Virus record (IMG/VR): IMGVR_UViG_3300014826_000005
Coordinates: 8,167 to 72,166 of that record
Reading direction: 5' to 3' (one strand)
Source of the DNA: a virus
Taxonomy: Duplodnaviria > Caudoviricetes
DNA length: 64,000 bases
Shown piece after piece: positions 1 to 64,000 of the stretch. Numbering within the stretch: position 1 is the stretch's first letter; each line of letters starts with the position of its first letter. Made by a program: the position numbers and the translations under genes. The notes under the pieces were generated by a model. It had not been told where the DNA came from, ran no database searches, and worked only from the letters and a program-made list of their open reading frames with translations.

Positions 1-106
1 TCTTCATAATATCTTTATCATTTGTAATAGAGTGTAATCGATATTCTTTCATTCCCCTTCGCAAATCTTCCTTTGTTGGTTTTAAATAATACGTAAACAC
101 TTTCAT
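1..106 (-). CDS. Partial hypothetical protein, runs off the window edge (MKVFTYYLKPTKEDLRRGMKEYRLHSITNDKDIMK...)
   Basis: ATG at 106 preceded by GAGG; open to position 1; N-terminus resembles the three paralogs at 267-2101. Confidence 0.55.
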   Translation of the reverse strand, partial: MKVFTYYLKPTKEDLRRGMKEYRLHSITNDKDIMK

Positions 107-266
107 CCTCTTTACCTTCCTTTTTCTTTCCTAATATAAACTATCTGTAAATCAATTGATCTACCTTCTATCTCCATAAATATAAATAACGCCATATGCG
201 TTGATCTAAAATAATGCGGAAACAAAGTTCTCTTTATTACTTTCATTTTTATCCCCTTTTTCACTT

Positions 267-902
267 CTAATATAAGTCACCAAATAGATTAATGTATAAT
301 CCAACTTCATCAATGCAAATATTCATTTCATTATAGAATTCTTCAGGATCACCATCCACTAGACCATTTTCAAATAGCATCAATTGGTCATTATAGTATA
401 AATAGGTGTACATCCCTATAGTATTTAGTGCAAAGGCTATTTCTTTAGAAATTATAGTTGGGTCCCTTATAAAGTCAATTAATTCGTTGGGATATTGAAA
501 ATAAAAATTGTTAAGTTGTATAAAAACGTCTTCCACACCATAGTTCTTGATATAATCTATTTCGATACTTGGTGCTAAAATAGGAATCGTAATAATATCA
601 TATTTTCCACCAATGACACCTTTTGTATCTAAGGTATAATAGTTAATCATTAACTTGAAATTTTTATGTGAAAATTCTTGATATTCTTCTTTACTCATTT
701 TTTTCTTCTTTAAAATGAGTTTATGTTCATTTCTCTCATCTCTGAATTTTTCTGCATAAGAGGGGTTATCTGTATATCCATATAGTGAAATAAATGTATT
801 TTCTGTATAGGGATATTTTTCTGTTACAGTGAGATTGATATGTTTAACGTCTTTATCATGAATAGAATTTTTTGTGATCAAATAAAATAAATAAACTTTC
901 AT
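267..902 (-). CDS. Hypothetical protein, tandem paralog family
   Basis: 211-aa ORF; shares LY(G/A)(Y/W)T...F..(E/D)R and AL..(I/L)G(Y/M) motifs with its neighbours. Confidence 0.8.
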   Translation of the reverse strand: MKVYLFYLITKNSIHDKDVKHINLTVTEKYPYTENTFISLYGYTDNPSYAEKFRDERNEHKLILKKKKMSKEEYQEFSHKNFKLMINYYTLDTKGVIGGKYDIITIPILAPSIEIDYIKNYGVEDVFIQLNNFYFQYPNELIDFIRDPTIISKEIAFALNTIGMYTYLYYNDQLMLFENGLVDGDPEEFYNEMNICIDEVGLYINLFGDLY

Positions 903-1579
903 GAATTCTTCCTCCTGTTATCATTTACATTAACCCCAGTAAAGAAATAATCAAAAAGGAAAACTAATGAATTGACTTGGTTATTAAATGTAAAATAATC
1001 ATGATGTCCTAAAGACGTGCACCCATAAGATTCGTTATAATCTAAATATTCCATTAAATCAACATCATTATCGTTAAACGTTCTATCATAAAATTTTGTA
1101 TAGCCTAGTATATCTAAAGCATCTATAATATCGCTATTAAAGATACGATAATTATAATGAATTAATGGAGTAAATATAAAAGCATAAGCTGAATAAGGAT
1201 CGGATGCAACATCATGTTCGAATTTTGTTGTAACAATATCCATTTTTCCCCAAGAGCCATCATTATCTATAAAGAAATATTCTCTTTCTTTTAATTGATG
1301 GGCTTTATAATATTTCGTAATAAACCCATATTCATCAATACTTTCTTTAACGATAGTATAGATAGAATTTATTCTATCTTTTAAAAATGCTTTTAATAAT
1401 TTCTTACTGGTTGTCCAAGCATATAAACCAGTATAATAGCGATTATTTTTTAATTGATATATCTTATCTATATCGTTAAGATAATAAGTATATTTATGAA
1501 GAAGAGGATTCTCATCGCTCATATAATCCTCTTCAATATAATCTTTTGGTATTTTGACATAAATATTATATATCTTCAT
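899..1579 (-). CDS. Hypothetical protein, tandem paralog family
   Basis: 226-aa ORF; LYAWTTSKKLLKAFLKDR and ALDILGY; ATGA overlap with the next gene. Confidence 0.8.
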   Translation of the reverse strand: MKIYNIYVKIPKDYIEEDYMSDENPLLHKYTYYLNDIDKIYQLKNNRYYTGLYAWTTSKKLLKAFLKDRINSIYTIVKESIDEYGFITKYYKAHQLKEREYFFIDNDGSWGKMDIVTTKFEHDVASDPYSAYAFIFTPLIHYNYRIFNSDIIDALDILGYTKFYDRTFNDNDVDLMEYLDYNESYGCTSLGHHDYFTFNNQVNSLVFLFDYFFTGVNVNDNRRKNS

Positions 1580-1591
1580 ACGCTTTCTCCT

Positions 1592-2101
1592 TTATTGTTT
1601 TAACGTGTAACCAAAATAGTGTAAAAATACACCTAACTTATCAATTTCTATATTATAGAGAGGACGATCTATAGAATCACTATCATAGATCGCATTTATC
1701 ATTTCATAATATAAATCGGTGTATCCTAATGTCTCTAATGCAGTAAAAAGTTTTGCATCAAGCATACGAGGATCAAACCATCTTGTTGTATCTATTACAG
1801 TAGAAATAGAATAGATATCATCATTCACCATTTTAGATTTTTCATAATAGGTAACAGTTAAATGACCTTTTATATAGGTTAATGTATCTCTATTGTACAT
1901 CATAAATTCATAGATACTTAATTCATCTTCTCCATATTTTTTATAGAAATAATCTTCAGTATTTTCCGATGCTTTAATAAGTCTTTTATGAAAAAGAGAC
2001 ATATTGCGTTCATGTTCAAAACTTTTTGCAATATGTTTCTTTTTCGTATAGGCATATAATTTATCATCTATTTTGGAATAGTATGCATAAATTTTTCTCA
2101 T
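1592..2101 (-). CDS. Hypothetical protein, tandem paralog family
   Basis: 169-aa ORF; LYAYTKKKHIAKSFEHER and ALETLGY; AGGAG RBS before the next gene. Confidence 0.8.
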   Translation of the reverse strand: MRKIYAYYSKIDDKLYAYTKKKHIAKSFEHERNMSLFHKRLIKASENTEDYFYKKYGEDELSIYEFMMYNRDTLTYIKGHLTVTYYEKSKMVNDDIYSISTVIDTTRWFDPRMLDAKLFTALETLGYTDLYYEMINAIYDSDSIDRPLYNIEIDKLGVFLHYFGYTLKQ

Positions 2102-2298
2102 TTCAAATCATAAGCTCCTATATCAATAGATGTATCAAAAATCTTTTCATATTTATTTTTTTCTAATTTTTTAATAATTTTATAAAGTTCTTTTTTCTTA
2201 TGCTTAATTTCTCCATAAGGTTTGTCAGCAAAATTAAGAATTGTGTATAAATCAACTAAATCATACATAACTGCGTTTTTTAACATATTTTTTTTCAT
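2098..2298 (-). CDS. Small basic hypothetical protein
   Basis: 66 aa, GAGG RBS, first gene after the promoter motif at 2334-2343. Confidence 0.65.
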   Translation of the reverse strand: MKKNMLKNAVMYDLVDLYTILNFADKPYGEIKHKKKELYKIIKKLEKNKYEKIFDTSIDIGAYDLK

Positions 2299-2333
2299 AA
2301 TTTCCTCTTTCTCCTAAAAATAAATTATCAATG

Positions 2334-2343
2334 AGATAATATA
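2334..2343 (-). promoter_or_regulatory. Early-type promoter motif TATATTATCT
   Basis: Same 10-mer (TAYATTATCT) recurs upstream of at least 8 operon starts. Confidence 0.6.
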
Positions 2344-2415
2344 TAATTAATAAGAAGGTTTTGGTGAATATCTAGATTTATCAAGACACCTTATATAACA
2401 AAGGAGGATTCTTTT

Positions 2416-2574
2416 ATGGAACCTAGAAAAAATACAATAAGTGAATGTCCTCATAATCTTAATATTTATGATATATTAGACCATATGAAAGTCTGTTCAT
2501 TATGTGAACATTTTGTAAGTGAAGAGGGATTGTATTATTGTGATTTGACAAAGAAGGGAGACAAGACATTATGA
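2416..2574 (+). CDS. Small Cys/His-rich protein (52 aa, MEPRKNTISECPHN...CSLCEHF...YCDLTK), not in the ORF track
   Basis: AAGGAGG RBS; ATGA overlap with 2571. Confidence 0.6.
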   Translation: MEPRKNTISECPHNLNIYDILDHMKVCSLCEHFVSEEGLYYCDLTKKGDKTL

Positions 2575-3797
2575 TTATTCAGAATATCTCATTTTTAAAT
2601 ATGGATATTTTATATCAAATAAAAGATCAAGGATTCAATTTATACACACCATCTTATATTGATTTACTTAACCATGTTTCGATTATTTTTGACATTTCTG
2701 ATATTAATAAATATGAATATATTTTTATGAAAAAGATGGTAAGTGATATTACAGCATTTGAAAGCGAGTTTGTATCAACGAAATATATTCACAATACATA
2801 TAAATTTGATGGGTACAATTCACCAGAATCACCCGTTAATCAATATATTAATATTCTTTCAGGAATTTATGAAGATTATGACATGAACTATATCAATTAT
2901 CTTTTACCTCCAGGATGTATTATTGGTAATTGTAAAGCTATTTTAAATGGGGAAGATATTATTAAAATTCTTAAATATGATTTAGTAGCATTCTTTAAAG
3001 ATTTTTCTAATGAGAGTTATTTTACGTCAAGTATATCTTCTTCTCTTATGGGAAATGATACCTTTACACAAATGCTAGGAAAACGATTTGTAGAAGAATT
3101 TTATAGATTCTTATCCAATGAGATTAAATTTACAGACCAATTACAGGACTATATTTACGATAATATGTTAGCACAACCTTTGGATAATTATAACAACAAT
3201 CAATACGATAATAAGAATTATAATATTTATTATATGAAAAATCCTTATTTCTTAATTGATTTTGTAGAAGATAAACCTGAAAATATTACATCCGTATGTA
3301 AGAATTATGCCCATACTATTATTGAAAATAAGAATAAGTTTACTTTAGGAAAAACGCATATGATATTTAAAATTAATAGTGAATTTTCTATCTTTGCTGA
3401 ATTAATGAAAATTCTTCCTCATGATAGACTTATTGCTCATGAGAATTATTATCAAATTGCTGAAAAGAGTTTAGATAAAGAAAAAGTTCCTTATGTTCCT
3501 AAAGTAGCAAGTGAAAAATATAATAATAGATTTGCTGGAAGATTATTAGGATTCCAAAAACTTATTCAAGATAGTCTTACTGAAAATAATGGATTTGTGA
3601 AAATGGAATTAAGTGAAGGATATGTAGATATTTCTTATAATTTAGAATTATCATTTGATGATTTTGATAAATATCTTATTCCTTACACAAAGAATTATGG
3701 TGATAATAAAAACTTCTTACAGATAAAGACATGTAAGATGATTAATGATTTATTTAAAATTAGTGGTACAATGTACAAAATGATTACAACAAAATAG
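2571..3797 (+). CDS. Hypothetical protein, possibly a tandem degenerate ThyX-like fold
   Basis: 408 aa; NHVSIIFDI...YLLP...AILNGED resembles the ThyX scaffold, but the RHRxxSxxxxSxR motif is absent. Confidence 0.4.
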   Translation: MIIQNISFLNMDILYQIKDQGFNLYTPSYIDLLNHVSIIFDISDINKYEYIFMKKMVSDITAFESEFVSTKYIHNTYKFDGYNSPESPVNQYINILSGIYEDYDMNYINYLLPPGCIIGNCKAILNGEDIIKILKYDLVAFFKDFSNESYFTSSISSSLMGNDTFTQMLGKRFVEEFYRFLSNEIKFTDQLQDYIYDNMLAQPLDNYNNNQYDNKNYNIYYMKNPYFLIDFVEDKPENITSVCKNYAHTIIENKNKFTLGKTHMIFKINSEFSIFAELMKILPHDRLIAHENYYQIAEKSLDKEKVPYVPKVASEKYNNRFAGRLLGFQKLIQDSLTENNGFVKMELSEGYVDISYNLELSFDDFDKYLIPYTKNYGDNKNFLQIKTCKMINDLFKISGTMYKMITTK

Positions 3798-3821
3798 AGA
3801 GGTGATTGCCTCTCTATTTTT
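3794..3821 (+). terminator. Intrinsic terminator
   Basis: ATAGAGAGG...CCTCTCTAT stem followed by a T run. Confidence 0.75.
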
Positions 3822-3840
3822 TCACACTTCTTGACAATTA

Positions 3841-3850
3841 TACATTATCT
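3841..3850 (+). promoter_or_regulatory. Early-type promoter motif TACATTATCT
   Basis: Recurrent motif just after a terminator, at the start of an operon. Confidence 0.6.
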
Positions 3851-3926
3851 AATAGTAAATTATTGAAAAGAGGTGGTTGAATTAAATGTATATTAATACG
3901 ATTTTTATCTAAGGGGAGAAAGCGAA

Positions 3927-4385
3927 ATGAGTAGTAAGAAAAAAGTAAAAAAGATGGAATTAGAAACGGTTGAGAATATGAGTATTACTGATATCCTCGA
4001 TCCATATCTAACAAACAATCATCGCACATTGGTTGAAGAAATTCAAGCGGTGCAAATCAAATTAGATGAGAAAGAGAGGCAGATTAAAAAGAAAAGAAAA
4101 AAAGAAATGAAAAAGAAGAAAAAGAAAGGAGTGAATGTAAAAGATTTTAAATCGGTTCAATGGGAAGCCAGAAAAGAAATATTAGATGAGATGAATGAAA
4201 CAAACTTATTAGAAAGAGTTTATCAAACACTCAGTGATTTTGTTCCCATTGTTATCGTTATAGCAAGATTGATTATCACATTAATTGATGCTATATTAAA
4301 TCTTAATTGGGTAAAAGTAAGAATTAGCCCAGAAATGTTGAAGAAAATAGAAAAAGTCTACAAGAAGGCTATGAGTGTTTGCTAA
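3927..4385 (+). CDS. Lys-rich coiled-coil hypothetical protein
   Basis: 152-aa ORF, GGGGAG RBS. Confidence 0.75.
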   Translation: MSSKKKVKKMELETVENMSITDILDPYLTNNHRTLVEEIQAVQIKLDEKERQIKKKRKKEMKKKKKKGVNVKDFKSVQWEARKEILDEMNETNLLERVYQTLSDFVPIVIVIARLIITLIDAILNLNWVKVRISPEMLKKIEKVYKKAMSVC

Positions 4386-4406
4386 ATAAGATTAAAGGAG
4401 AACACT

Positions 4407-4880
4407 ATGTATGCCGTATTAGATAGAGATTTAAAGATGGTCGCATGGCATGATGATAGAGAAGTATGTGAAATCTATTTGAAGAATCTTCAAAGAACAT
4501 ACAATGATGAAGAAAAGTATAAAGATTACATAATCGTAAAAATTAAAAAGAAATATAAATTTGAAACCAGTGTAGAACAAGATGGATTATATTTATTACG
4601 ATATGGATCTACGTATATACAAAAAGATTACATTGAATGTATGGATATAGAAATGGACACATTCTTACATGATGAAAAATATGCCATCGACGTCTTATAT
4701 CGTACTCTTGAAACGTCTGATTTAAATTCTAAAGATTACAAAACAATTGTAAAAGCAATTAAAGTTATGGAGTCTATTTATGAAGAAGATAAAGCTTATA
4801 CTCCAGATATCTCTGATTTGCAAGAAGTCTATAATGAATTCGAACCGTATATAAAAATGGAGGAAGAAAACGGATTATGA
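4407..4880 (+). CDS. Hypothetical protein
   Basis: 157-aa ORF, GGGAG RBS. Confidence 0.75.
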   Translation: MYAVLDRDLKMVAWHDDREVCEIYLKNLQRTYNDEEKYKDYIIVKIKKKYKFETSVEQDGLYLLRYGSTYIQKDYIECMDIEMDTFLHDEKYAIDVLYRTLETSDLNSKDYKTIVKAIKVMESIYEEDKAYTPDISDLQEVYNEFEPYIKMEEENGL

Positions 4881-5089
4881 AAGATGAAGCAATTGAAGTA
4901 ACAGGAATTATATCAAAAACAGAAAGAGGACGTTTTAGAGTTCAATTAGAAAATGGAATGGAAGTAACTTGTACCATTTCAGGAAGATTAAGAACAAATA
5001 AAATCAAGTTATTGGAAGGGGATAAAGTCAATGTAGAATTATCCCCTTATGATTTAACAAAAGGAAGAATTGTTTGGAGATATAAATAA
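4877..5089 (+). CDS. infA: Translation initiation factor IF-1
   Basis: 70 aa; FRVQLENG...ISGRLR.N.I.LLEGDKV.VELSPYDLTKGRIVWRYK is the IF-1 S1/OB-fold signature. Confidence 0.93.
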   Translation: MKDEAIEVTGIISKTERGRFRVQLENGMEVTCTISGRLRTNKIKLLEGDKVNVELSPYDLTKGRIVWRYK

Positions 5090-5135
5090 TTCTTCCTTTT
5101 TTATAAAATTTACAGAATAATAGGAGAAATGAACA

Positions 5136-6026
5136 ATGATGGATAAGGAAACATACAAAAGAGAGATTGTAAGAATGTGGGATAGCTTACGCTCTGAAGT
5201 GCACAAAGGTGAAGAATCGTGTAGAGGAGTAGAATGCAAAGAATGCGCACTTTACTATTCTTCATGTGAAGGAAATGATTCTTTTAACGCATATGAAACA
5301 ATTGAATATGCACATAAAATGATTGAGGCTATAGAAAAATGGAGTAAAGAACACCCGCAAAAACACAAGGTGTCGAAGCTTGAGTATGATATCATGCAGG
5401 CTGCAATTGATTATAGTTCTGAGGAAGAGACATTTAAAGAAGTTGACATTCTATATGAACTTCTTGAAGGTGGATATTTTAATGGCGCAAAATCAACTGA
5501 TAAAATAGTTGATTATATCGAAAATTGTGAAGTAGATAGTAAATTAAGAGGAAATGAAAATGTTAAAGTAGGAAAGTATAGAAGTCAAATATTAGAGTTT
5601 AGTGATAATAAAAAAACTATGTATTTTTCTTTCAAAAACGATAATGCGAATATGCTCAATAGCTGTCGTGAATCAAATTGCAATTATTACGCATTATACT
5701 CGCTAAATGATAAATGTACAATTACTAGAATTAAGTGGCTTCTTTCTAAATATATGGCGCCTATTAAACTGACAAGATTGGAATTTGAGATTTTGAAATG
5801 GTTAGACAAAGGAGGTTATAAATTCATTGTCAGAAGTCCGAATGATAATCTAATGGCATATGATAGTATACCTAAAAAAGTTTTGTATGGATGGATTTCT
5901 GAAAATAGATACAAGACTCTTACGTCATTTAATGATTTATTACATTTTATTAAATATGAAGACGAAGAGCCTACATTAATTCAAGAGGTTTTAGAAATTT
6001 GCGAGGTTATTGAAGATGATGGATAA
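5136..6026 (+). CDS. Mosaic hypothetical protein (Cys-rich N-terminus, repeated K(V/L)(S/T)(K/R)LE(Y/F)(D/E)I module)
   Basis: 296-aa ORF, AGGAG RBS. Confidence 0.7.
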   Translation: MMDKETYKREIVRMWDSLRSEVHKGEESCRGVECKECALYYSSCEGNDSFNAYETIEYAHKMIEAIEKWSKEHPQKHKVSKLEYDIMQAAIDYSSEEETFKEVDILYELLEGGYFNGAKSTDKIVDYIENCEVDSKLRGNENVKVGKYRSQILEFSDNKKTMYFSFKNDNANMLNSCRESNCNYYALYSLNDKCTITRIKWLLSKYMAPIKLTRLEFEILKWLDKGGYKFIVRSPNDNLMAYDSIPKKVLYGWISENRYKTLTSFNDLLHFIKYEDEEPTLIQEVLEICEVIEDDG

Positions 6027-6567
6027 AGATAAAAGTGATGATAAAACTATAGAAGAAGTTAAGACAGCTTCTAGCCCAAGAGGAAAAGTAGATGCTGATC
6101 CTAAAGTGGTGAATAATAAACACAATGTACGAGTGAAAGTTATTCCATTGAATGATTCTATGGATGATGAGGATCGTGCTAGAATCATAAAAAGTATTTA
6201 TAATTATATTTATGATTATTATCATAATGATAAGGATGATGAAGATGATATGTTCATTCATGGTCATGTGGATTATGATAAGGATGACTATTGTTACTAT
6301 GATGATGAAGATGATATGATTATTCGTGATCATATAGATAGAGTTGTTGGTCCTGATGATGATTATGATGATATTGCATATTATAAAGATAAATTATATG
6401 ATATTGCTCTTGATAATGAAGATATCTTTTCATTGGCTGAAATCGTTACAATTAAAACTATTCTTCAATGGGTAAGAGAAAATCATCAAGGTGATACTAT
6501 TGATGTAAAAGAGTTTTTAAATTTTCTTAAGACTCTTATAAAAGGAATGAAAAATAATAAAATATAG
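6010..6567 (+). CDS. Asp/Tyr/His-rich acidic low-complexity protein
   Basis: 185-aa ORF (ATG at 6016 likely), followed by a terminator. Confidence 0.7.
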   Translation: MKMMDKDKSDDKTIEEVKTASSPRGKVDADPKVVNNKHNVRVKVIPLNDSMDDEDRARIIKSIYNYIYDYYHNDKDDEDDMFIHGHVDYDKDDYCYYDDEDDMIIRDHIDRVVGPDDDYDDIAYYKDKLYDIALDNEDIFSLAEIVTIKTILQWVRENHQGDTIDVKEFLNFLKTLIKGMKNNKI

Positions 6568-6619
6568 TAACCAAATATCCAACGGTTACTATATTTTTTT
6601 TACACAATTATTTAAATAT

Positions 6620-8716
6620 TTGATAGAAAGGTTGGTGGTGATAATGTCTCAGAAATGCACGAAAGAAGAATATGATAAGATCATTCGAGAAGGTGGTTTC
6701 TATGATGATAATGGTGTTTGGAACTCCATTAAAGTCTTCTCTAATGATAATCATATTTATAGAGAACGTGTAGAAACGATTGTCGTTAAAAATAAAGACA
6801 AAGTATTTGTCAAACGTAAAGTCAATGGAGACTATTATTTACCTGGTGGTTCAACAGAACCTGAAGTATCACATATACAACAAGCCATCAATGAGTGTAA
6901 TGAAGAAGCTCGTATTAATGTACGTAATATTCAATCAACAGGTATTACTTATAAAAAAGATGTTGTTTCTTTTATTCACAATAAAAGTGTCTCACCTTAT
7001 GTCGAATGGGATCGTACTGTTAATGAAATTTATGTAGCACAATATGATGGTAGATATACTGGACCTGTTGAAGATTGTGATAAGGATCCATTTATGTTAA
7101 GTGGCTCTTGGGTTCCTGTAAAAGATTGCTTATCTTTTTTTATACCAGAGCATAGAGATGCTTTATTAAATTATTTAAGACAACTTCATGAAGAAGACGA
7201 ACTTGTATCGGAATCGTATATTTCCAATTATTTCAAAAACAAAATTTTGTTAGCACACTTAAATTATAAACCGGATTTTGGTAGAAAGACAATGTCCAAT
7301 GTTATTAAGGATATTGATAAAGCTCAAAAATCTGTTATCAAAACACCTTATTATAAAAAGGCTGTGAAAGATAAAACTGTGAAAGATAAAATCTTTGGAA
7401 TGCTTATGTTCACATTCAATGCAACAAAAAAGAATAAATATGATATTTGTATTGCTTATTCAGGAGATGCTACAAGTTTTACTCCAGCAGCAGCTTGTCA
7501 TGTTCCAGAATATGGAGATACCGTTATCGTGTATCCAGGATTCTTTAAACTTGAAAAGAATGAAAAGATTTTTGTTCTCTTACATGAAATAGGTCATATT
7601 CGATTAAATCATACAGTTGACCGTAATCAATATTGGTTAGGACTAGGTCTTATTCCTGCTAATACACGTTCTTATAATATGAAAAATAACAGAGTTTCCT
7701 ATGAAGAATTGAATGCTGATTTATATGCTGTCTTAAATGGTGCTGATATGTATTCTATCTTAGGATTACATGAACCATTGGATTACGATAATAAATATGA
7801 TTATCGTTATAGTAATGCTGAATTAGCAAATCGATATCATTATGTCTTTGATCAATATAAACGTTATAATGGTGGATATTTACCTTATGATAAAGAACGA
7901 TTAAAGGAACTCGAAAAAGAAGGTCTTATTAAAAAAGAATCTTCTCTTTCTGATTATGAAATTGCAGCATTAGCTCTTCATGAACTCGTTTATGAAAATA
8001 GTCAATTAGATAATGAAACGAATAAAGATAAAGATATTCTTTATAATATTCTTTTTGAATTTACAATTGATAGACAAATGAAGAATAATGGTTCATTATC
8101 TTATGCAAAAACACTTTTTGAATCAGCGTTAAAAGACTATCGTATGAATAAATTTGAATACATCTCTTACATGACAGAAAATGGAAAAGATGTAAAAGAA
8201 GATGAAGATGATAGAATTGCAAGAATTAAAAATGCTTACAATAATATCAATGATATAAGAAACCGTGATTACAACTTCTATTGTGAGAGTTTAAATTCTC
8301 ATGATGGTTTAGGTAAAGATAGATCGATTACAGAGCTTTCTGAAAAGAAAGAAGCAATGAGTTATTATATTATGAATGAAGCTTATAGTCTATATGATAC
8401 TCTTGAAGCTCAAAAGACATTGACATATAATCTTCAAAATTTAAAAATGATTGTAGAATCATTAACACAAAAAGAACGTAATAAAATTCCTGAAGAATTA
8501 TTTGGTATTCCTGAATTGAGAAAATACCCTTTAGATTCAAAGAAACATGTACGCTCAGCTATTAAGCTTTATTATAAATATGAAAAAAGTGAATATGCAG
8601 AAGAACTTGCTAGAAATATTTTAAAAGCTATGAAGAGATATAAGATGAAATACAGTGATTATGTTTCTAAAGGAAGTTCTTTGGATAAAGCTGTTCAGAA
8701 ATACCAATTATTATAA
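6620..8716 (+). CDS. Multidomain protein: degenerate Nudix domain, HExxH zincin-like domain and a C-terminal phage head-protein-like repeat
   Basis: LPGGSTEPEVSHIQQAINECNEEARI; LLHEIGH...EELNADLYA; ESLTQKERNKIPEELFGIPELRKYPLD. Confidence 0.6.
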   Translation: MIERLVVIMSQKCTKEEYDKIIREGGFYDDNGVWNSIKVFSNDNHIYRERVETIVVKNKDKVFVKRKVNGDYYLPGGSTEPEVSHIQQAINECNEEARINVRNIQSTGITYKKDVVSFIHNKSVSPYVEWDRTVNEIYVAQYDGRYTGPVEDCDKDPFMLSGSWVPVKDCLSFFIPEHRDALLNYLRQLHEEDELVSESYISNYFKNKILLAHLNYKPDFGRKTMSNVIKDIDKAQKSVIKTPYYKKAVKDKTVKDKIFGMLMFTFNATKKNKYDICIAYSGDATSFTPAAACHVPEYGDTVIVYPGFFKLEKNEKIFVLLHEIGHIRLNHTVDRNQYWLGLGLIPANTRSYNMKNNRVSYEELNADLYAVLNGADMYSILGLHEPLDYDNKYDYRYSNAELANRYHYVFDQYKRYNGGYLPYDKERLKELEKEGLIKKESSLSDYEIAALALHELVYENSQLDNETNKDKDILYNILFEFTIDRQMKNNGSLSYAKTLFESALKDYRMNKFEYISYMTENGKDVKEDEDDRIARIKNAYNNINDIRNRDYNFYCESLNSHDGLGKDRSITELSEKKEAMSYYIMNEAYSLYDTLEAQKTLTYNLQNLKMIVESLTQKERNKIPEELFGIPELRKYPLDSKKHVRSAIKLYYKYEKSEYAEELARNILKAMKRYKMKYSDYVSKGSSLDKAVQKYQLL

Positions 8717-8768
8717 ATGATGAAATAAGATAAAAGATGTCTACTGACATACTTTTATCTTATTTTTA

Positions 8769-8778
8769 TACATTATCT
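8769..8778 (+). promoter_or_regulatory. Early-type promoter motif TACATTATCT upstream of the RNAP subunit
   Basis: Recurrent motif right after a terminator. Confidence 0.6.
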
Positions 8779-8885
8779 TATTGCAAAATACAGAAAGGAG
8801 AAAGCGATATATGATGATAAACTCTTTACCTTAAATCAAATTGTATTTTACTATTCACAATATTTTTAAGGAGGAATAATATCTT

Positions 8886-10490
8886 ATGAATAATACGGAA
8901 AAATTAATCAAGAATGACATATTTTCTACAAGAAAAAAGAAAACCAAAAAGCATTCAAAAGTCTTAGTGGAGAGATTAAATTGGGATGCTATCTACTATA
9001 ATGATATCTATACAGGAATAGGATTTACAATTACTGAACCAGCAGATGTTACATTAGATGGAAATAAAAAGAAATCTCTTAACGGTCCTCAATCACCACG
9101 TTATGGTACGACTTATGAAGATGAGCAATCATTTATTGAACGTTATAGATGTGAATGTGGAGCATTTATGGGTAAACAATTTGAACATGAAATATGTCCA
9201 ATTTGTGGAACACCTGTTGAATTTAAAGATAGTAATATTAACACAACAGGTTGGATTTCATTAGGAGAAAATAAAATTATCAATCCTCTTTATTATAATC
9301 TTTTATCTAATGCTATTGGTAATACACCATTTGCTGATATTATCAGTGCAAAATTTAAGATCACTAAAGATGGTCGTAAATTAAAACCTAGAGAAGATGA
9401 ACTCGATGAAAAACCATCTTCACCATATGATGGTATTGGTATTGATAATTTTTATTATCGTTATGATGAAGTTATGGATTACTTTATAGCAAAGAAAAAG
9501 AATAAAGCTGATACCTTAACAACGTTAAAGAAAGAAAAGGCAAAAGTTTTCACTTCTCATATTCCTATTATTTCAACAATTTTAAGACCACAATCTGTAA
9601 CAAGCGACACATTCTATTTTAATAGTATTGATAAAATCATCAATACATTATGTCGATTGGCTGAAAATATTAAAGATTGTGAACCTGTTGAAAAAGATAA
9701 TCTCTACGCAAGAATTCAAACAAAAGTCAATTTAATGTGGAATACGTATTTCCAAGAAATTAATGGAAAAGAAGGTCTTATAAGAGGTACACTTTTAGGT
9801 GGATCTTTAAACTATACATCACGTAATGTCATTGTACCTTCTCCAGATTTAGCAGATGATGAAGTTGATTTATCGTATTTTATGTTCCTAGAAGTTTTCA
9901 AGTACATTATCATTTATTATGTTATGAGACTTGAAGATACAACATTATCAAAAGCGTATACATTCTGGAAAGCATCATCTACATTCAACCAAAAGATGTA
10001 TGACATTATGAGTTTAATAGTTCAAAAAGAACATGTATCGATTCTTATCAATCGAAATCCTACATTAAACTTCTACTCAATGCTTCTTATGAAAGTAAGA
10101 CGTATTAAATGTAGTGGAGACGATTATTCATTATCAGTACCATTATCTATCTTACCAGGATTAAATGCTGACTTTGATGGTGATATTATGAATATCATTG
10201 GTATGATGGATAAATCGATCACTTACATGTTTAGAAAGTTTAGTCCTGTTGAACGTATGATTATCTCTCGTGATACGGGTATGCTTAATGATTATTTTTC
10301 TATTAATAAAGATCAGTTAATTGTCTTATTATATTTCTCTATTATTGGAAAAATGGAAAATGATCAGGAAGAACTGTACCCTGTTAAAGATGATCAAACA
10401 GGAGAAGTAAAATGGGTAAGAAAAGAAGAAGTCGATCAATATACATCTGGTATTTATAAAGATGCTTATATTATTGATAACTTACATTAA
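8886..10490 (+). CDS. rpoC: Phage multisubunit RNA polymerase beta-prime subunit, N-terminal part (probably non-virion RNAP)
   Basis: Zn ribbon CECG...CPIC, NRNPTL and catalytic NADFDGD; early-type promoter upstream. Confidence 0.92.
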   Translation: MNNTEKLIKNDIFSTRKKKTKKHSKVLVERLNWDAIYYNDIYTGIGFTITEPADVTLDGNKKKSLNGPQSPRYGTTYEDEQSFIERYRCECGAFMGKQFEHEICPICGTPVEFKDSNINTTGWISLGENKIINPLYYNLLSNAIGNTPFADIISAKFKITKDGRKLKPREDELDEKPSSPYDGIGIDNFYYRYDEVMDYFIAKKKNKADTLTTLKKEKAKVFTSHIPIISTILRPQSVTSDTFYFNSIDKIINTLCRLAENIKDCEPVEKDNLYARIQTKVNLMWNTYFQEINGKEGLIRGTLLGGSLNYTSRNVIVPSPDLADDEVDLSYFMFLEVFKYIIIYYVMRLEDTTLSKAYTFWKASSTFNQKMYDIMSLIVQKEHVSILINRNPTLNFYSMLLMKVRRIKCSGDDYSLSVPLSILPGLNADFDGDIMNIIGMMDKSITYMFRKFSPVERMIISRDTGMLNDYFSINKDQLIVLLYFSIIGKMENDQEELYPVKDDQTGEVKWVRKEEVDQYTSGIYKDAYIIDNLH

Positions 10491-10554
10491 AATAATGATA
10501 GTAAGATAGTAGAAAGCTATCTTACTATACCTTTATGAAAGGAATATACTATAT

Positions 10555-10722
10555 ATGAAGATTCTATCAATTATCATGGTTGTTATTATAGGGCTATTAG
10601 CTATTTTATATACAAATGTCTTTTTCCATGCATTATGGGTAGCATTTAAAGTAACTTTAGCCTTTGTACTTATTTTTATTATTATCTTTTGTTTAGTTTA
10701 CTTATTTAATAAATACTTTAAA
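10555..10722 (+). CDS. Small membrane protein (55 aa), not in the ORF track
   Basis: AAAGGA RBS; two hydrophobic segments. Confidence 0.6.
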
Positions 10723-10752
10723 TAATATTATATTTTTGGGAGGAATATATTT

Positions 10753-10917
10753 ATGGAAAAACTTATTTTAGTACCTATTTATGCATTTATTGCATTATTT
10801 TCACAATTAGCATCAATTTTGACAATAATCATGGAAGGTTTGTTAGCAGTATTAATTATAGCATCATTTGTTATTGTCGTAAGAATTATTGTCAAAGAAA
10901 TGCATTTTAAACATTAG
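10753..10917 (+). CDS. Small membrane protein (54 aa), not in the ORF track
   Basis: GGGAGG RBS; hydrophobic. Confidence 0.6.
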   Translation: MEKLILVPIYAFIALFSQLASILTIIMEGLLAVLIIASFVIVVRIIVKEMHFKH

Positions 10918-11060
10918 AAATACATGTACAATACTATTAAGATAGATAATTGTAGAATAGGGGAGTTATCTATCTTGAATAATAATTTTTGGGGAGGGTA
11001 AGAATAAAAGAGATTCAATCTCTTTTATTCTTTTTTCCTTAATAGAAAGGATTCTCTAAA

Positions 11061-11591
11061 ATGTGCCAAGATATTTACATGTTATATTTTTTTAATGATG
11101 ATTTACCTATAAATCAATCATTTATAGCAGCAAGTGATCATTACCCTTGTATAGAAACATTACTCTATAAAAGCTTTAATGATATCATAAAAGTATTATG
11201 TAAAAAAGAAGGTTATACATTAAAAAAGTTTTCTATTGATATGAATAACCATTTATTTATTTTATTAATAGAAGATAATCATATGAATACTTATAAATTA
11301 ACAATTCCTTTTTATAATAAAAAATATCCAGAAGAGAATAAAGAGAACTATTGGTTACAAGATGAGAAGACAAACCAATTATGTATTTTAACATTATTAC
11401 ATATAAGAATGGATGATAAAGAAAAGAGTACGATTTGCTCTTATGGAAAAATAACATATCATAATAATATTATTACAATAGAAGATGATGATAGTATTAT
11501 GTATTATGATAAAGATTATTATTATCGAGATAATATTGAATACTATGATTATCATATAAAATTAGGAATAGAGAAAAGAATAAAGAAATAG
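11061..11591 (+). CDS. Hypothetical protein
   Basis: 176-aa ORF followed by a terminator. Confidence 0.7.
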   Translation: MCQDIYMLYFFNDDLPINQSFIAASDHYPCIETLLYKSFNDIIKVLCKKEGYTLKKFSIDMNNHLFILLIEDNHMNTYKLTIPFYNKKYPEENKENYWLQDEKTNQLCILTLLHIRMDDKEKSTICSYGKITYHNNIITIEDDDSIMYYDKDYYYRDNIEYYDYHIKLGIEKRIKK

Positions 11592-11639
11592 CCATTATGG
11601 CTATTTCTTATTTATCCGTATTTTGTATTGATATAATTA

Positions 11640-11649
11640 TATATTATCT
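11640..11649 (+). promoter_or_regulatory. Early-type promoter motif TATATTATCT
   Basis: Recurrent motif. Confidence 0.6.
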
Positions 11650-11684
11650 TCGTGTAAAGAGTAATAAATAAGATACAAACATCG

Positions 11685-11747
11685 TATTTAGAGTTGAGTA
11701 GGTTCGCATGAGAACCCTAATGATATATTCATTAGCTCCTCTAAATA
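11685..11747 (+). promoter_or_regulatory. Candidate three-way-junction RNA in the 5' leader
   Basis: TATTTAGAG/CTCTAAATA closing stem, GAGT/GCTC, and hairpins GGTTC/GAACC and TAATGA/TCATTA. Confidence 0.45.
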
Positions 11748-11784
11748 AGATAGTATTTTAAGTTATTACTCAAGGAGGATAAAT

Positions 11785-12084
11785 ATGAGTAAATCTAAGA
11801 TTAAAAATGTTGGTAAGGCTTCATGGATTCTTGTAAGAGAAAGCTGCAAACTCGTGGCTGTTACTGGTCAAGCGGTAGCAGCTGGTTTAGCAGCCATGTG
11901 GGTCGTCGACTCGACCTACGTAGGGCTGCAAGAAGCAGCCAATGTTAGAGGAAAGAAGGCTTGCGGCGTCAAGCCTAAATATTCTACAGAAGGGCATCTG
12001 TGGAATAAACGACAAGTTGGAGTGGTGGAGACACCATTCCAATCATTTAAACATGAGCTACCAGCTCAGAAAGGAGGAAAGTAA
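11785..12084 (+). CDS. Hypothetical protein with a central hydrophobic/Ala-rich helix
   Basis: 99 aa, AAGGAGG RBS. Confidence 0.75.
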   Translation: MSKSKIKNVGKASWILVRESCKLVAVTGQAVAAGLAAMWVVDSTYVGLQEAANVRGKKACGVKPKYSTEGHLWNKRQVGVVETPFQSFKHELPAQKGGK

Positions 12085-12085
12085 T

Positions 12086-12253
12086 ATGCTAACACTAGAA
12101 TTAACTGTATTCATGATGGCTGGTTTGGGCACTATTTTTATGAACTACGATAATGAGAAGAAGGCAACTTCTCATAAAAAAGATTCAGATGGAGACTTAG
12201 ATTCGTCTAAGTTGAAATATCCAAATGATGAAAAAGATGAGGAAGGTGAATAG
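12086..12253 (+). CDS. Small membrane-anchored protein with an acidic tail (55 aa)
   Basis: AGGAGG RBS before ATG 12086; the upstream extension in the ORF track (11942) overlaps the previous gene. Confidence 0.65.
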   Translation: MLTLELTVFMMAGLGTIFMNYDNEKKATSHKKDSDGDLDSSKLKYPNDEKDEEGE

Positions 12254-12296
12254 CCTTTCCTCATTTTTTTGTTTTTTTATTAAGCTCCCATAGAAA

Positions 12297-12308
12297 AACA
12301 CAATATTA
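12297..12308 (+). promoter_or_regulatory. Late-type promoter motif AACA-N6-TA
   Basis: AACAcaatatTA; the motif recurs before structural operons. Confidence 0.55.
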
Positions 12309-12332
12309 ATTATAAAATAAGGATGTGATAAA

Positions 12333-12614
12333 ATGAAATATTATTTTATGTTGATAAGTAAAGAAGAAGCAAAGAATCCTAGTAATCTTGGTGCAAACTA
12401 TGTTTTTAGTCATAGAGATAAATGGTGTGAAGAAAATGCAGAAGAATGGGCGAAATATTTAACTGCTGGATATGTGAAGTATGTTGACTATGCTGTTAAG
12501 GATAACAAAGCTTACTATATCTTAAAAACCTATATGGATTTAGATGTTAATGCTGTCATTCTCTTATGTCGTGAATCAGAATTTGGTTGTGACCAAAACT
12601 TCACGAATTCATAG
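12333..12614 (+). CDS. Hypothetical protein
   Basis: 93-aa ORF with RBS. Confidence 0.7.
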   Translation: MKYYFMLISKEEAKNPSNLGANYVFSHRDKWCEENAEEWAKYLTAGYVKYVDYAVKDNKAYYILKTYMDLDVNAVILLCRESEFGCDQNFTNS

Positions 12615-12635
12615 CACTATTAATATTTTTTTATT

Positions 12636-12869
12636 ATGATAAAATATACAATTAGAAACGAAGCTCTTTATAACTACAATAGTGTTGCTCATAGGGTTGT
12701 TATTTTATCAAAACAAAATAAACACATTAAGGCATGTCGTTTAATGATTGAACATGGAATCACTGCAGATATGATACAATGTAGTGATTTTATCAATAGG
12801 CTTCATTTTAGAATAACAAAATGTGTTTATTTTTTATTAATTAAAAAAAAGAAAAAAGATATGGAATAA
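12636..12869 (+). CDS. Hypothetical protein
   Basis: 77-aa ORF, weak RBS, runs into the terminator. Confidence 0.4.
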   Translation: MIKYTIRNEALYNYNSVAHRVVILSKQNKHIKACRLMIEHGITADMIQCSDFINRLHFRITKCVYFLLIKKKKKDME

Positions 12870-12888
12870 ATAATATTCCATATCTTTT
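12854..12888. terminator. Bidirectional terminator
   Basis: AAAAGATATGGAATA/TATTCCATATCTTTT between convergent genes. Confidence 0.7.
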
Positions 12889-12889
12889 A

Positions 12890-14128
12890 TTATTTATTAT
12901 AATATTGAATAGATAAAATAAAATACCAATAAATAGCTTTCTTATAATTGATACGTGAAGCTTCTCTTTTAAACTTAGTGTGAACTCCTGTTTCTTCACC
13001 CCATTTATCTAATGTGTCTTTAATAATTTTGATATTAGGGTTGTTACTATTTGTTTTTCTAAAGAGTTCAGCTGACCATGTTAAGAAACGAGAACTATTA
13101 ATATCTTCTTTATTATATTTATCAATATATAAGAACATGAATAAAATCGCTTTAATAAAATTACTGATATCACCAATATGTTTATCATTAACAATTTTTG
13201 ATAAATAGAAACGACAATCATACATACTGATACCTGTTAAATCTTTAGCCTGTTTAACACGTTTTAATTCAAGCCCATTAGCAATAATTTGGTTAATGAT
13301 ATTTTCACTAATAACTTCTACAACTGTTGTATTATTTTGGTTATCCACATCCAATTGTATTTGATCATAGGAATCTTTTGTTAAAGAAACACGTAGACCG
13401 TTACGATAATTACGAATATAGTTATCAGCAATATTTCTCATCATTGATTTTTGGTCATTACGTATTCTTTGAATAAAACGAATCGTTTCATTATCATCAC
13501 CCACAATAATAGATTCTTTTAAGAAATCATAGGAATTATGAATGGATTTAAATAATGTATTGAATAAGTTCTTTTCTTTTTTAATTAAGAATTTTTCACT
13601 TAAATTATCGATGGTGTATTGCATAACACCTTCATCCGTTTTATATCTAAAAAATAAAGCAAAGATAGAGGGATAAACGGATATAGCATAAATTGCTAAA
13701 GCTGAATTTAATCCTTTCTCATCTTTCTTAAGTGTGTAATAACGTATACAACAATAAAAGACCCAGAAAATAGGTTGACCTGTTAAAAGTTTGAAATCAG
13801 ATTTAGATCCTAAATGGGATACGATTTCTTTAACCATATCTACAACGTCATTCTTTTTAATTTTAAATAAGTGGAAATATTCTTCTTTATCAACTTCACC
13901 AAATGTAATAGGATAGACAGGTCCAGCTGTATAAAGCTTATCATTATTTTTATCAATATATGAACCGACGATTTGTTTAAATTTCCTATCTCCAACCGAT
14001 GTAGAAAGGACAGCTTCTATTTTAGGATAAAGTCTATCTCTCGTAATGGTTGTTGTCGTATTTTTTTTAGCAGCTTCACTAAAAATATCTCCAAAGCTAT
14101 CATAAAAGATAGAATCAAAAATATCCAT
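12890..14128 (-). CDS. Probable virion (head) structural protein
   Basis: 412 aa; late promoter; divergent from the portal; N-terminal IFSE-A resembles the putative maturation site. Confidence 0.5.
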   Translation of the reverse strand: MDIFDSIFYDSFGDIFSEAAKKNTTTTITRDRLYPKIEAVLSTSVGDRKFKQIVGSYIDKNNDKLYTAGPVYPITFGEVDKEEYFHLFKIKKNDVVDMVKEIVSHLGSKSDFKLLTGQPIFWVFYCCIRYYTLKKDEKGLNSALAIYAISVYPSIFALFFRYKTDEGVMQYTIDNLSEKFLIKKEKNLFNTLFKSIHNSYDFLKESIIVGDDNETIRFIQRIRNDQKSMMRNIADNYIRNYRNGLRVSLTKDSYDQIQLDVDNQNNTTVVEVISENIINQIIANGLELKRVKQAKDLTGISMYDCRFYLSKIVNDKHIGDISNFIKAILFMFLYIDKYNKEDINSSRFLTWSAELFRKTNSNNPNIKIIKDTLDKWGEETGVHTKFKREASRINYKKAIYWYFILSIQYYNK

Positions 14129-14153
14129 ACATCCACCTCCTATAAAGTGTAAT

Positions 14154-14165
14154 TAAACTAGTGTT
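14154..14165 (-). promoter_or_regulatory. Late-type promoter AACA-N6-TA
   Basis: AACActagttTA. Confidence 0.6.
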
Positions 14166-14193
14166 TTTAGGATGCATAAAAATACTAGAAAAA

Positions 14194-14205
14194 AACAAAG
14201 AATTA
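14194..14205 (+). promoter_or_regulatory. Late-type promoter AACA-N6-TA
   Basis: AACAaagaatTA. Confidence 0.6.
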
Positions 14206-14223
14206 ATCGTATAATAAGAAAGG

Positions 14224-16572
14224 ATGGTGACGCATGTGGCGAATAAAAAAGATGAAAAAGATCTTGATATAAGAAAAGACAATTCTCTACGTAAACGTCT
14301 ATCTTCTATTAACGCTCTTATTAACCAAGGAAATTTATCTCTGTATGGTACAGATAAGAAAGATAACTTAAATTCATTAGATGATAAATTCATGTCTATT
14401 TTGAATAGCTCTATTAATGATATTACCAATAGAGATGAAAATGATATTACATCATTCTTGAATAAAGTTGTTTCAAGTGAAAATAAAAGCTTTGCTGCTG
14501 ATCAAATGCTGAGTAACCAATTTATGGATATTACTGGTGATGATTATGCAACAATGCAATCTTTTATTTATGATGCTTATCGTAATAGATTATTGGAGCA
14601 ATCTGATTTACATGAGATTTCATCACAGCTTATTGAATTAAGTGAAGCAATTCTCATTACTAGAGATGCTATTGTTTCTAGTGATGTTGTTGAAGGTCGC
14701 ATGAGTCGAACATTGAAGTTTGACAATATTAGTGATGAAGATAAAAATGACTACAAATCCATAGTTGAACACATGGAGACAAAATTTAAACTACAAGAGA
14801 AAATCAAGAATTATATTATTCCTAAAACTCTTGAATATGGGGAATACTATGCTTATGTTATTCCTTATGCTAAACTCTTTAATGATTTAAATAAGAATCG
14901 TGCAACAGACCAATATGGTCGAAGAATTTATCGTGAATCTACAAATACCGTCTATGAAAGTTTTGAAGATAATAAAGGTAAATTAGATAAAAAAGAATAT
15001 GATAAATTTATTAAAGAGACTTATGAAAAATATAAAGAGAATGGTGTAAAAAAAGGTAGTTCTCAAGAATTTGTAAGTGAAGAAGTCTTTAAGAAAGATA
15101 TGACAAATATTCTTAACAACATCAGTGTTTGTAATGATAGTGTTCCTCTTCCTGTTATTGAAGAAGGTGCTGAATCATTAAGTTTTTATGCTAATCAATA
15201 TTTTACAGAAGAAGCTAAATCTAAATCTGATAGTTATAAGAATATCTTTAATCAAGTCAATAGTAATAAGAAAAAAGAAAAAGGTATCTTTGATGATCCT
15301 AATGATGTAGGAGAATTCTCTAATATTGGGGATTGTTATTTTAAATTACTTGAACCTACAACAGTTATTCCTATTAAGATTATGAATACAACTATTGGAT
15401 ATTATTATGTCCAAGAAGAAGATATTACACCTCTAGAAGGAGCTATTTCTTCTACACTTTATTTTACAAAGTTTGATGAAAATAGACGAGAAAATACAAT
15501 CATTGATGCTATTGCTTCTAAAGTTGTGAGAAGTTTTGATAAGAAATTCTTGGAAGATAATATTAAATTTAAAGAAGCTATTGTGGATTGCTTCCAATAT
15601 TATAATCTTAATGAGAAGCGTTTAAAATTCCAATTCATTCCTGCTGAATATATTCAGACATTTAAGATTGATGAAGATGCAAATGGTAATGGACAATCCA
15701 TGATTAAGAAATCATTATTCTATGCCAAATTATATCTTATGCTTTTATTATTCAAAATTATGTCTATTATTCTTTATAGTAATGACACAAAGGTGAATTA
15801 TATTAAGCAATCAGGAATTGATAAAAATGTAGCCAATAAAGTACAGGAAATTGCTAGGATTAAGCAGTCTCGACAGATCAATATTACCGATTTATTCAGT
15901 TACACTACCCTTATTAATAAGGTGGGTAATGGTAATGAAATGTATGTGCCAGTAGGAAGAAGTGGTGAACGTCCTATTGAAACAGATATTCTTCAAGGTC
16001 AGGATATTCAATTGAATTCTGATTTATTAGAAATGCTTAAAAACTCTTATATCTTAGCAACAGGTGTACCAGCTGCTATTGTTAATTATTTGAATGAAGC
16101 AGATTTTGCTAAAGTTGTAGAACAGAATAATACAAAGTTTAATGGTCGTGTTGTCAATTACCAATTAGACTTTAATAATTCTATTACTGAACTTTATCAA
16201 AAATTATTAAGATGGTCAACTAAGATTGATGAAGGCGTTATTAGTAATTTCCAATTTGCATTACAACCACCTAAAGCAACAAGTATTAATACTAAAGGTG
16301 AACTTATTGGACAATTCCAGACATTATCTGATTTCTTAGTTAATAGCTTATATGAAGATCCATCACAATCATTGGATGCTGAAGATTTACAAATGGAAAT
16401 TCGTGAATTTAGAAAACTTCTTATCGAAGATCAATTACCAATGTTGGATATGGATAAGATTAATAAGATGAAAGAAAAAGCACATCTCAATGCCAAAAAA
16501 GAACGATTGAAACCAGATGGTAAAAATGGTGACAATGGTGATGATGATGGCTTGTTAGACGATAATCTATAA
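14224..16572 (+). CDS. Portal protein
   Basis: 782 aa; LEYGEYYAY, ATGVPAAIVNY and other portal-like segments; structural context. Confidence 0.7.
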   Translation: MVTHVANKKDEKDLDIRKDNSLRKRLSSINALINQGNLSLYGTDKKDNLNSLDDKFMSILNSSINDITNRDENDITSFLNKVVSSENKSFAADQMLSNQFMDITGDDYATMQSFIYDAYRNRLLEQSDLHEISSQLIELSEAILITRDAIVSSDVVEGRMSRTLKFDNISDEDKNDYKSIVEHMETKFKLQEKIKNYIIPKTLEYGEYYAYVIPYAKLFNDLNKNRATDQYGRRIYRESTNTVYESFEDNKGKLDKKEYDKFIKETYEKYKENGVKKGSSQEFVSEEVFKKDMTNILNNISVCNDSVPLPVIEEGAESLSFYANQYFTEEAKSKSDSYKNIFNQVNSNKKKEKGIFDDPNDVGEFSNIGDCYFKLLEPTTVIPIKIMNTTIGYYYVQEEDITPLEGAISSTLYFTKFDENRRENTIIDAIASKVVRSFDKKFLEDNIKFKEAIVDCFQYYNLNEKRLKFQFIPAEYIQTFKIDEDANGNGQSMIKKSLFYAKLYLMLLLFKIMSIILYSNDTKVNYIKQSGIDKNVANKVQEIARIKQSRQINITDLFSYTTLINKVGNGNEMYVPVGRSGERPIETDILQGQDIQLNSDLLEMLKNSYILATGVPAAIVNYLNEADFAKVVEQNNTKFNGRVVNYQLDFNNSITELYQKLLRWSTKIDEGVISNFQFALQPPKATSINTKGELIGQFQTLSDFLVNSLYEDPSQSLDAEDLQMEIREFRKLLIEDQLPMLDMDKINKMKEKAHLNAKKERLKPDGKNGDNGDDDGLLDDNL

Positions 16573-16585
16573 TTTATAAAAAAAG

Positions 16586-16619
16586 AATAAGAATACGGAC
16601 ATAAATCCGTATTCTTATT
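16586..16619. terminator. Bidirectional terminator
   Basis: AATAAGAATACGGA/TCCGTATTCTTATT flanked by A and T runs. Confidence 0.8.
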
Positions 16620-16626
16620 TTATTTA

Positions 16627-17529
16627 TTAATCATAACCATTAGCTTGTGGAACACCATATGGTTCAGTGTATTCACCGCTCTTTAATAAGCCAGTCTTTC
16701 TATCATAGTATACACCAGTTTCATTTCTGATACTTGCAGTTGTAATACCAGAGTTGAAGTTCAAGCTGTTAGCGAGAATCTTATATTTATTTAATAATTC
16801 TTTGGCAATATGGTTAATCTGAATTGATTCATACTTTGTGCAAGTGAACTGAATATCAGTATCAACCAAGTCATGTTGACCGGAAGAATAGTTGAATGGG
16901 TCAATGTTGATATTTGTTGGGAATGCATTTGCTAATAAGCAAGCATATTCAACATTTTCACCAGTGTTATCTGTAGATACATAAATGAATTCAGCAGTTT
17001 GGTTAGCCTGAATACGTGCTAATCTTGTTTGGTTTTTACCAGTACCTTGACCATTGTAGTGTGTTAAACCAGTCTGAAGGTCAACCATACCATTAATCCA
17101 AGCATGAATCATCTGTCTTACAGGAGAACCTGAGAATTCATAAACCTTAATTGTAATTTGGTTTGTACCATCATTAACAGTTGAAGGGATAGCGAAAGCT
17201 TTGTTTGTATAGCCACCTTGAATAGAGTTTGTATCAAGTTCAATATCCTGTAAACCGTTAATAGATGTATTACCATATTCAATAATATGTTTTAATTTTC
17301 TAAGACCTTCAGGGTTCGTTTCTGCTAAGAATGCAGGTTTTCTTACCATGAAGATTCGACCAAAGCCTGTTCTAAGTGGATCATATGCTTGAAGAACGTC
17401 GTGAGTGACGTTTGTACCACCAAGGAACAGTGAGTATTTAGTAATATTCGCAGTAGGGTTAACATTAACATCAGTAGATGAAATATTACCACCCTTAATT
17501 CCAGATTGGATAGTAGCCTGTTCTGCCAT
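16627..17529 (-). CDS. Tail tube protein
   Basis: 300 aa directly downstream of the sheath; VYEFSGSP...WING and NAFPTNI tube-like motifs. Confidence 0.75.
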   Translation of the reverse strand: MAEQATIQSGIKGGNISSTDVNVNPTANITKYSLFLGGTNVTHDVLQAYDPLRTGFGRIFMVRKPAFLAETNPEGLRKLKHIIEYGNTSINGLQDIELDTNSIQGGYTNKAFAIPSTVNDGTNQITIKVYEFSGSPVRQMIHAWINGMVDLQTGLTHYNGQGTGKNQTRLARIQANQTAEFIYVSTDNTGENVEYACLLANAFPTNINIDPFNYSSGQHDLVDTDIQFTCTKYESIQINHIAKELLNKYKILANSLNFNSGITTASIRNETGVYYDRKTGLLKSGEYTEPYGVPQANGYD

Positions 17530-17549
17530 AATTTCTCACTCTCCTTTCT

Positions 17550-19757
17550 TTAAGCTATGACATCAGTACTTAACTGTTGGTACTGTCTCTTATTAATATC
17601 AATTTCAATAATAATAGACTTCGTTAATCCTCTGAATGTTACATCTACATAGCAATGTAAAATAGAGTGGTTAAATTCGTACTTAGTTGTATTGAATGAG
17701 ATATTGAAATCTTGTACAGCTGTACCAGCCCAACCAGCATATTTAGCTTTTTCAACAGCGATGAAATCATTTCTGATATCAGCATCTGTGAAGTTATAGA
17801 GCTGACTGTATGAATCTCTTTCGATTAATCTCTTGAGTTCATATAATGTAGCTGCATTATTTTCTTCCATTAAATCAGTAATATTCTTTTGAGTTGTAGA
17901 TTGAGTAGCTCTCCAGAATCTATTTTCACCAATACATTCGAAGTAGTTGAATCTGTGTTCATAGAGTTTTTCTTTAACAGCAGTATCATATTCTTCGATA
18001 ACTGGGACCATACTATCTCTAACATGACCAGATAATTCTGCATTAGAGAATACTAATGGAATATAGAAACTACGCTGATTTAAATGATTAGCATAAGTAG
18101 CAGATAAGTAGTAAGAAATTGTTACACGACATTTCTTATTTGTACTACTTTCTTTTACAAGGTAGTTATGGATATCAATAGATACCATACGTGAATCAAA
18201 GATAGAATATTGATTAAATAAAGCATTCAATGAAGAATCACTTAATGAATCAATAATACCAGTATCCAACCATACACGGCAATCATTACGGCTTTCAGCT
18301 AAAGCAACGATTGTCTTTTTAACAGACATTGGATAATTGGCATCAAAGAATGATGTAACTGGAATACGACGAGGAGATAAAATCTTCTTATCATATGTAC
18401 CATTATAAGCGTTACATAAAGCAGCTTCAACTTCTTCTGCAACAGTCCATTTCTTTGTTTCACCATTAACAACTTCACTTCTTGGGTTATCAAAATAGCC
18501 ATTATGACCATTAAGTAATTCAAGACCATGAGTAGAAGTGAAGTCTACGATTACTGTACCAGCATCAGCAGTTGCATAATCTTTAGAATCATAATCTTTA
18601 GCAGTTACATCTACTAAAGATGTTAATTCTTTAACGATGCAAATAGCAGGTAATAATTCAGTAGAAGAAACTTTCTTACCAAAGATAACGTCAAATTCAT
18701 CATTATCAGGTAAGTTATCTTTTTCAGTTTCAGTAATTAAATCATTAATCTTAATTAATTCGTTATATTTATCTACATACTTATCATCTAAAGCAACAGT
18801 GCCATTCATCATTTCTTCAGGAATAGCATATTCTTTTACTTTTGTTTCATATTCTTTTTCAAGATCAGCATGTAAAGCAGTAACGAAGTTAATATAAGCA
18901 TCATAAATAGCATCAACATTTTCTTCATTAGTCATTACGTTTACTGGAACGACACCAGGTTCTACGTCAGATAATACATCATCGATAAGAGTGGCTGTTT
19001 CAGAACCATATTTAACTGAAGAAATAAGAGCACCAGTATATTGTGCATCTTTAGTTAATGAAGTTTCTGAATTCAATACATCAAAATTATAGAATTTAAT
19101 ACCATATTCCTTTTCATAATTAAGAGCTTGAGAAAGTCTTAATGAGAATAAATTACCACAAGAACCTCTACCAGTGTATCTAGCAGCTAAAATTTGTTTC
19201 TGAATAAATCCAGAACCATCTTTATATGTAGATTCACCTAAAGGTGTTTTTGTAGGAGTACCGTTAAATTCTTTAAATTTTTCTTTTAGAATATCATCAG
19301 AAGTTACGTTTTCGAAACTCTTAGCAACTAATTTAATTCTAAATTTTCTTTTAGAAGCGTCAGCAGCATCATCTGCTGTATCAGCCTTATAAAAAGCAGA
19401 AACAACTGCATTGGCATACGCAGCGTTTTCTGGCATAACTCTCATAAACCAGACAACAGTGTTGTCTTGATCAAGGACGTTTAAGGCTTGCATCAAAGGC
19501 TGACCATATTTTTTAAAGTTAGATTCTCCAAACATCTTGACAGCGTCAACTCTTGAAGATTTTCTAACCCATTTGTTATCAATTCCTTTAGAAGAAATCA
19601 CAGCATAAGCTTGAGTGACACTAGTATCGCCAGCAGCATTTGTTGTATCATCAGCTACTTGAGTGTAGTCATTGATGTGTGTTTCAACATTAGGAAATGA
19701 AAATTTAGGTACAATTTGTGTCGTTTGAGCCATTGTACTTTCCTCCTCACTTTTCAT
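17550..19757 (-). CDS. Contractile tail sheath protein
   Basis: About 727 aa (likely start 19733); N-terminal MFGESNFKKYGQP and sheath-like C-terminus; late promoter. Confidence 0.82.
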   Translation of the reverse strand: MKSEEESTMAQTTQIVPKFSFPNVETHINDYTQVADDTTNAAGDTSVTQAYAVISSKGIDNKWVRKSSRVDAVKMFGESNFKKYGQPLMQALNVLDQDNTVVWFMRVMPENAAYANAVVSAFYKADTADDAADASKRKFRIKLVAKSFENVTSDDILKEKFKEFNGTPTKTPLGESTYKDGSGFIQKQILAARYTGRGSCGNLFSLRLSQALNYEKEYGIKFYNFDVLNSETSLTKDAQYTGALISSVKYGSETATLIDDVLSDVEPGVVPVNVMTNEENVDAIYDAYINFVTALHADLEKEYETKVKEYAIPEEMMNGTVALDDKYVDKYNELIKINDLITETEKDNLPDNDEFDVIFGKKVSSTELLPAICIVKELTSLVDVTAKDYDSKDYATADAGTVIVDFTSTHGLELLNGHNGYFDNPRSEVVNGETKKWTVAEEVEAALCNAYNGTYDKKILSPRRIPVTSFFDANYPMSVKKTIVALAESRNDCRVWLDTGIIDSLSDSSLNALFNQYSIFDSRMVSIDIHNYLVKESSTNKKCRVTISYYLSATYANHLNQRSFYIPLVFSNAELSGHVRDSMVPVIEEYDTAVKEKLYEHRFNYFECIGENRFWRATQSTTQKNITDLMEENNAATLYELKRLIERDSYSQLYNFTDADIRNDFIAVEKAKYAGWAGTAVQDFNISFNTTKYEFNHSILHCYVDVTFRGLTKSIIIEIDINKRQYQQLSTDVIA

Positions 19758-19808
19758 GAATTTAATATATTCTTTTTTATAAAAATGAATATTAATTTCA
19801 TAGATTTT

Positions 19809-19820
19809 TATATTATTGTT
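19809..19820 (-). promoter_or_regulatory. Late-type promoter AACA-N6-TA
   Basis: AACAataataTA upstream of the sheath. Confidence 0.55.
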
Positions 19821-19851
19821 TGTTTTACCCTCTAAATCTGAACGGTTTATC

Positions 19852-20592
19852 TTATAATTTTAAGAGTTGTTCAACTGGTGAATAGGTTTCTTCTTGCTTT
19901 TCTCTTGTTCGATTCAGTGATGTTGTCACCATCGAATCAAAGTCTTCAAATGTTAAAGCTGTAAAAGTAGATGAGTATTGGCAGATTTCTCGTATATTAA
20001 TCATACGATAATCAAATTGTGATGTATGGGGATTTTTTCCAATAACTTGGGCAAACTTTTTCGTTGGGTCATTCTTATATCGATAAATACCAGAAAGAAT
20101 GAGTTCTTCAATAACAGAAGTAACACCTAATCCAACACCATTTAAGTCTTGATTTTTCTCCCATATACGTAAAGATTTTTCATAAGGAATATTATCAGGT
20201 AACTTACCTTTTAGTATGAATTGCAAATAAGATTCACAATTACTACTATCTTCAATAGTACCATTATTCATAATCTTATCCCCTTTACGATAATGCAATA
20301 TCATACAATCGATAGGTTCCTCATATCCTTCTATTCTAACTTTACTTACATCAGTATCACCAATGAATAATTCTATCCATGTAGGAACATTAAAGACTTT
20401 CGTTGTCGTAATATCCCCTTTTTCATTTTTAAATCCCACATTAAAGATTCCTATTGTACGAATAATAGATCCTTTTTCTTCAGCAAATCCTCCTGGAGAC
20501 TTAAAGTAATCCATAGGTAGATAGAAATCAGCTTGAGGAGCATTTAAATAGATATATTTATTATCCATTTTAAAATACATATTTTCTTCCAT
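19852..20592 (-). CDS. Hypothetical protein
   Basis: 246 aa, GAGGTG RBS. Confidence 0.8.
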   Translation of the reverse strand: MEENMYFKMDNKYIYLNAPQADFYLPMDYFKSPGGFAEEKGSIIRTIGIFNVGFKNEKGDITTTKVFNVPTWIELFIGDTDVSKVRIEGYEEPIDCMILHYRKGDKIMNNGTIEDSSNCESYLQFILKGKLPDNIPYEKSLRIWEKNQDLNGVGLGVTSVIEELILSGIYRYKNDPTKKFAQVIGKNPHTSQFDYRMINIREICQYSSTFTALTFEDFDSMVTTSLNRTREKQEETYSPVEQLLKL

Positions 20593-20643
20593 ATTATCAC
20601 CTCACTTTAATAAAATGATTTAACTAATTGTCTTAATGAATAG

Positions 20644-20931
20644 AAAAAGAAGAGATAACCTCTTACAGTTATCTCTTCTCTGGCGAACAACACACTGGAT
20701 GAGTGTGCTTAATTATCTCTTATGTGAAAGGTGGAAATTAACTATCGAATATATCAAAGAATCCATATAAGGTATTTCTGGCAATTTTATCATCAAATAT
20801 CAAGATACAATATGATTTATATTAGGAGTTACAATGTTGCTGTATGAACGGAGGAATGTCATAAATCCATCCACAGTCTTTACTTGTTGCATCAAAGGTA
20901 GGAGACCACCTTAATACCATCACATAAGATT
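20644..20931 (-). ncRNA. Candidate structured non-coding RNA (about 290 nt)
   Basis: Own late promoter and terminator; long-range stem 20906-20929 pairing with 20718-20734; internal hairpins; no RBS-led ORF on this strand. Confidence 0.6.
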
Positions 20932-20942
20932 ATAATTTTGTT
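20931..20942 (-). promoter_or_regulatory. Late-type promoter AACA-N6-TA
   Basis: AACAaaattaTA. Confidence 0.55.
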
Positions 20943-20953
20943 AATAAAATTAT

Positions 20954-21109
20954 TTATTTTTTACTAATATCAACATGGAACCAATCTTGATTATCTTTAT
21001 TAGCTAGTACACCTTTAACTTGCTTGTGATTAGCATCAATTAATTCTTCAATACGGTCCATATCATCAAGTGGTTTTTCGTCATTAATAGGTATAGAATC
21101 TTTATTCAT
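20954..21109 (-). CDS. Small protein (51 aa, MNKDSIPINDEKPLDDMDRIEELIDAN...), not in the ORF track
   Basis: TAATG coupling with the upstream gene. Confidence 0.6.
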   Translation of the reverse strand: MNKDSIPINDEKPLDDMDRIEELIDANHKQVKGVLANKDNQDWFHVDISKK

Positions 21110-22731
21110 TACGCATCATCCTTTTCATCGTTAGGTGTCGATTCAGAATTTTCATCAGATTGCTGAACCGGACTTGATGTTAATTTATCACGATGTTCTT
21201 CAGCTACTGTTGATTGAAGATTCTTCATTGATTCATTTTGAGCTTTCAATGAATCTCCTAATTCTTTAATAGCATCATCTTTTGATGCGTCTTCTTTAAT
21301 TTCATTAGGATCTTCATCTGTAGGTTCAATTTGTTCTTCTTGAGAAGATTCTTCTTTCTTATTAGCTTCTTCTTCATCACGAATATCCGTTTGAATCAAT
21401 TCTTTCACTTTTTCATTATAACGAGTAGTCAGTTCTTCAGAACTTAATGATGCATCATATAAATCTTGTAACCCTAAATCCTTATATTTCTTCTCTAATA
21501 ACATTTTGCGATTAGATTCTTTATTTTCTTCCATTTCTTTACGTTTTTCATGATTCTTAAATGTAGAATTATTTTCTTTAAATAAATCAGAATAATTAAT
21601 AAAGTAATGGTCAATTTCTTCAATAATAGAAATAAATTCTTGTTCAAGTTCATCAGATGTAAATTTATGATAAACTAAGTTTGCTAATCCACCTGTTAAT
21701 GATTTAATAAACATGCTATCACGTTTATTATAAGGATCACCGTAGGCAACCATTCTCATATAAATAAATAAGAATAAGTTGTTAAATGGTCCATATTCTT
21801 CAGGTAAGAAATTTTCTTCAATATTAAAGAAGTATGTGTAAATAGATGGATTGAAACCAAAACGATGAATTTTATTCTTATATTTATTAACGATATAAGA
21901 ACCTTTCACATTACCATTGAATCCCTCAATGATATTTTTAATTTCATCATCTCCATAACGTAAGAATCTATCTTTAACAAATGAGAAATCTAATGATTTC
22001 TTCATAGTATCAAGCATTTCTTCAATTTCACGCTTCTTAATATTATCGGTTTCCTTTTGTACAGCTTCCTCTAAAGTTGCAATACGTTTCTTTTTTAATT
22101 CGATAATTTTATCAGAATTTAAATAGTTGTAATAATCTCTAAAGACATCATTAGCTTCTTCTGTCAATTCTTCTGTTTCTTGTTTTGATTTATAAAGAGA
22201 AACAGATAAATTCTTAGTATCAAGTAATGCGTCACGAAGTTTTTCTTCATCATCTATCACATTTTCTATAATAATTTCATCTGTCATATATGATGATGCA
22301 AAGGCTTTCATATCTTCATAACTCATTGTCTCAATATCGGATTGTCTAAATTGAAGAATATTAAACAACATCTCTTTATCAAATCCGTAGCAGATTTTAA
22401 TCGTATATTCATAGAATTTACGAAGTGTATCATATTGCTCTTGAGCCATTTTTAAATAATCTTTAATGAGTTTATAATCTGTAGGATTAATACCACCATT
22501 ATTATTAGTACTTTCTTCTTTTTGTTCATCTTTCTCAACTATAGAATCATCAACTTCTTTATCCTTAGGAGATTCTTCTGTTACTTCTGTTGCTGATTCT
22601 TCAGTTGTTTTTAATTCTGTATTTTCTTCCATTATTATAGTCCTCCTTAATAAAATACTAATATTATTAAAATGTGAAAAAAATAATAAATAATAAGTCA
22701 TACCGTATGATAGGATATTTGAGGTATACAT
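21109..22731 (-). CDS. Acidic coiled-coil hypothetical protein
   Basis: Likely start MEENTE after AGGAGG (about 22632). Confidence 0.8.
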   Translation of the reverse strand: MYTSNILSYGMTYYLLFFSHFNNISILLRRTIIMEENTELKTTEESATEVTEESPKDKEVDDSIVEKDEQKEESTNNNGGINPTDYKLIKDYLKMAQEQYDTLRKFYEYTIKICYGFDKEMLFNILQFRQSDIETMSYEDMKAFASSYMTDEIIIENVIDDEEKLRDALLDTKNLSVSLYKSKQETEELTEEANDVFRDYYNYLNSDKIIELKKKRIATLEEAVQKETDNIKKREIEEMLDTMKKSLDFSFVKDRFLRYGDDEIKNIIEGFNGNVKGSYIVNKYKNKIHRFGFNPSIYTYFFNIEENFLPEEYGPFNNLFLFIYMRMVAYGDPYNKRDSMFIKSLTGGLANLVYHKFTSDELEQEFISIIEEIDHYFINYSDLFKENNSTFKNHEKRKEMEENKESNRKMLLEKKYKDLGLQDLYDASLSSEELTTRYNEKVKELIQTDIRDEEEANKKEESSQEEQIEPTDEDPNEIKEDASKDDAIKELGDSLKAQNESMKNLQSTVAEEHRDKLTSSPVQQSDENSESTPNDEKDDA

Positions 22732-22736
22732 TATCT
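22727..22736 (+). promoter_or_regulatory. Early-type promoter motif TACATTATCT
   Basis: Recurrent motif. Confidence 0.55.
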
Positions 22737-22828
22737 ATATGCTACATCGAAAATATATAAACGATATAGCCATCATCTATGTCCTTTTTAGACACACAGA
22801 TGATGTACATAGTAAAGGAGGTGAAACT

Positions 22829-22912
22829 ATGTACGTTAATATCTGGGACGAGAACACCGTCCTCATCGAATGGGATGAGGATGGTGATTCCGATTCCGAT
22901 GATGATGAATAG
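22829..22912 (+). CDS. Acidic micropeptide (27 aa, MYVNIWDENTVLIEWDEDGDSDSDDDE)
   Basis: AAGGAGGTG RBS, own promoter motif and terminator. Confidence 0.65.
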   Translation: MYVNIWDENTVLIEWDEDGDSDSDDDE

Positions 22913-22945
22913 AAGGGTGGATTTCTCCACCCTTCTATTTTTTTG
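22910..22945. terminator. Intrinsic terminator
   Basis: TAGAAGGGTGG/CCACCCTTCTA stem followed by a T run. Confidence 0.8.
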
Positions 22946-24255
22946 TTAAAAATGATTTAATTCATCAAAGAAATCTAGTGGGATATCACCACCATCATCA
23001 TATGAATCAACAGCAACATCGGTTGAATTATCATAAATAGAATTTTGAATATTTCCAGATTTATAAAGACGATATGTTTGTTCTTGAGACTTAGCAATAG
23101 CATCTTTCATCATTTGGTCCCAATTCATTTCTTTTTCTGTAAGAATTTCTTTCTCTCTTACAGTTTTAGCATCATCTATTATTTTTTTATCGACAAGATT
23201 AGGATCGATTTCTTCAGGATGTTTTAATCCTGAATTATTCAACTCTTCATCTTGTGCACCTTTATAAATACCAAATAATTCTAAGTTATTACCATGATAA
23301 TAAACATAAAGACCGATAAGGTAACTCATAACGGAGTCATCATGGAAACCTGTACCAGCTTCAATACGACCAGCTTTTGTTCTTACTAATCGTGTGATAT
23401 CTCTTGTAATATTATGGGTAACAAATTTATCTTTATATTCAGAGACATGACGTGACAATATTGCCATCATATCATCTCTTGATTTACCAGCTGTATAAAC
23501 ACCATAGTATTTCTTCATAACAGACTGCTTTTTAAGCATACTTTCTGTTACTTCAGCACTACGCATCGTTTCTTCTACTAAATCTCTATTTTTATCATAG
23601 TAAAGACGATTACGAATTTTGGAATGAAGTAAATGGTCAATAATACCATCACCCATGCTATTACGTTCAATAACAACAACTGCACGAGGAATAACTGTTG
23701 ATATTAATTCAATAATCAATTTCTCATACATCGTTTCACCAATGAATGAAGATTCAAATTCTGCAACAGGCTTTACTGTATAAGGATTTAATATGGTGAT
23801 AGCGTTGTTATCTCCTGATGTACCTGTAGAACAGTCGACAGATACAATATAAGGAATTTTTTTCTTTAAAGGTTCATAAATATCAAATTTAAAATATTCT
23901 AATAACCATAATTCATCTATAGGTTTCTTTTCAACTTCAACAAGATATTCCATATCTTCTTGAGGGAATGGAGATAAAGATGAACCATGCAATCTTTGTA
24001 ATAAAATTTCTCTTCGTGTTGTCAATGGGTCTTGGATCTTAGCAGAAATATTTCTTAACCAAGCCTCTGTTTTCCCTATTTGCTTATAAGAGTATTCTAT
24101 ATAGAAAATTTTATTACAATCTTTCCCTGCTGCTTCAATATATTTTTGAATTTGCTCATCGGTCATATCATAGACACGTTCTGTCCATTTAACCGTTTTA
24201 TCAAGAATCTGTTGACCTTCCAACCCTTCTTGGGTATCAAGGTCTCCCGGTGTGC
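22946..24255 (-). CDS. terL: Terminase large subunit, exon 2 (end of ATPase plus RNase H-like nuclease)
   Basis: (C)TPGDLDT..., VSVDCSTG, HDDSVM; in frame after removing the intron. Confidence 0.85.
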
Positions 24256-24743
24256 CACCAGTATTTTTGTAGACTATATCACCATCTTTAATATACTATT
24301 ACCATATATAAAAGAGCCTCCCATTTCAGTTTATTGTATATATGAAATATACTCACCTACATTTCGTCCTATCATTGGACCTACTCGCTTATCAAGCCAC
24401 CTAGTATGATTACTATTTTGATATTTCTATCTGCATGACTGTCTAGCTTTCCCTAGTCGTTGAGCTTTCATGTTAATGTGATATTAATAAAAATTCGTTC
24501 ATTAACATGCTTAGTTGCGGATTGTCTCTATACATAACCTTTTTACTATACCTTTGGAGTTACCCATTGCCACTAGATGTATTACTACTCTAGCTTAGTA
24601 GTTATGAACTATCGAGTGCATATTTCTATGCATTCAAATAATTGATTATCTTTATCTTCATTATTTGAAACGTTCCCGCAGTTAAAGAGGTTTTATTTAC
24701 ATTAGTCACCTAATGTTTACGCACAATCCTTAATCTCGATTCT
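24256..24743 (-). ncRNA. Group I intron in terL (488 nt, no ORF)
   Basis: P AACTGCGGGAA (24673-83), Q AATCCGCAAC (24514-23), R TCAACGACTA (24454-63), S GATATAGTCT (24271-80); exon 1 ends in U paired with G of the IGS; terminal G; P10 GCACA/TGTGC. Confidence 0.9.
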
Positions 24744-25566
24744 ACGTAAAAATACGCGCATGCATGGCGTGATTTCGCTTCGCATTTAAAGCGGCCGTTT
24801 CATAAGTTGATACTGAGTTGGAAATAATTGTTTTAATATGCTTTGTAAATTCTGGTTCATCAAAATGAAGAATAGGAGCCGTCAAACCTCTGGCAAGAGA
24901 TAATGCTTGGTCATAAGATGTCGCTTTATTCTTAATGACAATAGAGTTTCCATTAATAGGGTTCCCTAATTCAGTCGCATTTTCTTTTGCTTTAATAACT
25001 TTACCATCTTCATTAACAATGAATCGTGATTGCATATATTTAGGCAATAAGTCAATTTGGTCTCTCATAGACTTAAGGTTTGCCTTAGCATTAGGACCAT
25101 CTTTGTTGACAAAGATAAACTTTGAGTTTGTTGTACCAAAAAGATAAGCCCATGTTTGAAGTGCTAAAGCCGAAACGGTTTTACCTTGCTGACGAGGTAA
25201 ACATAACCATGAGTCCAGACCTTTAATGATACAATAAGCTTGAGCAATATTTCCTCGATTTGCTCTATATCTTACGAAGTTCCCACCTTGGTCTGGTATA
25301 TGACATATTTCTCGTAAATAATACCAAGGATTACGAGCACATTCTATCATTACACGAGAGACTTGATCTCTTGATAAATTACAAACACCATCTTCATCTA
25401 CAGAATATGGATCAATATTAATAAGTGTCCAATCATATATTAACAGTGGAAAATAATAATTTTTAACGCCTAAGACTTTTAAATCTCTAGAGAGTTGAAT
25501 AAAAGATGTGTTAGAAGTTCCTAGGTCATAAAAATTATTTTTGATATTTGCAATTCTTCCAGCCAT
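24744..25566 (-). CDS. terL: Terminase large subunit, exon 1 (ATPase)
   Basis: Walker A PRQQGKT, Walker B HFDE; spliced product 710 aa reading ARIFT-C-TPGDL. Confidence 0.88.
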
Positions 25567-25653
25567 TATATTTTTTCACCTCACTTTATAATCATTAAAT
25601 AAAGGTAGAAAAAATAAAGTAATATAAGTAATTTACTTATATTACTTTATCTA

Positions 25654-26889
25654 TTAGTATTTAGTATTAAGACGATAATTGGATGCAATATCGATGATAA
25701 TTGTTTTTGTAGTATCACCATAAGTAATCTCATGTAAATAGTGATTGATATCATTTATGTCATTACATGTGAGATAAATTGTATTTAAATATCTTTTATC
25801 GATATTCTCAAGAATCGTATAACTATCTTCATAGTATCCAATATTGAGTGTCTTGATATACTCCTCATTAAATAATTTTTTTAAATTATAATCGCTAGGG
25901 TTATCAACTAATGCACACCCTGTTACATTCATATAGGGTAGAGTAATTAAACAATCATTGTCTAAGTAAATACAATAATCATATGGTGAATGTTTTTCTT
26001 GTTTATTAGAATAATTTCTTTCTGATGCAACCATGTTGAGGACTAAAGAATTATTCAATAATGCCATTTGTTGAATATTTTTATAAAATGATGATTGATC
26101 ATTAGGCTTTTTAAAATAGCATTTCGCTTCTTTTTTTCCAGTCTTTTTTAGATAGATATAAAATCTTTCCATAAAATGTCTATTACTAGGATTATCTCGT
26201 AAGATGATTTTTTTAAATCCTCTTTCATAAGCAATAAGAAATAAGAAGTGATCAATATTCAATTCATCATATGTCAGCATATCTTCTTTTTGAATGATTT
26301 GGTCCCAACGTGAGTCTGGTATGGGATTAATCTTAAGACGTATAAGATTGGATACATCATCAACAGTTTTCATATATTCTCTAAAGAAAAACCATATATT
26401 ATTATAAATTTCATCATTAATGATTTTTTTATAATCAGCTCGTTTAGGTTCATAATGACGTTTTTTTAATGATTCAAAAATATCACCATCTTCTAAAACA
26501 TCATTATTATAATGATAAACGATGGAACGATATTTAAAAAATTTTGGTGATGCTGAATAATAATAAGTGGATTGTATTGATTTAGGTATACTTTTATCAA
26601 TAAGAAATGGCTCTGCTAATAGTTTTTCATTATTCTCATCTGAATTTTTGAATTTATCATCTGAAAAATAATAAATTTTATTTTTGTTTTTATCGTCAAC
26701 TTTTAAATCTCTTAATAACTCCCATAAATTTTTAATATAAGTATTGCCTGTAATAAATGAAATAGCCATATACTTTCCTCCTTTGATATTTAAATCAACG
26801 TTACGAGAAAAATACATTAATATAAATATTAAATATTTAAGAAAGGGGTCATGTGTGTACAATGGAAAATCCTGATAATAAACCAGCAC
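25654..26889 (-). CDS. Hypothetical protein
   Basis: Likely start MAISF at 26769 after GAGG. Confidence 0.7.
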   Translation of the reverse strand: MLVYYQDFPLYTHDPFLKYLIFILMYFSRNVDLNIKGGKYMAISFITGNTYIKNLWELLRDLKVDDKNKNKIYYFSDDKFKNSDENNEKLLAEPFLIDKSIPKSIQSTYYYSASPKFFKYRSIVYHYNNDVLEDGDIFESLKKRHYEPKRADYKKIINDEIYNNIWFFFREYMKTVDDVSNLIRLKINPIPDSRWDQIIQKEDMLTYDELNIDHFLFLIAYERGFKKIILRDNPSNRHFMERFYIYLKKTGKKEAKCYFKKPNDQSSFYKNIQQMALLNNSLVLNMVASERNYSNKQEKHSPYDYCIYLDNDCLITLPYMNVTGCALVDNPSDYNLKKLFNEEYIKTLNIGYYEDSYTILENIDKRYLNTIYLTCNDINDINHYLHEITYGDTTKTIIIDIASNYRLNTKY

Positions 26890-27389
26890 CTTTTACACCT
26901 TTGGATGCTACTAAGATGGAAATGGATAGTAGATTTAAAGTTGTGAATGATCGTATTACAGAAACTGAAAACTTTTTAAATGATAAACTCTCTAACGCTG
27001 AAGTTAAGAATACATTACTTCAGAAAAGGATCAATAAATTACGAGTCATTACAATTATTCTTATTATATCAATTATTATCACTGGTGTCCTTTCTGTCAT
27101 ATCATATAAATTCCAAAAAGAAAGTGAAACTGAAAGATTATCCCATTATGAGAAGAATACTTATATTATTGCATATGCACGTGTATTCAATGATAAAAAT
27201 AAAACAATGGAAGAACAGATATATGCCTTTCTCGCAAAACATCCCAAAACAAGTTTTTCTTTAGATTCAGAACTTTATGAAAATCGATTTCGTGAGATAA
27301 ATGGTATTCCTCTTGATACAAATCTAGATAGAACTTCCAATGAAGGCTATCTATATTTTCCATATATTATTAATTATAAGGACGAATAA
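26853..27389 (+). CDS. Single-pass membrane protein with a coiled coil
   Basis: VITIILIISIIITGVLSVI transmembrane segment. Confidence 0.7.
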   Translation: MCTMENPDNKPAPFTPLDATKMEMDSRFKVVNDRITETENFLNDKLSNAEVKNTLLQKRINKLRVITIILIISIIITGVLSVISYKFQKESETERLSHYEKNTYIIAYARVFNDKNKTMEEQIYAFLAKHPKTSFSLDSELYENRFREINGIPLDTNLDRTSNEGYLYFPYIINYKDE

Positions 27390-27425
27390 TAAAGATAGAA
27401 AGAAGAAATGTATCTTCTTTCTATC

Positions 27426-28058
27426 TTATTTTTTCCAAAGATTCTTATTCAATTCTAAAACAGAGAAATCATTTGAGTTGTAAAGTAATGATTTATCAAT
27501 ATACTTATTGATTTGATCTCTATATTCATCAGATATAGCGTCTTTATATTTTTTGATAAATTCATTTAAATTACCATAAGCTTGATGATAGTTAATAAAG
27601 ATTTCTCCATCATGTATTTCTTGATGAACTGTAGTACTTACCATAACGACTTGAACACGATTTCTCATATGTTCTTGTAACACTACGTCAGCAACTCTAA
27701 ATGTAGAAATTTTCCATTTCTTTAATAAGAAATATTCTAGCACAATTGAACAAATATCGAATAAATTAAAAATAGGTCCGTGATGCATTTCGATATCAGC
27801 ATCTTCATCACTTATATCTTTCAATACTTGACAATGATTCAATTTAACTTCCTTTTTTAAATAAGAAATGTATTTGTTGTATCTATCATTGTGACGAACA
27901 GCATATTCAATTCCTTTTACAAAGGCTACATAACTTTCATAATTTGAGAAATACTCCAAATCTTTATACATTAATATCTTATAAAAAGACCCACTTGCGT
28001 CGACTATTGGTGTGAGGTCACTTTTATCATAAAGTATATCTGGTAACGATCTAGCCAT
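27426..28058 (-). CDS. Hypothetical protein with an HNH-like motif
   Basis: CQV...IEMHHGP...HQEIH; late promoter; divergent from the baseplate-like operon. Confidence 0.45.
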   Translation of the reverse strand: MARSLPDILYDKSDLTPIVDASGSFYKILMYKDLEYFSNYESYVAFVKGIEYAVRHNDRYNKYISYLKKEVKLNHCQVLKDISDEDADIEMHHGPIFNLFDICSIVLEYFLLKKWKISTFRVADVVLQEHMRNRVQVVMVSTTVHQEIHDGEIFINYHQAYGNLNEFIKKYKDAISDEYRDQINKYIDKSLLYNSNDFSVLELNKNLWKK

Positions 28059-28092
28059 TCATAATCCACCTCACTTTAAGCAATCTTTGTCT

Positions 28093-28104
28093 TAACCTAA
28101 TGTT
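28093..28104 (-). promoter_or_regulatory. Late-type promoter AACA-N6-TA
   Basis: AACAttaggtTA. Confidence 0.6.
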
Positions 28105-28168
28105 TTTTCAATATATTAATAATTTTATCAAGTGGACAATTGTTTAAGATTATAAAAAGAAAAGGAAG

Positions 28169-31156
28169 GTGACAAATGTGACAAAAGAGAGAGAAATCAA
28201 TGCCATGGGCAATCTCTACAATTCCTTTTTTAAAATTCTCAATAGTATTACGATTAAGTATTCTTATATAGCCCAACAAAATGAAACACTTGATAGTAAA
28301 CGTAATGCTGATAACTATATATCGACCATTCATAAGCGTGATACTATTTATTATTATAATGATTACACGAGACAAGAAATAGAAGAAGCTTACATGCAAG
28401 CTTATTCAACAGGTGTTGATAAAATCTCAGCAATAAATGCTATTAAATTAAATAAGAGTATTATCGACCAAATTGTTTTAGGAGATTCTACAGTCGTTCC
28501 TAAAAAAATAGAGCCTTATCTTCTTGAGATAAGACGTAAACGTGTAATACGAGATTTTGAAGAAAAGAATAATTATTATAGGATGCTAAATGGATATCCG
28601 GATACCAGTGATAAGAATTATTTCTATATCACGGAAAAATTATGTAAGAAATATAATCTTCCTGATTATATTTCTGATATTAAAGATGATGAAGGTCATA
28701 ATAAAATTATCCCTCTTCATCTTATTCCTATTCATAAAGTACAAGATTTATTGAATAGTAATGAAGATGGACGAGGAGATTATATTATTTCCGTTGTCGA
28801 AGGTTCTCTTTATTTGGATAAGTTACGTAAAGCTCATCCTGATAAAAAATATCTTCAATATATTGGTTCCAGACGTATCTCTATTGAAAAAGCACGTAAT
28901 GGGAAAAACTTTGAAATCATTCATATTGATAGAATGAATGTGAAACAAAATATTTTAGATTCATTTATTGATATCTATGCGCAATGTCGTGATTATTTCA
29001 TGAAAGTTTTATACATGCCTGAATACCATACATTCTTTACTAAGTATGAAGAATTTTGTGCTATGTGTATTATGATTATGACATTACAACAAGTTGTTGA
29101 TAGACAAGAGTTTGCAACAACGGATAGAAACTTCTTTGATATTGAAGGTATACGTGCTTTATATGAAGCTTATTCTATACCTTATGATTTAAATATTGAT
29201 GAAGATACACAAAATGTTTTATTACGTAATCTTAATCTCTTTATTCAACATAAAGCAACGGATAAAGATTTATATAATATTGCAGAATTGATAGGATTCT
29301 CTAATATTAAAATCTATAAGTACTTCTTAGGAAAAGAAGCAAAGTATGATAGTGAGGGTCTTCCTATTGTAGAATATACAACTCGCTATAATACCGATAC
29401 GGGTGAAGAAGAGAAAATTTTTGATATTGAAAAAATGTATGAAATCTATTTCCATAAGAAAGAATTAAAAGATGATAATTTTATTGAATCTTTTAATACA
29501 AAACTTAATAAATCATCTTATAAAGATATTACATCCAATGACCCATTTTGGTGGGAAGATGAAGGTTTATTAAAACGCTTATGGGATACAGAATATAACT
29601 ATGTGGAATCAAAATATTTAGGAATTGGTATTTCCTACAGTTTAACAGAAATTCTTTATGAAAATATTTTACTTATTAAAGCTATTATGGATAATAAAGA
29701 GAAGTTTAAAGAAATTACTTTAAAATTACCTCGTATTGTCGAAGCAACAGATGTTCCTTTATTTGATACACTCATTCTCTTATTATGCCTTACAGCGGCA
29801 AAACATAATTTGTATGGAGAAATTATTACAATTCCTACACAAGTCATTTCTGTATTAGATTATATTAAAAAACAAAATGGAGATAGTAATCTTGATACAT
29901 TAAAATTTAATTATAATTATTTTTTCCATCCTGATGCAAAAGAAAATAAGGATGAAATCAATAAGATGAAAGATAAACTTATTGCACATGAAAATACTTT
30001 AGATAAAACGGGAAAGTTATATACAAATATGGCTTTCAATTTTAAGTATATTCAAGAAGACAATCTTCACTTTAGAGAGAATCTTGTGACACTTAAAAAG
30101 ATTCTTGGAAAAGATGATTATGAACGCTTCGTTAAATATATTGGTAATCTCAATAAGTCAGCTGGTAATACGAATGAAGAGCGTGTCAAAACACTCAACA
30201 TCATGTTTAGAGATATTAAGCATATTCATCAATTATTAGAATTCTATATGGTAAGAACGGATGATCGTCATGCTTATGATTCTCTTAAGCAAATTCATGA
30301 TGCTCTTTTCTATTCAAGAGAAATCAGTGATATGTTTACAATAACAGGTGAGAATACGGGTGTACAAAGAACAGCCTATACTTATTTTGAATATTTAAAC
30401 TATATTAATCCTAAACTCTATAATGCTGTATTTAGTACAAATATGGAAGAGGAATACCAAAAATATTTAAAAGAAAATAGTATTAATATCAATAAGTATT
30501 CTTTTACCGATTTTACAGATGATGTTGAACGAGGAAAAATCTTTATTGATTATTCTAATACAAAAGAAGAAAATGATAAAACGACGACAGATTTGAAAGA
30601 TGATAAAATTTATTATTACGTCAATCATATCATTGGTCGTTTAAGTTTATTATTAAAAGATGTCAAGTTCATGTATTTAATGGCGAATACATCTACACCT
30701 CTTGAAGATTTACTTATTCGCTTAATTAAATTCTTTAAGTCATATACGGTTGATTTAATCAGTGTGGATAAGATTATCATCTGTGATTTTAAACCAGAAC
30801 AAACACTTCGTTTTTATGATGAAGTCGCTAAAATTGTTAAGCTTATTGAAACGCACGAACGTCTTGATATTTCCTATGATGATACTATTCATAATATATG
30901 GAATGATGAAGTGCTCTATGAAAAATTTAAGCTTATCACAAAAATGTATTATAATGCTTTTATTCGTTTAGATGGTAGTTATGGGACTTATAACTCCATG
31001 CGTTTAAAGGATGATACATTACTTAAAAAAGAATTAGATATGAATGAAGAAAGTCTATTAAAGTTATTTGATAATATGTCACATCTTTCTTCAACGAATT
31101 ATTATAAAGAACCTATATCCTTAAAAGATAAAGTTCTTGTGTATTATGATGAATAA
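28169..31156 (+). CDS. Large virion structural protein, probably baseplate
   Basis: 995 aa; KNNYYRMLNG and KATDK..Y.I segments typical of jumbo-phage baseplate wedge-like proteins (recognition only). Confidence 0.5.
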   Translation: MTNVTKEREINAMGNLYNSFFKILNSITIKYSYIAQQNETLDSKRNADNYISTIHKRDTIYYYNDYTRQEIEEAYMQAYSTGVDKISAINAIKLNKSIIDQIVLGDSTVVPKKIEPYLLEIRRKRVIRDFEEKNNYYRMLNGYPDTSDKNYFYITEKLCKKYNLPDYISDIKDDEGHNKIIPLHLIPIHKVQDLLNSNEDGRGDYIISVVEGSLYLDKLRKAHPDKKYLQYIGSRRISIEKARNGKNFEIIHIDRMNVKQNILDSFIDIYAQCRDYFMKVLYMPEYHTFFTKYEEFCAMCIMIMTLQQVVDRQEFATTDRNFFDIEGIRALYEAYSIPYDLNIDEDTQNVLLRNLNLFIQHKATDKDLYNIAELIGFSNIKIYKYFLGKEAKYDSEGLPIVEYTTRYNTDTGEEEKIFDIEKMYEIYFHKKELKDDNFIESFNTKLNKSSYKDITSNDPFWWEDEGLLKRLWDTEYNYVESKYLGIGISYSLTEILYENILLIKAIMDNKEKFKEITLKLPRIVEATDVPLFDTLILLLCLTAAKHNLYGEIITIPTQVISVLDYIKKQNGDSNLDTLKFNYNYFFHPDAKENKDEINKMKDKLIAHENTLDKTGKLYTNMAFNFKYIQEDNLHFRENLVTLKKILGKDDYERFVKYIGNLNKSAGNTNEERVKTLNIMFRDIKHIHQLLEFYMVRTDDRHAYDSLKQIHDALFYSREISDMFTITGENTGVQRTAYTYFEYLNYINPKLYNAVFSTNMEEEYQKYLKENSININKYSFTDFTDDVERGKIFIDYSNTKEENDKTTTDLKDDKIYYYVNHIIGRLSLLLKDVKFMYLMANTSTPLEDLLIRLIKFFKSYTVDLISVDKIIICDFKPEQTLRFYDEVAKIVKLIETHERLDISYDDTIHNIWNDEVLYEKFKLITKMYYNAFIRLDGSYGTYNSMRLKDDTLLKKELDMNEESLLKLFDNMSHLSSTNYYKEPISLKDKVLVYYDE

Positions 31157-31166
31157 ACTACAAAAA

Positions 31167-31178
31167 AACATGACATTA
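31167..31178 (+). promoter_or_regulatory. Late-type promoter AACA-N6-TA
   Basis: AACAtgacatTA. Confidence 0.6.
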
Positions 31179-31194
31179 ATGAATAATAGAAAGG

Positions 31195-32193
31195 ATGGAA
31201 CATATAATGGCAAATGCAATCCTAAACGTTTCGGATACCATTTCTACAAAAGATAATGTGGATACTAACGTGACATTACCATCTTTGCATCCAGGACTTT
31301 GGGCAAGAACTGAAGTTATTGGTGGTTATGGTGATTTTCAAGTTAATGAAAATGGTAAGTCTTCACTTGGTGAAGTGATTTTTAAAAAGAAAAATATTGT
31401 CCCACTTGGTGGGGTTTCATATGTAATGGAAAAAGTATTTGGCGTAGCTGAATCACAGATTCATATTCCTACAATGTACGACAATAATAAAATTGGTCTT
31501 CCTAATTCTACACCACCTACAGATACTTATGTATCTCCTGATGGTACAAATTTTCATAAGAAGATTATTTATAGACCAGGTCATTTTGTTTCTATGTTTG
31601 GTGTAGGGATTACTGCTACAGCTGAAAATGATATCGTTGTTTATAAGCCTGACTATAGAGAAAACGATATAACACTTTCTAAAGTGAATACAGATGGTTT
31701 AACTGTTACCGGTACATTATTACCATTTAGATATACAACAGAAACTTTATCTGTAGAAGAAAGAAAGATGTACTTTGGGAAAAAGAAAGATAGTGAAGGC
31801 ATTACTGGATACTATCTTAAGAAGTTCCAAAGTGAACCTGTTATTAAACATACTTGGAAAACGGGTGAAGATTATGAAGATGAAACACTCATTACAAATT
31901 CTGAAGTATGGACAAACATTCAATCTATCAATGCTGTAGAATCATTTACTGAAATTTTCTTAAAGATTACAAAGAAAGATATTAAAGAAATCTTTAATAA
32001 ATTAGAACAGCCTGATAGAGCAAGAATTAATACCATTGCTTTATTCAATGGTGAATTTATTAAGGATACATCTGATCCAGCTGATGATGGTGACTATAGA
32101 GATGTGAGACTCTTCTCTAAGTTATGTATTCCTACAGAAATGCTCTCACTCAATAAAGACTTAAATATCATTTATCGTGTTTATGGAGCATAG
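31195..32193 (+). CDS. Probable virion/baseplate structural protein
   Basis: 332 aa; ends RLFSKL...KDLNIIYRVY; late promoter. Confidence 0.5.
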   Translation: MEHIMANAILNVSDTISTKDNVDTNVTLPSLHPGLWARTEVIGGYGDFQVNENGKSSLGEVIFKKKNIVPLGGVSYVMEKVFGVAESQIHIPTMYDNNKIGLPNSTPPTDTYVSPDGTNFHKKIIYRPGHFVSMFGVGITATAENDIVVYKPDYRENDITLSKVNTDGLTVTGTLLPFRYTTETLSVEERKMYFGKKKDSEGITGYYLKKFQSEPVIKHTWKTGEDYEDETLITNSEVWTNIQSINAVESFTEIFLKITKKDIKEIFNKLEQPDRARINTIALFNGEFIKDTSDPADDGDYRDVRLFSKLCIPTEMLSLNKDLNIIYRVYGA

Positions 32194-32307
32194 TAAAATA
32201 ACATTTTTAATAAGAAGTAGCGATTTAAGTGCTACTTCTTATTTATACTCCTCTTAACAAAAAGGATAACCAAAAGAGCAATATTTTTTTGGTTTGGGTA
32301 ATACTTA

Positions 32308-32317
32308 TATATTATCT
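32308..32317 (+). promoter_or_regulatory. Early-type promoter motif TATATTATCT
   Basis: Upstream of the tubulin-like gene. Confidence 0.6.
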
Positions 32318-32375
32318 CTATGCATTAATATTAATGCGGTATTTAACATATTTTATATAAAGGAGGAAGCGAATT

Positions 32376-33518
32376 ATGTTAAACGTTGGAATTATTGGTG
32401 TAGGAAACACTGGTAATCAAATTGCAGAGTTGGCACATGATCAATTAAAGATTGATACGATTGCCATCAACTCAAGTGAAAAGGATTTGGAAACAATCAA
32501 TGGCCAAATCCCAAAGATTCTTATTTCTGACAAATCTCAGTTATCTAAAGGAGCTGGGAAAGACAGAGGACTTGCTAAGAAGTATTTAAAAGATTCTGTT
32601 ATGAGTCTTTTAAAAGAAAAATCTATTTTAGCAATGGCATCAGAGAAAGATGTTATTTTTGTTATTAGTTCTACTGGTGGAGGAACTGGAAGTGGTACTG
32701 CACCATTATTAGCTAATATCTTAACAGAAACAGCACCTGATACAAAAATTATTTTAGTTGGTGTATTGCCTGTTAATAATGAAGCATTAAGTGCTCAGGT
32801 TAATACTTTAGAGTATTTAAACGAACTTTATAAAGTATTAGATAAACCTACTTATATGCTTTATGATAACGATAAGTTATCAAACCTTCCATCATATAAA
32901 ATCATGGAAACTGTCAATGCTGAGATTGTGCAAGATATTAATGTACTTAAGTGTACTTATAACTTCACAACAAAGTATGATTCTATCGATGATAGAGATA
33001 TGATGAGACTCTTATCATTCCCTGGACGAATTGTTGTAAGTCGTCTAGAAGATTTTAGTGAAAAGGATGCAGAATCTTCTGATATTGAAGAAAGATTAAT
33101 TGATAATATCAGAAGAAATTGTCATGTAGAATCTCAAAGAGATAAGAAAGTCATGGCAACAGGTGTTATTACAAACTTATCAAGAAATTTAACAGAAGAG
33201 TTTGATAATAACGTTCCTAAAGTTAGAGATTTCTCTGGTGTACCTGTTCATGCATTCAATCATATTTATGTCAATGAAGATAGAAAGCAACCTAATAAAG
33301 TTTTCTATATCATGGCAGGATTATCTCCAGTCAATGATAAGATTAATCTTATTAGTGATAGAATTGCTGAAATCGAAGAAGCACAAAAAACATTAGAAGA
33401 TGATGATGCTTTGGAAGATATTCAGTTAGATTCTTTATCTGATCAAATTAAAGATAAAGAAGAAGAAAAAGATTCTGAAGCTAATATTTCAGATATCTTT
33501 AGTAAATTTAATATTTAA
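32376..33518 (+). CDS. Tubulin/FtsZ-family GTPase (PhuZ/TubZ-like)
   Basis: IIGVGNTG, GAGKD, signature GGGTGSG, acidic C-terminal tail. Confidence 0.9.
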   Translation: MLNVGIIGVGNTGNQIAELAHDQLKIDTIAINSSEKDLETINGQIPKILISDKSQLSKGAGKDRGLAKKYLKDSVMSLLKEKSILAMASEKDVIFVISSTGGGTGSGTAPLLANILTETAPDTKIILVGVLPVNNEALSAQVNTLEYLNELYKVLDKPTYMLYDNDKLSNLPSYKIMETVNAEIVQDINVLKCTYNFTTKYDSIDDRDMMRLLSFPGRIVVSRLEDFSEKDAESSDIEERLIDNIRRNCHVESQRDKKVMATGVITNLSRNLTEEFDNNVPKVRDFSGVPVHAFNHIYVNEDRKQPNKVFYIMAGLSPVNDKINLISDRIAEIEEAQKTLEDDDALEDIQLDSLSDQIKDKEEEKDSEANISDIFSKFNI

Positions 33519-33569
33519 AAAAAAATAAAATGTGGGTGCTGAAATAATTATTTATCATGCACCTCACAT

Positions 33570-34565
33570 TTGTTTAATAATTTTTATATAAGAAACAGGA
33601 GGAAAAAAATTATGTCAAAAGACAAAAACTATATTTCTGATGATGTGAGGGAGTTTGCTAAAATCTCATGGAAGAAATATAAGAAACAAAACAAAGATTA
33701 TTATGATTCTAAGAAGGAATTAAAGCGTTCATATCAGGAATACTTAATTGATATGCTTCCTGATGTTATTGAATTCCTTATTAGAAAAGGACATATTAAG
33801 AATGAAGAAATTCAGGAAGTGAAGACAGCTTGTTTAATCAAGCTTAATGATCCTGATTTCGTTAAATACTTGAAGAAGGTCATCAAAGCTGATGATTACG
33901 AAATCACAAATATTAAGTTACTTCCTATTATCATTAGAGAAATCTTACAGGAAGGTGAAAAAGCTAATACAGAATTATTAGCTAAAGATCCTAATGCTAA
34001 GACATATGAACTAGGTGATTTGGTAGAATTGTCACAAATGATTGTGAAGAAGAAAATGAAGAAGCTGACTAAAGAAGGTATTTCTGTAAAATTAGCTTTT
34101 GATGTTTTGAGTGTTGTTCCTAGTAAGAAAGCACTTGAAATTTCTACTCCATTTAGAATTAGAACACTCTATGGCACTTTATATGAAGATGTGAAAGCTA
34201 ACGCTGTTCCATTTGATAAAATTATGGAATTAGTTGTTCCTGCTAATTATTATCCTGCTTTCATTACATTTGCATTACTTGAAAGAAAGCAGAGATTCAA
34301 TGATCAGTTATCTGAATCTCAAATGAAATTATGGGCTCAGATTTCATCTTGGTGCTTTAATACAATGGAGAAATTAGATAAAGACATTATTGAAGATATT
34401 TTGAAATCTTATGTAAGAGCTCGTCGTATTGATGATGAACAGGGTAAAGATTCTCCAAGAAGATATTCTCTTGTATCTTTATCTGAAGATGAATATCCTC
34501 GTATTGTTAAGACAGTCAATAAACTTACTGTTGCAAACGAAGCTACTAAGAAATATTTTCAGTAA
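33570..34565 (+). CDS. Hypothetical protein
   Basis: Likely start at 33612 (MSKDKN) after AGGAGG. Confidence 0.8.
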   Translation: MFNNFYIRNRRKKIMSKDKNYISDDVREFAKISWKKYKKQNKDYYDSKKELKRSYQEYLIDMLPDVIEFLIRKGHIKNEEIQEVKTACLIKLNDPDFVKYLKKVIKADDYEITNIKLLPIIIREILQEGEKANTELLAKDPNAKTYELGDLVELSQMIVKKKMKKLTKEGISVKLAFDVLSVVPSKKALEISTPFRIRTLYGTLYEDVKANAVPFDKIMELVVPANYYPAFITFALLERKQRFNDQLSESQMKLWAQISSWCFNTMEKLDKDIIEDILKSYVRARRIDDEQGKDSPRRYSLVSLSEDEYPRIVKTVNKLTVANEATKKYFQ

Positions 34566-34601
34566 TTAAAATAATAAATATATTATAGGGAGAAAGTAAA
34601 A

Positions 34602-35576
34602 ATGTTAAATTCTGTAATTATTGGTGCTGCAATAGCATCTCAAGTCAATAATAAATGGGAAGCTGTTGCTGACAAGTACAATGAAAATAGATTCATCCTT
34701 GTTAATGAATCTATCAATCAAAAGATTAAACTTGGTTCAAGAGTAAAAAGTACTCTAGAAGAAGTTTATACTGGTAAAAAAGCGTCTGGATACAATATTG
34801 ATGATCATATTCTTATTAGTAATAATTTCAATAATATGAATATTAATATTATGAAAGCAAGATCTACTAAGAATAAAAAGTCAGTTGAAAATGTAGATGT
34901 TGGTCAACCTGTTACAGATGTTGCTATTGATGAATCTTTAGTATTTATTACATTATCTAATGATGATTATACTTTAGTGCATTATGAAACATTAGGTAAT
35001 GAAATCAAAGCAACTTATCAAAATAGAAGAAAAGGATATCAAGGTTGTGTTCTTACTTATCGTGAGACAAATGAAGAAAAGGTTATCCTTCTTCTTTATG
35101 TAGAAGATAATATTACACATATTATCAAGGCTATTGCTGTTAAAGTTAATGAAAAAGGATATGTTTCATATCTTGTTGAAGATGCAACACAGGATGATTT
35201 AAATAAGATTAAAGATACAAATAAGTACCTTAAGTTTGTACACTTTAAAGTGTATATTCCTTCTAAGCAGATTCTCACTAAATGGGTATTATGTGGAGAA
35301 GAAAATGAAGATAAGGTTAAAGAATACCTTGAGAAAAATTATCCTAAGTGTGAAATGTATGTTATCCCTAATACATATTTTGGCAAAGAAGCTGATAAGA
35401 CTGTTCAAGAAAAGGTTAATAATGATCTTATGGAAAAGATTACAAATAATCGTATTAGAGCAGTCACAATTTCAGGAATTAAAGTTCCTAAGAATTTCTG
35501 TATGACATATAAGATTCTTTACATGTTTGATTTTGATGTAGATAATCTTAGAACAAGTTGTATTAGAAGTAATTAA
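34602..35576 (+). CDS. Hypothetical protein
   Basis: 324 aa, GGGAG RBS. Confidence 0.8.
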   Translation: MLNSVIIGAAIASQVNNKWEAVADKYNENRFILVNESINQKIKLGSRVKSTLEEVYTGKKASGYNIDDHILISNNFNNMNINIMKARSTKNKKSVENVDVGQPVTDVAIDESLVFITLSNDDYTLVHYETLGNEIKATYQNRRKGYQGCVLTYRETNEEKVILLLYVEDNITHIIKAIAVKVNEKGYVSYLVEDATQDDLNKIKDTNKYLKFVHFKVYIPSKQILTKWVLCGEENEDKVKEYLEKNYPKCEMYVIPNTYFGKEADKTVQEKVNNDLMEKITNNRIRAVTISGIKVPKNFCMTYKILYMFDFDVDNLRTSCIRSN

Positions 35577-35598
35577 TTCACGTAGATAGCCATAGTTA

Positions 35599-35608
35599 TA
35601 TATTATCT
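35599..35608 (+). promoter_or_regulatory. Early-type promoter motif TATATTATCT
   Basis: Recurrent motif. Confidence 0.6.
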
Positions 35609-35653
35609 ATGTGAAGTTAGTAAATAAAATCTATAAATAAGGAGAAAGAGAAA

Positions 35654-36130
35654 ATGGCAAATATTAAGTCAGTTTTAAAGACTACAAAGTCTTTGACAAA
35701 GAAAGGTAAAATTAAAGGAAGAAACAAGAAAGAAACACGAGTACTTCGTGCAGGATGTACTCATCATAGATATAATAGATCAGGCTCTAAATTAAAAGCA
35801 ACTGTAAGAGTGGCAGCAGATGGAACTATCTTCTGTCCAATGTGTAAAGCAGAATTTAGTGAATCTATTATTGGACATGATGAAGCAAGAGACATCATGA
35901 ACAAGGCTAAAGAAGTTCTTGATCAGAAGACTTTCATGGCTGTTGAAGCGAATGCAGGTAATGAAGCAATCGATTATCTTGTCAACTTCAAATCATTCTT
36001 CAATAAGAATACTTATAAGATGCTTGACAAAATAGATAAAGTTACTGTCAAGAAAACTGGTATTCAGAAAAAGAAGAAAAACTTTAAGAATTATGGTTCT
36101 CAATCATTTGGTGGTTGGGGTACTAGATAA
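35654..36130 (+). CDS. Basic protein with a putative Zn finger
   Basis: CTHH...CPMC; Lys-rich termini. Confidence 0.7.
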   Translation: MANIKSVLKTTKSLTKKGKIKGRNKKETRVLRAGCTHHRYNRSGSKLKATVRVAADGTIFCPMCKAEFSESIIGHDEARDIMNKAKEVLDQKTFMAVEANAGNEAIDYLVNFKSFFNKNTYKMLDKIDKVTVKKTGIQKKKKNFKNYGSQSFGGWGTR

Positions 36131-36386
36131 TTAATTAATTGAAGAGATATAGAGCAATCTATATCTCTTCTACATTCTTACAACTTTTAGACGTCTATGT
36201 AAGAATGTAGGAAATGCATTTTTACTAACTTCCCTAATGAAGGTGATGAGTATAAACTTTACCACCTTCATATTTTTTTAGAGCAAAATGTGAGTAAAAA
36301 ATAATATTTTAATAACATGAAAAATTTATATTTGAATAAAAATAGTGTCTTACGAACTACTATAGGTAGAACTATATTTTCGTGAT

Positions 36387-36398
36387 AACATATTTGTA
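36387..36398 (+). promoter_or_regulatory. Late-type promoter AACA-N6-TA
   Basis: AACAtatttgTA upstream of the gyrB-like gene. Confidence 0.55.
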
Positions 36399-36438
36399 AC
36401 GCAGAAAAATATCTGTTAGAGAGAAAGGAGAATATACA

Positions 36439-38949
36439 ATGGTAGTGAAAGACGCCAAAATGTATTATTTAGAAGAAGATATACAAAAAGTTCAAGTGAA
36501 AACGAATATGTATATCAATGAATATGGTGAAGCTGGAGCATTTCATCTTGCAAGAGAGATTATTCAAAACTCTTTTGATGAGTGTTTAGATGATGATAGC
36601 CCAGGTGACACAATTGAAATTTCTTATGATAGAAAAACGGATATTCTAACATCAAGTGATAATGGAAGATCATTTAATGAGTCAGAATATCCAATGAATA
36701 TATTTGTAACCACTTTGCAAAGTGGTAGTAAATTCTTTAGAGACAGTGGAGCTGCATCAGCAGGGGAGTTTGGTGTAGGTCTAACTGTAGTCAATGCTTT
36801 AAGTGATATCTTTAAAATCACTGCTTATAGAGCAGTAGAGAAAACGAAACATGTTCTTGAATATCAAGAAGGTCAACTTATTAAAGATAAGATAACATCT
36901 AATAAATCTGGACAGCATGGAACTGTTGTAGAATTTCGTGTGAGTAAAAAATATATGGGAGATGAAGCAAAACTTCCTATTGAAGATGTTGTTAAATGGG
37001 TAGAATCATTATTCTATCTCGATTCCGATAAATTAAAGCATAAGCATATTAAAGCGATTATTTCCATCTATAATGGTGTCAAATTAGAGAAAGTCTATAA
37101 GTTTAAACCTCGACCATTTTCTGATTTATTATCACAAATCATTCCTGCCAATATCAAAAAGAGTCATCTTACAGATATATGTGAATTTGATGGTAAGAAA
37201 ATGATTGTTGAAGATACGAAGACACTTGTTGACAATAAAGATGGAAGTACAACAGTAGAAAATGTCCAAGTTGAAAAAGAATTACATATGGACATTGCTT
37301 TCTGTTATACAACAAGTGTAGACATGAATGATAATGCAACTTACAATACATTCTGTAATTACACGAATACGATTGAAAATGGTTCTCATTTAACAGCATT
37401 TGATGAAGCTTATTGTCGTTTTATGCAAAATGCAACTAATGCGACAATGAGTGAGAATCAACGTAATAAACTCAAAATAACATGGGATGATGTAAGAACA
37501 AATTTATTCTGTGTACTTAATTTAACAACAAATGCTGCTGTTGGTTTTGTGGGTAATGCAAAAATGAGTATCAATGCACCATCTCTAGAACCTTATATGA
37601 AAGAGATTGTAACGGATGGTTTGACAAAGTATTTTAAACACCATCAATCTTTACTTGAAACATTGTGTAAGTTAATCAAGTTAAATGCAAAAGCACGACT
37701 TGAAGCAAGTAAAGCGAAAGCAGCTTCGCAAACTGAACGCATGAATTCCTTTAAAGAACATGCTATGAGTAATTATATTCGTCCTAATAATACAGGAAAG
37801 CAATTTAAAGTTCTTTATATTACTGAAGGAGATTCAGCAGCAAGTGCCTGTCGTAATGGGTCTGATCCAGATATTGAAGGATTTTTCTTATTACGAGGTG
37901 TTCCTGCTAATGCTATGAAATGTAATTTATCACAAATTATGGAAAATCGAGAATTTAGAGATTTAACAACAATTCTTCGTTGTGGTATTGGTGATAAATG
38001 TGATCCTAATAAATTATATTTTGATCGTATCAATATCTTTACCGATGCTGATATTGATGGTTATAATATCTCTGCAAGTTTATTAGCATTCTTCTATAAG
38101 TTTATGCGACCTATTATTGAAGCTGGTAAACTTTATAAAGTTTATTCACCTTTATATCGTTTAAGTGATAAGAATCATCGCTATGTTGCCAATAAGGCAG
38201 AACTTATAGAACTCTATCATGATAATATCGTTAAAGCGTATAAGGTAAAAAGTGAAAAGAGTTCTTCTTATATGAGCAAGAAAGAATTAAAAGAATTCTT
38301 GACAGATACTTATGATTATTCAGAAGATTTGATTCGTGCATCTAATGATAGTGGACGCATCAATAAATTCCTTATTGAATCAATCATTGCTTATTTAACA
38401 TTATTCAATATTGTAAGAAGTGAATCTGATCATGAAGATTTGGATACAATCTTTAATAATCAAAAACTTATTAAATCATTGATGAGTAAAATTCAAAAGA
38501 AGTTTAAAGAAATTACTGTTGATAATACAGGACGTTTCTCAGGTATTGTGGATGGACGTTATGCCATTATCAAAGTCAATTCACGCTTCTTAAAGAAGAC
38601 ATCTACACTTATTGATATTTATAAGAAATATGGTTACATCTTAACAATTAAAGATATTAAATCTGGAAAAGAATCAAAAATGTCTATTGCTGAATTCTTA
38701 GACTCATGTGTTAAACTTCAACCTCATATAGAAGAGCGTTTTAAAGGGTTGGGGGAATTAAATGCTGATGAGCTTTATATGACAACATTGGATTTGAATA
38801 ATGCCATTTCAACACAATTTACTATTGATGATGTAAAACGAGAATTAGATATCTTTAATCTTACCCACAGTGGAAGTACTAAAGATGCTCAAAGACGTAA
38901 GAAGATGATGAAAGCATATAAGATTCGTCGTGAAGATTTGGATAACTAA
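36439..38949 (+). CDS. gyrB: Type IIA topoisomerase B subunit (GyrB/ParE-like)
   Basis: GHKL ATPase EIIQNSFDE, DNGR, GEFGVG; Toprim EGDSA, DADIDG, FKGLGE. Confidence 0.93.
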   Translation: MVVKDAKMYYLEEDIQKVQVKTNMYINEYGEAGAFHLAREIIQNSFDECLDDDSPGDTIEISYDRKTDILTSSDNGRSFNESEYPMNIFVTTLQSGSKFFRDSGAASAGEFGVGLTVVNALSDIFKITAYRAVEKTKHVLEYQEGQLIKDKITSNKSGQHGTVVEFRVSKKYMGDEAKLPIEDVVKWVESLFYLDSDKLKHKHIKAIISIYNGVKLEKVYKFKPRPFSDLLSQIIPANIKKSHLTDICEFDGKKMIVEDTKTLVDNKDGSTTVENVQVEKELHMDIAFCYTTSVDMNDNATYNTFCNYTNTIENGSHLTAFDEAYCRFMQNATNATMSENQRNKLKITWDDVRTNLFCVLNLTTNAAVGFVGNAKMSINAPSLEPYMKEIVTDGLTKYFKHHQSLLETLCKLIKLNAKARLEASKAKAASQTERMNSFKEHAMSNYIRPNNTGKQFKVLYITEGDSAASACRNGSDPDIEGFFLLRGVPANAMKCNLSQIMENREFRDLTTILRCGIGDKCDPNKLYFDRINIFTDADIDGYNISASLLAFFYKFMRPIIEAGKLYKVYSPLYRLSDKNHRYVANKAELIELYHDNIVKAYKVKSEKSSSYMSKKELKEFLTDTYDYSEDLIRASNDSGRINKFLIESIIAYLTLFNIVRSESDHEDLDTIFNNQKLIKSLMSKIQKKFKEITVDNTGRFSGIVDGRYAIIKVNSRFLKKTSTLIDIYKKYGYILTIKDIKSGKESKMSIAEFLDSCVKLQPHIEERFKGLGELNADELYMTTLDLNNAISTQFTIDDVKRELDIFNLTHSGSTKDAQRRKKMMKAYKIRREDLDN

Positions 38950-38966
38950 AAAGGAGATGTTCTATT

Positions 38967-41441
38967 ATGGGTAAGAAGAAGAAAAAATCATCAATTCTCT
39001 TTGATGAGAATGGAAAGATTGGTAATGAAGTCATTACACAAATGAATGTTGCTGATGCAGATTTAAACTATATCCAATTATTTGCAGCAAATAAAAATCT
39101 CTATCGAACAATCTCTTCTTTACAAGATGGACTCAAACCAGGTAAAAGAAGATTGTTTTATAGTTGGTGGGAAAAAGAAGGGAAACCACAAAATACAAAT
39201 CCAGCCACATTAAAGAAATTAAAGTTTTATAAAGTATCAGAATTAGCAGCTGGTGTTGTAAAATATCATCCGCATGGTGATGCGAATATGTCTGATCTCA
39301 TTGGACGTGAAGGTCAATATTGGAATAATAATGTTATGACAGTTGTCCCTCATGGATCTTATGGAAATATGCGTGGTGATGTACCAGCAGCTGGAAGATA
39401 TCGTACAGCAAAAATAAGTGAGTACATGATTGATTGTTTCTTTGATGATTTCAATAAGTATTGTGTACCAATGAAACTAAGCTACAATGGTGTGGATTAT
39501 GAACCAGAATATTTCCCTAGTAAATATCCTAATATCTTATTCAATCCTCAATTTAGTGGTATTGGATTTGGTATGGCAAGTAATATCCCACCATTTAATG
39601 TAAAAGAAGTTTTAGAAGCTACGATTAAGCTTATGAAAAATCCTAAAGCAAAAATCTTATTGATTCCTGATTCACCAACAGGTTGTGATGTACTTGATGA
39701 AGGTTTATTTAAAGCTATTAATAAGACAGGACAAGCTAAAGTAACTTTTAGAGCAACTACAGAAATTGATTATGTAGAAAACAAAATTCATGTCTCATCA
39801 CTTCCTATTAATAGTAGTTCTAAAGCTGTTATTAATAAGATTACTGTCCTTAAAACAACTAAGGTAAAAAATGGAGAAAATATCTTTGAAGATATTATTG
39901 AAATTAAAGATAGTACAAAAGAAGGAGAAGTTGATTTAGATATTTATCTTAAACCAGAAGCGAAAGCTGATAAAATCTTAGCAGCTCTTTATAAGAAGAA
40001 TATTGGTTTAAAATCTACATTCCCTGTTGGCATTACAGTTATTGATGATTATAAAGAATATGAATACGGTGTAAAGGATTTGTTATTAGAATGGATTGAA
40101 TATCGTAGAGATGCTGTAAGAAGTATGCATTTAAATAATCTTCGTATTATTATGGAAAAGATTCATATGAATGATGTCCTTCTTATGGTCTTCAACAAGG
40201 ATAATATCAATACAACGATTCGTATATCTCGTAATGCTAAGAATAAGAAAGAGATGATGGAAAAGTTAATGTCAACATTCCATATTACTTCTCTTCAAGC
40301 ATCTACTATTGCTGATATGCATATTTATCAATTCAATAAAGATATCTATGCGAAGTTTAAAGAAGAAAAGAAATCTCTTGCTGATGAACTTAAGAAAATT
40401 GAATCTATTTTATCAAGTGATAAAAATATTGATGCTTTCATCATTGATCAACTTAATGAAGGTATTAAGAAGTATGGACGACCAAGAAAAAGTAAGGTTG
40501 TTAAAGAAGATGATAGTGGAAATGAAAATATTCCTGATACAGAACACCTTGTAGGAATTTCTGAATCTGGATATATTAAGAAATTATCATTAAAGAATAA
40601 TGACAGTATTGGTGTTGTGGGTACAACAAATAGTACACTTAACGTACTTCAATTGAATAATAGAGAAAATCTTCTTGTCATTGATTCTAAAGGATATATT
40701 ACAAAAGTTTCTATTTCAGCTATTCCTAATATGAATTATGATGAGGTTGGTGTGGAACTTAATAAGTTCTTTAATATCAAAGGAACGATTAAAGCTGTTA
40801 TGGAACTTCCATCTATGGATATTCTTAAAGTAAGAGAAAACTTTAGCATACTCTTTATTACACGTAATGGTATTGGTAAGAAAGTGAAAATGAATGAATT
40901 TAAGAATCTTGCTGATACAAAAATAGGTATTAAACTTAATAAAGGTGATGAAGTTGCAGCAGCAATATTTGTTTTGGATGATAGTGATAACGATGTCATT
41001 GTAGCAACAAATAAAGGTGATGGCATTAGAATTCGTATTTCTGATTTTAAAACATATTCACCTTCTGCTAAAGGAACGAAAATTATTTCTCTTAAAGAAA
41101 ATGAACATGTTGTATCATTAAGTAAGATTAATCCTAATCAAAAACTTCTATTCTATGTAACAAATTCAGGTAGAGTTAAAGTCACTGAATTAAAATATTT
41201 CCCTAGAATGAAATTAACAGATTCATCTTTATCTCTTATTTCATTACAAGGTAATGAAGATTTAATCGGTGTAGCTTCTGTTAATAAGAACGATGCTGTT
41301 ATTATCTATAAGAAGAAATCAAACTTTGAAACGCTTTATATTAAAGATTTAGAAATCTCTATGAGAAGTAGTAAAGGACAAAAGTTAATTAAAACACCTC
41401 AAGGAGATAAAGTTGTTGCTTATAAAATCTTTAAGAAATAA
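38967..41441 (+). CDS. gyrA: Type IIA topoisomerase A subunit (GyrA/ParC-like) with C-terminal beta-pinwheel repeats
   Basis: DGLKPGKRR, YHPHGD, catalytic AAGRY, GIGFGMASNIPPFN. Confidence 0.93.
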   Translation: MGKKKKKSSILFDENGKIGNEVITQMNVADADLNYIQLFAANKNLYRTISSLQDGLKPGKRRLFYSWWEKEGKPQNTNPATLKKLKFYKVSELAAGVVKYHPHGDANMSDLIGREGQYWNNNVMTVVPHGSYGNMRGDVPAAGRYRTAKISEYMIDCFFDDFNKYCVPMKLSYNGVDYEPEYFPSKYPNILFNPQFSGIGFGMASNIPPFNVKEVLEATIKLMKNPKAKILLIPDSPTGCDVLDEGLFKAINKTGQAKVTFRATTEIDYVENKIHVSSLPINSSSKAVINKITVLKTTKVKNGENIFEDIIEIKDSTKEGEVDLDIYLKPEAKADKILAALYKKNIGLKSTFPVGITVIDDYKEYEYGVKDLLLEWIEYRRDAVRSMHLNNLRIIMEKIHMNDVLLMVFNKDNINTTIRISRNAKNKKEMMEKLMSTFHITSLQASTIADMHIYQFNKDIYAKFKEEKKSLADELKKIESILSSDKNIDAFIIDQLNEGIKKYGRPRKSKVVKEDDSGNENIPDTEHLVGISESGYIKKLSLKNNDSIGVVGTTNSTLNVLQLNNRENLLVIDSKGYITKVSISAIPNMNYDEVGVELNKFFNIKGTIKAVMELPSMDILKVRENFSILFITRNGIGKKVKMNEFKNLADTKIGIKLNKGDEVAAAIFVLDDSDNDVIVATNKGDGIRIRISDFKTYSPSAKGTKIISLKENEHVVSLSKINPNQKLLFYVTNSGRVKVTELKYFPRMKLTDSSLSLISLQGNEDLIGVASVNKNDAVIIYKKKSNFETLYIKDLEISMRSSKGQKLIKTPQGDKVVAYKIFKK

Positions 41442-41678
41442 TAATTATTAATTATTTTACAAACTATTATTTATGGGTGAAGAACTTTTATATATGAATA
41501 GGCAAACCAAGTCATTCACTCATACTCCTATTTCTTATATTGTGAATATAAATACATATAAGAATATAATGCATAAAGATATAAGAACATGTCGTGGTAG
41601 CATGTTCTTATATCATTTTTTTTATAAAAAAAGAAATAGATATACTGAAATAATTCAGTATATCTATTATAAAGGTTT

Positions 41679-42824
41679 TTATTCAACAATCTGGAACCAA
41701 AGACCTTCGCCAGTGAATGTAGGTTCATCAGCAGAAACCTTTGCTTCTAATACGTTGTCTAACTTAGCAGCATATGCAGCTGACATTACACCATTCTGAG
41801 AAGCTGAAGCTAATGTAGCAGCATTCTGAGGAGTGTAACCTAATTTATCCTTGATAACTGCATCTGTAACATATTTATCTACTAAATTAGTACCATTTAA
41901 GTTTTCAACATTACTTAATCCAACATCAGCAGCAGTTGTTCCATGTGGGTTAGTAGCAGACTTACCTTCAGCCTGTGGATGAGTGTAAACTAATGTTTCA
42001 GCACCATTAATCTTTATATAGCCGTTCTTTTCTGAAGCTTCAGTTAAAGTAGCATCAACTCTTGCATGAGCAGCCTGTGAGTGGTCATAAGCAACCTTAC
42101 CACGAGCACCATCAAATGCAGTAGAAGAAGTTTCACCTAAAGCTAATGTTTCAGAGATAACAACGAACTTAGAACCAGACCAACGATAAGTCTTTTCTGA
42201 AGCACCATCACCAACTGCATCAACATAGATTTTACCTGTTTCTGGTGTAACTGGTGAATTATCAGCTAATGTTGCAGTTGCTAAATCTGCACCCATCTTA
42301 ACTTCAACAACGTCATCAACGTATGAAGGTAACTGAGTAGCAGGTACGAAACCGTTTTCGTCAAGTGTTGCAACACCAGTAACGCCATCAGCAGTCTTAG
42401 CACCTAACTGAGTCTTCTTAACATAAGTACCATCAGCAGCTGTAGTTAAAGCAGTAACAGCATCCTGTACTTTCTTAACTGCACTAGCAGTTGCTGCTAC
42501 TGTATCATCTGCAACGTTAGTTGCGTTAGATAACTTAACAACACCAGCTTTTTCTAATGTAGCTGACTGGATAGTAGCCCATGTATTATCGTTTCTTAAG
42601 AAACGTAAGTTATCAGCAGTTTCAAGTTCAGGTACATGATTACCATGTTCTTTAAGAGCTAAAGTTGCAACGATTTCATCAATGTTACGACCTTTGGCAT
42701 CATACACGTTAGTACTCTTAGTTAATGGATAAATAGGAGTATTTTTTGCACCGACTTTTTGATTAATAATAATATTTAAGCCTGTTTGTAATTCTTTAGC
42801 CATTGTAAAATTAAGTCCTTTCAC
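41679..42824 (-). CDS. Short tail-fibre-like protein
   Basis: 381 aa; shares the LPSYVDDV...KTYRWSG...AFDGARGKVAY module with the long fibre; late promoter. Confidence 0.7.
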   Translation of the reverse strand: MKGLNFTMAKELQTGLNIIINQKVGAKNTPIYPLTKSTNVYDAKGRNIDEIVATLALKEHGNHVPELETADNLRFLRNDNTWATIQSATLEKAGVVKLSNATNVADDTVAATASAVKKVQDAVTALTTAADGTYVKKTQLGAKTADGVTGVATLDENGFVPATQLPSYVDDVVEVKMGADLATATLADNSPVTPETGKIYVDAVGDGASEKTYRWSGSKFVVISETLALGETSSTAFDGARGKVAYDHSQAAHARVDATLTEASEKNGYIKINGAETLVYTHPQAEGKSATNPHGTTAADVGLSNVENLNGTNLVDKYVTDAVIKDKLGYTPQNAATLASASQNGVMSAAYAAKLDNVLEAKVSADEPTFTGEGLWFQIVE

Positions 42825-42888
42825 TTTATTTTTCTCTATATAAATATATCACTTATAACGAGTGATATATTCATTTTGAGTTGAGATT

Positions 42889-42900
42889 TATTATAATGTT
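42889..42900 (-). promoter_or_regulatory. Late-type promoter AACA-N6-TA
   Basis: AACAttataaTA. Confidence 0.6.
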
Positions 42901-42960
42901 CCTTTTTTTGTCGTGTTAATATAGTATAGCAATGTATTTTATGCATTATTTTAACATAAA

Positions 42961-42972
42961 AACAACTTATTA
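42961..42972 (+). promoter_or_regulatory. Late-type promoter AACA-N6-TA
   Basis: AACAacttatTA. Confidence 0.6.
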
Positions 42973-43028
42973 AGCTATTTACTTATATAATAAGTAGAAT
43001 AAACCTAAAGAAAGTGAGGTGCACATAA

Positions 43029-44702
43029 ATGGCTATAGTAGATGTAGAAAAAATCATTAATGGTACGCCTATTAAAAGATTTTTTAATGCTTACGAAGCA
43101 ATGAAAGAAAACTATAACGAAGAAACAGCTAAAGTTTTTTATAATTTTCTTTCATCTCTACCTACTTCTATGGTTTTAGAAAATTCACGTTATATTTTCT
43201 CTGAACCAATGTATGGGTATGAATTCTATAGAAGATTGATTTTTGATCCATGCTTTGTGAATTTTACATCATTGGAAATTGAACATGAGAAAGTGTTGAA
43301 TTTTCTAAATGAAAATGGTTCAAAGATGGGTGAACATCAAAAAGAACTTTATGTCACATTAGAAGAAAAAATGAATCAATTGATTCAGAAAACAAAAAAT
43401 ATTCGAGCTATAGCAGAATATTTTAATACGAAGTATGACCATTTAGAGGCTAAATTATCTGATAGTGATAATCCCCAAAATGTTATCCTAGAGACAAATG
43501 ACCCAATAGTGAATATTTTGTATGCTCCATTTATCGGTTTAAGTGAAGAACTTTATAATTCATTATTAGACCAATCTGGTATTAGTGATGAATTAAAGAA
43601 GCTTCCTAACTCACTAGAAAAGTGGAGAAATTATGTTGATACTTGTATTGCTGCTAAATGCTTATATCAGGATGAACTTTATCAAGACAGAGTATCTTCT
43701 GAAAATAGAAAATATCGTGCTCTTTATGATTATTTTTCTAGTCAGGATGTTATGAAATCTCTTGATGATTTTATCACTGTGAAAGAAAAAACTCCATTCA
43801 CTTATGAATCAGCAGAGCTAGCTATTAATAATCTTTTTATTATGACAGAAATGTCTGACCTTTATAAAGATGAAGATGCTCAAGAAAAAAAGATGAATGA
43901 GAGTGCAAGAGAAATTGTAGAAGCATCTACAATGAATTTTCTTACAGCTTGTTATCAATCATATGAATCAACTGAAGATCTTGCAAAAGGATTTGATTTA
44001 TTAGATTCTGAAATCGATCATCCCGTTTCTGTGGAAGAGGGTATGAATTATATGATTACCCACTATCCCTTTCTTGGTGAATTCACAGAAGCAGTAGAAG
44101 AAGATAGTGATGAAGAAATTGATAAATTAGAAAAAGACGCTGTAGGTAAACCCAACGACCAAAACACTGTCACAAAACCTAAAGAAAAAAACTTAGCAAC
44201 AAAAATTCAGCACAGTGCTATGGATAAAGAAGCTAAGCAGATGCAGAAATCAGCTATTCGTAAACAGAAAGCTCAAGAAATTCTTAATGCTGGTAAAGCT
44301 GTTATCCAACTTCCAATGAATGTTGTTAAGAGTATTGGTGATGTCGTCGGCAAGATTGGTAAAATGGACGATAAACGTCGTAAAGATTATATAAAAGAAC
44401 CTGGTTTTAGAAAAAAGATTTTTAGAAATTTAAAACTTGCTCTTCTTTATGGAACGGCTGCTCAAATTAAATTAGCATTAGTTCCTGTTACTATGGTGAT
44501 TCGTCATTTTAGTAAGGATAAAAATATTCGTATTCGTAATGAATTAGTACGTGAATTAAATACAGAAATTAAAATTACTGATTCGAAAATTGAAGATGCT
44601 AATAGTGCTGATGATAAAAAAGAAAAATATCGTCTTATGAGAATAAGAGATGAACTTGAAGCTGAAATGCTTCGTGTTAAGACTAATAGTAAATATATTT
44701 AG
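43029..44702 (+). CDS. Probable prohead core/internal head protein
   Basis: 557 aa in the head operon; internal FTE-A site; basic C-terminal domain. Confidence 0.5.
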   Translation: MAIVDVEKIINGTPIKRFFNAYEAMKENYNEETAKVFYNFLSSLPTSMVLENSRYIFSEPMYGYEFYRRLIFDPCFVNFTSLEIEHEKVLNFLNENGSKMGEHQKELYVTLEEKMNQLIQKTKNIRAIAEYFNTKYDHLEAKLSDSDNPQNVILETNDPIVNILYAPFIGLSEELYNSLLDQSGISDELKKLPNSLEKWRNYVDTCIAAKCLYQDELYQDRVSSENRKYRALYDYFSSQDVMKSLDDFITVKEKTPFTYESAELAINNLFIMTEMSDLYKDEDAQEKKMNESAREIVEASTMNFLTACYQSYESTEDLAKGFDLLDSEIDHPVSVEEGMNYMITHYPFLGEFTEAVEEDSDEEIDKLEKDAVGKPNDQNTVTKPKEKNLATKIQHSAMDKEAKQMQKSAIRKQKAQEILNAGKAVIQLPMNVVKSIGDVVGKIGKMDDKRRKDYIKEPGFRKKIFRNLKLALLYGTAAQIKLALVPVTMVIRHFSKDKNIRIRNELVRELNTEIKITDSKIEDANSADDKKEKYRLMRIRDELEAEMLRVKTNSKYI

Positions 44703-44714
44703 GAGTGATGAATT

Positions 44715-45545
44715 TTGATTAAAGAATATAAGAAGAATTCATCCTATGGAAAATATTTCTTAGCTCTCTTTAAAGAAGCAGATGAAGATGAAAATAATTA
44801 TCCAGCAAATAGAAAAATCATTAATGCTAAACCGGATAACCGACGTCGTTTTGATTATACATCTTTGAATAATACTGAAGATGATAATACAAATGACGAT
44901 AATCAAGATAACACTAATGATACGAATACTGAGGATGAAGATAATCAACCTGCTGAAGATACTACTCAAGACGATACAAATGATAACAATCAAGATGATG
45001 GGGATGATACTGATTATTCAGATGATACCCCTGATGATGATAATACAAATGATGAAAAACAAGAGGGTAATAATGATGATGAAACTGTTATCAACACAGA
45101 TGATGGTGATGATGCATCAGATGATACTACGGACTATACCGATGATGGTACTGGTAATGATAATGGTGATGAAGAGAACCAAGATGATAACCAGAATCAG
45201 GATGATGAAGGTAATGATGAAAAAAAAGGTCCAGGTATTGAGTATGATTCAACACGTAAATATATTCTCTTTAACAGATTCATTGATCTTATTACATCAT
45301 TAGATAATTATATTAATAAACTTGAAAATAGTACGACTGACGATATCAATATTAATAGAGTAATAGAAATTGCTATCGATAAGTTGCGAGATATTCGTAG
45401 CTTAGCCTATGACTATACGACAATTAAATATGAAGCAAGTACTTATGTACAATCATTATTATTCTATAATCAATTGATTGTCATGACAGAGATGATTTTT
45501 GAGTTATTAAACAAATCATCAAAGAAGCTAAATACGCAAAAATAA
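44715..45545 (+). CDS. Acidic Asp/Asn-rich protein, probable scaffold/prohead core
   Basis: 276 aa immediately upstream of the major capsid gene; FKE-A site. Confidence 0.55.
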   Translation: MIKEYKKNSSYGKYFLALFKEADEDENNYPANRKIINAKPDNRRRFDYTSLNNTEDDNTNDDNQDNTNDTNTEDEDNQPAEDTTQDDTNDNNQDDGDDTDYSDDTPDDDNTNDEKQEGNNDDETVINTDDGDDASDDTTDYTDDGTGNDNGDEENQDDNQNQDDEGNDEKKGPGIEYDSTRKYILFNRFIDLITSLDNYINKLENSTTDDININRVIEIAIDKLRDIRSLAYDYTTIKYEASTYVQSLLFYNQLIVMTEMIFELLNKSSKKLNTQK

Positions 45546-45580
45546 AATGTAATGAAAAAATATTGTATTTATCAAGTTAA

Positions 45581-45592
45581 AACATTACATTA
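45581..45592 (+). promoter_or_regulatory. Late-type promoter AACA-N6-TA (first of two before the capsid gene)
   Basis: AACAttacatTA. Confidence 0.6.
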
Positions 45593-45658
45593 AAAAAGTA
45601 AATTGCTGGATTTTAGCAATTGCTATTTGTTTCTAGTGAGTAGAAATGCTTTAATAGA

Positions 45659-45670
45659 AACAAATTATTA
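45659..45670 (+). promoter_or_regulatory. Late-type promoter AACA-N6-TA (second before the capsid gene)
   Basis: AACAaattatTA. Confidence 0.6.
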
Positions 45671-45723
45671 AAATTTTGATAAAATCCTAGATAGAAAATT
45701 TGAAAAAAGGAGTGTATTAAATA

Positions 45724-47478
45724 ATGATTACTTTCTTAACAGAATCATCAAAAGATTTTGAAGTAACTGAAACAGTTGGTGGTTTTAACCACAGCTCATC
45801 AGTAAACTCTTTCGATGATATTTTCGAAGAAGCAACTCAATCAATTCGTGCTAATGGTATTGACCCATTAGTTGATATTAATAAATTGATTAAGAACAAT
45901 GCGGCTATGAAGAGTTATAAGGATGGACTTTTAAGTCAATTAAAAGCTGAATCTGAAGACATGCAGTTATCAAATGAAGATTATGGTACTCATAATACTA
46001 TTTATGAACAGACTTCTCAATTATGGGATAACTGTGTTGAAGATTTAGTAAAAGAATCAACTCGTGTAGCTTCATTATTACCAATCAAGGCTGTTGATTT
46101 CCCTGTACTTGTTAAGCAGAACTTAAAGTTAGCTACAAAGGATATCATGCAGACTGAAGTTACAAAAACTCCAATCGTAAAGAAACACATTGAACAGACT
46201 TATATCATTGATAAGAAGTCTAATAAGAAGTGGAAATATCCACAGTGCTTCTTTAATGATGAATTCAAAGAAGTATACCAGGCTGGTAAAGGTTTACCTA
46301 TTAAGAATACTAAGGTAACATTACCACAGATGGAATACGATATTATCACTAATCTTACTGATGGTGTAAAGGATAGAGATCAGTTCACTATGGACCTTCA
46401 CATTGATAAGGTTTATGTTGGTGATACTCCAATCATTTTACATCAACCAATCAGAATCAATCCAGCTGACCAGGCATTACTTGGTGGTGTTATCAACACA
46501 ACTGTTAAAGATGCTCATGGTGCTGATGTTGAAGTTAAAGATGTTATCTCTGGTTTCGCTGATCCAGAAGGTAAGACTGTAACAATTACTTCTGCTGCTG
46601 GTCAGATTACTGCAGTAGAATTCTCAGGATATCTTTCAAATGAACGTAATGAAAGAACTGTAACTTTCGATTATGCTCGTGAAGAAAGAGAATGGAAGAT
46701 CGAAGACGGTTTCCGTGCTGACATCCCTTATTCTCTAGAAGAACTTGAAGATGCTAAAGCATTAATGGATATCGATCTTTACAAGAAGACTTATAACAAC
46801 TTAACTGATATCTTAGCTCAGATGGAAGATAGCCAGGTATTATCTTGGTTAGATGAACAGTTCGAAAAATTCGATGGTATTGAATTAAATCCATTAGATT
46901 GGAACCCATTCATTACTAAACAGGTATTCGATTGTGATTCAACTTCATTAACTACAGCTTTACCAAATGAATACATCGAAAAGATGTTAAAATTCCAGAT
47001 TGACCGTCTGTTAATCGACATTGCTGATAAAGCTAAGTTAGAAGATATGACTTTCGTTATCTATGGTAACCCAAGATTTATCTCATTATTGAACTCTGTT
47101 GTAAACTGGGTAACTCGTCCTGGTTCTACATCAAATGGTGTTAAACTTGACTATGGTTATGGTATCATGACTTCTGGTGATATCAAGGTTCAGGTTGTAT
47201 CAACTAAGAAGGTTAATGCTAAATACGACAAGGATACTAAGTTATTCTCTGGTTTACGTATTATTCCATTCCCTCTTTCAGAAGAACAGTTCACATTCAA
47301 ACATTATAAATATACAACTCATATCTTAACAGCTCAGAACTCAGCTTATCGTTCAGCTGACTTACCTGGCGGATCTATGACTTACTTAATGGGTACTTCA
47401 CGTTATACTAACGCATCTATCCAGGGTATTCAGGGTCAAATGCAGTTAGCTAATGCTGAACAGTGGATTAAGTTATAA
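45724..47478 (+). CDS. Major capsid protein
   Basis: 584 aa; tandem late promoters, codon bias of a highly expressed gene, strong terminator, head-operon position. Confidence 0.75.
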   Translation: MITFLTESSKDFEVTETVGGFNHSSSVNSFDDIFEEATQSIRANGIDPLVDINKLIKNNAAMKSYKDGLLSQLKAESEDMQLSNEDYGTHNTIYEQTSQLWDNCVEDLVKESTRVASLLPIKAVDFPVLVKQNLKLATKDIMQTEVTKTPIVKKHIEQTYIIDKKSNKKWKYPQCFFNDEFKEVYQAGKGLPIKNTKVTLPQMEYDIITNLTDGVKDRDQFTMDLHIDKVYVGDTPIILHQPIRINPADQALLGGVINTTVKDAHGADVEVKDVISGFADPEGKTVTITSAAGQITAVEFSGYLSNERNERTVTFDYAREEREWKIEDGFRADIPYSLEELEDAKALMDIDLYKKTYNNLTDILAQMEDSQVLSWLDEQFEKFDGIELNPLDWNPFITKQVFDCDSTSLTTALPNEYIEKMLKFQIDRLLIDIADKAKLEDMTFVIYGNPRFISLLNSVVNWVTRPGSTSNGVKLDYGYGIMTSGDIKVQVVSTKKVNAKYDKDTKLFSGLRIIPFPLSEEQFTFKHYKYTTHILTAQNSAYRSADLPGGSMTYLMGTSRYTNASIQGIQGQMQLANAEQWIKL

Positions 47479-47494
47479 TATAAATAATGCTATC

Positions 47495-47535
47495 ATATGA
47501 AGTAACTACAATGTAGTTACTTCATATATTTTTTT
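47495..47535 (+). terminator. Intrinsic terminator
   Basis: ATATGAAGTAACTACA/TGTAGTTACTTCATAT stem plus T run. Confidence 0.8.
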
Positions 47536-47639
47536 ACCTTATCAATCTACACACTATTTCTAAAAACAAAATAATTAAGGATAGTATTTTTTGAACTAGA
47601 AATAAAAATATTTTTCTAATATATAGGAGGAAAATAGTT

Positions 47640-48545
47640 ATGCGTTTTAATGTTCATGGCGGTCACTCTCTTAGATGCAGAGGAGCTTCAGGTTTACTAG
47701 ATGAAACAAATGAAGACCGCAAAGTAAAAAATGCTCTTATTAGTTTACTTAGATCTCAAGGTCATACTGTTTATGACTGTACTGATGATGTTGGCTCTAC
47801 TCAAAATCAAAACCTTCATAATATTGTCAATAAGTGTAATGCTCATAAAGTTGACTTAGATATCTCTATCCACTTAAATGCTGGTGGAGGTCATGGATGT
47901 GAAGTTTATGGCTATAGCAATAGAATGAGTGGTGTTGGTGCTCGTGTATCTGCTAATATTGCAAGTGCATTAGGTATTACTAATAGAGGATTTAAAGTAA
48001 GAACTAATCTTTATGTTCTTCATAGAACAAATTCACCTGCTATCTTAGTTGAATGCTGCTTTGTTGATAGTGCAACAGATAAAGCACATTGGAATGTAGA
48101 TAAGTGTGCAAAAGCTATTGCTGAAGGTGTTACTGGTAAGGCTATTACTGAATCAGCTAAACCAGCTCCAGCTCCTGCACCAGCTCCAAAACCTGCAACA
48201 CATTCATCAAATAAGATTTCTGTAGATGGTGTTTGGGGTAAAGGTACAAACAGAAGATTACAGCAATGGTTAGGTATGAGAACTGTTGATGGTATTATTT
48301 CTAATCAGCCTGTAAGTGCTAAAAAGGTACTCATTAGTATTGATCCTAAGGGATGGGAATTTGAAACTGGTGGAAAAGGTTCACCAACTATTTCAGCTCT
48401 CCAGAAGAGATTAGGTATTGGTGCTGATGGTAAACTTGGTCCTAATACAATTAAAGCTATCCAAAGATGGGTTGGTACTACTGCTGATGGAGTCGCTGGT
48501 CCTAAGACTGTAAGAGCTCTACAGAATAAGTTAAACTCATTATAA
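47640..48545 (+). CDS. N-acetylmuramoyl-L-alanine amidase (Amidase_3) endolysin with a Pro/Ala linker and peptidoglycan-binding repeats
   Basis: HGGH, LDE, SIHLNAGGGHGCEV, PAILVECCFVDS; DGVWG/DGKLGP/DGVAGP repeats. Confidence 0.9.
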   Translation: MRFNVHGGHSLRCRGASGLLDETNEDRKVKNALISLLRSQGHTVYDCTDDVGSTQNQNLHNIVNKCNAHKVDLDISIHLNAGGGHGCEVYGYSNRMSGVGARVSANIASALGITNRGFKVRTNLYVLHRTNSPAILVECCFVDSATDKAHWNVDKCAKAIAEGVTGKAITESAKPAPAPAPAPKPATHSSNKISVDGVWGKGTNRRLQQWLGMRTVDGIISNQPVSAKKVLISIDPKGWEFETGGKGSPTISALQKRLGIGADGKLGPNTIKAIQRWVGTTADGVAGPKTVRALQNKLNSL

Positions 48546-48848
48546 AATAAAGAAGATAACTGGTATATTATTCCAGTTATCTTTTCTAATAAAGAAAAAA
48601 AATGAAATACTAGATAAAATATTTTATCTAGTATTTCTTTATATAAATAGTAAGGAACGTGTACACAGATCGTTCTCTTATTGGTATAAATACCAACCAT
48701 AAATAGGTATAAGATGTTGGGTTAAGTTGGGTTAATAGAACCTATTTATGTCTATTCGTCAAACTATTTTCTATTAATACAATGTTGAAAATTCTATTTA
48801 AAGATTTACATTAATATAATAATTATATCATTAGGAGAAAATTATATT

Positions 48849-48920
48849 ATGACATTATTGATTCTCATTGTAGCAATTTTATTTATTTTATATATTGATT
48901 TTTGTGATTTTAAAAGATAA
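48849..48920 (+). CDS. Hydrophobic micropeptide (23 aa, MTLLILIVAILFILYIDFCDFKR)
   Basis: AGGAG RBS. Confidence 0.45.
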   Translation: MTLLILIVAILFILYIDFCDFKR

Positions 48921-48946
48921 CTAAAGGATTTTTTAAATATAACACT

Positions 48947-49039
48947 ATGGATTTTATCGAATTTATTGTAAATAACTATGTAGAACTTATTTCTATTTTA
49001 GTTGTATTAATTATTTACCATTTTCTTCTCGATGATTAA
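48947..49039 (+). CDS. Hydrophobic micropeptide (30 aa, MDFIEFIVNNYVELISILVVLIIYHFLLDD)
   Basis: AAGGA upstream with long spacing; followed by a hairpin. Confidence 0.4.
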   Translation: MDFIEFIVNNYVELISILVVLIIYHFLLDD

Positions 49040-49100
49040 TTAGATGAAATATAGATATATGATTAGAATATTAATCATATATCTATATTTTCCTACTTTA

Positions 49101-49496
49101 TTAATTATAAGCTAATTGATTCTGCTTACTTTCATCTTTAATTTTTTGAATAAGATTGTTAATTTTATGCTGTAACAATTTTAATTTAGATTTATCATTT
49201 GATTGAATCTCATCTTTGATGTTATCAATAGCATGTTTATAATGCGTTCCATGTTTTTTATTTAAATCATAAAGATTATTAATATCTCTTGATAATTTAG
49301 CATATTGAGCAGTTCTTGTAATATTTTCTACTTTATTATTTTGTCTTATTGCTCTTTTATCAAGGTATTCAACTTTAGCTTCTGTTAAGTATTTAGAGAA
49401 TGCTAAAGTTGTAACTTTATTAAATTCTTCTAATGTAATTTCATCATTTACAAAGTTGTCGAAAACAGCTTCATATACGATTGCATATTTATCCAT
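49101..49496 (-). CDS. Probable internal head protein
   Basis: 131 aa, late promoter, YLTE-A site. Confidence 0.5.
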   Translation of the reverse strand: MDKYAIVYEAVFDNFVNDEITLEEFNKVTTLAFSKYLTEAKVEYLDKRAIRQNNKVENITRTAQYAKLSRDINNLYDLNKKHGTHYKHAIDNIKDEIQSNDKSKLKLLQHKINNLIQKIKDESKQNQLAYN

Positions 49497-49526
49497 AAAA
49501 AATGATTCCTCCTTTTGTGCGTATAT

Positions 49527-49538
49527 TAAAAAGATGTT
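49527..49538 (-). promoter_or_regulatory. Late-type promoter AACA-N6-TA
   Basis: AACAtcttttTA. Confidence 0.6.
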
Positions 49539-49586
49539 TTATATACCCCATATTACTAAGTAATTTTCACAAAAAGTAATCAAAAA

Positions 49587-49598
49587 AACATTAACTTA
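49587..49598 (+). promoter_or_regulatory. Late-type promoter AACA-N6-TA
   Basis: AACAttaactTA. Confidence 0.6.
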
Positions 49599-49628
49599 AG
49601 ATTTTTAATATGGAAAGGAGGCTCTCAT

Positions 49629-50483
49629 ATGAATGACCAAAATTTAGGTTATATGTATATCAGTGAGTCGTTTTCTTCAAATAGTGATATCAAAAATGTC
49701 CAACAGAATAAATCTAATGATTTATTCTATGTAACATTTGATACAAATTTACAAGATTTTGATGTCAAAAATAGAAACCAACGATATTATGATGCAAAAA
49801 ATATTATGGATTGTATTCATACAGAAAAGATTCAATCTCTTCTTGCATCTAACGGTTGGTTTGGTGAATTTGACCACCCAGCTCCTGAAATAGCTGGTGA
49901 AAAACTTTCTCCTGAACGTATACAAAATGTCCCACCTCAATATCGAGCTTTTAAGATTATGAATCCTCATCTTGAAGGTAATATTTTAAAGGCTACTATT
50001 CAATCAGCACAAGGACAAGTGGGTGAAGGATTTGGTAAAGAAGTATTGGCTGGATGGGTTCCACAATTTTCATGTCGAGCTATTGCTACTATGGAAAATC
50101 GTGCAGGTAAACCATACGTCAATGTAAAAAGATTAATCACATATGATGCACCATGGTATCCTTCTCATGCTGTTGCTCATGCAACAAGTGCACCTGTTGT
50201 ACATACAAAATCATTTACTGAATCAGCTCAGACTGTTTTAGAAAGTGCTAAGGATAAAATTAATGGTGTAATGATTCCATTAAAAGAAATTTTGGAATAC
50301 GTTGGAAAAACAGATGTCAATACACGTATGATTATGGAAGCATTTGAATTACCTCTTGATAATCTTGCTGGTTTTGATAAGAATCGTCAACATGTTCTCA
50401 TTAAAGATGATTCAAATACAATTTATGCAAATATTGACCCTGAAACAGTAAAACGTGTCAATGATTTCTATGAATCATTTTAA
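49629..50483 (+). CDS. Prohead core protease (T4 gp21-like)
   Basis: NRNQRYY, GEFDHP (His), FSCRA (Ser), ITYD.PWYPSH..A. Confidence 0.85.
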   Translation: MNDQNLGYMYISESFSSNSDIKNVQQNKSNDLFYVTFDTNLQDFDVKNRNQRYYDAKNIMDCIHTEKIQSLLASNGWFGEFDHPAPEIAGEKLSPERIQNVPPQYRAFKIMNPHLEGNILKATIQSAQGQVGEGFGKEVLAGWVPQFSCRAIATMENRAGKPYVNVKRLITYDAPWYPSHAVAHATSAPVVHTKSFTESAQTVLESAKDKINGVMIPLKEILEYVGKTDVNTRMIMEAFELPLDNLAGFDKNRQHVLIKDDSNTIYANIDPETVKRVNDFYESF

Positions 50484-50518
50484 TAGTAATTAGAATTAAT
50501 TAGAAAGGAGATTATGAC

Positions 50519-53500
50519 ATGGCTACAACTGATCAGAAGGACTTATCTATACAGATGGTCCATATTGATGATCAAAAAGATGTTCATCAGCTTTATCCTA
50601 AAACAAAGGATAAAAATGTAACGGTAGAATCAACAAATAAAGCATTGCCTACAGGTATTTCATCATTAAAAGACCTTGTTGATAAATTAGGTGATACAGC
50701 ATTTACAAGTTCTACTGTTATAGGTATTACTACTGATGAACGTAATAAATTAAAAGGCATCGAAGAAGGTGCACAGGTCAACATGGTTGACGGTGTAAAA
50801 GGCGATGCTGAAACATATTATAGAACTGGTGATATCAATATTACTAAGGCCAATATTGGACTAGGTAGTGTTGAAAATAAATCATCTGCAACTATAAGAA
50901 GTGAAATTACTTCACAAAATGTTACATCTGCTTTAGGCTATACTCCTCCTAAACAGGATACAACATATAGTGATGCAACAACTCAAGTTCATGGTTTAAT
51001 GTCTACTGATGACAAAGTTAAACTTGATGGTATTGCTCCTGGTGCACAGGTCAATTCTATTACTGGTGTTAAAGGTGATAATGAAACAACATACCGTACT
51101 GGTAATGTGAATATCACTAAAGCTAATATTGGTTTAACAAACGTTGAAGATAAGTCATCTGCAACAATTCGAGGAGAATTGACATCTAAGAATGTTACGG
51201 ATGCACTAGGCTATGCACCTCCTAGAGTTAATACAACTTATGAAGAAGCAACCACAACAACTGATGGTTTATTATCTTCAGAAGATAAAACAAAATTAGA
51301 CTCTATTGAAAGTGGTGCCCAAAAGAATACTGTTACAGGTGTTAAAGGCTATAATGAATCTGCTTATCGTAGAGGTGATATTGTCATCACTAAAGCTAAT
51401 ATCGGTTTAACAAACGTTGAAGACAAATCATCTGAAACAATTCGAGGAGAATTGACATCTAAAAATGTTACGGATGCATTAGGATATACACCTCCTAAAC
51501 AAGATACAACTTATCCACCAGCAAATGGTTCAACTCTAGGGTTAATTAAAACTGGTGGAAGTTTAACATTAACAAGCGGTGTGGCTACTGTTAATGATAA
51601 CTCACATAAGCATACAATTGCTAATATTACGAATTTACAATCATCATTAGATAGTAAATTAAATACATCTCTAAAAGGTGCTAAAAATGGATTAGCTGAA
51701 CTTGATGAAAATGGTCTTGTACCTTCTACTCAATTACCTTCATACGTTGATGATGTTATTGAAGTGAATATGGGTTCAGATTTAACATCCGCAACATTAG
51801 CAAATGATTCACCAGTTACACCAGAAGCAGGTAAGATTTATGTTGATTTAGCATCAAATAAAACTTACAGATGGTCTGGTACAACATTCGTTGTTATTTC
51901 TGATACTATTGCTTTAGGCGAAACATCAACAACAGCATTTGATGGTGCTCGTGGTAAGGTTGCTTATAACCATTCACAATCTGCTCATGCAAGAGTTGAT
52001 GCTACTTTAACACAAGCATCTACTACTAATGGTAATATTAAAATTAATGGTACTGAAACAAAAGTCTATACTCACCCAGGTTATACTGCTCAAAAGAGTG
52101 GTTTATATAAAGTTACTGTAGATGGTAGTGGACATGTGAGTGCTGTTACAGCTGTCACAAAAGCTGATATTACTGCATTAGGTATCCCAGGCCAAGATAC
52201 GAATACAACATACGTTGCTGCAACATCAACTGCTAATGGTTTGATGTCATCATCTGATAAAGCAAAATTAGATGGTATCGCAAGTGGAGCAAACGCATAC
52301 ACTCACCCAGGATATACATCAAGAACAAGTGGTCTTTACAAAATCACTGTTGACAGTTTAGGTCACGTAAGTGCTGTAGCATCTGTTACTAAAGCAGATA
52401 TTACAGGTTTAGGTATTCCTGGTTCTGATACAACTTATAGTACAATGACTGGTGCAACAACTGATGCCGATGGCTCAAAAGGTCTGGTTCCAGCACCATC
52501 TAAAGGTAGTAATTCACGTTACTTACGTTCTGATGGTACATGGGTCACTCCACCTAATACAACATATCCTAATGCATCATCATCAGTTAATGGTTTGATG
52601 TCAGCATCTGATAAAGCAAAATTAGATGGTATTGCTAGTGGTGCAAATAAATACACTCATCCAGGATATACAGCTTATGATTCTGGATTCTATAAAGTTT
52701 CTGTAGACTCTACAGGCCATGTTGCTGCTGCTGTAGCCGTTAGTAAATCAGATATTACAAGCTTAGGTATTCCAGGACAAGATACAACTTATGCTGATGC
52801 TACTACATCAGCTCATGGTTTAATGACAGCTGCTATGGTATCTAAACTTAATGGAATAGCTTCTGGTGCAAATGCATACAGTCACCCAACATATTCATCA
52901 CATGCATCGGGATTATATAAAATAACAGTTGATGGTACCGGTCACGTAAGTGCTGTAGCATCTGTTACTAAATCAGATATCGCTGCATTAGGTATTCCTA
53001 GTTCTGATACGACATATGGTCTTATGAAGGGTGCTACATCATCTGTTGATGGTGCAACAGGTTTGGTTCCCGCACCATCTAAAGGTGACAGTTCACGTTA
53101 CTTACGTTCAGATGGTACATGGGTCACTCCACCTAATACAACATATTCAGATGCTACAACATCAGCCCATGGTTTAATGACAGCTGCTATGGTGTCTAAA
53201 CTTAATGGAATAGCAAGTGGTGCGAATGCATATAGTCACCCAGGATATACATCAAGATCAAGTGGTCTTTATAAGATTACGGTAGATAGTACTGGTCATG
53301 TAAGTGCTGTATCATCTGTTACTAAAGCAGATATTACTGCATTAGGTATCCCAGGACAGGATACTAATACAACATATGGTGTTGTATCATCATCGTCAAA
53401 TGGGTTGATGTCACCAACAATGTTGAACACATTAAATAGTGTTAATAGTGCTATTGGTGGGAAGTATTCGTCAAGTGGCGGCACTTTAAATGGTGACATA

Positions 53501-54772
53501 ACATTCCCTGAAATTGGTAGTACTGGTTCAAGTAAAGGTATTAACTGGTCAGGAGGTACTGATGGTGCTAGAATCTATTATAAAACAACGGCTCAAGATG
53601 CAGGCCATTTAGTATTTCAGGCTACAGACGATGCTGACGCCGTCATTGACTTTGAATGGAATATTGGAGGTACAGTTTCTAGAAAATCATACATCACATC
53701 GGATGGTGTTTATCATGGTACTGCTACTTATGCTACTAGTGCTGGATCGGCAAATAGTGTTGCTTGGGGCAATGTAACTGGTAAACCATCTACATATACT
53801 CCATCGTCGCATACACATACTATCGCTCAAATAACTAATTTAGAGTCAACTTTAGACGGTAAGGCAGCTAAATCACACACTCATGGTATTAGTGATATTA
53901 CTAATTTACAAAGTACTATCAACACCATTAATAGCAATAAAGCTGATCTGTCGTATTTAAATAAAAACTTTTACAGTACGACAAGTGTCGATAATATAAT
54001 TAATGGTTTGAATTATAAAGCAATCAGTCTTAATGGAGGTAATACTGCAAACTATCCTTACCATAGATTCTTATCTATACAGAATCTAACAGGTCAATGG
54101 AGTGATACTGTAGGTATTTATCTAATAGATAAAAGATATGATGGTGGGGGATACGGTATTGTAAAAGTAACATTACGAACAAATGACAAAATTTCAAATT
54201 ACTCGGTTTCTATAAGATGGCTCGCAAGATCTTCATCGTTTGCAGCAGCAGATATATCGTATGGTGCATATTTACATGATAATAAGTTAGATGTCGATGT
54301 GTTTATGAAATGCGGTGGCTGGCCTAGAACGAAAGTATATAATATATTTGGCGCATCAGATTGGACTATGATGAGTTCTGAAGAATCTAATGATACAACT
54401 ACAACAAATAGACTAAAATCTGTTGAATGTTATTCTTCTTTAGCAGATGCTGGAACAAAAATACATTCAGCATCTTATTCACGTACTGGTGAAGGTGTAG
54501 ATGAAGGTGTTGTAGCTAGAGCTACTAATGCCGATAATGCGTCTAGTGTAGCTTGGGGCAATGTAACTGGTAAACCATCTACATATACTCCATCATCACA
54601 TACACATACTATCTCTCAAATAACTAATTTACAGTCAACTTTAGATAGTAAAGCTGCTGCAAATCACACACATCCATACATTTCGACATCTGTCAATTAT
54701 GTTCTTATTACAGATGAAACAAATTTAACAGCATATGATGCAAGTTCCGCAAAGTGGAATGCACCTTCATAA
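50519..54772 (+). CDS. Long tail fibre: constant part 50519-53929 (1137 aa) plus the currently fused variable cassette 53930-54772
   Basis: Multiple fibre repeats (HPGYT..SGLYK.TVD..GHV; GVKG..E..YR.G..ITKANIGL; HTH motifs). Confidence 0.88.
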   Translation: MATTDQKDLSIQMVHIDDQKDVHQLYPKTKDKNVTVESTNKALPTGISSLKDLVDKLGDTAFTSSTVIGITTDERNKLKGIEEGAQVNMVDGVKGDAETYYRTGDINITKANIGLGSVENKSSATIRSEITSQNVTSALGYTPPKQDTTYSDATTQVHGLMSTDDKVKLDGIAPGAQVNSITGVKGDNETTYRTGNVNITKANIGLTNVEDKSSATIRGELTSKNVTDALGYAPPRVNTTYEEATTTTDGLLSSEDKTKLDSIESGAQKNTVTGVKGYNESAYRRGDIVITKANIGLTNVEDKSSETIRGELTSKNVTDALGYTPPKQDTTYPPANGSTLGLIKTGGSLTLTSGVATVNDNSHKHTIANITNLQSSLDSKLNTSLKGAKNGLAELDENGLVPSTQLPSYVDDVIEVNMGSDLTSATLANDSPVTPEAGKIYVDLASNKTYRWSGTTFVVISDTIALGETSTTAFDGARGKVAYNHSQSAHARVDATLTQASTTNGNIKINGTETKVYTHPGYTAQKSGLYKVTVDGSGHVSAVTAVTKADITALGIPGQDTNTTYVAATSTANGLMSSSDKAKLDGIASGANAYTHPGYTSRTSGLYKITVDSLGHVSAVASVTKADITGLGIPGSDTTYSTMTGATTDADGSKGLVPAPSKGSNSRYLRSDGTWVTPPNTTYPNASSSVNGLMSASDKAKLDGIASGANKYTHPGYTAYDSGFYKVSVDSTGHVAAAVAVSKSDITSLGIPGQDTTYADATTSAHGLMTAAMVSKLNGIASGANAYSHPTYSSHASGLYKITVDGTGHVSAVASVTKSDIAALGIPSSDTTYGLMKGATSSVDGATGLVPAPSKGDSSRYLRSDGTWVTPPNTTYSDATTSAHGLMTAAMVSKLNGIASGANAYSHPGYTSRSSGLYKITVDSTGHVSAVSSVTKADITALGIPGQDTNTTYGVVSSSSNGLMSPTMLNTLNSVNSAIGGKYSSSGGTLNGDITFPEIGSTGSSKGINWSGGTDGARIYYKTTAQDAGHLVFQATDDADAVIDFEWNIGGTVSRKSYITSDGVYHGTATYATSAGSANSVAWGNVTGKPSTYTPSSHTHTIAQITNLESTLDGKAAKSHTHGISDITNLQSTINTINSNKADLSYLNKNFYSTTSVDNIINGLNYKAISLNGGNTANYPYHRFLSIQNLTGQWSDTVGIYLIDKRYDGGGYGIVKVTLRTNDKISNYSVSIRWLARSSSFAAADISYGAYLHDNKLDVDVFMKCGGWPRTKVYNIFGASDWTMMSSEESNDTTTTNRLKSVECYSSLADAGTKIHSASYSRTGEGVDEGVVARATNADNASSVAWGNVTGKPSTYTPSSHTHTISQITNLQSTLDSKAAANHTHPYISTSVNYVLITDETNLTAYDASSAKWNAPS
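53930..53939 (+). repeat. Crossover core AATAGCAATA in the expressed fibre frame (N-S-N)
   Basis: Same core and reading frame as the five silent cassettes. Confidence 0.8.
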
Positions 54773-54780
54773 TAAAGAAA

Positions 54781-54812
54781 AAATATAGAATGGGCTAGCC
54801 CATTCTATATTT
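54781..54812. terminator. Bidirectional terminator inside invertible segment 1
   Basis: AAATATAGAATGGGC/GCCCATTCTATATTT. Confidence 0.8.
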
Positions 54813-55248
54813 ATTTTATACCCATACATAAAATACTTTCTACTGTTATACTATCAGCAGCAAATGCGATAATATTACTACCATTTCCGTTCTTAGTTCC
54901 ACAACACTGTATTCTTGAGCCTTCAGCAAATAGAGTTAGCGTATTTCCATTAACTTTTCCTCTAGTAATATTTAAACTATAAGAATAGCTATAACCTCCA
55001 CCGTCTCCATAAGGAACAATTAACCCACAGTCAAATGTACCATCAGAATTTATTCTAGTAAATCCACCAACATTATAATATCCACTAGCCTGACCCTGTA
55101 TTCTGATATATTTATACTTAGATATATTAGGAATTGTTAATGTTAGATCCTTACTAAGTTTATAAGCTCCACCTGGAATATAAGAAGAAAAATCCACAAT
55201 TTCAAACTTACTAATTACTTCAGCTCTTGCTGTATTGATATTGCTATA
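54811..55248 (-). other. Silent fibre-tip cassette A (145 aa, YSNINTARAEVISKFEIVDFSSY...CMGIK)
   Basis: Open frame begins at core TATAGCAATA (55239-55248), no RBS or true start. Confidence 0.8.
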
Positions 55249-55261
55249 TAATCTATAAAGA

Positions 55262-55299
55262 ATATCTTAAACCTAAGTGTATAACTAGGTTTAAGATAT
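55262..55299 (+). repeat. 38-bp palindrome unit 1 (ATATCTTAAACCTA-agtgtataac-TAGGTTTAAGATAT)
   Basis: 14-bp perfect arms with an asymmetric spacer; inverted relative to units 2 and 3. Confidence 0.9.
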
Positions 55300-55312
55300 T
55301 TATATTTTCATA

Positions 55313-55687
55313 AATAGCAATATTGCAGGCATTGATCATGAAGCATTATTATACACCGATTATTCATCTAAATGGAGACGAAGTGATGGTGTACATATTA
55401 AGAACGTTGAAGCATGTGTAGTTATCACAAAGGGTCACACTTGCGAAATTTATATAGCAGCAGTTGTGCAAGGGGGATGGAATAGCGGTGATACTAGCCC
55501 GTGGGTACTAGGTAATTTACCAGCACCTCTTAACAATGGATTTCAATGTGTTGGATATAATGCCAACGACGGGCGTCCTATTAGATTCACTGTTAATGAA
55601 GACGGTTGGTTGAAACCATGGTATAATAAAGAACCTTTAGTTGATAGTGTAACGTTCTCTGTCCATACTTGTTATATAACTAAATAG
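55313..55687 (+). other. Silent fibre-tip cassette B (124 aa, NSNIAGIDHEALLYTDYSSKW...CYITK)
   Basis: Open frame begins at core AATAGCAATA (55313-55322). Confidence 0.8.
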
Positions 55688-55691
55688 TATA

Positions 55692-55994
55692 CTAATTCTT
55701 AACAAGAATAGATGTAACGATAATTCTAGCATTGGATGGTATTGTTTGTTCATATTCTGAAATATTCATAACATAGACATTAGCGTTTGATCTAGTAATA
55801 TCATCAATATTATCAAAGCCACCTTTGATAGATGTAATTCCGTAAATATTCGTATCTATATTATAAACAGAATATCCCGATGGGACGGGAACGTTTACTG
55901 TAAATATTTTACCTTGATATCCTGTAAGTTTTGTACCAGCCCATGCAGTAGAGTACGTGGTAATTATTTTTATCTTATCTGAGATATTGCTATT
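55692..55994 (-). other. Silent fibre-tip cassette C (100 aa, NSNISDKIKIITTYSTAWAG...ILVKN), absent from the ORF track
   Basis: Stop-free frame from core 55985-55994 to TAG at 55692. Confidence 0.78.
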
Positions 55995-56007
55995 TATGAA
56001 AATAAAA

Positions 56008-56045
56008 ATATCTTAAACCTAGTTATACACTTAGGTTTAAGATAT
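56008..56045 (-). repeat. 38-bp palindrome unit 2
   Basis: ATATCTTAAACCTA-gttatacact-TAGGTTTAAGATAT. Confidence 0.9.
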
Positions 56046-56058
56046 TCTTTATAGATTA

Positions 56059-56412
56059 TATAGCAATATCACAGGTATCAATGGTAAATTAAATTTACCA
56101 CATTTAGCCAGTAGAGAGTTAGCTACAAATGCTCAATTTTTTGCTACAACAAGTACTACTGATACAATATATACTTGTAAAAATTTGGATAATGGAGCTA
56201 TTATTTTCGCATATTTATCATTCTCTGGATCAGCTCAATTATTTGCTACAGCAATCATTGATACACCAATGTTTTTAGCAAATAATGAAGATGCGGTTGT
56301 TTTACATGATAGTGTAAATGGTCAAACAGGGTATATTCGTCGTAAGAGTACAACATCTATTTCGATACTCGTGTCTAATAGTAATTGGCAACTAAGTGTT
56401 GTTATTTATTAA
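56059..56412 (+). other. Silent fibre-tip cassette D (117 aa, YSNITGINGKLNLPHLASR...SVVIY)
   Basis: Open frame begins at core TATAGCAATA (56059-56068). Confidence 0.8.
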
Positions 56413-56435
56413 AAAACTATTTTATGGAAATATAA

Positions 56436-56473
56436 ATATCTTAAACCTAGTTATACACTTAGGTTTAAGATAT
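56436..56473 (-). repeat. 38-bp palindrome unit 3
   Basis: Identical to unit 2; left core degenerate, right core intact. Confidence 0.9.
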
Positions 56474-56486
56474 CTTTTATGAATTA

Positions 56487-56567
56487 TATAGCAATAATGC
56501 CAAGAATACGAATAATGTATCGTCTATTCGATTTTTCATTATTTTAAATAAAAAAATACATGTATAG
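56487..56567 (+). pseudogene. Truncated cassette E (26 aa, YSNNAKNTNNV...)
   Basis: Intact core (56487-56496), but the frame ends within a terminator. Confidence 0.55.
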
Positions 56568-56589
56568 ATATTCTCTATACATGTATTTT
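56553..56589. terminator. Bidirectional terminator
   Basis: AAAATACATGTATAGA/TCTATACATGTATTTT. Confidence 0.75.
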
Positions 56590-56593
56590 CTTT

Positions 56594-57327
56594 TTAAATA
56601 GTATTAAGGAAGAAAAGTAATTCATCAGATATTTTATTTTCTGAGTATTTAATTTCTTCTCCTAATAATTCAGGATATTCATAAGTGACATAAGTAAAAC
56701 GCGTATTAATAAGACTACTTAACATTGAAAGAATTAAATCTGGTTTAATATAATTCAACATACGATATTTTGTTTGCATTAAATTTTGATACATATAGTT
56801 ATCTTCTATTTTTGCAATAAATTTATTATTTCTTATAATACGTGTATTAACATGATCACTTAGATTTCCTGTTAGAATATAAGGTAAAGATGCATAGTGG
56901 ATTTTTCCTTTTTCATCTTTCATATACCCTAAATCCAAAAGTAATTTTTTCTTTAATAATAGTAGAATTGTAATATATTGTCTTTTACTTAAAAGATTTA
57001 AGTCTCTATAAGAACCAAAGTATTTTGTATAATAAGCATAAACAAATTGGAATTGAATTGGTGAAGGATCATGGTATTCCATATAATAATTAATTTCTTC
57101 ATCACTTAAAGGAATATCAATATCTTTCTTAATAAGATCAATCGTCATATCAACGTTGATTTCACTCATGGTAATGACACCTTCATCAAGCTTACTTGCA
57201 TTCATAAGCATCTTATCAGCACCTGATAATCCTTCAGAACTATGAATATTACTTACTTCTGTTAAGTTCTTAGAATACTGATCTTTTAAGAAATAACTTA
57301 ATTGGAATTTAATGATTGTTTTATTAA
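56594..57327 (-). CDS. Exon 2 of the probable non-virion RNAP specificity subunit (AR9 gp226 / phiKZ gp68-like)
   Basis: Frame is open upstream of the tracked ATG up to the splice site; reads (F)NKTIIKFQLSYFLK... Confidence 0.6.
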
Positions 57328-57745
57328 CTTTAACGCATATTATCTCTAATATGAATAGACTATATCTTCATTTAATATGTACTATTACCATACATATTAA
57401 AGCCCTCCATTTCGGATTATTGTCACAAAGACTCACCTACGTTTCGTCCTATGATTGGACCTACTCGCTTATCAAACCACCTGATTTCTCATTTCAGTAT
57501 TTCTACATACATGGTTGTCTAGCTTTCCCTAGTCGTTGAACTCACAACTTATATAAGTTGCTTTGCTGCGTCGATTGTCTCTATTCATAACCTTATTACT
57601 ATACCTTGAGAGTTACCTCTTGCCACTAAGTATATCACTATCTTAGTTTAGTAGTTATGACCTAACGAGCATACTTTCGTATGTCTGAATAAAATTCAGA
57701 AGTTTCCCGCAATTAAAAGGGTTTGAGTTGAACTAATAAAAATCA
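57328..57745 (-). ncRNA. Group I intron (418 nt, no ORF)
   Basis: P AATTGCGGGAAA, Q AATCGACGCAGC, R TCAACGACTA, S GATATAGTCT; P1 GTTGGAT|TGAT with ATTAGTTCAAC (U-G at the splice site); P10 TTAATAA/TTATTAG; P9 CATATTA-GAGA-TAATATG; terminal G. Confidence 0.9.
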
Positions 57746-58820
57746 ATCCAACGATGTTCTCTTTATATTTATGAAGTTTTTTGTCATAGTGTTCATTAAA
57801 ACGATACTTAACAACATTTTCACTAATTAATACTTTATTGGTAAATTGTCTTACAACAGTGTAGACATCAATACCAAAAATTTCTCGTTGATTAAAGATA
57901 GGTGCATTATTTGCGTTACTCTCTAATACTTTCGCCTTTACATAGACATAGAGTTTTGCATAAAGATCAATCTTTGTTCTTGTATAATACACCATTTGCC
58001 CTTCATTATTAATAAAATAATAATACTTATCTTTACCAATAATTGTAGGTTCAATTTGATTATCTTTCACAAATTTCATAACGTCTTCTTCAGGAATTTC
58101 ATCTTGAATGATATTACCCGTTGTATCATCGAGTTCATAAGTTGAAGCATATCCAAATAAATCAAATAACCTTCTATAGAACTTAAAAATGATATCACTA
58201 TCTTTTTCTAATTTGATACTATTCAATTGAATATAGTGAAAGATAGCTGGAGACATAATTTTCATTGAGAATGAAATCTGTAAAAGAATCTTAATATGTT
58301 GATTTGTAAATTCCAATGATTCCAAATGTTTCTTTTGTTTTAAATACTTTTGTTTTTCTGTTGTATTGGATTCAATATCATCCAAATAGTTTTCTTCAAC
58401 CATACGAATGATTTTCTCAATCATTGTATCTGTGAACATGACTTCATAGATAAAATCTATATAAGCCATCATATTTTCTTTATTAAATACTTTTTGCTTA
58501 TCTAAAGCAAATTTGATTTTTAGATAAGCTAATACCAGTTCATCTTCAAAATCATAATTATTAATAAAGAAATTCGTATAAGATGTAATAATATCAAGTT
58601 GATTAATGTAAGATTCTTTCCCTATTAGGAATCGTTCATAAGGCTTAAGTCTATCGACAAAATCCTTTTCTCCTTTTTTATGTCCTAATTCAGGATATAA
58701 TTTTGCATTAAATACTTTTGAGAAATGACAGACAAATAATTTACCGTCTCTCTCCACAATAATTTGTGATGGCGTTGGCTTCCACGTATTAATTTTAGAA
58801 GTCCTTTTTTCAATTTCCAT
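57746..58820 (-). CDS. Exon 1 of the probable non-virion RNAP specificity subunit; spliced product 602 aa
   Basis: Early promoter; two genes from the chaperonin, as gp226 and gp228 are in AR9; junction ENIVG-F-NKTII. Confidence 0.6.
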
Positions 58821-58880
58821 TGGTAGATGTAACCTCGCTTTCCCTTTCTTTTCACAATATACTATTTTTAAATAGCCAAT

Positions 58881-58890
58881 AGATAATATA
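58881..58890 (-). promoter_or_regulatory. Early-type promoter motif TATATTATCT
   Basis: Recurrent motif. Confidence 0.6.
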
Positions 58891-58900
58891 TAAACAATAG

Positions 58901-59713
58901 CTATTTTCTCGTTGTCTTTTTTCCTCCTATTTTTTTCATGACATGTTGACCACCATTACGTTTTTTAATAATACGAATGCTTGACGACTCATTATTACCT
59001 TTATGTGTTGAAAATACTTTCTGTATTTTATTAATATTACGCTGTGTTTTACGTTTACCTTCGTCAGTAATATTTTTACGTAATTTCTTTTCTTCATTCA
59101 TCAAAGCTTGGTCTAATTTAATTGATTTAAAATCAGAAATTTCTCTAAAAAATGTATCCGATTTTACACGCTTTAAATGATCAAGATAAAAACCTTTACG
59201 AAGATATTTAAATTCATTTCGTATTAAGTATTCACATGCTAAATAAATACTTTTATCATACCATCTTTTCATAGTAGGATTTGTTTTTGTTGGTGGAACA
59301 TCAATATAGTCAGGATCAAGCTTATCATATAAGGTTTCAATAAGCATACTATTTTGTTTATAGATATAAGCATATGTATACATAAATGATGGACTGTTGG
59401 AATAGAATTGAACATTGTATAATGTCAATGTTCCACCATTAAGAACACTTTCGTTATCACTATAAAATCGTATAACGACATCATAGTAGTAATGATCCTT
59501 ACCATTTGTTGTTTGAGATTCTGAAGGTACTTTTATATGGAAGTAATAAGAATCTTCAATCTGACAAGTGGCATTAATATGAATTTTTCCTTCTCCATTT
59601 AATTTCTTAAATGTGTTGGAATAATTTTGCATAGTTGGAATATCAATAGATGAACCCATCGGTTTTTTAATAAAATCAAAAATATTTTGACCTTTAATGG
59701 GTGGCATAATCAT
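58901..59713 (-). CDS. Hypothetical protein with a basic C-terminal tail
   Basis: 270 aa, GAGGTG RBS. Confidence 0.8.
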   Translation of the reverse strand: MIMPPIKGQNIFDFIKKPMGSSIDIPTMQNYSNTFKKLNGEGKIHINATCQIEDSYYFHIKVPSESQTTNGKDHYYYDVVIRFYSDNESVLNGGTLTLYNVQFYSNSPSFMYTYAYIYKQNSMLIETLYDKLDPDYIDVPPTKTNPTMKRWYDKSIYLACEYLIRNEFKYLRKGFYLDHLKRVKSDTFFREISDFKSIKLDQALMNEEKKLRKNITDEGKRKTQRNINKIQKVFSTHKGNNESSSIRIIKKRNGGQHVMKKIGGKKTTRK

Positions 59714-59721
59714 TCACCTCT

Positions 59722-61851
59722 CTAGAAATTATGCTTACCTGTTACAACCATCTGATTACCAGCAATAAGTAGAGAAATCAAATCAATAGTTGCTGTTAAA
59801 ATTTCTTCATCTGTCTGAGCACTATTAATAACGTCTGAAGAATATTCAAAACGGGAAACATCAAAAACCTTATCTGTAATAATAGAATAGTCAATAAGGA
59901 CATCTGTTAAACGAATTTCATATAAGCCTTCTTTATTCTTTTTAGCATCTAAACGAATAGCTTCATCCAAATGCTTTCTATCAAAAAGCTTACTCATGAT
60001 ATCTTCACCTCTCCAATTAGAGAAGAATTGAATCACATCGTTTTGAATATCATCAATAGAAACACCTGTAAAAATTTCATCATCAAATGCATTGATAATG
60101 ACAGTACGATAGACATCTTTAAATCCTTTATAAAGAATATCATAAAGTTTGTAGTTAATGTCATCTTCTTTAAAATCATCACGTAATTTCTTAATCGTTC
60201 TAATAAGAGTTAAGTTACATCCTTTAATAACGCCATTGTTATAAGCAGAAGACGCTGCTTTAATGGCATCATCAACGGAGTCTTTTAGCATCTTTTGAGA
60301 GAGCTCACTATCTCCACCTACTTCAATAGAACCCATCTTTAAACGTAATGAATAAAGTCTTTCTTGAGCTTGTGAGACTTCAATATTGAATGTCCCTAAT
60401 TTAGAATACTTTTTAACAGCTGCATCATATACATCTTGAGCATCAGATAATGTAATCTTGTAACGTTCTTTATCAAATACCATATTTGTAAACTGTGATG
60501 TTTTTAATCCAAGTTCACATTCTTTAACGTATCCTAAATTGATATAGTCATCGATTAATTGATAATCTTCAATATCATTAATAGCACTATAACCTTTTAC
60601 TGTTTGTAAATCAGCATCATCTGTATATAATATACCTCTCTGGACAGTTGTATCATCTCCTGTATAAAGAGCAACACGTCTTAATCCTTCAATAGGTCTC
60701 TTATCAATATTGAATATTTGAGAAATACCATATCCCTTACTGATATTTTCAATAATAGATGATTCTAATGCTTTATCAATGATAGTTGTATTCATAAGCA
60801 TAGCGAAGTCACTAATAAGTCTTCGTGTATGTGCTGAAATAGCTTTATAAGTTGTTAAAACCATTACCAAGTCATGATTCTTTTTGTATTCATTATTCAT
60901 ATCAACAGAAATAACTTGTTGAATAGCTTTTTCATCATAAACAGGAGCTGCAACAATTAAATGTCTACCTCTTGTTTTACTTTCTAAAGCCAATGGTTTT
61001 AAAATTTCCTTATAAACTTCAGCCGTAATTTTTGTACCAAAAATAATAACATCACTATCTTTAAGTGACATTGTGTTATTATCATTATTGATATATAATT
61101 TATCATTTAAAGATAAATTGTATTTATATCCTGTGATAAGTTTTTTTCTTGTCACACCATCAGGAGATAATGAACATGTAATAGCAGGTGTACCAAGTTC
61201 TTTATATAAATCAGTAATATACTCTGTAATAAGAGGATCAGCATTACTTGATATATAAACGACCTTTCTAATATTTTCAGCCATTTCATTAATATCATCA
61301 CTCTGAATAGATTGAATTTGTGGTTTCATATTCAGAATAATAGCTTCTTTAATTAATTCATATAATCGTAAAATATCTCTAGGAAGTAAATAAAGTTTTT
61401 TAAAATCATCTCTACTTTTACGATAATTACGATAAATACTATTTGTTGCAATGATAGCACTTGTTGTACCATCACCAACGATATAATTTAAACGTCCACA
61501 AATATCACCAGCCATATCTGCAATAGCTTGGTCAACTTTTGTTTCACTTGCATCTAAAGAAAGATTTTTCATAATAGTATAACCATCTTTTGTGACGTGA
61601 GAATAAGGATAGTTATAAATAATCGTTGGTGCTCCATAAGGACCAAAAGACTTTGATAAAGCATCCCATAATAAATGGAAGACTTTTTCAATACGATCTT
61701 CAAAATCTTCTTTAGGAATAATATTTAATCTTGGATCTTTTTTAAAAAGAGGTCTACGAGGTATAGGCGCGCAGTCAACGTCATCATAATTACGAGTACG
61801 ATTGTCCTCTCTTAAATTTTCGTCTGTTTTCTTAATATTTGTCGTATTCAT
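59722..61851 (-). CDS. groEL: Phage chaperonin (GroEL-like)
   Basis: SFGPYG, VTKDGYTI, GDGTTSAII, VGGDSE, DAIKAA...GV..G. Confidence 0.88.
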   Translation of the reverse strand: MNTTNIKKTDENLREDNRTRNYDDVDCAPIPRRPLFKKDPRLNIIPKEDFEDRIEKVFHLLWDALSKSFGPYGAPTIIYNYPYSHVTKDGYTIMKNLSLDASETKVDQAIADMAGDICGRLNYIVGDGTTSAIIATNSIYRNYRKSRDDFKKLYLLPRDILRLYELIKEAIILNMKPQIQSIQSDDINEMAENIRKVVYISSNADPLITEYITDLYKELGTPAITCSLSPDGVTRKKLITGYKYNLSLNDKLYINNDNNTMSLKDSDVIIFGTKITAEVYKEILKPLALESKTRGRHLIVAAPVYDEKAIQQVISVDMNNEYKKNHDLVMVLTTYKAISAHTRRLISDFAMLMNTTIIDKALESSIIENISKGYGISQIFNIDKRPIEGLRRVALYTGDDTTVQRGILYTDDADLQTVKGYSAINDIEDYQLIDDYINLGYVKECELGLKTSQFTNMVFDKERYKITLSDAQDVYDAAVKKYSKLGTFNIEVSQAQERLYSLRLKMGSIEVGGDSELSQKMLKDSVDDAIKAASSAYNNGVIKGCNLTLIRTIKKLRDDFKEDDINYKLYDILYKGFKDVYRTVIINAFDDEIFTGVSIDDIQNDVIQFFSNWRGEDIMSKLFDRKHLDEAIRLDAKKNKEGLYEIRLTDVLIDYSIITDKVFDVSRFEYSSDVINSAQTDEEILTATIDLISLLIAGNQMVVTGKHNF

Positions 61852-61876
61852 TATTTTATTCTCCTTTAAAATAAGT

Positions 61877-61888
61877 TAAAAGTGTGTT
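61877..61888 (-). promoter_or_regulatory. Late-type promoter AACA-N6-TA
   Basis: AACAcactttTA upstream of the chaperonin. Confidence 0.6.
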
Positions 61889-61904
61889 AATTATAGTATA
61901 TAAA

Positions 61905-62648
61905 TTAAGATGCTGTAAGATTATCAAATGTGTCAAATTTAAACACATGCTTTTCTCGTAATTGATCAATATTAATATTATATTGATTCTTATTATAGTT
62001 ATATCCGAAGTACTCAGCTAGGACGATTGATGAGTAATCTAATAAATTTGCATCCATAACACTAGTAATATTGTTGATATTAGAAAATACAAAAGTGGAA
62101 TTTGACGATATTTTATTTTCAACCAATAACTGTTGGAGGTCAAGACCAAAAACGTAATTTGCTTTAGATCCGAAGGATTTATCAACATCATCTCTTATAG
62201 CATTATTTTCAAATTCGCTCCATATATAAATCTTTTTGACCATAGATTGCTGAGCAAAAATAGATAGACTATTAAAGAAATTTAAATGACCTTTTAAAAA
62301 AATATCAGGATAGGATTGAATCTCTTGATTAATAAAGACATCGCACCATTTATAGAAACCAACAATATCGTTTTTAAAAGTATTTTCTAATATACCTTTT
62401 TTTAAAGGTATATTCCATAAAATATTCTTATAATTGCGAGAATAATACCATTCAAATAATTCATCCGTATCATATGATGTAAATATTTCAAATTGAAAGA
62501 AATCAGATAATGCTTTTGTTTCTAGTAATACTTGAAGAATCATGAATGATGGTGAACGTAAAACATCATCATATTCGATAAATAAACAATCGGTGTTTAA
62601 AAATGGGGAGTTATAAGAAGTAAATAGAATTTTTTCTTGTTGATCCAT
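61905..62648 (-). CDS. Hypothetical protein (possible degenerate HAD-like fold)
   Basis: 247 aa, AGGAG RBS; LFIEYDDVL near the N-terminus. Confidence 0.65.
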   Translation of the reverse strand: MDQQEKILFTSYNSPFLNTDCLFIEYDDVLRSPSFMILQVLLETKALSDFFQFEIFTSYDTDELFEWYYSRNYKNILWNIPLKKGILENTFKNDIVGFYKWCDVFINQEIQSYPDIFLKGHLNFFNSLSIFAQQSMVKKIYIWSEFENNAIRDDVDKSFGSKANYVFGLDLQQLLVENKISSNSTFVFSNINNITSVMDANLLDYSSIVLAEYFGYNYNKNQYNINIDQLREKHVFKFDTFDNLTAS

Positions 62649-62671
62649 TTCTAAAATCTCCTTTCTCTATT

Positions 62672-62989
62672 ATGAAAGGGTTGAATCATTTATATATTAT
62701 TTATTGGATATTTATACACAAAGGAGGATATAGAAATATGTATATTATCAAAACTAATGGAATTGAAGAAAAGTATTCTGGATTTACAGAATCATTATCG
62801 ATGTATTTATCATATGTAAATGTGAAGAGAGGAAAATCTGTTTGTGCACGTGATGATTATACGAATCATATTATTAACGCCTTTAAAAGAATTTATGAGG
62901 AATATATTAAAATAGGTTCATGTAAAGAAGTTATAGAAATTCATAGTAATGATGATTTAGGCATTTCTATCTTTTATACACGTAACTAA
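62672..62989 (+). CDS. Hypothetical protein
   Basis: Likely start MYIIK after GGAGG (62738). Confidence 0.65.
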   Translation: MKGLNHLYIIYWIFIHKGGYRNMYIIKTNGIEEKYSGFTESLSMYLSYVNVKRGKSVCARDDYTNHIINAFKRIYEEYIKIGSCKEVIEIHSNDDLGISIFYTRN

Positions 62990-63003
62990 TTGGTATTATA
63001 TTA

Positions 63004-63264
63004 TTGAGAGGAAGAAAAATGAAAGAGTTAACAATTACACTTAACGAAAAGCAAATTAATAGATTACGGGAAGAATTTAGAGATATTAGAAAATCTTACT
63101 TAGAGCGTGAAGAAGAATTACGTAAAAATAGCTTTTCATTTTATGGTAGTACATTTTTAGAAAAACTCAGTTTCTATTGGGCTTTAGCTCGTCTACAAGA
63201 ATTTGATGATATAATGAATATGCTTGGTGTTAATAAATCCGAATTGCTTGGTGACATTAGATAA
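63004..63264 (+). CDS. Hypothetical protein
   Basis: Likely start MKEL after GAGG. Confidence 0.65.
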   Translation: MRGRKMKELTITLNEKQINRLREEFRDIRKSYLEREEELRKNSFSFYGSTFLEKLSFYWALARLQEFDDIMNMLGVNKSELLGDIR

Positions 63265-63299
63265 TAACACCAATTCAAAAAAGTAGAGGGGAAAAGAAA

Positions 63300-63791
63300 A
63301 TGTACAGAATTACAAAAAAATCTATTGATGTTAATTATAACATGGAAGCTGAGTTATATGATTTAGAAATGATATTGGAGAGATATATAACGGATGAATC
63401 ATTAAAAGAAATAGCAAGAAAAAATAATGAGGAATCTTCACGAACATTGATTTTATACGCTATAGAAAATAGTACCAATGGTATTAATATTATCAATATT
63501 TATAAATTTGGTAATAATGAAATACAAAATAAAAAATTATTTAAAATCATTAATATTGAAGATGAATCTCATAAAAATATTAATGTACTTATTACTTATG
63601 ATAAAGAATGGGTGTATAGTGAATTAATGACAGAAATTGTTCAACACTGTCCTCATTATAAAATTAAAAGATTGGATCCTAATGAATCTCATGTTATTAA
63701 TAGACATTTTACATTGTCAGCTAGAGGACATGAGAATAATTTTAATAGTGTGAAAAATATTATTAATTTTGATTTAAAAGGATTATTATAA
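63300..63791 (+). CDS. Hypothetical protein
   Basis: 163 aa, GAGGGG RBS. Confidence 0.7.
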   Translation: MYRITKKSIDVNYNMEAELYDLEMILERYITDESLKEIARKNNEESSRTLILYAIENSTNGINIINIYKFGNNEIQNKKLFKIINIEDESHKNINVLITYDKEWVYSELMTEIVQHCPHYKIKRLDPNESHVINRHFTLSARGHENNFNSVKNIINFDLKGLL

Positions 63792-63813
63792 AAAAATTAT
63801 CAAACTTTTTTTA

Positions 63814-64000
63814 TTAAATATCATTATTGTAATTATAACCATCATCATAATAATCATATTGATTATTATAACTTTTAATTTCGTCTAAATTTAATATTCT
63901 TAATCTGCTATTTAAAAGGCTTTTTATACTCGAAAATTGATAAAATTGCATTTGTAAAGTCAATTCTTCATAATATTTATTATTGTGTAAATTTATAGTA
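63814..64000 (-). CDS. 3' end of a gene entering from beyond the window (...LNLDEIKSYNNQYDYYDDGYNYNNDI)
   Basis: Stop-free frame from 63999 to TAA at 63814. Confidence 0.5.
   Translation of the reverse strand, partial: TINLHNNKYYEELTLQMQFYQFSSIKSLLNSRLRILNLDEIKSYNNQYDYYDDGYNYNNDI

Follow-up and report, generated by a model that had tools for sequence, protein, structure and literature searches.

Late transcription in the jumbo phage AR9 starts at promoters of consensus AACA-(6N)-TA/G, of which the last base is the transcription start, and halts strongly at predicted terminators (PMC5312081). Some of the late AACA-N6-TA starts of AR9 have no gene behind them (PMC5312081, Table S3); these are labelled antisense, and their transcripts are not described as paired-end intergenic RNAs. 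The candidate unit that we describe here has the same promoter consensus, with a start predicted at the last base and a strong intrinsic terminator, and its promoter, like the orphan starts of AR9, has no gene of its own. At this locus AR9 shows no sequence similarity to our phage, and its gap is 94 nt long, with the terminator first and the promoter second.

The 6S RNA of phage lambda (the pR'-tR' leader) is an untranslated transcript of ~200-300 nt that runs from a late promoter to a strong terminator just before the structural genes. Our candidate shows the same succession of promoter, short untranslated transcript, and terminator ahead of structural genes. In lambda, however, read-through needs the Q antiterminator and no second promoter follows tR', whereas here a promoter-like site stands after the terminator and the polymerase is a different one; we know of no Q-like factor or binding site for this unit. 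Base-pairing small RNAs of Firmicutes with C-rich or anti-Shine-Dalgarno motifs (RsaE/RoxS, S. aureus RNAIII, and the Rsa RNAs) share with the candidate a promoter and a terminator of their own, together with several pyrimidine-rich motifs that are complementary to ribosome-binding sites and of which at least one is unpaired. Nevertheless, the motifs here are CUCCU, CCUCC, and CACCUU instead of UCCC or CCCC, and this RNA is longer, has paired ends, and matches no Rfam model; among the translation start regions analyzed, no target of it stood out. Bacterial 6S RNA and the phi29 packaging RNA resemble the candidate in size range and in the pairing of their 5' and 3' ends, but no covariance model of either matches, the interior of our candidate is predicted, with low confidence, to be multi-branched and not a rod with a central bubble, and there is no phi29-like packaging system here. 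Candidate non-coding RNAs of jumbo phages have also been reported from transcriptomes, in PA5oct (PMC7318152), 201phi2-1 (PMC11512511), and phiKZ (PMC8244752); they are likewise intergenic and phage-encoded, but they belong to unrelated Pseudomonas phages and come from RNA sequencing, whereas ours is a prediction from sequence.

A protein-free gap with a late promoter and a terminator

The window, which is the whole 64,000-nucleotide stretch of DNA that was analyzed, comes from an uncultured giant phage and includes, on the minus strand, a protein-free gap of 361 bases (20593-20953). The phage is AR9/PBS1-like, its virion protein being 27-31% identical, over the full length, to those of AR9, PBS1, and related Staphylococcus and Listeria jumbo phages. 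The gene downstream of the gap encodes this 246-aa virion structural protein (19852-20592, minus strand; PHROG 2926; 31% identity to the AR9/PBS1 virion protein), and upstream lies a 51-codon ORF (20954-21109, minus strand) with homologues in the closest relatives only. The gene order terminase, virion protein, sheath is common to AR9 and this phage. The terminase belongs to the large jumbo-phage type, and its gene, downstream of which the gap sits, is split by an ORF-free insert. The G+C content of the gap (33.6%) resembles that of this insert (34%), compared to 18-26% in the ordinary gaps of the window. The upstream operon comprises the terminase, a 514/540-aa protein, and the 51-aa ORF, and the region of the candidate RNA doubles as its 3' untranslated end. 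On the sequence evidence, we give about even odds to the proposal that the gap constitutes an independent late unit of transcription, from 20931 to ~20644 on the minus strand, whose product is a non-coding RNA of ~285 nt; the candidate RNA is probably real, lineage-specific, and late.

An earlier note on this DNA had read a minus-strand AACA-N6-TA promoter with its +1 at 20931, and we indeed find the exact AR9-type late motif there (AACAAAATTATA, 20931-20942, minus strand), with the A at 20931 as predicted start. In this window, 14 of the 48 copies of the AACA-N6-TA motif class lie 10-70 nt before a start codon, where 1.4 would be expected (P=3e-10), and only 0.1 copies would be expected by chance on the minus strand of the gap. 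The promoter ends in ATA, TTA being commoner in the window, and the motif is present in all nine sequence variants of the locus, with a single change that falls within the N6. At the other end, we observe a strong intrinsic terminator (20646-20681, minus strand) of 15 pairs followed by a U run to ~20641; all 14 counted stem pairs are invariant, and the loop of 7-8 nt differs between clades at most positions. After this terminator, 29 nt before the ATG of the virion gene, occurs a second promoter-like site (GACAATTAGTTA, GACA-N6-TA, 20621-20632, minus strand). A GACA-N6-TA is also found 3' of the terminator in the relatives L029-L031, at the normal distance from the ATG, and other NACA-N5-TTA sites precede the genes at 28135 and 8856 at the usual distance. 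The first promoter would be left without a gene of its own because this second site, past the terminator, appears to serve the virion gene.

Predicted fold

The first 25 bases of the RNA would pair with bases ~200 nt downstream, so that both ends are closed. This pairing, described in the earlier note together with its 7-nt bulge, consists of perfect inverted repeats of 10 and 7 nt. In DNA letters, TCTTATGTGA at 20920-20929 pairs with 20718-20727 over 10 nt. The 5' arm of this closing helix (UCUUAUGUGA, 20920-20929, minus strand) is invariant in the nine variants, and the 3' arm (UCACAUAAGA, 20718-20727, minus strand) starts with A instead of U in clade B, with the loss of one end pair. The pairing probability is ~0.98 both in the window and in L025, a relative from clade B. 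The bulge (UGGUAUU, 20913-20919, minus strand), on the 5' side between the two halves of the helix, varies among the variants in sequence and length (6-8 nt), and both flanking arms are fixed. The 5' arm of the second half is the Shine-Dalgarno-like AAGGUGG (20906-20912, minus strand), which forms a perfect 7-nt repeat with CCACCTT at 20728-20734. This segment is always paired in the ensemble (probability 0.96-0.98), its partner in the window being CCUACCUU close by (20895-20902), whereas in clade B it pairs with the distal CCACCUU. By our own estimate, a perfect 10-nt inverted repeat is not rare in 361 AT-rich bases, but the adjoining perfect 7-nt continuation is. The 10-bp arms are flanked by AATTAT and ATAATT, and the closing helix thus extends into the promoter.

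Within the closed region lie an internal hairpin (20840-20876, minus strand), an 11-nt anti-Shine-Dalgarno-like island (UAACUCCUAAU, 20821-20831, minus strand) that is invariant in the nine variants and has a mean unpaired probability of 0.83-0.88, and a block of invariant sequence (20728-20795, minus strand) that holds the 3' arm CCACCUU (20728-20734). Between the closing helix and the terminator stands a small hairpin, CACACU/AGUGUG (20691-20707, minus strand), whose stem is fixed, whose loop is variable, and whose extra basal pair is A-U or G-U among the variants. The earlier note had listed both hairpins, the internal one at the same position, and had placed the terminator at 20649-20678. 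The fold of the 288-nt RNA has a z-score of -3.5, to which the small hairpin and the terminator contribute most; taken alone, the 220-nt body is no better than shuffled sequence (z=-1.1 for the window, -0.6 for L025). The interior is predicted, with low confidence, to be multi-branched and weak.

Known RNA families give no match: in Rfam, the whole window lacks hits at gathering scores, and 20400-21200 has no relevant hit at E<=10; this holds in particular for the 6S, phi29 pRNA, riboswitch, T-box, and other leader models. A scan for tRNA and tmRNA found none, as the earlier note had anticipated from the lack of such signatures. The note had pictured an independent closed-end RNA, and an ORF-poor, paired-end, late minus-strand unit is what the analysis supports; the specific functions that it offered are not. 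For a 6S-like decoy of RNA polymerase there is no 6S match, and the body is not predicted to form a stable rod with a central bubble; as AR9-type polymerases read the template strand, a mimic for them might look different. For a packaging RNA there is no phi29 pRNA match and nothing that links the RNA to packaging.

Conservation and coding potential

The comparison set consists of nine sequence variants in two clades of close relatives (a further contig is identical to L025), and the transcription unit is retained in all nine. The gap is 86% identical between the clades, compared to 55% at the fourfold-degenerate sites and 72% at the third codon positions of the adjacent gene, and the differences concentrate in the terminator loop, the loop of the small hairpin, and the bulge. 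In the invariant block, 60 of 61 columns are identical between clades, with 60 consecutive bases identical in all nine variants; the stretch around UAACUCCUAAU has a between-clade identity of only 73%. In the internal hairpin, two pairs differ between clades by compensatory changes, U-A to A-U and G-C to U-A, and in L046 one G-C pair has turned into G-U. The G-U pairs fit the minus strand only, and together with the compensatory changes they indicate selection on a single-stranded minus-sense fold. This covariation amounts to one split between two clades, with two events in one hairpin, and the closing helix never varies. We also observe that the conserved tract extends beyond the gap, third positions being 93% identical over the first 90 nt of the virion gene; a shared recombination tract could therefore explain part of the conservation.

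Outside these close relatives the element is not seen. It is missing from relatives at 38-60% protein identity, including those with the same gene order, and an 801-base DNA search of the phage collection gave no match. Exact-word scans with the invariant block found it in none of the viral contigs and in none of 185,579 species genomes, and the element is therefore not visibly host-derived. The phage's own record contains no further copy besides the element itself. Translated searches (tblastx) and short-word blastn of the gap against the loci of relatives and the rest of the window gave chance-level matches only. A decayed gene was considered and rejected, since none of the proteins compared that relatives encode at this position showed similarity to the gap in any frame; the comparison covered the 136-aa protein of L002, those of 249-254 aa in L029-31, and the C-terminal halves of the proteins of 827-859 aa.

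No short ORF in the gap, judged by its sequence, behaves like a gene. The earlier note had stated that this strand has no ORF led by a ribosome-binding site, which is not strictly true: AAGGUGG, with an AUG after 13 nt, opens the 30-codon ORF1 (20892-20803, minus strand). ORF1 is not conserved, being frame-shifted between clades and prematurely stopped in L046. The same note had pointed to a 22-aa plus-strand ORF after an AGGAG; this ORF exists (20834-20914, plus strand) but has 26 codons and is lost in clade B. The third ORF, ORF2 (MIKLPEIPYMDSLIYSIVNFHLSHKR, 20793-20716, minus strand), is open in all nine variants and fills the invariant block, its last third lying within the closing helix. 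The small ORFs of the gap gave no match to PHROGs. Reassignment of stop codons is out, as TAA, TAG, and TGA each terminate long ORFs, and an extension of the 51-aa ORF by -1 frameshifting in its A-run was rejected by hand, the shifted frame ending after ~21 codons and not being kept in clade B.

Competing explanations and possible function

The gap might contain no trans-acting RNA at all, but belong to the upstream operon as its terminator module and long, structured 3' untranslated end, with a leftover, possibly still active copy of a promoter-in-terminator hairpin; the structures would stabilize the mRNA and insulate it from the tail operon. In relatives, indeed, the late promoter of the virion gene lies within the 5' arm of the upstream terminator hairpin, and the closing helix reaches into the promoter here too. 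The 3' arm of this helix repeats 9 nt of the terminator 5' arm (AAGAGATAA, inverted-repeat pair I6), suggesting a duplication; transcripts from upstream have to cross the region to reach its sole terminator; and the RNA body is thermodynamically unremarkable. In the L029 lineage, moreover, an unrelated ORF-less promoter-terminator unit occupies the same place, which points to an architectural and not a sequence-specific role. A mere spacer, however, would not retain the 66-nt invariant block or the exposed 11-nt island while loops change at most positions, nor does it agree with an exact promoter motif in nine of nine variants or with the 80-120 nt of ordinary late-gene gaps in the phage and its relatives, and we consider this explanation possible but rather unlikely. 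The succession of promoter, untranslated leader of ~285 nt, strong terminator, and structural genes, found in the same order in the L029 lineage, would also suit a cis-acting leader similar to lambda pR'-tR', in which most transcripts of a constitutive late promoter stop at the terminator and a phage factor or RNA switch permits read-through into the virion, sheath, and tube genes. The two possible partners of AAGGUGG look like a two-state element, and 5' untranslated regions in AR9 reach up to 491 nt (PMC5312081). Read-through is unnecessary, however, given that a promoter-like site stands between the terminator and the ATG, at the usual distance from the latter. By our own reading, no antiterminator segment complementary to the terminator 5' arm is kept in both clades: clade B does not retain the one partial match, UAUCUUG, and the only alternative pairing (I6) uses the 3' arm of the closing helix, so that the U run would still follow. 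No leader model in Rfam matches either, and we know of no antiterminator for AR9-type polymerases, which makes such a regulated leader unlikely.

That the gap encodes micropeptides, chiefly ORF2 or a short leader peptide from ORF1, is more doubtful still. ORF2 stays open across the variants, a 1-nt deletion near its end adding just one codon; ORF1 has the Shine-Dalgarno-like AAGGUGG 10-13 nt before its AUG, and its first 9-11 residues resemble each other in the two clades, where two synonymous changes occur. But ORF2 has no ribosome-binding site, unlike most genes of this phage, which have a strong one, its four changes are all nonsynonymous, and 20 consecutive codons lack any synonymous change although the third positions of the neighboring gene are 72% identical. 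Its overlap with the closing helix and the missing PHROG match also argue against a gene, as do, in ORF1, the paired state of AAGGUGG and a frameshift and truncation caused by the very changes that keep the internal hairpin paired. A site conserved as double-stranded DNA, whether pac, replication origin, or operator, would fit a position downstream of the split terminase gene, the invariant block, and a 22-bp near-palindrome that overlaps the promoter (pair I5), but AT-rich palindromes are common by chance, inverted-repeat analysis and a search of the phage's own genome found no direct repeats or iterons, and the element is missing in relatives with the same gene order. The compensatory changes and G-U pairs point instead to a single-stranded minus-sense fold, and we regard a DNA-level site as very improbable.

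For the stand-alone late transcription unit, we propose that the phage's own non-virion RNA polymerase would start at the AACA-N6-TA promoter and stop at the hairpin-plus-U-run terminator, as the two motifs suggest. The closed ends may shield the RNA from 5' and 3' exonucleases in Firmicute hosts, around an interior with one hairpin kept by compensatory changes and an invariant core of 66 nt. The unit probably goes back to a promoter-in-terminator hairpin, like that of more distant relatives at this spot, which was duplicated and expanded.

As to function, our best guess, which is speculative, is a base-pairing regulator that would mask ribosome-binding sites late in infection. Nine hits of anti-Shine-Dalgarno-like pentamers occur in 286 nt, compared to 1.6 expected, a count reached by only 0.19% of equal-size windows, and we count five such motifs in the RNA, of which at least one, UAACUCCUAAU, is predicted to be exposed and is invariant. 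Ribosome-binding sites shared among mRNAs read AAAGUGAGGUG or AGGAG. Against the window's 61 translation start regions, the best duplex reaches -31.5 kcal/mol, compared to -28.6 +/- 2.1 for shuffled RNA, and no target stood out among these 61 regions. A broader hypothesis, that this RNA belongs to a previously undescribed class of late RNAs with paired ends in AR9-like jumbo phages, whose anti-Shine-Dalgarno copies would act as ribosome-binding-site masks or decoys of the 16S 3' end and reprogram translation at the end of infection, seems unlikely to us. In a bolder variant, a CA-N6-UGUU segment (20697-20686) could mimic the deoxyuridine template-strand promoter, uracil being a natural base of RNA, and titrate the phage non-virion polymerase.

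Giant phages with their own RNA polymerases are models of virus-controlled gene expression and, to our knowledge, almost nothing is known of their regulatory RNAs. Practical value is limited at present, as the phage is uncultured and the element occurs in one narrow lineage. A possibly more general by-product is that related phages place a late promoter within the 5' arm of the terminator hairpin that precedes it, a design in which upstream transcripts would be stopped while new ones start within the hairpin and pass. If the proposal is true, the phage would have a late RNA with a promoter of its own, both ends closed, and exposed motifs complementary to ribosome-binding sites, and such an RNA would offer a testable candidate for the control of translation by the phage.

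An AR9-like phage and its late transcription signals

An ORF-poor gap of 361 bp (20593-20953, minus strand) separates a 51-codon ORF from the gene for a virion structural protein of 246 aa (19852-20592, minus strand, identified by PHROG membership), which lies directly downstream of the candidate RNA. The source record, a 72-kb IMG/VR entry, is about 30% complete according to CheckV, and the virion protein is also found on 63 public contigs, the longest of 232 kb. This protein aligns over its full length, at 27-31% identity, with those of AR9/PBS1 (Bacillus) and related Staphylococcus and Listeria jumbo phages. AR9 also has the same gene order as this phage, in which a split large terminase is followed by one or two unknown genes and then by the genes for the virion protein, the tail sheath, and a tube-like protein. 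Judged from this match and gene order, the phage is an uncultured member of the AR9-like jumbo phages, and the earlier note was therefore justified in borrowing the late promoter consensus of AR9.

Two parts make up the large terminase (22946-25566, minus strand), an ATPase portion at 24742-25566 and a nuclease portion at 22946-24223, with a 518-bp ORF-free insert of 34% G+C between them, in which Rfam at gathering scores detected no intron; the AR9 terminase annotation consists of five joined pieces. The protein encoded upstream of the gap (514/540 aa, 21109-22731, minus strand) matches no Pfam or PHROG family; of the 827-859-aa proteins that more distant relatives have at this position, it aligns with the first ~390 residues only.

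In AR9, 94 of the 118 non-early transcription starts carry AACA-(6N)-TA/G, whose last base is the start site, and strong transcription stops occur at predicted terminators (PMC5312081). In our window (1-64000), AACA-N6-TA is rarer than chance (48 copies versus 87 +/- 10 in shuffles). Nevertheless, 14 copies are found on the correct strand 10-70 nt ahead of a start codon, compared to an expectation of 1.4 (P=3e-10), so the motif works as a signal in this phage. This combination of depletion and enrichment is consistent with selection against stray late promoters.

The minus-strand promoter proposed in the earlier note is an exact match to the motif (AACAAAATTATA, 20942-20931), expected only 0.1 times by chance on this strand of the gap. 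It is retained in 9/9 variants with one change, inside the N6 spacer; its ATA ending recurs in the sheath-gene promoter (19820-19809), TTA being commoner. An intrinsic terminator of 15 pairs and a U run is predicted at 20681-20646 (minus strand), followed by a second promoter-like site, GACAATTAGTTA (20632-20621, minus strand), 29 nt before the ATG of the virion gene. Genes at 28135 and 8856 are preceded by NACA-N5-TTA variants at the usual distance, an identical GACA-N6-TA pattern follows the terminator in the L029-L031 lineage of relatives, and the order terminator, promoter, gene is found in other relatives and in AR9 itself. All of these observations suggest that the virion gene has its own putative promoter. 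Given this site after the terminator, the first promoter is left without a gene, being followed instead by ~285 nt and a terminator.

Other motifs occur nearby. A 22-bp near-palindrome, ATAATTTTATT/AACAAAATTAT (20932-20953, inverted-repeat pair I5), overlaps the promoter and begins immediately after the 51-codon ORF's stop; its symmetry is lower in clade B, one of the two closest groups of relatives. On the plus strand, AACAACACACTG (20686-20697), located in the small hairpin described below, matches AACA-N6-TG, and an antisense transcript running across the RNA could begin there; in the RNA, this segment appears as CA-N6-UGUU, which is the promoter in its template-strand form. Elsewhere, a long gap of high G+C (11592-11941, plus strand, 36%) contains the motif AACATCGTATTT (11678-11689) 253 nt before the next long ORF, and ORFs of 99 and 103 codons overlap there; either a second RNA unit or a small gene missed in gene calling may be present.

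Conservation, folding, and coding potential of the gap

Searches of viral and metagenome collections with the virion protein returned relatives at 38-60% identity and two closer groups at 93-100%; only these closest groups retain the 51-codon ORF and the long gap. Clade A comprises the window, L040, L043, and L052/53 (gap of 361-362 bp), and clade B comprises L025-28, L044-51, and L055 (355-356 bp), together providing nine distinct gap sequences. The two clades are 86% identical across the gap (36 mismatches plus 14 gap columns, out of 365), compared to 72% for third codon positions and 55% for fourfold-degenerate sites of the adjacent virion gene.

The differences are unevenly distributed. 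The terminator loop is changed at most positions whereas the 14 counted stem pairs are invariant, and the small hairpin CACACU/AGUGUG (20691-20707) has a variable loop and a fixed stem. Block 20728-20795 has a single variable position, and the 11-nt island UAACUCCUAAU (20831-20821) is invariant within a stretch only 73% identical. Conservation of third positions is also high (93% identity between clades) over the virion gene's first 90 nt, so the conserved tract could partly be a shared recombination tract, but the saturated loops argue against a recent one. The G+C content of the gap (33.6%) is close to that of the terminase insert, versus 18-26% in ordinary gaps of the window.

The paired ends described in the earlier note, forming a closing helix, correspond to two perfect inverted repeats on the minus strand, one of 10 nt (20920-20929 with 20718-20727) and one of 7 nt (20906-20912 with 20728-20734), with a 7-nt bulge between them on the 5' side; the internal hairpin (20840-20876, minus strand), the small hairpin, and the terminator are likewise all where it placed them. 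The bulge varies in sequence and length (6-8 nt) while both arms are constant. The internal hairpin is supported alike by RNAalifold and by a direct pair count: two pairs are altered on both sides between clades (U-A to A-U and G-C to U-A), and in L046 a G-C becomes G-U. At the foot of the small hairpin, an A-U pair in one clade corresponds to G-U in the other; as G-U would be an A-C mismatch on the plus strand, the selected fold is minus-sense, as are the flanking genes and the proposed RNA. The covariation check suggested by the earlier note thus favors the internal hairpin, through only two independent compensatory events, all on the single clade A/B split. The closing helix is invariant, except for one end pair lost in clade B, so covariation is uninformative here; the helix is predicted to pair with a probability of 0.98 in either clade.

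AAGGUGG is always predicted to be paired: in the window with CCUACCUU, which is local, and in clade B with the distal CCACCUU. One of these two partners is left free in each clade. The fold z-score is -3.5 for the 288-nt RNA, compared to -1.1 (window) and -0.6 (clade B relative L025) for the 220-nt body without terminator (-0.7 for its plus strand). The thermodynamic signal is thus weak once the terminator is removed, and the picture is of a closed loop in which one hairpin is well supported and the conserved interior mostly open, rather than of an intricately folded molecule.

Regarding coding potential, the earlier note saw no minus-strand ORF led by a ribosome-binding site, but ORF1 follows the Shine-Dalgarno-like AAGGUGG, with its AUG 13 nt (clade A) or 10 nt (clade B) further on. 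Its product would be 30 residues long in clade A but 19 in clade B; a 1-nt indel limits the shared part to the first 9-11 residues, and in L046 the frame stops after 15. These changes all leave the RNA hairpin paired. The plus-strand ORF behind AGGAG, which the earlier note gave as 22 aa, has 26 codons and loses its start in clade B. A micropeptide gene is a minor rival, in the form of ORF2 (20793-20716, minus strand, 26-27 codons), which is open in all variants. Nevertheless, ORF2 has no ribosome-binding site, while most genes of the phage have a strong one, its changes are four nonsynonymous and zero synonymous, and its last third lies within the closing helix. The gap ORFs have zero PHROG matches, and the gap shows no similarity to proteins encoded by relatives at the same position.

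Relatives and proposed origin of the unit

In the L029-31 lineage (59% protein identity), a 249-254-aa gene replaces the 51-codon ORF, and the gap of 191-197 bp (L029:2310-2500, L031:1007-1203) contains an unrelated ORF-less unit, consisting of AACATTAATTTA, ~125 nt, and a terminator, with GACA-N6-TA next, ahead of the virion gene. In the remaining relatives the gap is only 80-120 bp. In many of them, the terminator hairpin of the upstream operon, in the gap directly preceding the gene for the virion protein, carries an AACA-N6-TA promoter within its 5' arm (L002:2935-2990, L003:2928-2975, L006:2922-2970, L013, and L038:1918-1970); L003, for example, has AACATTGGTATAAGGCAG...CTGCCTTATACCA, then a T-rich run. 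New transcripts, lacking half of the stem, would pass such a hairpin, and upstream transcripts would stop. To our knowledge, this compact design has not been described.

The closing helix extends back into the promoter (AATTAT..ATAATT on either side of the 10-bp arms), and its 3' arm duplicates nine bases of the terminator's 5' arm (inverted-repeat pair I6). From these two features, we infer that the unit arose by duplication of a promoter-in-terminator hairpin, followed by enlargement of the loop.

Possible roles of the unit

The serious rival to a discrete RNA is a structured 3' end of the upstream operon carrying a relic promoter. The region is transcribed anyway by read-through from upstream, and an architectural role is suggested by the L029-31 lineage, which has an unrelated ORF-less unit in this position. 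A terminated leader, similar to lambda pR'-tR', and a site acting at the DNA level are further rivals. We consider the chances about evenly balanced that a discrete, functional late RNA is made.

If so, the RNA could act by base pairing, masking ribosome-binding sites, which is our best functional guess, no more. In 286 nt, nine pentamers taken from the complement of AAGGAGGUG are present versus 1.6 expected, a count reached by only 0.19% of same-size windows in the 64-kb sequence. These anti-Shine-Dalgarno-like pentamers form five clusters, four of which are kept in clade B, and the invariant UAACUCCUAAU is predicted to be unpaired (probability 0.83-0.88). A target search among the window's 61 translation start regions performed no better than shuffled controls. 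An extended ribosome-binding site, AAAGTGAGGTG, is common to four late genes: those of the virion protein (20598-20608) and the terminase N-terminal part (25570-25590), gene 27426-28058 (28062-28080), and gene 43029-44702 (43010-43028). This site is complementary to CCACCUUUCAC, the 3' arm of the closing helix, except for a 2-nt bulge.

The interpretation in the earlier note is partly supported: an independent late transcription unit finds support, whereas 6S-like and packaging RNAs find none, given the lack of an Rfam match and the weak body fold. Rfam gave no match in the whole window at gathering scores and nothing relevant around the site at E<=10, and a tRNA/tmRNA scan found no genes.

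The promoter and terminator of the unit match AR9-type late transcription units, and late starts without a gene are listed for AR9 itself (Table S3 in PMC5312081). For other jumbo phages, transcriptome-derived candidate non-coding RNAs are reported (PMC7318152; PMC11512511; PMC8244752). On sequence grounds, the unit is a candidate for a phage-encoded late small RNA, restricted to one narrow lineage.

Follow-up and report, generated by a model that had tools for sequence, protein, structure and literature searches.

What do five start-less reading frames encode that lie behind a giant tail-fibre gene and all open with the same short motif, and are they exchanged by the phage? This question is raised by positions 53930 to 56567 of the analysed stretch of phage DNA (64,000 nt, hereafter the window), for which the initial annotation had proposed that inversions swap the tip of the 1417-aa fibre. 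Our data support a model, to which we assign a probability of about 0.8, of a single shufflon-type system with two cassette arrays, 54811-56567 being one of them, in which a small tail protein is switched by a mobile module. The features discussed are the following:

50519-54772, (+), giant tail fibre ORF, 1417 aa, containing PTR repeats
53930-53939, (+), fibre core, AATAGCAATA followed by A, in frame as N-S-N
54773-54820, unstranded, terminator-like palindromic hairpin between the fibre stop and the 3' end of cassette A
54811-55248, (-), cassette A, start-less tip of family F2, 145 aa
55239-55322, unstranded, spacer 1: core (-), arm, hairpin ATATCTTAAACCTA/TAGGTTTAAGATAT, arm, core (+)
55313-55687, (+), cassette B, family F5, 124 aa
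55692-55994, (-), cassette C, family F4, 100 aa
55985-56068, unstranded, spacer 2: both cores present, reverse complement of spacer 1 (97%)
56059-56412, (+), cassette D, family F6, 117 aa
56421-56496, unstranded, spacer 3: hairpin intact, left core decayed (AAAAAACTA), right core ATAGCAATA followed by A
56487-56567, (+), E, 26-codon stub after the last core, running into a terminator-like palindrome

Start-less frames behind a recurrent core

The core WATAGCAATA is present in seven copies in the 64-kb window compared to 1.39 expected, a number reached in 0 of 100 shuffles, and six of the seven copies fall within 53930-56496, i.e. at 53930(+), 55239(-), 55313(+), 55985(-), 56059(+) and 56487(+). 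These are five array sites and one fibre site, to which a second locus of the same phage (locus 2, see below) adds eight. Translations started at the core are open to the stops named initially (A 145 aa, B 124, C 100, D 117, E 26), all start with (N/Y)SN(I/N) and share one common phase, confirming the initial description of start-less frames behind a recurrent core. The full cassettes A, B, C and D show no mutual sequence relatedness. They are parted by near-identical hairpin spacers of 66 nt with the cores placed back-to-back; the stretches 55236-55328 and 55979-56071, each of 93 nt, are 97% reverse-complementary, and each spacer folds into a hairpin of 14-16 bp (-17 to -21 kcal/mol, z about -5). 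Judged by eye, the conserved part of the site comprises ~10-13 bp, the left flank being freely variable. The hairpin described before between the fibre and cassette A is real as well (-18.7 kcal/mol, z -5.3); a search of 54700-58000 against Rfam yielded no match. E is a boundary remnant and no tip: its sites carry an arm of their own, and re-assortment of them was never seen among 37 distinct sites. In the related genome L081 neither spacer 3 nor the E core is present.

Gene callers place a 128-aa ORF with a GTG start in A and ORFs of 73-75 aa in B and D, as expected if the cassettes were ordinary small genes with their own internal starts and the repeats divergent regulatory regions. We regard this reading as exceedingly improbable. 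The frames are open and conserved upstream of these internal starts, back to the core, the part upstream is present in the fused proteins described below, and between hairpin and core neither a start codon nor a Shine-Dalgarno sequence was found for any of A-E. Under the shufflon-type model the called ORFs of 128, 73 and 75 aa would be pieces of silent tips and no genes.

Cassettes are joined to a movable module

In related public contigs the cassettes join a 113-aa N-terminal module exactly at the core, and not the giant fibre. The module provides an RBS, an ATG and a tail-protein repeat, and the fusions are proteins of 213-301 aa; together with the RBS and the upstream region it forms a segment of ~455 bp between two inverted cores (ATAGCAATAT). 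The 113-aa part contains a PTR-like repeat and has the end ...SKV(D/N)AI-NSNI, matching tail PHROGs weakly (1.4e-6 to 5e-4). We found the module fused at the core to at least eight different tips, and nine public module-tip proteins have residues 1-117 in common (96 invariant) followed by total divergence after ...INSNI. Three of the cassette families, A, B and C, have tips on module proteins: cassette A is 86% identical to residues 115-258 of P0132, cassette C 68% identical to the tip of P0136 and cassette B 49-53% identical to the tips of P0134, P0135 and P0137. No module-fused form of cassette D was present among the proteins fetched. The crossover lies inside a predicted α-helical neck, allowing any tip to join in frame. 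In our reading the switched gene is the one encoding this module protein, a small tail protein that is probably receptor-binding. Upstream of the module ATG we noticed an AACA-N6-TA motif, which has 16 occurrences in 17.4 kb and is thus a lead only.

The AF2 model of cassette A shows a β-rich domain (pLDDT about 80-97), the N-terminal half of the model being of low confidence. Its best fold matches in Foldseek are a baseplate chain of Staphylococcus phage phi812 (9euf_8, E 1.2e-4) followed by C-terminal domains of phage K gp144 (E 1e-2), all with low TM scores.

Database searches define how far the system could be followed. Among GenBank phages, neither the DNA of 53500-56700 nor the protein P0138, the module protein of the window's own phage, has a match; a query of IMG/VR with the module-tip protein returned none, and GTDB genomes hold no module relative. 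The exact hairpin pattern had no match in IMG/VR. A two-core pattern gave 98 matches there, e.g. in the repetitive fibre of L096, which we rejected as chance matches, as we did a single match in JGI metagenomes inside an unrelated long ORF.

A second array in the same phage

The contig scaffold_97 contains a stretch identical to the window over 16254/16254 positions and in addition locus 2 with P0138, showing that both belong to the same phage. Locus 2 lies outside the window, about 21.5 kb past cassette E, and holds eight further cassettes. In the window's phage locus 2 now holds the module, which is fused there to a tip of 181 aa (protein P0138), so the window cassettes are silent in this genome. 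Instead of the about five fibre variants counted initially, we count about 12 alternative tips for a small tail protein, four in the window (A-D) and eight in locus 2.

The phage has ~231 kb, comes from the gut and encodes fragments of a multisubunit RNA polymerase; it shows no sign of lysogeny. Genes near the arrays include an RNAP-related gene, a chaperonin, a primase and a UvsX-like gene, the latter inside locus 2 (phrog_97, 6e-38); for a neighbour of 239 aa an Atlas look-up pointed to RNAP.

Exact exchanges at the core in related genomes

The genomes L184 and L185 are identical outside the two cores (4844/4844 and 1990/1990 positions), and between the cores one carries the 455-nt module and the other a 66-nt spacer. 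Among genomes with identical flank proteins we observed three slots for the module. It is located in locus 1 beside A' in L184, L186 and L214-216, replacing the 66 nt between the cores of spacer 1; in locus 2 fused to tip F1:188 in L194, L206 and L207; and, again within locus 2, it carries F1:182 in L208, L210 and the strain of the window (L192/L209). Two genomes, L205 and L211, have such 66-nt spacers, i.e. blanks, in both slots of locus 2. The cassette order in relatives, a comparison suggested by the initial annotation, differs as well, the B-C segment being inverted in L081 and L182-L185 relative to the window. Across the 37 distinct sites left and right flanks assort independently, and one cassette start can follow up to four left arms, both module ends included.

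Two metagenomes, which are not clones, bring such differences into one data set. Assembly ERZ27280444 forks at a core, the same 129 module nt leading to A' or to F1:188 on separate contigs that diverge directly after AATAGCAATAT, and two assemblies of the source run SRR948120 diverge precisely at a core. Compared with 51000-58500, the Logan contigs of four runs break at the repeats and show arms swapped in a relative. Odd loose ends in source-run contigs proved to be locus-2 paralogues. A shufflon explains why assemblies break or differ at the array. The B-C inversion, the module-spacer swap, the flank assortment and the assembly fork support exchange at the core, and with it the shufflon-type array of the initial annotation. 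Most of the isomer evidence is a comparison between different samples, and the isomers across samples could be fixed strain differences instead of ongoing switching.

Alternatively, the array may once have been active and the window cassettes may now be silent remnants that are no longer exchanged in this strain. Decay does occur: E and spacer 3 have decayed, cassette B is truncated in L081, and the core of cassette D is mutated to ATAGTAATA in L182-L185. Cassette D, open with 117 aa in three strains (74-84% nt identity), has a dN/dS of 0.63-1.15, i.e. about 1, and the source-sample contigs show breaks at repeats only, minor forms being invisible to contigs. Against such a fossil array, the dN/dS values relative to relatives of cassettes A (0.30-0.49), B (0.31-0.57) and C (0.31-0.40) indicate that these three are maintained as coding sequence under purifying selection (0.3-0.57 overall), and their lengths are kept. 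Also against it stand the intact cores and spacers (97% alike), the exact swaps between genomes otherwise 100% identical, the fork within one assembly and the core-exact difference between the two source-run assemblies. We consider a fossil array improbable.

The giant fibre as a neighbour of the array

The initial annotation took the 1417-aa fibre for the switched gene. The fibre is supported as a tail protein by Pfam (PTR, 1.9e-29) and by matches to tail PHROGs, and bounds the array on the left; it is a neighbour rather than a demonstrated acceptor, and the acceptor seen is the 113-aa module. An inversion between the fibre core (53930) and the cores of A or C would exchange the C-terminal 280 aa of the fibre for a cassette, making the fibre the acceptor or a second acceptor. 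In favour, the fibre copy preserves all 10 nt of the core and the common phase, and its similarity to the B and C sites extends over 14 nt with one mismatch. An I-N-S-N-K/I motif occurs in this strain's fibre only, among more than 100 long fibres fetched, and as the shufflon core itself encodes I-N-S-N, a chance occurrence is unlikely. The residues upstream in the fibre, S-T-I-N-T-I-N-S-N, moreover resemble the module junction S-K-V-N-A-I-N-S-N.

Other observations weigh on the opposite side. The core is absent from six related giant fibres (L081, L182-L186), which all share one C-terminus, and all 79 loci retrieved from IMG/VR with the fibre as query lack it. In related fibres, which span 1081-1549 aa, the C-terminus is constant and internal domains differ, and the supposed fibre tip is such an internal domain between PTR repeats, present in relatives without the core. 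The fibre site reads ATAGCAATAA, in contrast to ATAGCAATAT at each of the 35 sites that are not E stubs; its +1 position is A, as in the never re-assorted E stub, compared to T in the 35 others. No fusion of a giant fibre with cassette A exists among 1.84 billion representatives, which contain just stand-alone ORF calls, and a word search with cassette B for longer proteins found none. The joint 53929/55248 does not occur in the Logan contigs of four runs (51000-58500), contigs being blind to rare forms, and a source-sample contig spans 53930 unforked, which is a weak argument. Taken together, the activity of the fibre core is doubtful, and we hold a role of the fibre as acceptor to be unlikely.

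Recombinase and crossover

Searches of the 72-kb record with PF00239 (serine recombinases) and PF00589 (tyrosine recombinases) gave no match, in line with the initial statement that no recombinase lies nearby. Over the ~118 kb of the ~231-kb phage that we examined, neither type turned up, and the called genes in about 45 kb around locus 2, including a further 10 kb, contain no recombinase. Pfam and PHROGs assign the 30 neighbours of both loci to functions such as primase, UvsX-like protein, RNAP β fragment, HNH endonuclease and structural proteins. Large IMG/VR phages with tyrosine recombinases were considered as relatives and rejected, having no module.

With a site-specific recombinase searched for and none found, a UvsX-like gene present and inverted spacers of 93 nt being 97% identical, general homologous recombination acting on the 84-93-nt inverted spacers might make the exchanges. 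This appears quite unlikely to us, given that the swaps and module-tip junctions break inside an identity of 9-13 bp with unrelated flanks on either side. RecA-type exchange would need a much longer identity, and the pattern recurs at many independent junctions; the protein alignment boundary is razor-sharp after INSNI. We infer that a site-specific recombinase catalyses the exchange.

A model for switching of the small tail protein

The shufflon-type model can be formulated as follows. Recombination at the cores would invert single segments or groups of segments. Slots between two cores that do not contain the module would hold the 66-nt hairpin as a blank, and the module would trade places with the blanks, thereby coming into frame with one of the about 12 start-less tips. 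The hairpins may insulate the slots or terminate transcription, and the tips would be expected to set the host range. In a more far-reaching version, which we consider unlikely, the promoter-bearing module commutes between arrays 21.5 kb apart, driven by a recombinase that is not recognisable as one of the serine or tyrosine type or is supplied by the host, and the giant fibre perhaps serves as a second acceptor. If true, both loci would form one shufflon, one invertible segment of which holds the chaperonin, RNA-polymerase and other essential genes. The shufflon-type model offers a concrete and testable way in which a large phage hedges its host range in animal guts.

Comparison with known systems

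Programmed tail-fibre inversion is known from temperate phages having one locus, few tips and an adjacent invertase. The R64/IncI1 pilV shufflon depends on the tyrosine recombinase Rci, and the vsa system of Mycoplasma pulmonis on expression-site switching by HvsR. The present system has at least three sites in both orientations, start-less C-termini in frame, a constant 5' part and isomers at the site, and is shufflon-type, a class already known. Neither an Rci-type enzyme (no PF00589 match on the record, array neighbours without recombinase) nor a Gin/Cin/Min-type enzyme with Resolvase domain plus HTH (no PF00239 match on the record) accompanies it. Gin/Cin/Min crossover sites span 26 bp in two inverted half-sites of 12 bp and are accompanied by an enhancer to which Fis binds, compared to a conserved part of ~10-13 bp here.

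The R64/IncI1 pilV shufflon (cited in PMC9881135) is similar in its many short sites in both orientations, its start-less C-termini in convergent pairs, its single and group inversions and its one constant N-terminal part. In R64 this constant part is fixed outside the array with rci adjacent, whereas here promoter and constant part are mobile, silent slots hold hairpin blanks, the two loci are 21.5 kb apart and no recombinase is nearby. The vsa system shares in its layout the single expression site with promoter and 5' coding end, silent genes without 5' ends that are expressed via site-specific inversion at a short box, and one enzyme serving more than one locus; it differs in being a bacterial surface lipoprotein system with longer sites and an adjacent recombinase gene.

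Among phage systems, p15B Min, Mu Gin and P1 Cin are serine invertases of tail-fibre inversion systems (PMC6109161). As proposed here, DNA inversion exchanges tail-fibre C-termini and alters host range, Min using several crossover sites, but these are temperate phages or plasmid prophages whose serine invertase is adjacent to the segment and whose constant part (Sc) is fixed outside it. According to PMC6109161, no phage locus that depends on an invertase provided in trans had been described earlier. Similar in their sites are the Rin shufflon of a Bifidobacterium prophage (PMC6109161) and the shufflon of BV01-like Phocaeicola phages (PMC13596623), with short asymmetric cores of 11 bp and 10 bp, respectively, compared to 9-10 bp here, located upstream of several RBP or tail-fibre tips in configurations varying between genomes or reads. 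Both are temperate systems of one locus with 3-5 cassettes, a flanking recombinase and a fixed constant gene. The system described here, without a flanking recombinase, differs from them in layout: a ~231-kb gut phage would command about a dozen interchangeable receptor-binding tips in arrays split over two loci, the mobile piece being promoter and N-terminus and the silent slots being filled by hairpin blanks.

Cores, cassettes and spacers

The window spans positions 8167-72166 of its source record, a 72,166-bp IMG/VR fragment with an estimated completeness of ~30% (CheckV). The putative recombination core WATAGCAATA occurs seven times in the window versus 1.39 copies expected, with six of the seven lying within 53930-56496. 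Translation from the cores gives the following frames.

Frames of the window array
55248->54811, minus strand: cassette A, open frame from the core, 145 aa
55313-55687, plus strand: cassette B, open frame from the core, 124 aa
55994->55692, minus strand: cassette C, open frame from the core, 100 aa
56059-56412, plus strand: cassette D, open frame from the core, 117 aa
E, behind the last core: 26-codon stub read from the core, in one phase with A-D

Frames A-E share a single phase, each starting with (N/Y)SN(I/N), and none has a start codon between spacer hairpin and core. The cassettes show no sequence kinship to one another. The spacers A|B and C|D, 93 nt each and mutually reverse-complementary at 97%, are built as core(-), 14-nt arm, hairpin with a 14-bp stem, 14-nt arm and core(+), and in a third spacer, ahead of E, the left core is gone. 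Folding of the spacer hairpins yields -17 to -21 kcal/mol (z ~ -5). Core counts, frames, spacers and hairpin folds therefore confirm every detail of the core and cassette layout described in the initial annotation.

Exchange at the core among relatives

Isolated-phage collections, IMG/VR, JGI metagenomes and GTDB genomes contained no usable relative; relatives were obtained from ENA and Logan assemblies. The B-C segment is reversed in L081, a public locus with flanks 97% identical to the window, and also in L182-L185. Across 37 distinct sites catalogued from 12 loci, the same cassette start can be preceded by up to four different left flanks, and all junctions have only ATAGCAATA in common, mostly with T and C after it. 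Between strains, A, B and C show dN/dS values of 0.30-0.57 at unchanged cassette lengths; cassette D is open with 0.63-1.15. Broken cassettes are found in some strains, so silent tips do decay: B is shortened to 99 aa in L081 (locus coordinates ~4551-4847) and L208, L210 and L211 (~12091) retain 18-25 aa of the cassette F2:148 (tip family 2, 148 aa).

A mobile module as acceptor

L184 and L186 carry ~455 nt in place of the 66 nt that separate the A and C cores. This stretch supplies a Shine-Dalgarno sequence together with an ATG and 113 codons, which read in frame across the core into the relatives' A-type cassette A', resulting in a 258-aa protein. L184 and L185, which stem from separate samples, are identical on the left (4844/4844) and right (1990/1990) of both cores, the difference being confined to the sequence in between. 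Nine public proteins of 213-301 aa match the 118-residue N-terminal part; they have residues 1-117 in common (96 invariant) and diverge completely after ...INSNI, their tips being 86%, 49-53% and 68% identical to window cassettes A, B and C, respectively. These sequence comparisons point to the small module gene, not the giant fibre, as acceptor of the cassettes. An AACA-N6-TA motif, itself frequent, is located 80 nt upstream of the module ATG.

The central inference of the initial annotation, swapping of the tip of the 1417-aa giant fibre, was not upheld. All related giant fibres (1081-1549 aa) lack the core and are identical in C-terminal sequence, and the supposed tip is a domain lying internally, flanked by PTR repeats, which relatives also possess, there without a core. 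Among >100 long fibres fetched, the I-N-S-N-(I/K) motif occurs only in this strain's fibre. Its site carries A directly after ATAGCAATA, as in the E stub, and T is found in all 35 sites other than E stubs; the E sites have an arm peculiar to themselves in the catalogue. Exchange of the fibre tip at the fibre core is improbable, relatives giving it no backing.

The giant fibre (50519-54772) is itself a mosaic, measuring 1081, 1417, 1455 or 1549 aa in strains otherwise 97-100% alike (compared with L182-L186 and L081), with the last ~40 residues in common and whole domains gained or lost between PTR repeats. In the window, the direct repeats 53702-53884 and 54491-54673 share 79% identity. Separately, a 389-aa minus-strand frame shows 40% identity to module residues 27-84 at 42543-42719 (-) and encodes a paralogous small fibre protein; its counterpart is probably the 374-381-aa Phage_fiber_2-like gene called at the left edge of the relatives' loci.

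Module and tip comparisons gave weak matches of the module to tail-protein PHROGs. In the AlphaFold model of the module protein P0132 the junction lies within a helix (residues 103-125) and the A-type tip is modelled with confidence as beta-rich; in Foldseek the top matches are baseplate chains of Staphylococcus phage phi812 and the C-terminal domains of phage K gp144. We infer the tips to be receptor-binding domains. The hairpin blanks, i.e. the 66-nt spacers filling silent slots, may terminate or insulate transcription.

A second locus and isomers

Two sequences from run SRR948120 encode the 294-aa module protein P0138: ENA scaffold_97 and contig k127_4365. Scaffold_97 contains window positions 44519-60772 with 16254/16254 identical nucleotides and carries two arrays.

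Arrays on scaffold_97
30092-28309: window array (locus 1)
577-6896: locus 2

The nearest locus-2 core lies ~21.5 kb past cassette E on scaffold_97, the near end of locus 2 being ~13.5 kb beyond the right end of the window. Locus 2 comprises eight cores, the same hairpin spacers as the window and seven silent cassettes (101-188 aa), with its module joined to a 181-aa tip on scaffold_97. The window strain holds 12 full cassettes; by clustering, the tip families number at least eight. Genomes with an identical 239-aa flank protein carry the module in either of two locus-2 slots or in neither, and full-length contigs of ~231 kb have it in locus 1 (L214) or locus 2 (L194, L206, L207). Formally, both loci are one shufflon, one invertible segment of which is 21.5 kb long and has two convergent tips enclosing genes that include the chaperonin and RNAP-related ones. 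On a 25.4-kb contig, judged by gene order only, locus-1 flank and cassette C directly adjoin module, protein P0133 and the UvsX-like gene, which needs exchange between the loci, either through successive inversions or through recombination of direct cores.

In ERZ27280444 one 129-nt stretch of module has two continuations, A' on one contig and the 188-aa tip on a second, splitting right after AATAGCAATAT; the A' contig stops within one k-mer beyond the junction, in line with a graph fork. Two assemblies of the window's run share 99.985% identity across 13.3 kb right of a core and differ left of it. These data derive from metagenomes, so coexisting strains may be their source.

Two assemblies of one run (L192:1-4121 versus L191:7505-7566) differ by ~4.1 kb of extra array placed exactly at a core, with four cassettes and three genes of 174, 169 and 240 aa; PHROG assigns the 240-aa product to virion structural proteins. 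This could be a deletion/insertion between direct cores or reflect two sub-strains.

Recombinase and neighbouring genes

The recombinase search and neighbour annotation reached about half of the ~231-kb genome. The serine and tyrosine recombinase domains PF00239 and PF00589 had no match on the 72-kb record; neighbours of the loci encode a primase, a UvsX-like strand-exchange protein, an RNAP beta fragment, an HNH endonuclease and structural proteins. That breakpoints are limited to 9-13 bp of identity favours a site-specific enzyme, which would act in trans, over general recombination.

The UvsX-like RecA-family gene (418 aa; phrog_97, 6e-38) lies outside the window in the same phage (L191:8258-9514 = L192:4813-6069), inside an invertible shufflon segment and directly after the 188-aa tip; isomers differ in where it lies and which way it points (L191 versus L194). 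The RNA-polymerase beta-like gene (PF00562; L191:2846-5188) is a single 780-aa ORF in the window's strain and is split in relatives (L194:3230-6697) into parts of 386 and 224 aa with a 318-aa HNH-type ORF behind them, possibly an insertion polymorphism due to a homing element. Window positions 57326-57744 (419 nt) are missing from L081, where the flanking 374-aa and 205-aa ORFs form one 602-aa ORF; this is a precise insertion polymorphism, consistent with an intron. No Rfam family was found in 54700-58000.

Comparison with known systems

In function, the two-locus array is a shufflon. Its logic comes nearest to that of R64 pilV and of the Mycoplasma pulmonis vsa expression-site system, its purpose to that of the phage systems Min, Rin and BV01-like (PMC6109161, PMC13596623, PMC9881135). 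Unlike all of these, the phage has a mobile expression module, hairpin blanks in silent slots, an array divided between two loci, with an invertible interval of 21.5 kb, and jumbo size with no adjacent recombinase. Lacking an adjacent recombinase, it does not qualify as an Rci-type or Gin-type system. We therefore class the system as a variant form of shufflon.

Follow-up and report, generated by a model that had tools for sequence, protein, structure and literature searches.

A putatively silent array of short-fibre tips, probably one part of a multi-locus inversion network, in an AR9/phiKZ-like jumbo phage

The region at positions 54,811 to 56,567 of the window (the whole 64,000-nucleotide stretch of phage DNA analysed here) is probably one array of a multi-locus inversion network, or shufflon, that swaps the tips of a short fibre. 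Crossover very probably takes place at the short cores of the array, with a small movable module as the expression piece. Judging by the breakpoints between related loci, the exchange site is a 10-15 bp core, TA[A/T]ATAGCAATAT[C/T], which is read Ser-Asn-Ile and heads every cassette. In practical terms, the cores would be the recombination sites, the palindromes between them probably are not, and the array in the window would serve as a silent store. The features of the array and its surroundings are as follows.

50519 to 54772, plus strand: long tail-fibre gene, 1417 aa, with PTR repeats (open reading frame; Pfam PTR match at 1.9e-29)
53862 to 54002, plus strand: 141-nt segment (47 codons) of the fibre gene, with an in-frame ATAGCAATAA at 53931-53940
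54781 to 54812, no strand assigned: predicted bidirectional terminator hairpin separating the fibre gene from cassette A; 14 pairs closing a loop of 4, with a T-rich tail on either strand
54811 to 55247, minus strand: cassette A, read as silent; open frame of 144 codons from the core at 55238-55247
55248 to 55313, no strand assigned: junction unit 1; type I linker, 38-bp palindrome at 55262-55299, type II linker
55314 to 55687, plus strand: cassette B, read as silent; core at 55314-55323, 123 codons
55692 to 55993, minus strand: cassette C, read as silent; core at 55984-55993, 99 codons
55994 to 56059, no strand assigned: junction unit 2; palindrome at 56008-56045, orientation opposite to unit 1
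56060 to 56412, plus strand: cassette D, read as silent; core at 56060-56069, 116 codons; decayed site 3' of D
56413 to 56487, no strand assigned: junction unit 3; decayed left core, palindrome at 56436-56473, type I-like linker
56488 to 56567, plus strand: E stub; variant core ATAGCAATAA at 56488-56497, then a 25-codon frame
56553 to 56589, no strand assigned: predicted terminator hairpin between the array and the next gene; 16 pairs, loop of 5
56594 to 57211, minus strand: next gene beyond the array, set apart by the hairpin at 56553-56589

The cassette frames lack start codons and open exactly at the core, in the phase Ser-Asn-Ile. Exact ATAGCAATAT cores occur at 55238-55247 and 55984-55993 on the minus strand and at 55314-55323 and 56060-56069 on the plus strand; together with the variant core of the E stub, the orientations along the array run -, +, -, +, + (n=5). 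The same alternating-site layout is found in 11 related loci. For the five cores of the window the distance to the nearest palindrome arm is 14 nt, or 13 nt if the preceding T/A is counted to the core, and a sixth position, to the left of unit 3, holds a decayed core only. Each of the three 38-bp palindromes consists of identical 14-bp arms (ATATCTTAAACCTA) around a 10-bp spacer, which is AGTGTATAAC in unit 1 and the reverse complement of AGTGTATAAC in units 2 and 3. An earlier note on this DNA had described this geometry, as well as two linker types and the inversion of unit 1 relative to units 2 and 3, and the sequence bears out all of these: the linkers of the window fall into types I and II, and unit 1 forms inverted repeats with unit 2 (93 nt, 97%) and with unit 3 (76 nt, 93%). 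A scan of the 64-kb window with the 13-mer ATATCTTAAACCT from the arm returned six exact copies, all confined to the palindrome arms, and none elsewhere.

Cassettes B and C are convergent, with no terminator between them. The E stub and its variant core are also present in the relative L071, where the D position is likewise unchanged, and the stub marks the fixed end of the array. Since all three junctions in the window hold units and none holds the expression module described below, no cassette in the window is predicted to be expressed, and A-D are accordingly read as silent.

The protein to which the cassettes belong emerged from searches among relatives. Cassette A as a query retrieved proteins with an A-like domain behind a 14-residue leader, and the contigs encoding them carry a divergent gene that starts with MKCYYPTDKSG and contains typical fibre motifs and an in-frame core. 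The constant part of this short fibre, termed fibre-2, retrieved nine proteins (P0130-P0138) that are 85-96% identical over their first 115 residues and continue, after the IN/SNI junction, into unrelated tips of 100-185 residues belonging to the F, A, B, C or G type (alignment A1). Window cassettes A, B and C each align with one of these tip types. P0131 joins the fibre-2 constant part to an A-type tip that is 86% identical to window cassette A, P0132, P0133 and P0135 carry B-type tips behind the same constant part, and a C-type tip is joined to it in P0134 and lies on the non-coding side of the module in L071. In total, start-less cassettes of at least five tip families are fused in frame to one constant N-terminal part at IN/SNI. 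By these alignments, it is fibre-2, and not the 1417-aa fibre, for which cassettes A, B and C supply alternative C-terminal tips. The predicted structure of cassette A is a beta-sandwich (pLDDT 81), the best matches of which are weak and fall on receptor-binding protein domains of the staphylococcal phages K and phi812; the fibre-2 tips are probably receptor-binding.

The constant part of fibre-2 resides on a module that measures 475 bp from core to core and is bounded by two inverted cores. It comprises, in this order, a 36-nt flank, AACATTCGATTA, a strong ribosome-binding site and 115 codons of the fibre-2 constant part. AACATTCGATTA fits AACA-N6-TA, lies 68 nt upstream of the start codon and is followed by AAAGGAGG; PMC7598289 gives the beginning of the AR9 late-promoter consensus, and AACATTCGATTA is a candidate late promoter. 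Among five loci the module is 99.8-100% identical: L074 matches L077 and L080, and L071 matches L078, at 100% over 475-477 bp, and the other pairings reach 99.8%. This homology stops at the outer edge of each core, and the flanking cassettes differ. Neither module core adjoins a palindrome, yet the two form the sharpest mosaic breakpoints in the data set. A "leader" frame on the other side of the module was considered as a gene and rejected, since it runs along the complementary strand of the promoter and 5' untranslated region and is interrupted in L084. Because that side of the module is not a gene, cassettes facing it would be parked rather than expressed. In L081 and L082 the module resides at a second locus, where it is fused to an F-type tip, and loose contig ends in run X1, the probable source sample, equal L081 and L082 exactly over 30 nt. 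In the loci compared, every junction between diverging cassettes is occupied either by the module or by a 66-bp linker-palindrome-linker unit; from this distribution, module and palindrome unit are interchangeable between junctions.

The relatives that allow such comparisons were found by protein searches among ENA and Logan contigs, several of which measure about 231.5-231.8 kb; ERZ931786 k127_85021 and ERZ919295 scaffold_21 are examples of complete contigs of about 231 kb. Contigs about 95% identical to the window occur at high depth in two runs, one of which is a cattle gut metagenome; the depth in the cattle gut runs is about 250-300x. L071 served as the reference for the same locus. L058 was rejected as a separate reference, since its sequence is that of L071 interrupted by a 450-bp gap and by further gaps in repeats; L058 had suggested that the "leader" is a real gene and that cassette A is truncated at its 5' end, and both impressions reduce to assembly gaps upon comparison with L071. 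The rearrangements are read from metagenome assemblies of different samples, and Logan contigs are uninformative on in-sample inversion, strand and amounts; depth and unitig ends were not used.

Across all loci 47 core sites were listed, and nine cassettes occur in two to three different upstream contexts, namely the module side, a type I linker or a type II linker. L074 and L076 are 99.84% identical over 11 kb, and their sole difference is the exact reverse complement of one 88-bp core-linker-palindrome-linker-core piece; as judged from this pair, units flip as whole pieces. Between L074 and L081, module and unit swap junctions, while the intervening 2.3-kb segment, which includes a helicase-like gene, is unchanged. 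L081 and L082 are 99.985% identical and part at a core; both match contigs of run X1, where mixed strains are possible. Compared with L058 and L071, the window has the B-C segment inverted, and unit 1 occupies the place that the module takes in L071. Run X19 shows the opposite of the window, with a type I linker on cassette B and a type II linker on cassette D. Inversions between cores of opposite orientation suffice to produce all of the compared states. Chimeric assembly is unlikely as a general cause, since the unit is shorter than the assembler k-mers (119-141) and several of the arrangements recur in independent assemblies. As the bare module cores, the reassortment and the flips all break at cores, the crossover is placed at the cores, the palindrome-free ones included. 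The suggestion of the earlier note that a partner site needs no more than the short core agrees well with this, given that the module cores exchange without a palindrome.

Could such arrangements arise without a dedicated system, through general homologous recombination at the conserved fibre motif ..INSNI..? The core motif does recur in unrelated fibre genes (that of L062 and the long fibre gene of the window), and no recombinase was found. This explanation is nevertheless very unlikely: the cassettes are start-less, alternate in orientation and share one 10-15 bp head, precise inversions at these sites separate genomes that are 99.8-99.99% identical, so that the rate lies far above that of point change, and 10-15 bp of homology is very short for general recombination.

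Still less credible, to the point of being nearly dismissible, is an exchange in the spacer of the 38-bp palindrome, which would itself be the crossover site in the manner of lox/FRT or gix. The 14-10-14 geometry does resemble tyrosine recombinase sites, and units 1 and 2 are inverted repeats around the B-C segment. Exchange inside the palindrome, however, could not reassort linkers and cassettes as observed, the arms carry stop codons that block in-frame fusion across the palindrome, and the module has no palindrome at all. The spacer, moreover, is not fixed as in a lox- or FRT-type site, and exchange maps to the cores. The loop sequences comprise AGTGTATAAC, AGTATATAAC, GTGATACACT, GTCATATACT, ATATATTAAC and the self-complementary GGTATATACC, and one degenerate unit, with decayed cores and situated between convergent open reading frames, retains a perfect stem around a 5-nt loop. 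Loop orientation relative to the two linker types varies between units, and the coupling of spacer direction and linker type, kept within the window, is broken in relatives. The directional 10-bp spacer of the earlier note is thus contradicted by the relatives. Such variation by flip, symmetry and length would be tolerated by a hairpin, but not by a dimer-bound duplex site or a directional spacer. A spacer flip through site-specific exchange at the arm edges was also considered and rejected, as it predicts spacer-less or two-spacer units, neither of which is seen.

With crossover at the cores, the palindromes call for an explanation of their own. Their arms are identical in every unit copy found (11 loci), free of substitutions and of compensatory changes. 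The RNA of a unit folds into a hairpin with an energy of -17 to -21 kcal/mol, and T-rich tails follow on both strands; for unit 1 the value is -19 to -20 kcal/mol whichever strand is folded (z about -5.5). These hairpins resemble the phage's own gene-end hairpins at 54781-54812, which has -18.9 kcal/mol, and at 56553-56589. A simple terminator scan flags, among the three units, unit 3 alone (plus strand). No terminator lies between convergent cassettes, so transcription starting in the module would run on to the next unit and stop there; a terminator or insulator that works in both directions is therefore the most economical reading. Whether the palindromes act solely in this capacity is close to an even call.

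A plain terminator leaves three points unexplained: the invariant stem, the constant distance and the 66-bp inversion. The distance from arm to core is 14 nt in 31 of 31 unit sites, despite at least 13 linker sequence variants, and with only 66 bp between the cores, inversion would call for sharply bent DNA or an extruded cruciform. Taken together, the invariant stem, the constant 14 nt and the recombined cores 66 bp apart make a role of the hairpin in recombination possible. In one such scenario, the recombinase or a helper protein binds the palindrome in its hairpin or cruciform form and thereby sets cleavage 14 nt away on both sides, while partner sites would need no more than the core. The fixed distance in all 31 sites fits this scenario, as do invariant stems with variable loops, which are typical of a sequence-recognised hairpin, the direct flip of an 88-bp unit, which is hard to achieve via plain DNA looping, and the match of the arm to a Mu gix half-site at 9 of 12 positions. 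We nevertheless regard it as unlikely: both module cores exchange without a palindrome, a decayed unit without cores retains its perfect stem, no Y1_Tnp or Resolvase gene was found, the gix match has a chance probability of about 0.01 with half-sites spaced 14 bp instead of 2, and a unit flip leaves the expressed cassette unchanged. The behaviour of the module cores also speaks against the palindrome as a required positioning or enhancer element, as the earlier note had proposed, because precisely these palindrome-free cores are the sharpest breakpoints.

Somewhat more doubtful again is a further reading, in which the hairpin is the working part of a new kind of recombination site and, as a cruciform or bound by an enzyme, joins cores 14 nt from its foot. 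If true, it would permit the 66-bp inversion and seed exchanges with bare cores elsewhere, and the enzyme would fall outside the recognised recombinase families, accounting for the null searches. The preferred reading remains that of a terminator or insulator between core sites.

The long fibre gene next to the array contains a core-like sequence as well. The earlier note had taken the ATAGCAATAA at 53931-53940 as the expressed core; its remark that no palindrome adjoins this sequence is correct, while its expressed status is not upheld, since the segment is absent in relatives and the constant partner of the cassettes is the short fibre. The 141-nt segment is missing from L058 and L071, and among the close relatives examined it is specific to the fibre gene of the window; the fibre homologue in L071 (1455 aa) has no core, and the alignment of contigs from runs X2, X3 and X19 to the window ends at 54003. 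The T-to-A change in the core is shared by the fibre-gene copy and the never-reassorted E site and occurs nowhere else among the listed sites; the ATAGCAATAA variant is predicted to be inactive. The motif AINSNI is also present in a fibre gene of the unrelated phage contig L062. In random sequence, the chance of an in-frame core 9-mer in the long fibre gene is about 0.01-0.03, and given this low value, the fibre-gene core may be a real, lineage-specific site. Yet it is probably a non-functional look-alike inside a common fibre motif, and the long fibre gene probably adjoins the array without being its expression site.

No candidate enzyme emerged from the regions searched. HMMs for five families (Phage_integrase, Resolvase, Recombinase, IS110 DEDD and Y1_Tnp) gave no match in six frames of the whole 72,166-bp record, which is about 30% complete according to CheckV. 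No recombinase gene was found in about 120 kb of the relatives' loci either, and Pfam scans of about 45 neighbouring proteins revealed none. The earlier note had stated that no recombinase lies nearby, a statement that now extends to the 72-kb record; from the lack of a nearby recombinase it follows that the enzyme must act in trans, which lends support to the note's proposal to that effect. In contrast, its suggestion of HUH/Y1 transposase chemistry finds no counterpart, as the 72-kb record yielded no match to PF01797 (Y1_Tnp) and no Y1/HUH gene.

Collection searches were similarly sparse. No copy of the palindrome was found in IMG/VR and JGI metagenome contigs, the neighbouring 205-aa protein as bait retrieved no relatives from the IMG/VR or JGI collections, and the long fibre as bait retrieved distant fibres with a common repeat, nothing closer. 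The 17-mer GCAATAAATAGCAATAT gave nine single, unpaired matches in IMG/VR, which were taken as chance or as a shared fibre motif. A megablast against deposited phages returned no match. The record contains chaperonin and prohead protease genes (Pfam), and these are among the markers that mark the source as an AR9/phiKZ-like jumbo phage.

Combining these observations, we propose that the network is carried by a group of AR9/phiKZ-like jumbo phages of about 231 kb from animal gut metagenomes. A site-specific recombinase, supplied by the remaining 70% or so of the genome or by the host, would act on the cores. The module, consisting of promoter and N-terminal exon, would be able to face either neighbouring cassette. 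Most likely, the palindromes would operate as hairpins that terminate transcription, or insulate, in both directions; a fibre transcript would read through a convergent cassette pair and stop at the hairpin beyond, and the parked cassettes would be kept silent.

Shufflons of fibre tips are known from temperate phages and plasmids, with the invertase next door. Here, the putative network belongs to a jumbo phage with its own multisubunit RNA polymerases and includes at least ten tip families, distributed among two or more loci. It stands out in that the movable piece is a promoter plus a constant N-terminal exon, that empty junctions are filled by one invariant hairpin, that a replication gene (the helicase-like ATPase) is carried inside invertible segments, and that no known recombinase was found. 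If confirmed, the network would provide a route for a large, virulent-type phage to hedge its host range in the gut, and its core would represent a compact, core-only recombination site.

Several features are those of a classical shufflon: the sites alternate, the cassettes are start-less and in frame, and alternative arrangements break at the sites. The one feature missing from the 72-kb record and the relatives' loci is an adjacent dedicated recombinase. In function the system resembles the Rin, Rci and Min shufflons, to which it adds a movable promoter-exon module, hairpin fillers and several loci. In the Rin shufflon of Bifidobacterium prophages, a tyrosine recombinase is located at the end of the array and the constant gene is fixed; a second phage locus has an 8-bp site and no adjacent recombinase (PMC6109161). 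Rin resembles the present arrays in having several unlike C-terminal cassettes for receptor binding, all of which start with a short asymmetric repeat (11 bp in Rin, 10-15 bp here), and in inversions that map to the short repeats. The present system differs from Rin in that it lacks an adjacent recombinase, its constant part moves as a 475-bp piece with expression signals, palindromic units fill the other junctions, and the arrays occupy two or more loci of a jumbo phage.

The R64/IncI shufflon (Rci, pilV) has rci adjacent and single 19-bp sites that separate its segments. There, too, multiple inversions choose one C-terminal end and the sites are asymmetric with one conserved side, whereas R64 contains neither back-to-back site pairs around a hairpin nor a movable constant exon. 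The plasmid shufflon is named in PMC9881135. With the Gin, Cin and Min systems of Mu, P1 and p15B the arrays share fibre-tip switching by inversion and convergent cassette pairs inside the invertible segments (Mu annotation). In contrast, gix measures 26 bp, with 12-bp half-sites and a 2-bp centre, and has its invertase adjacent, and the core described here lacks such a dyad. In the palindrome, a gap of 14 bp, or of 9 bp in one unit, separates AAACC from GGTTT, which departs from a Hin/Gin-type site, and no Resolvase was detected. The resemblance of the arm to a gix half-site, with its chance probability and wrong spacing given above, was kept as a lead only.

A conserved hairpin at a fixed distance from a short target is also a property of IS200/IS605 elements with Y1 transposases, but no Y1 gene was found here and hairpin-less sites take part. 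To our knowledge, IS200/IS605 Y1 chemistry does not include the inversion of double-stranded segments. Finally, the short invertible pieces of fimS and hin carry a promoter; the piece described here adds a ribosome-binding site and the first 115 codons.

Between two cassettes, within an invertible segment of two related loci from public assemblies (L074 and L081), lies a gene coding for a P-loop protein, adjoined by a primase-like gene.

L074 10966-12222 and L081 8258-9514: P-loop protein, 418 aa, weak DnaB_C/AAA matches

The P-loop gene is probably a replication gene, and owing to its position inside the invertible segment it inverts together with the shufflon.

The 475-bp module, a movable piece flanked by two inverted cores, harbours in L074, at module positions 18-58, an inverted repeat that is imperfect (CGAATG..CATTCG, together with a T/A run), overlaps the candidate promoter AACATTCGATTA and is located a few bases away from the core on the non-coding side. 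In a contig of 25,425 bp, the module stands between sequence from two loci, with the right-hand flank of locus 1 (chaperonin side) at one end and interior sequence of locus 2 (helicase side) at the other. Either a large inversion has joined locus 1 to locus 2, or the contig is chimeric, having been misassembled across the 475-bp module.

Elsewhere in the window, a further fibre-like gene is found.

41679-42824, minus strand: fibre-like ORF, 381 aa, Phage_fiber_2 repeat

Over residues 5-75 of the constant part of fibre-2, the N-terminus of this ORF shares 41% identity with it; the ORF is a fixed paralogue devoid of cores. Two ORFs are situated to the right of the array.

56594-57211, minus strand: ORF, 205 aa
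57696-58820, minus strand: ORF, 362 aa

A Pfam search yielded no match for either, and the two pieces are also called as separate ORFs in L071, the best reference for the locus.

The long fibre is made up of repeated linking motifs (..AWGNVTGKPSTYTPSSHTHT..; window 53702-53884 and 54491-54673, L071 10817-15184). Among relatives, it varies by insertions or deletions of entire domains; the relatives possess an additional domain of about 170 aa and lack the 141-nt segment of the window. Finally, a tip domain also occurs as a stand-alone gene in the related locus L086.

L086 12590-12931, minus strand: stand-alone gene, 113 aa, B-type tip domain, own start codon

This gene adjoins a decayed unit, where the palindrome loop comprises 5 nt.
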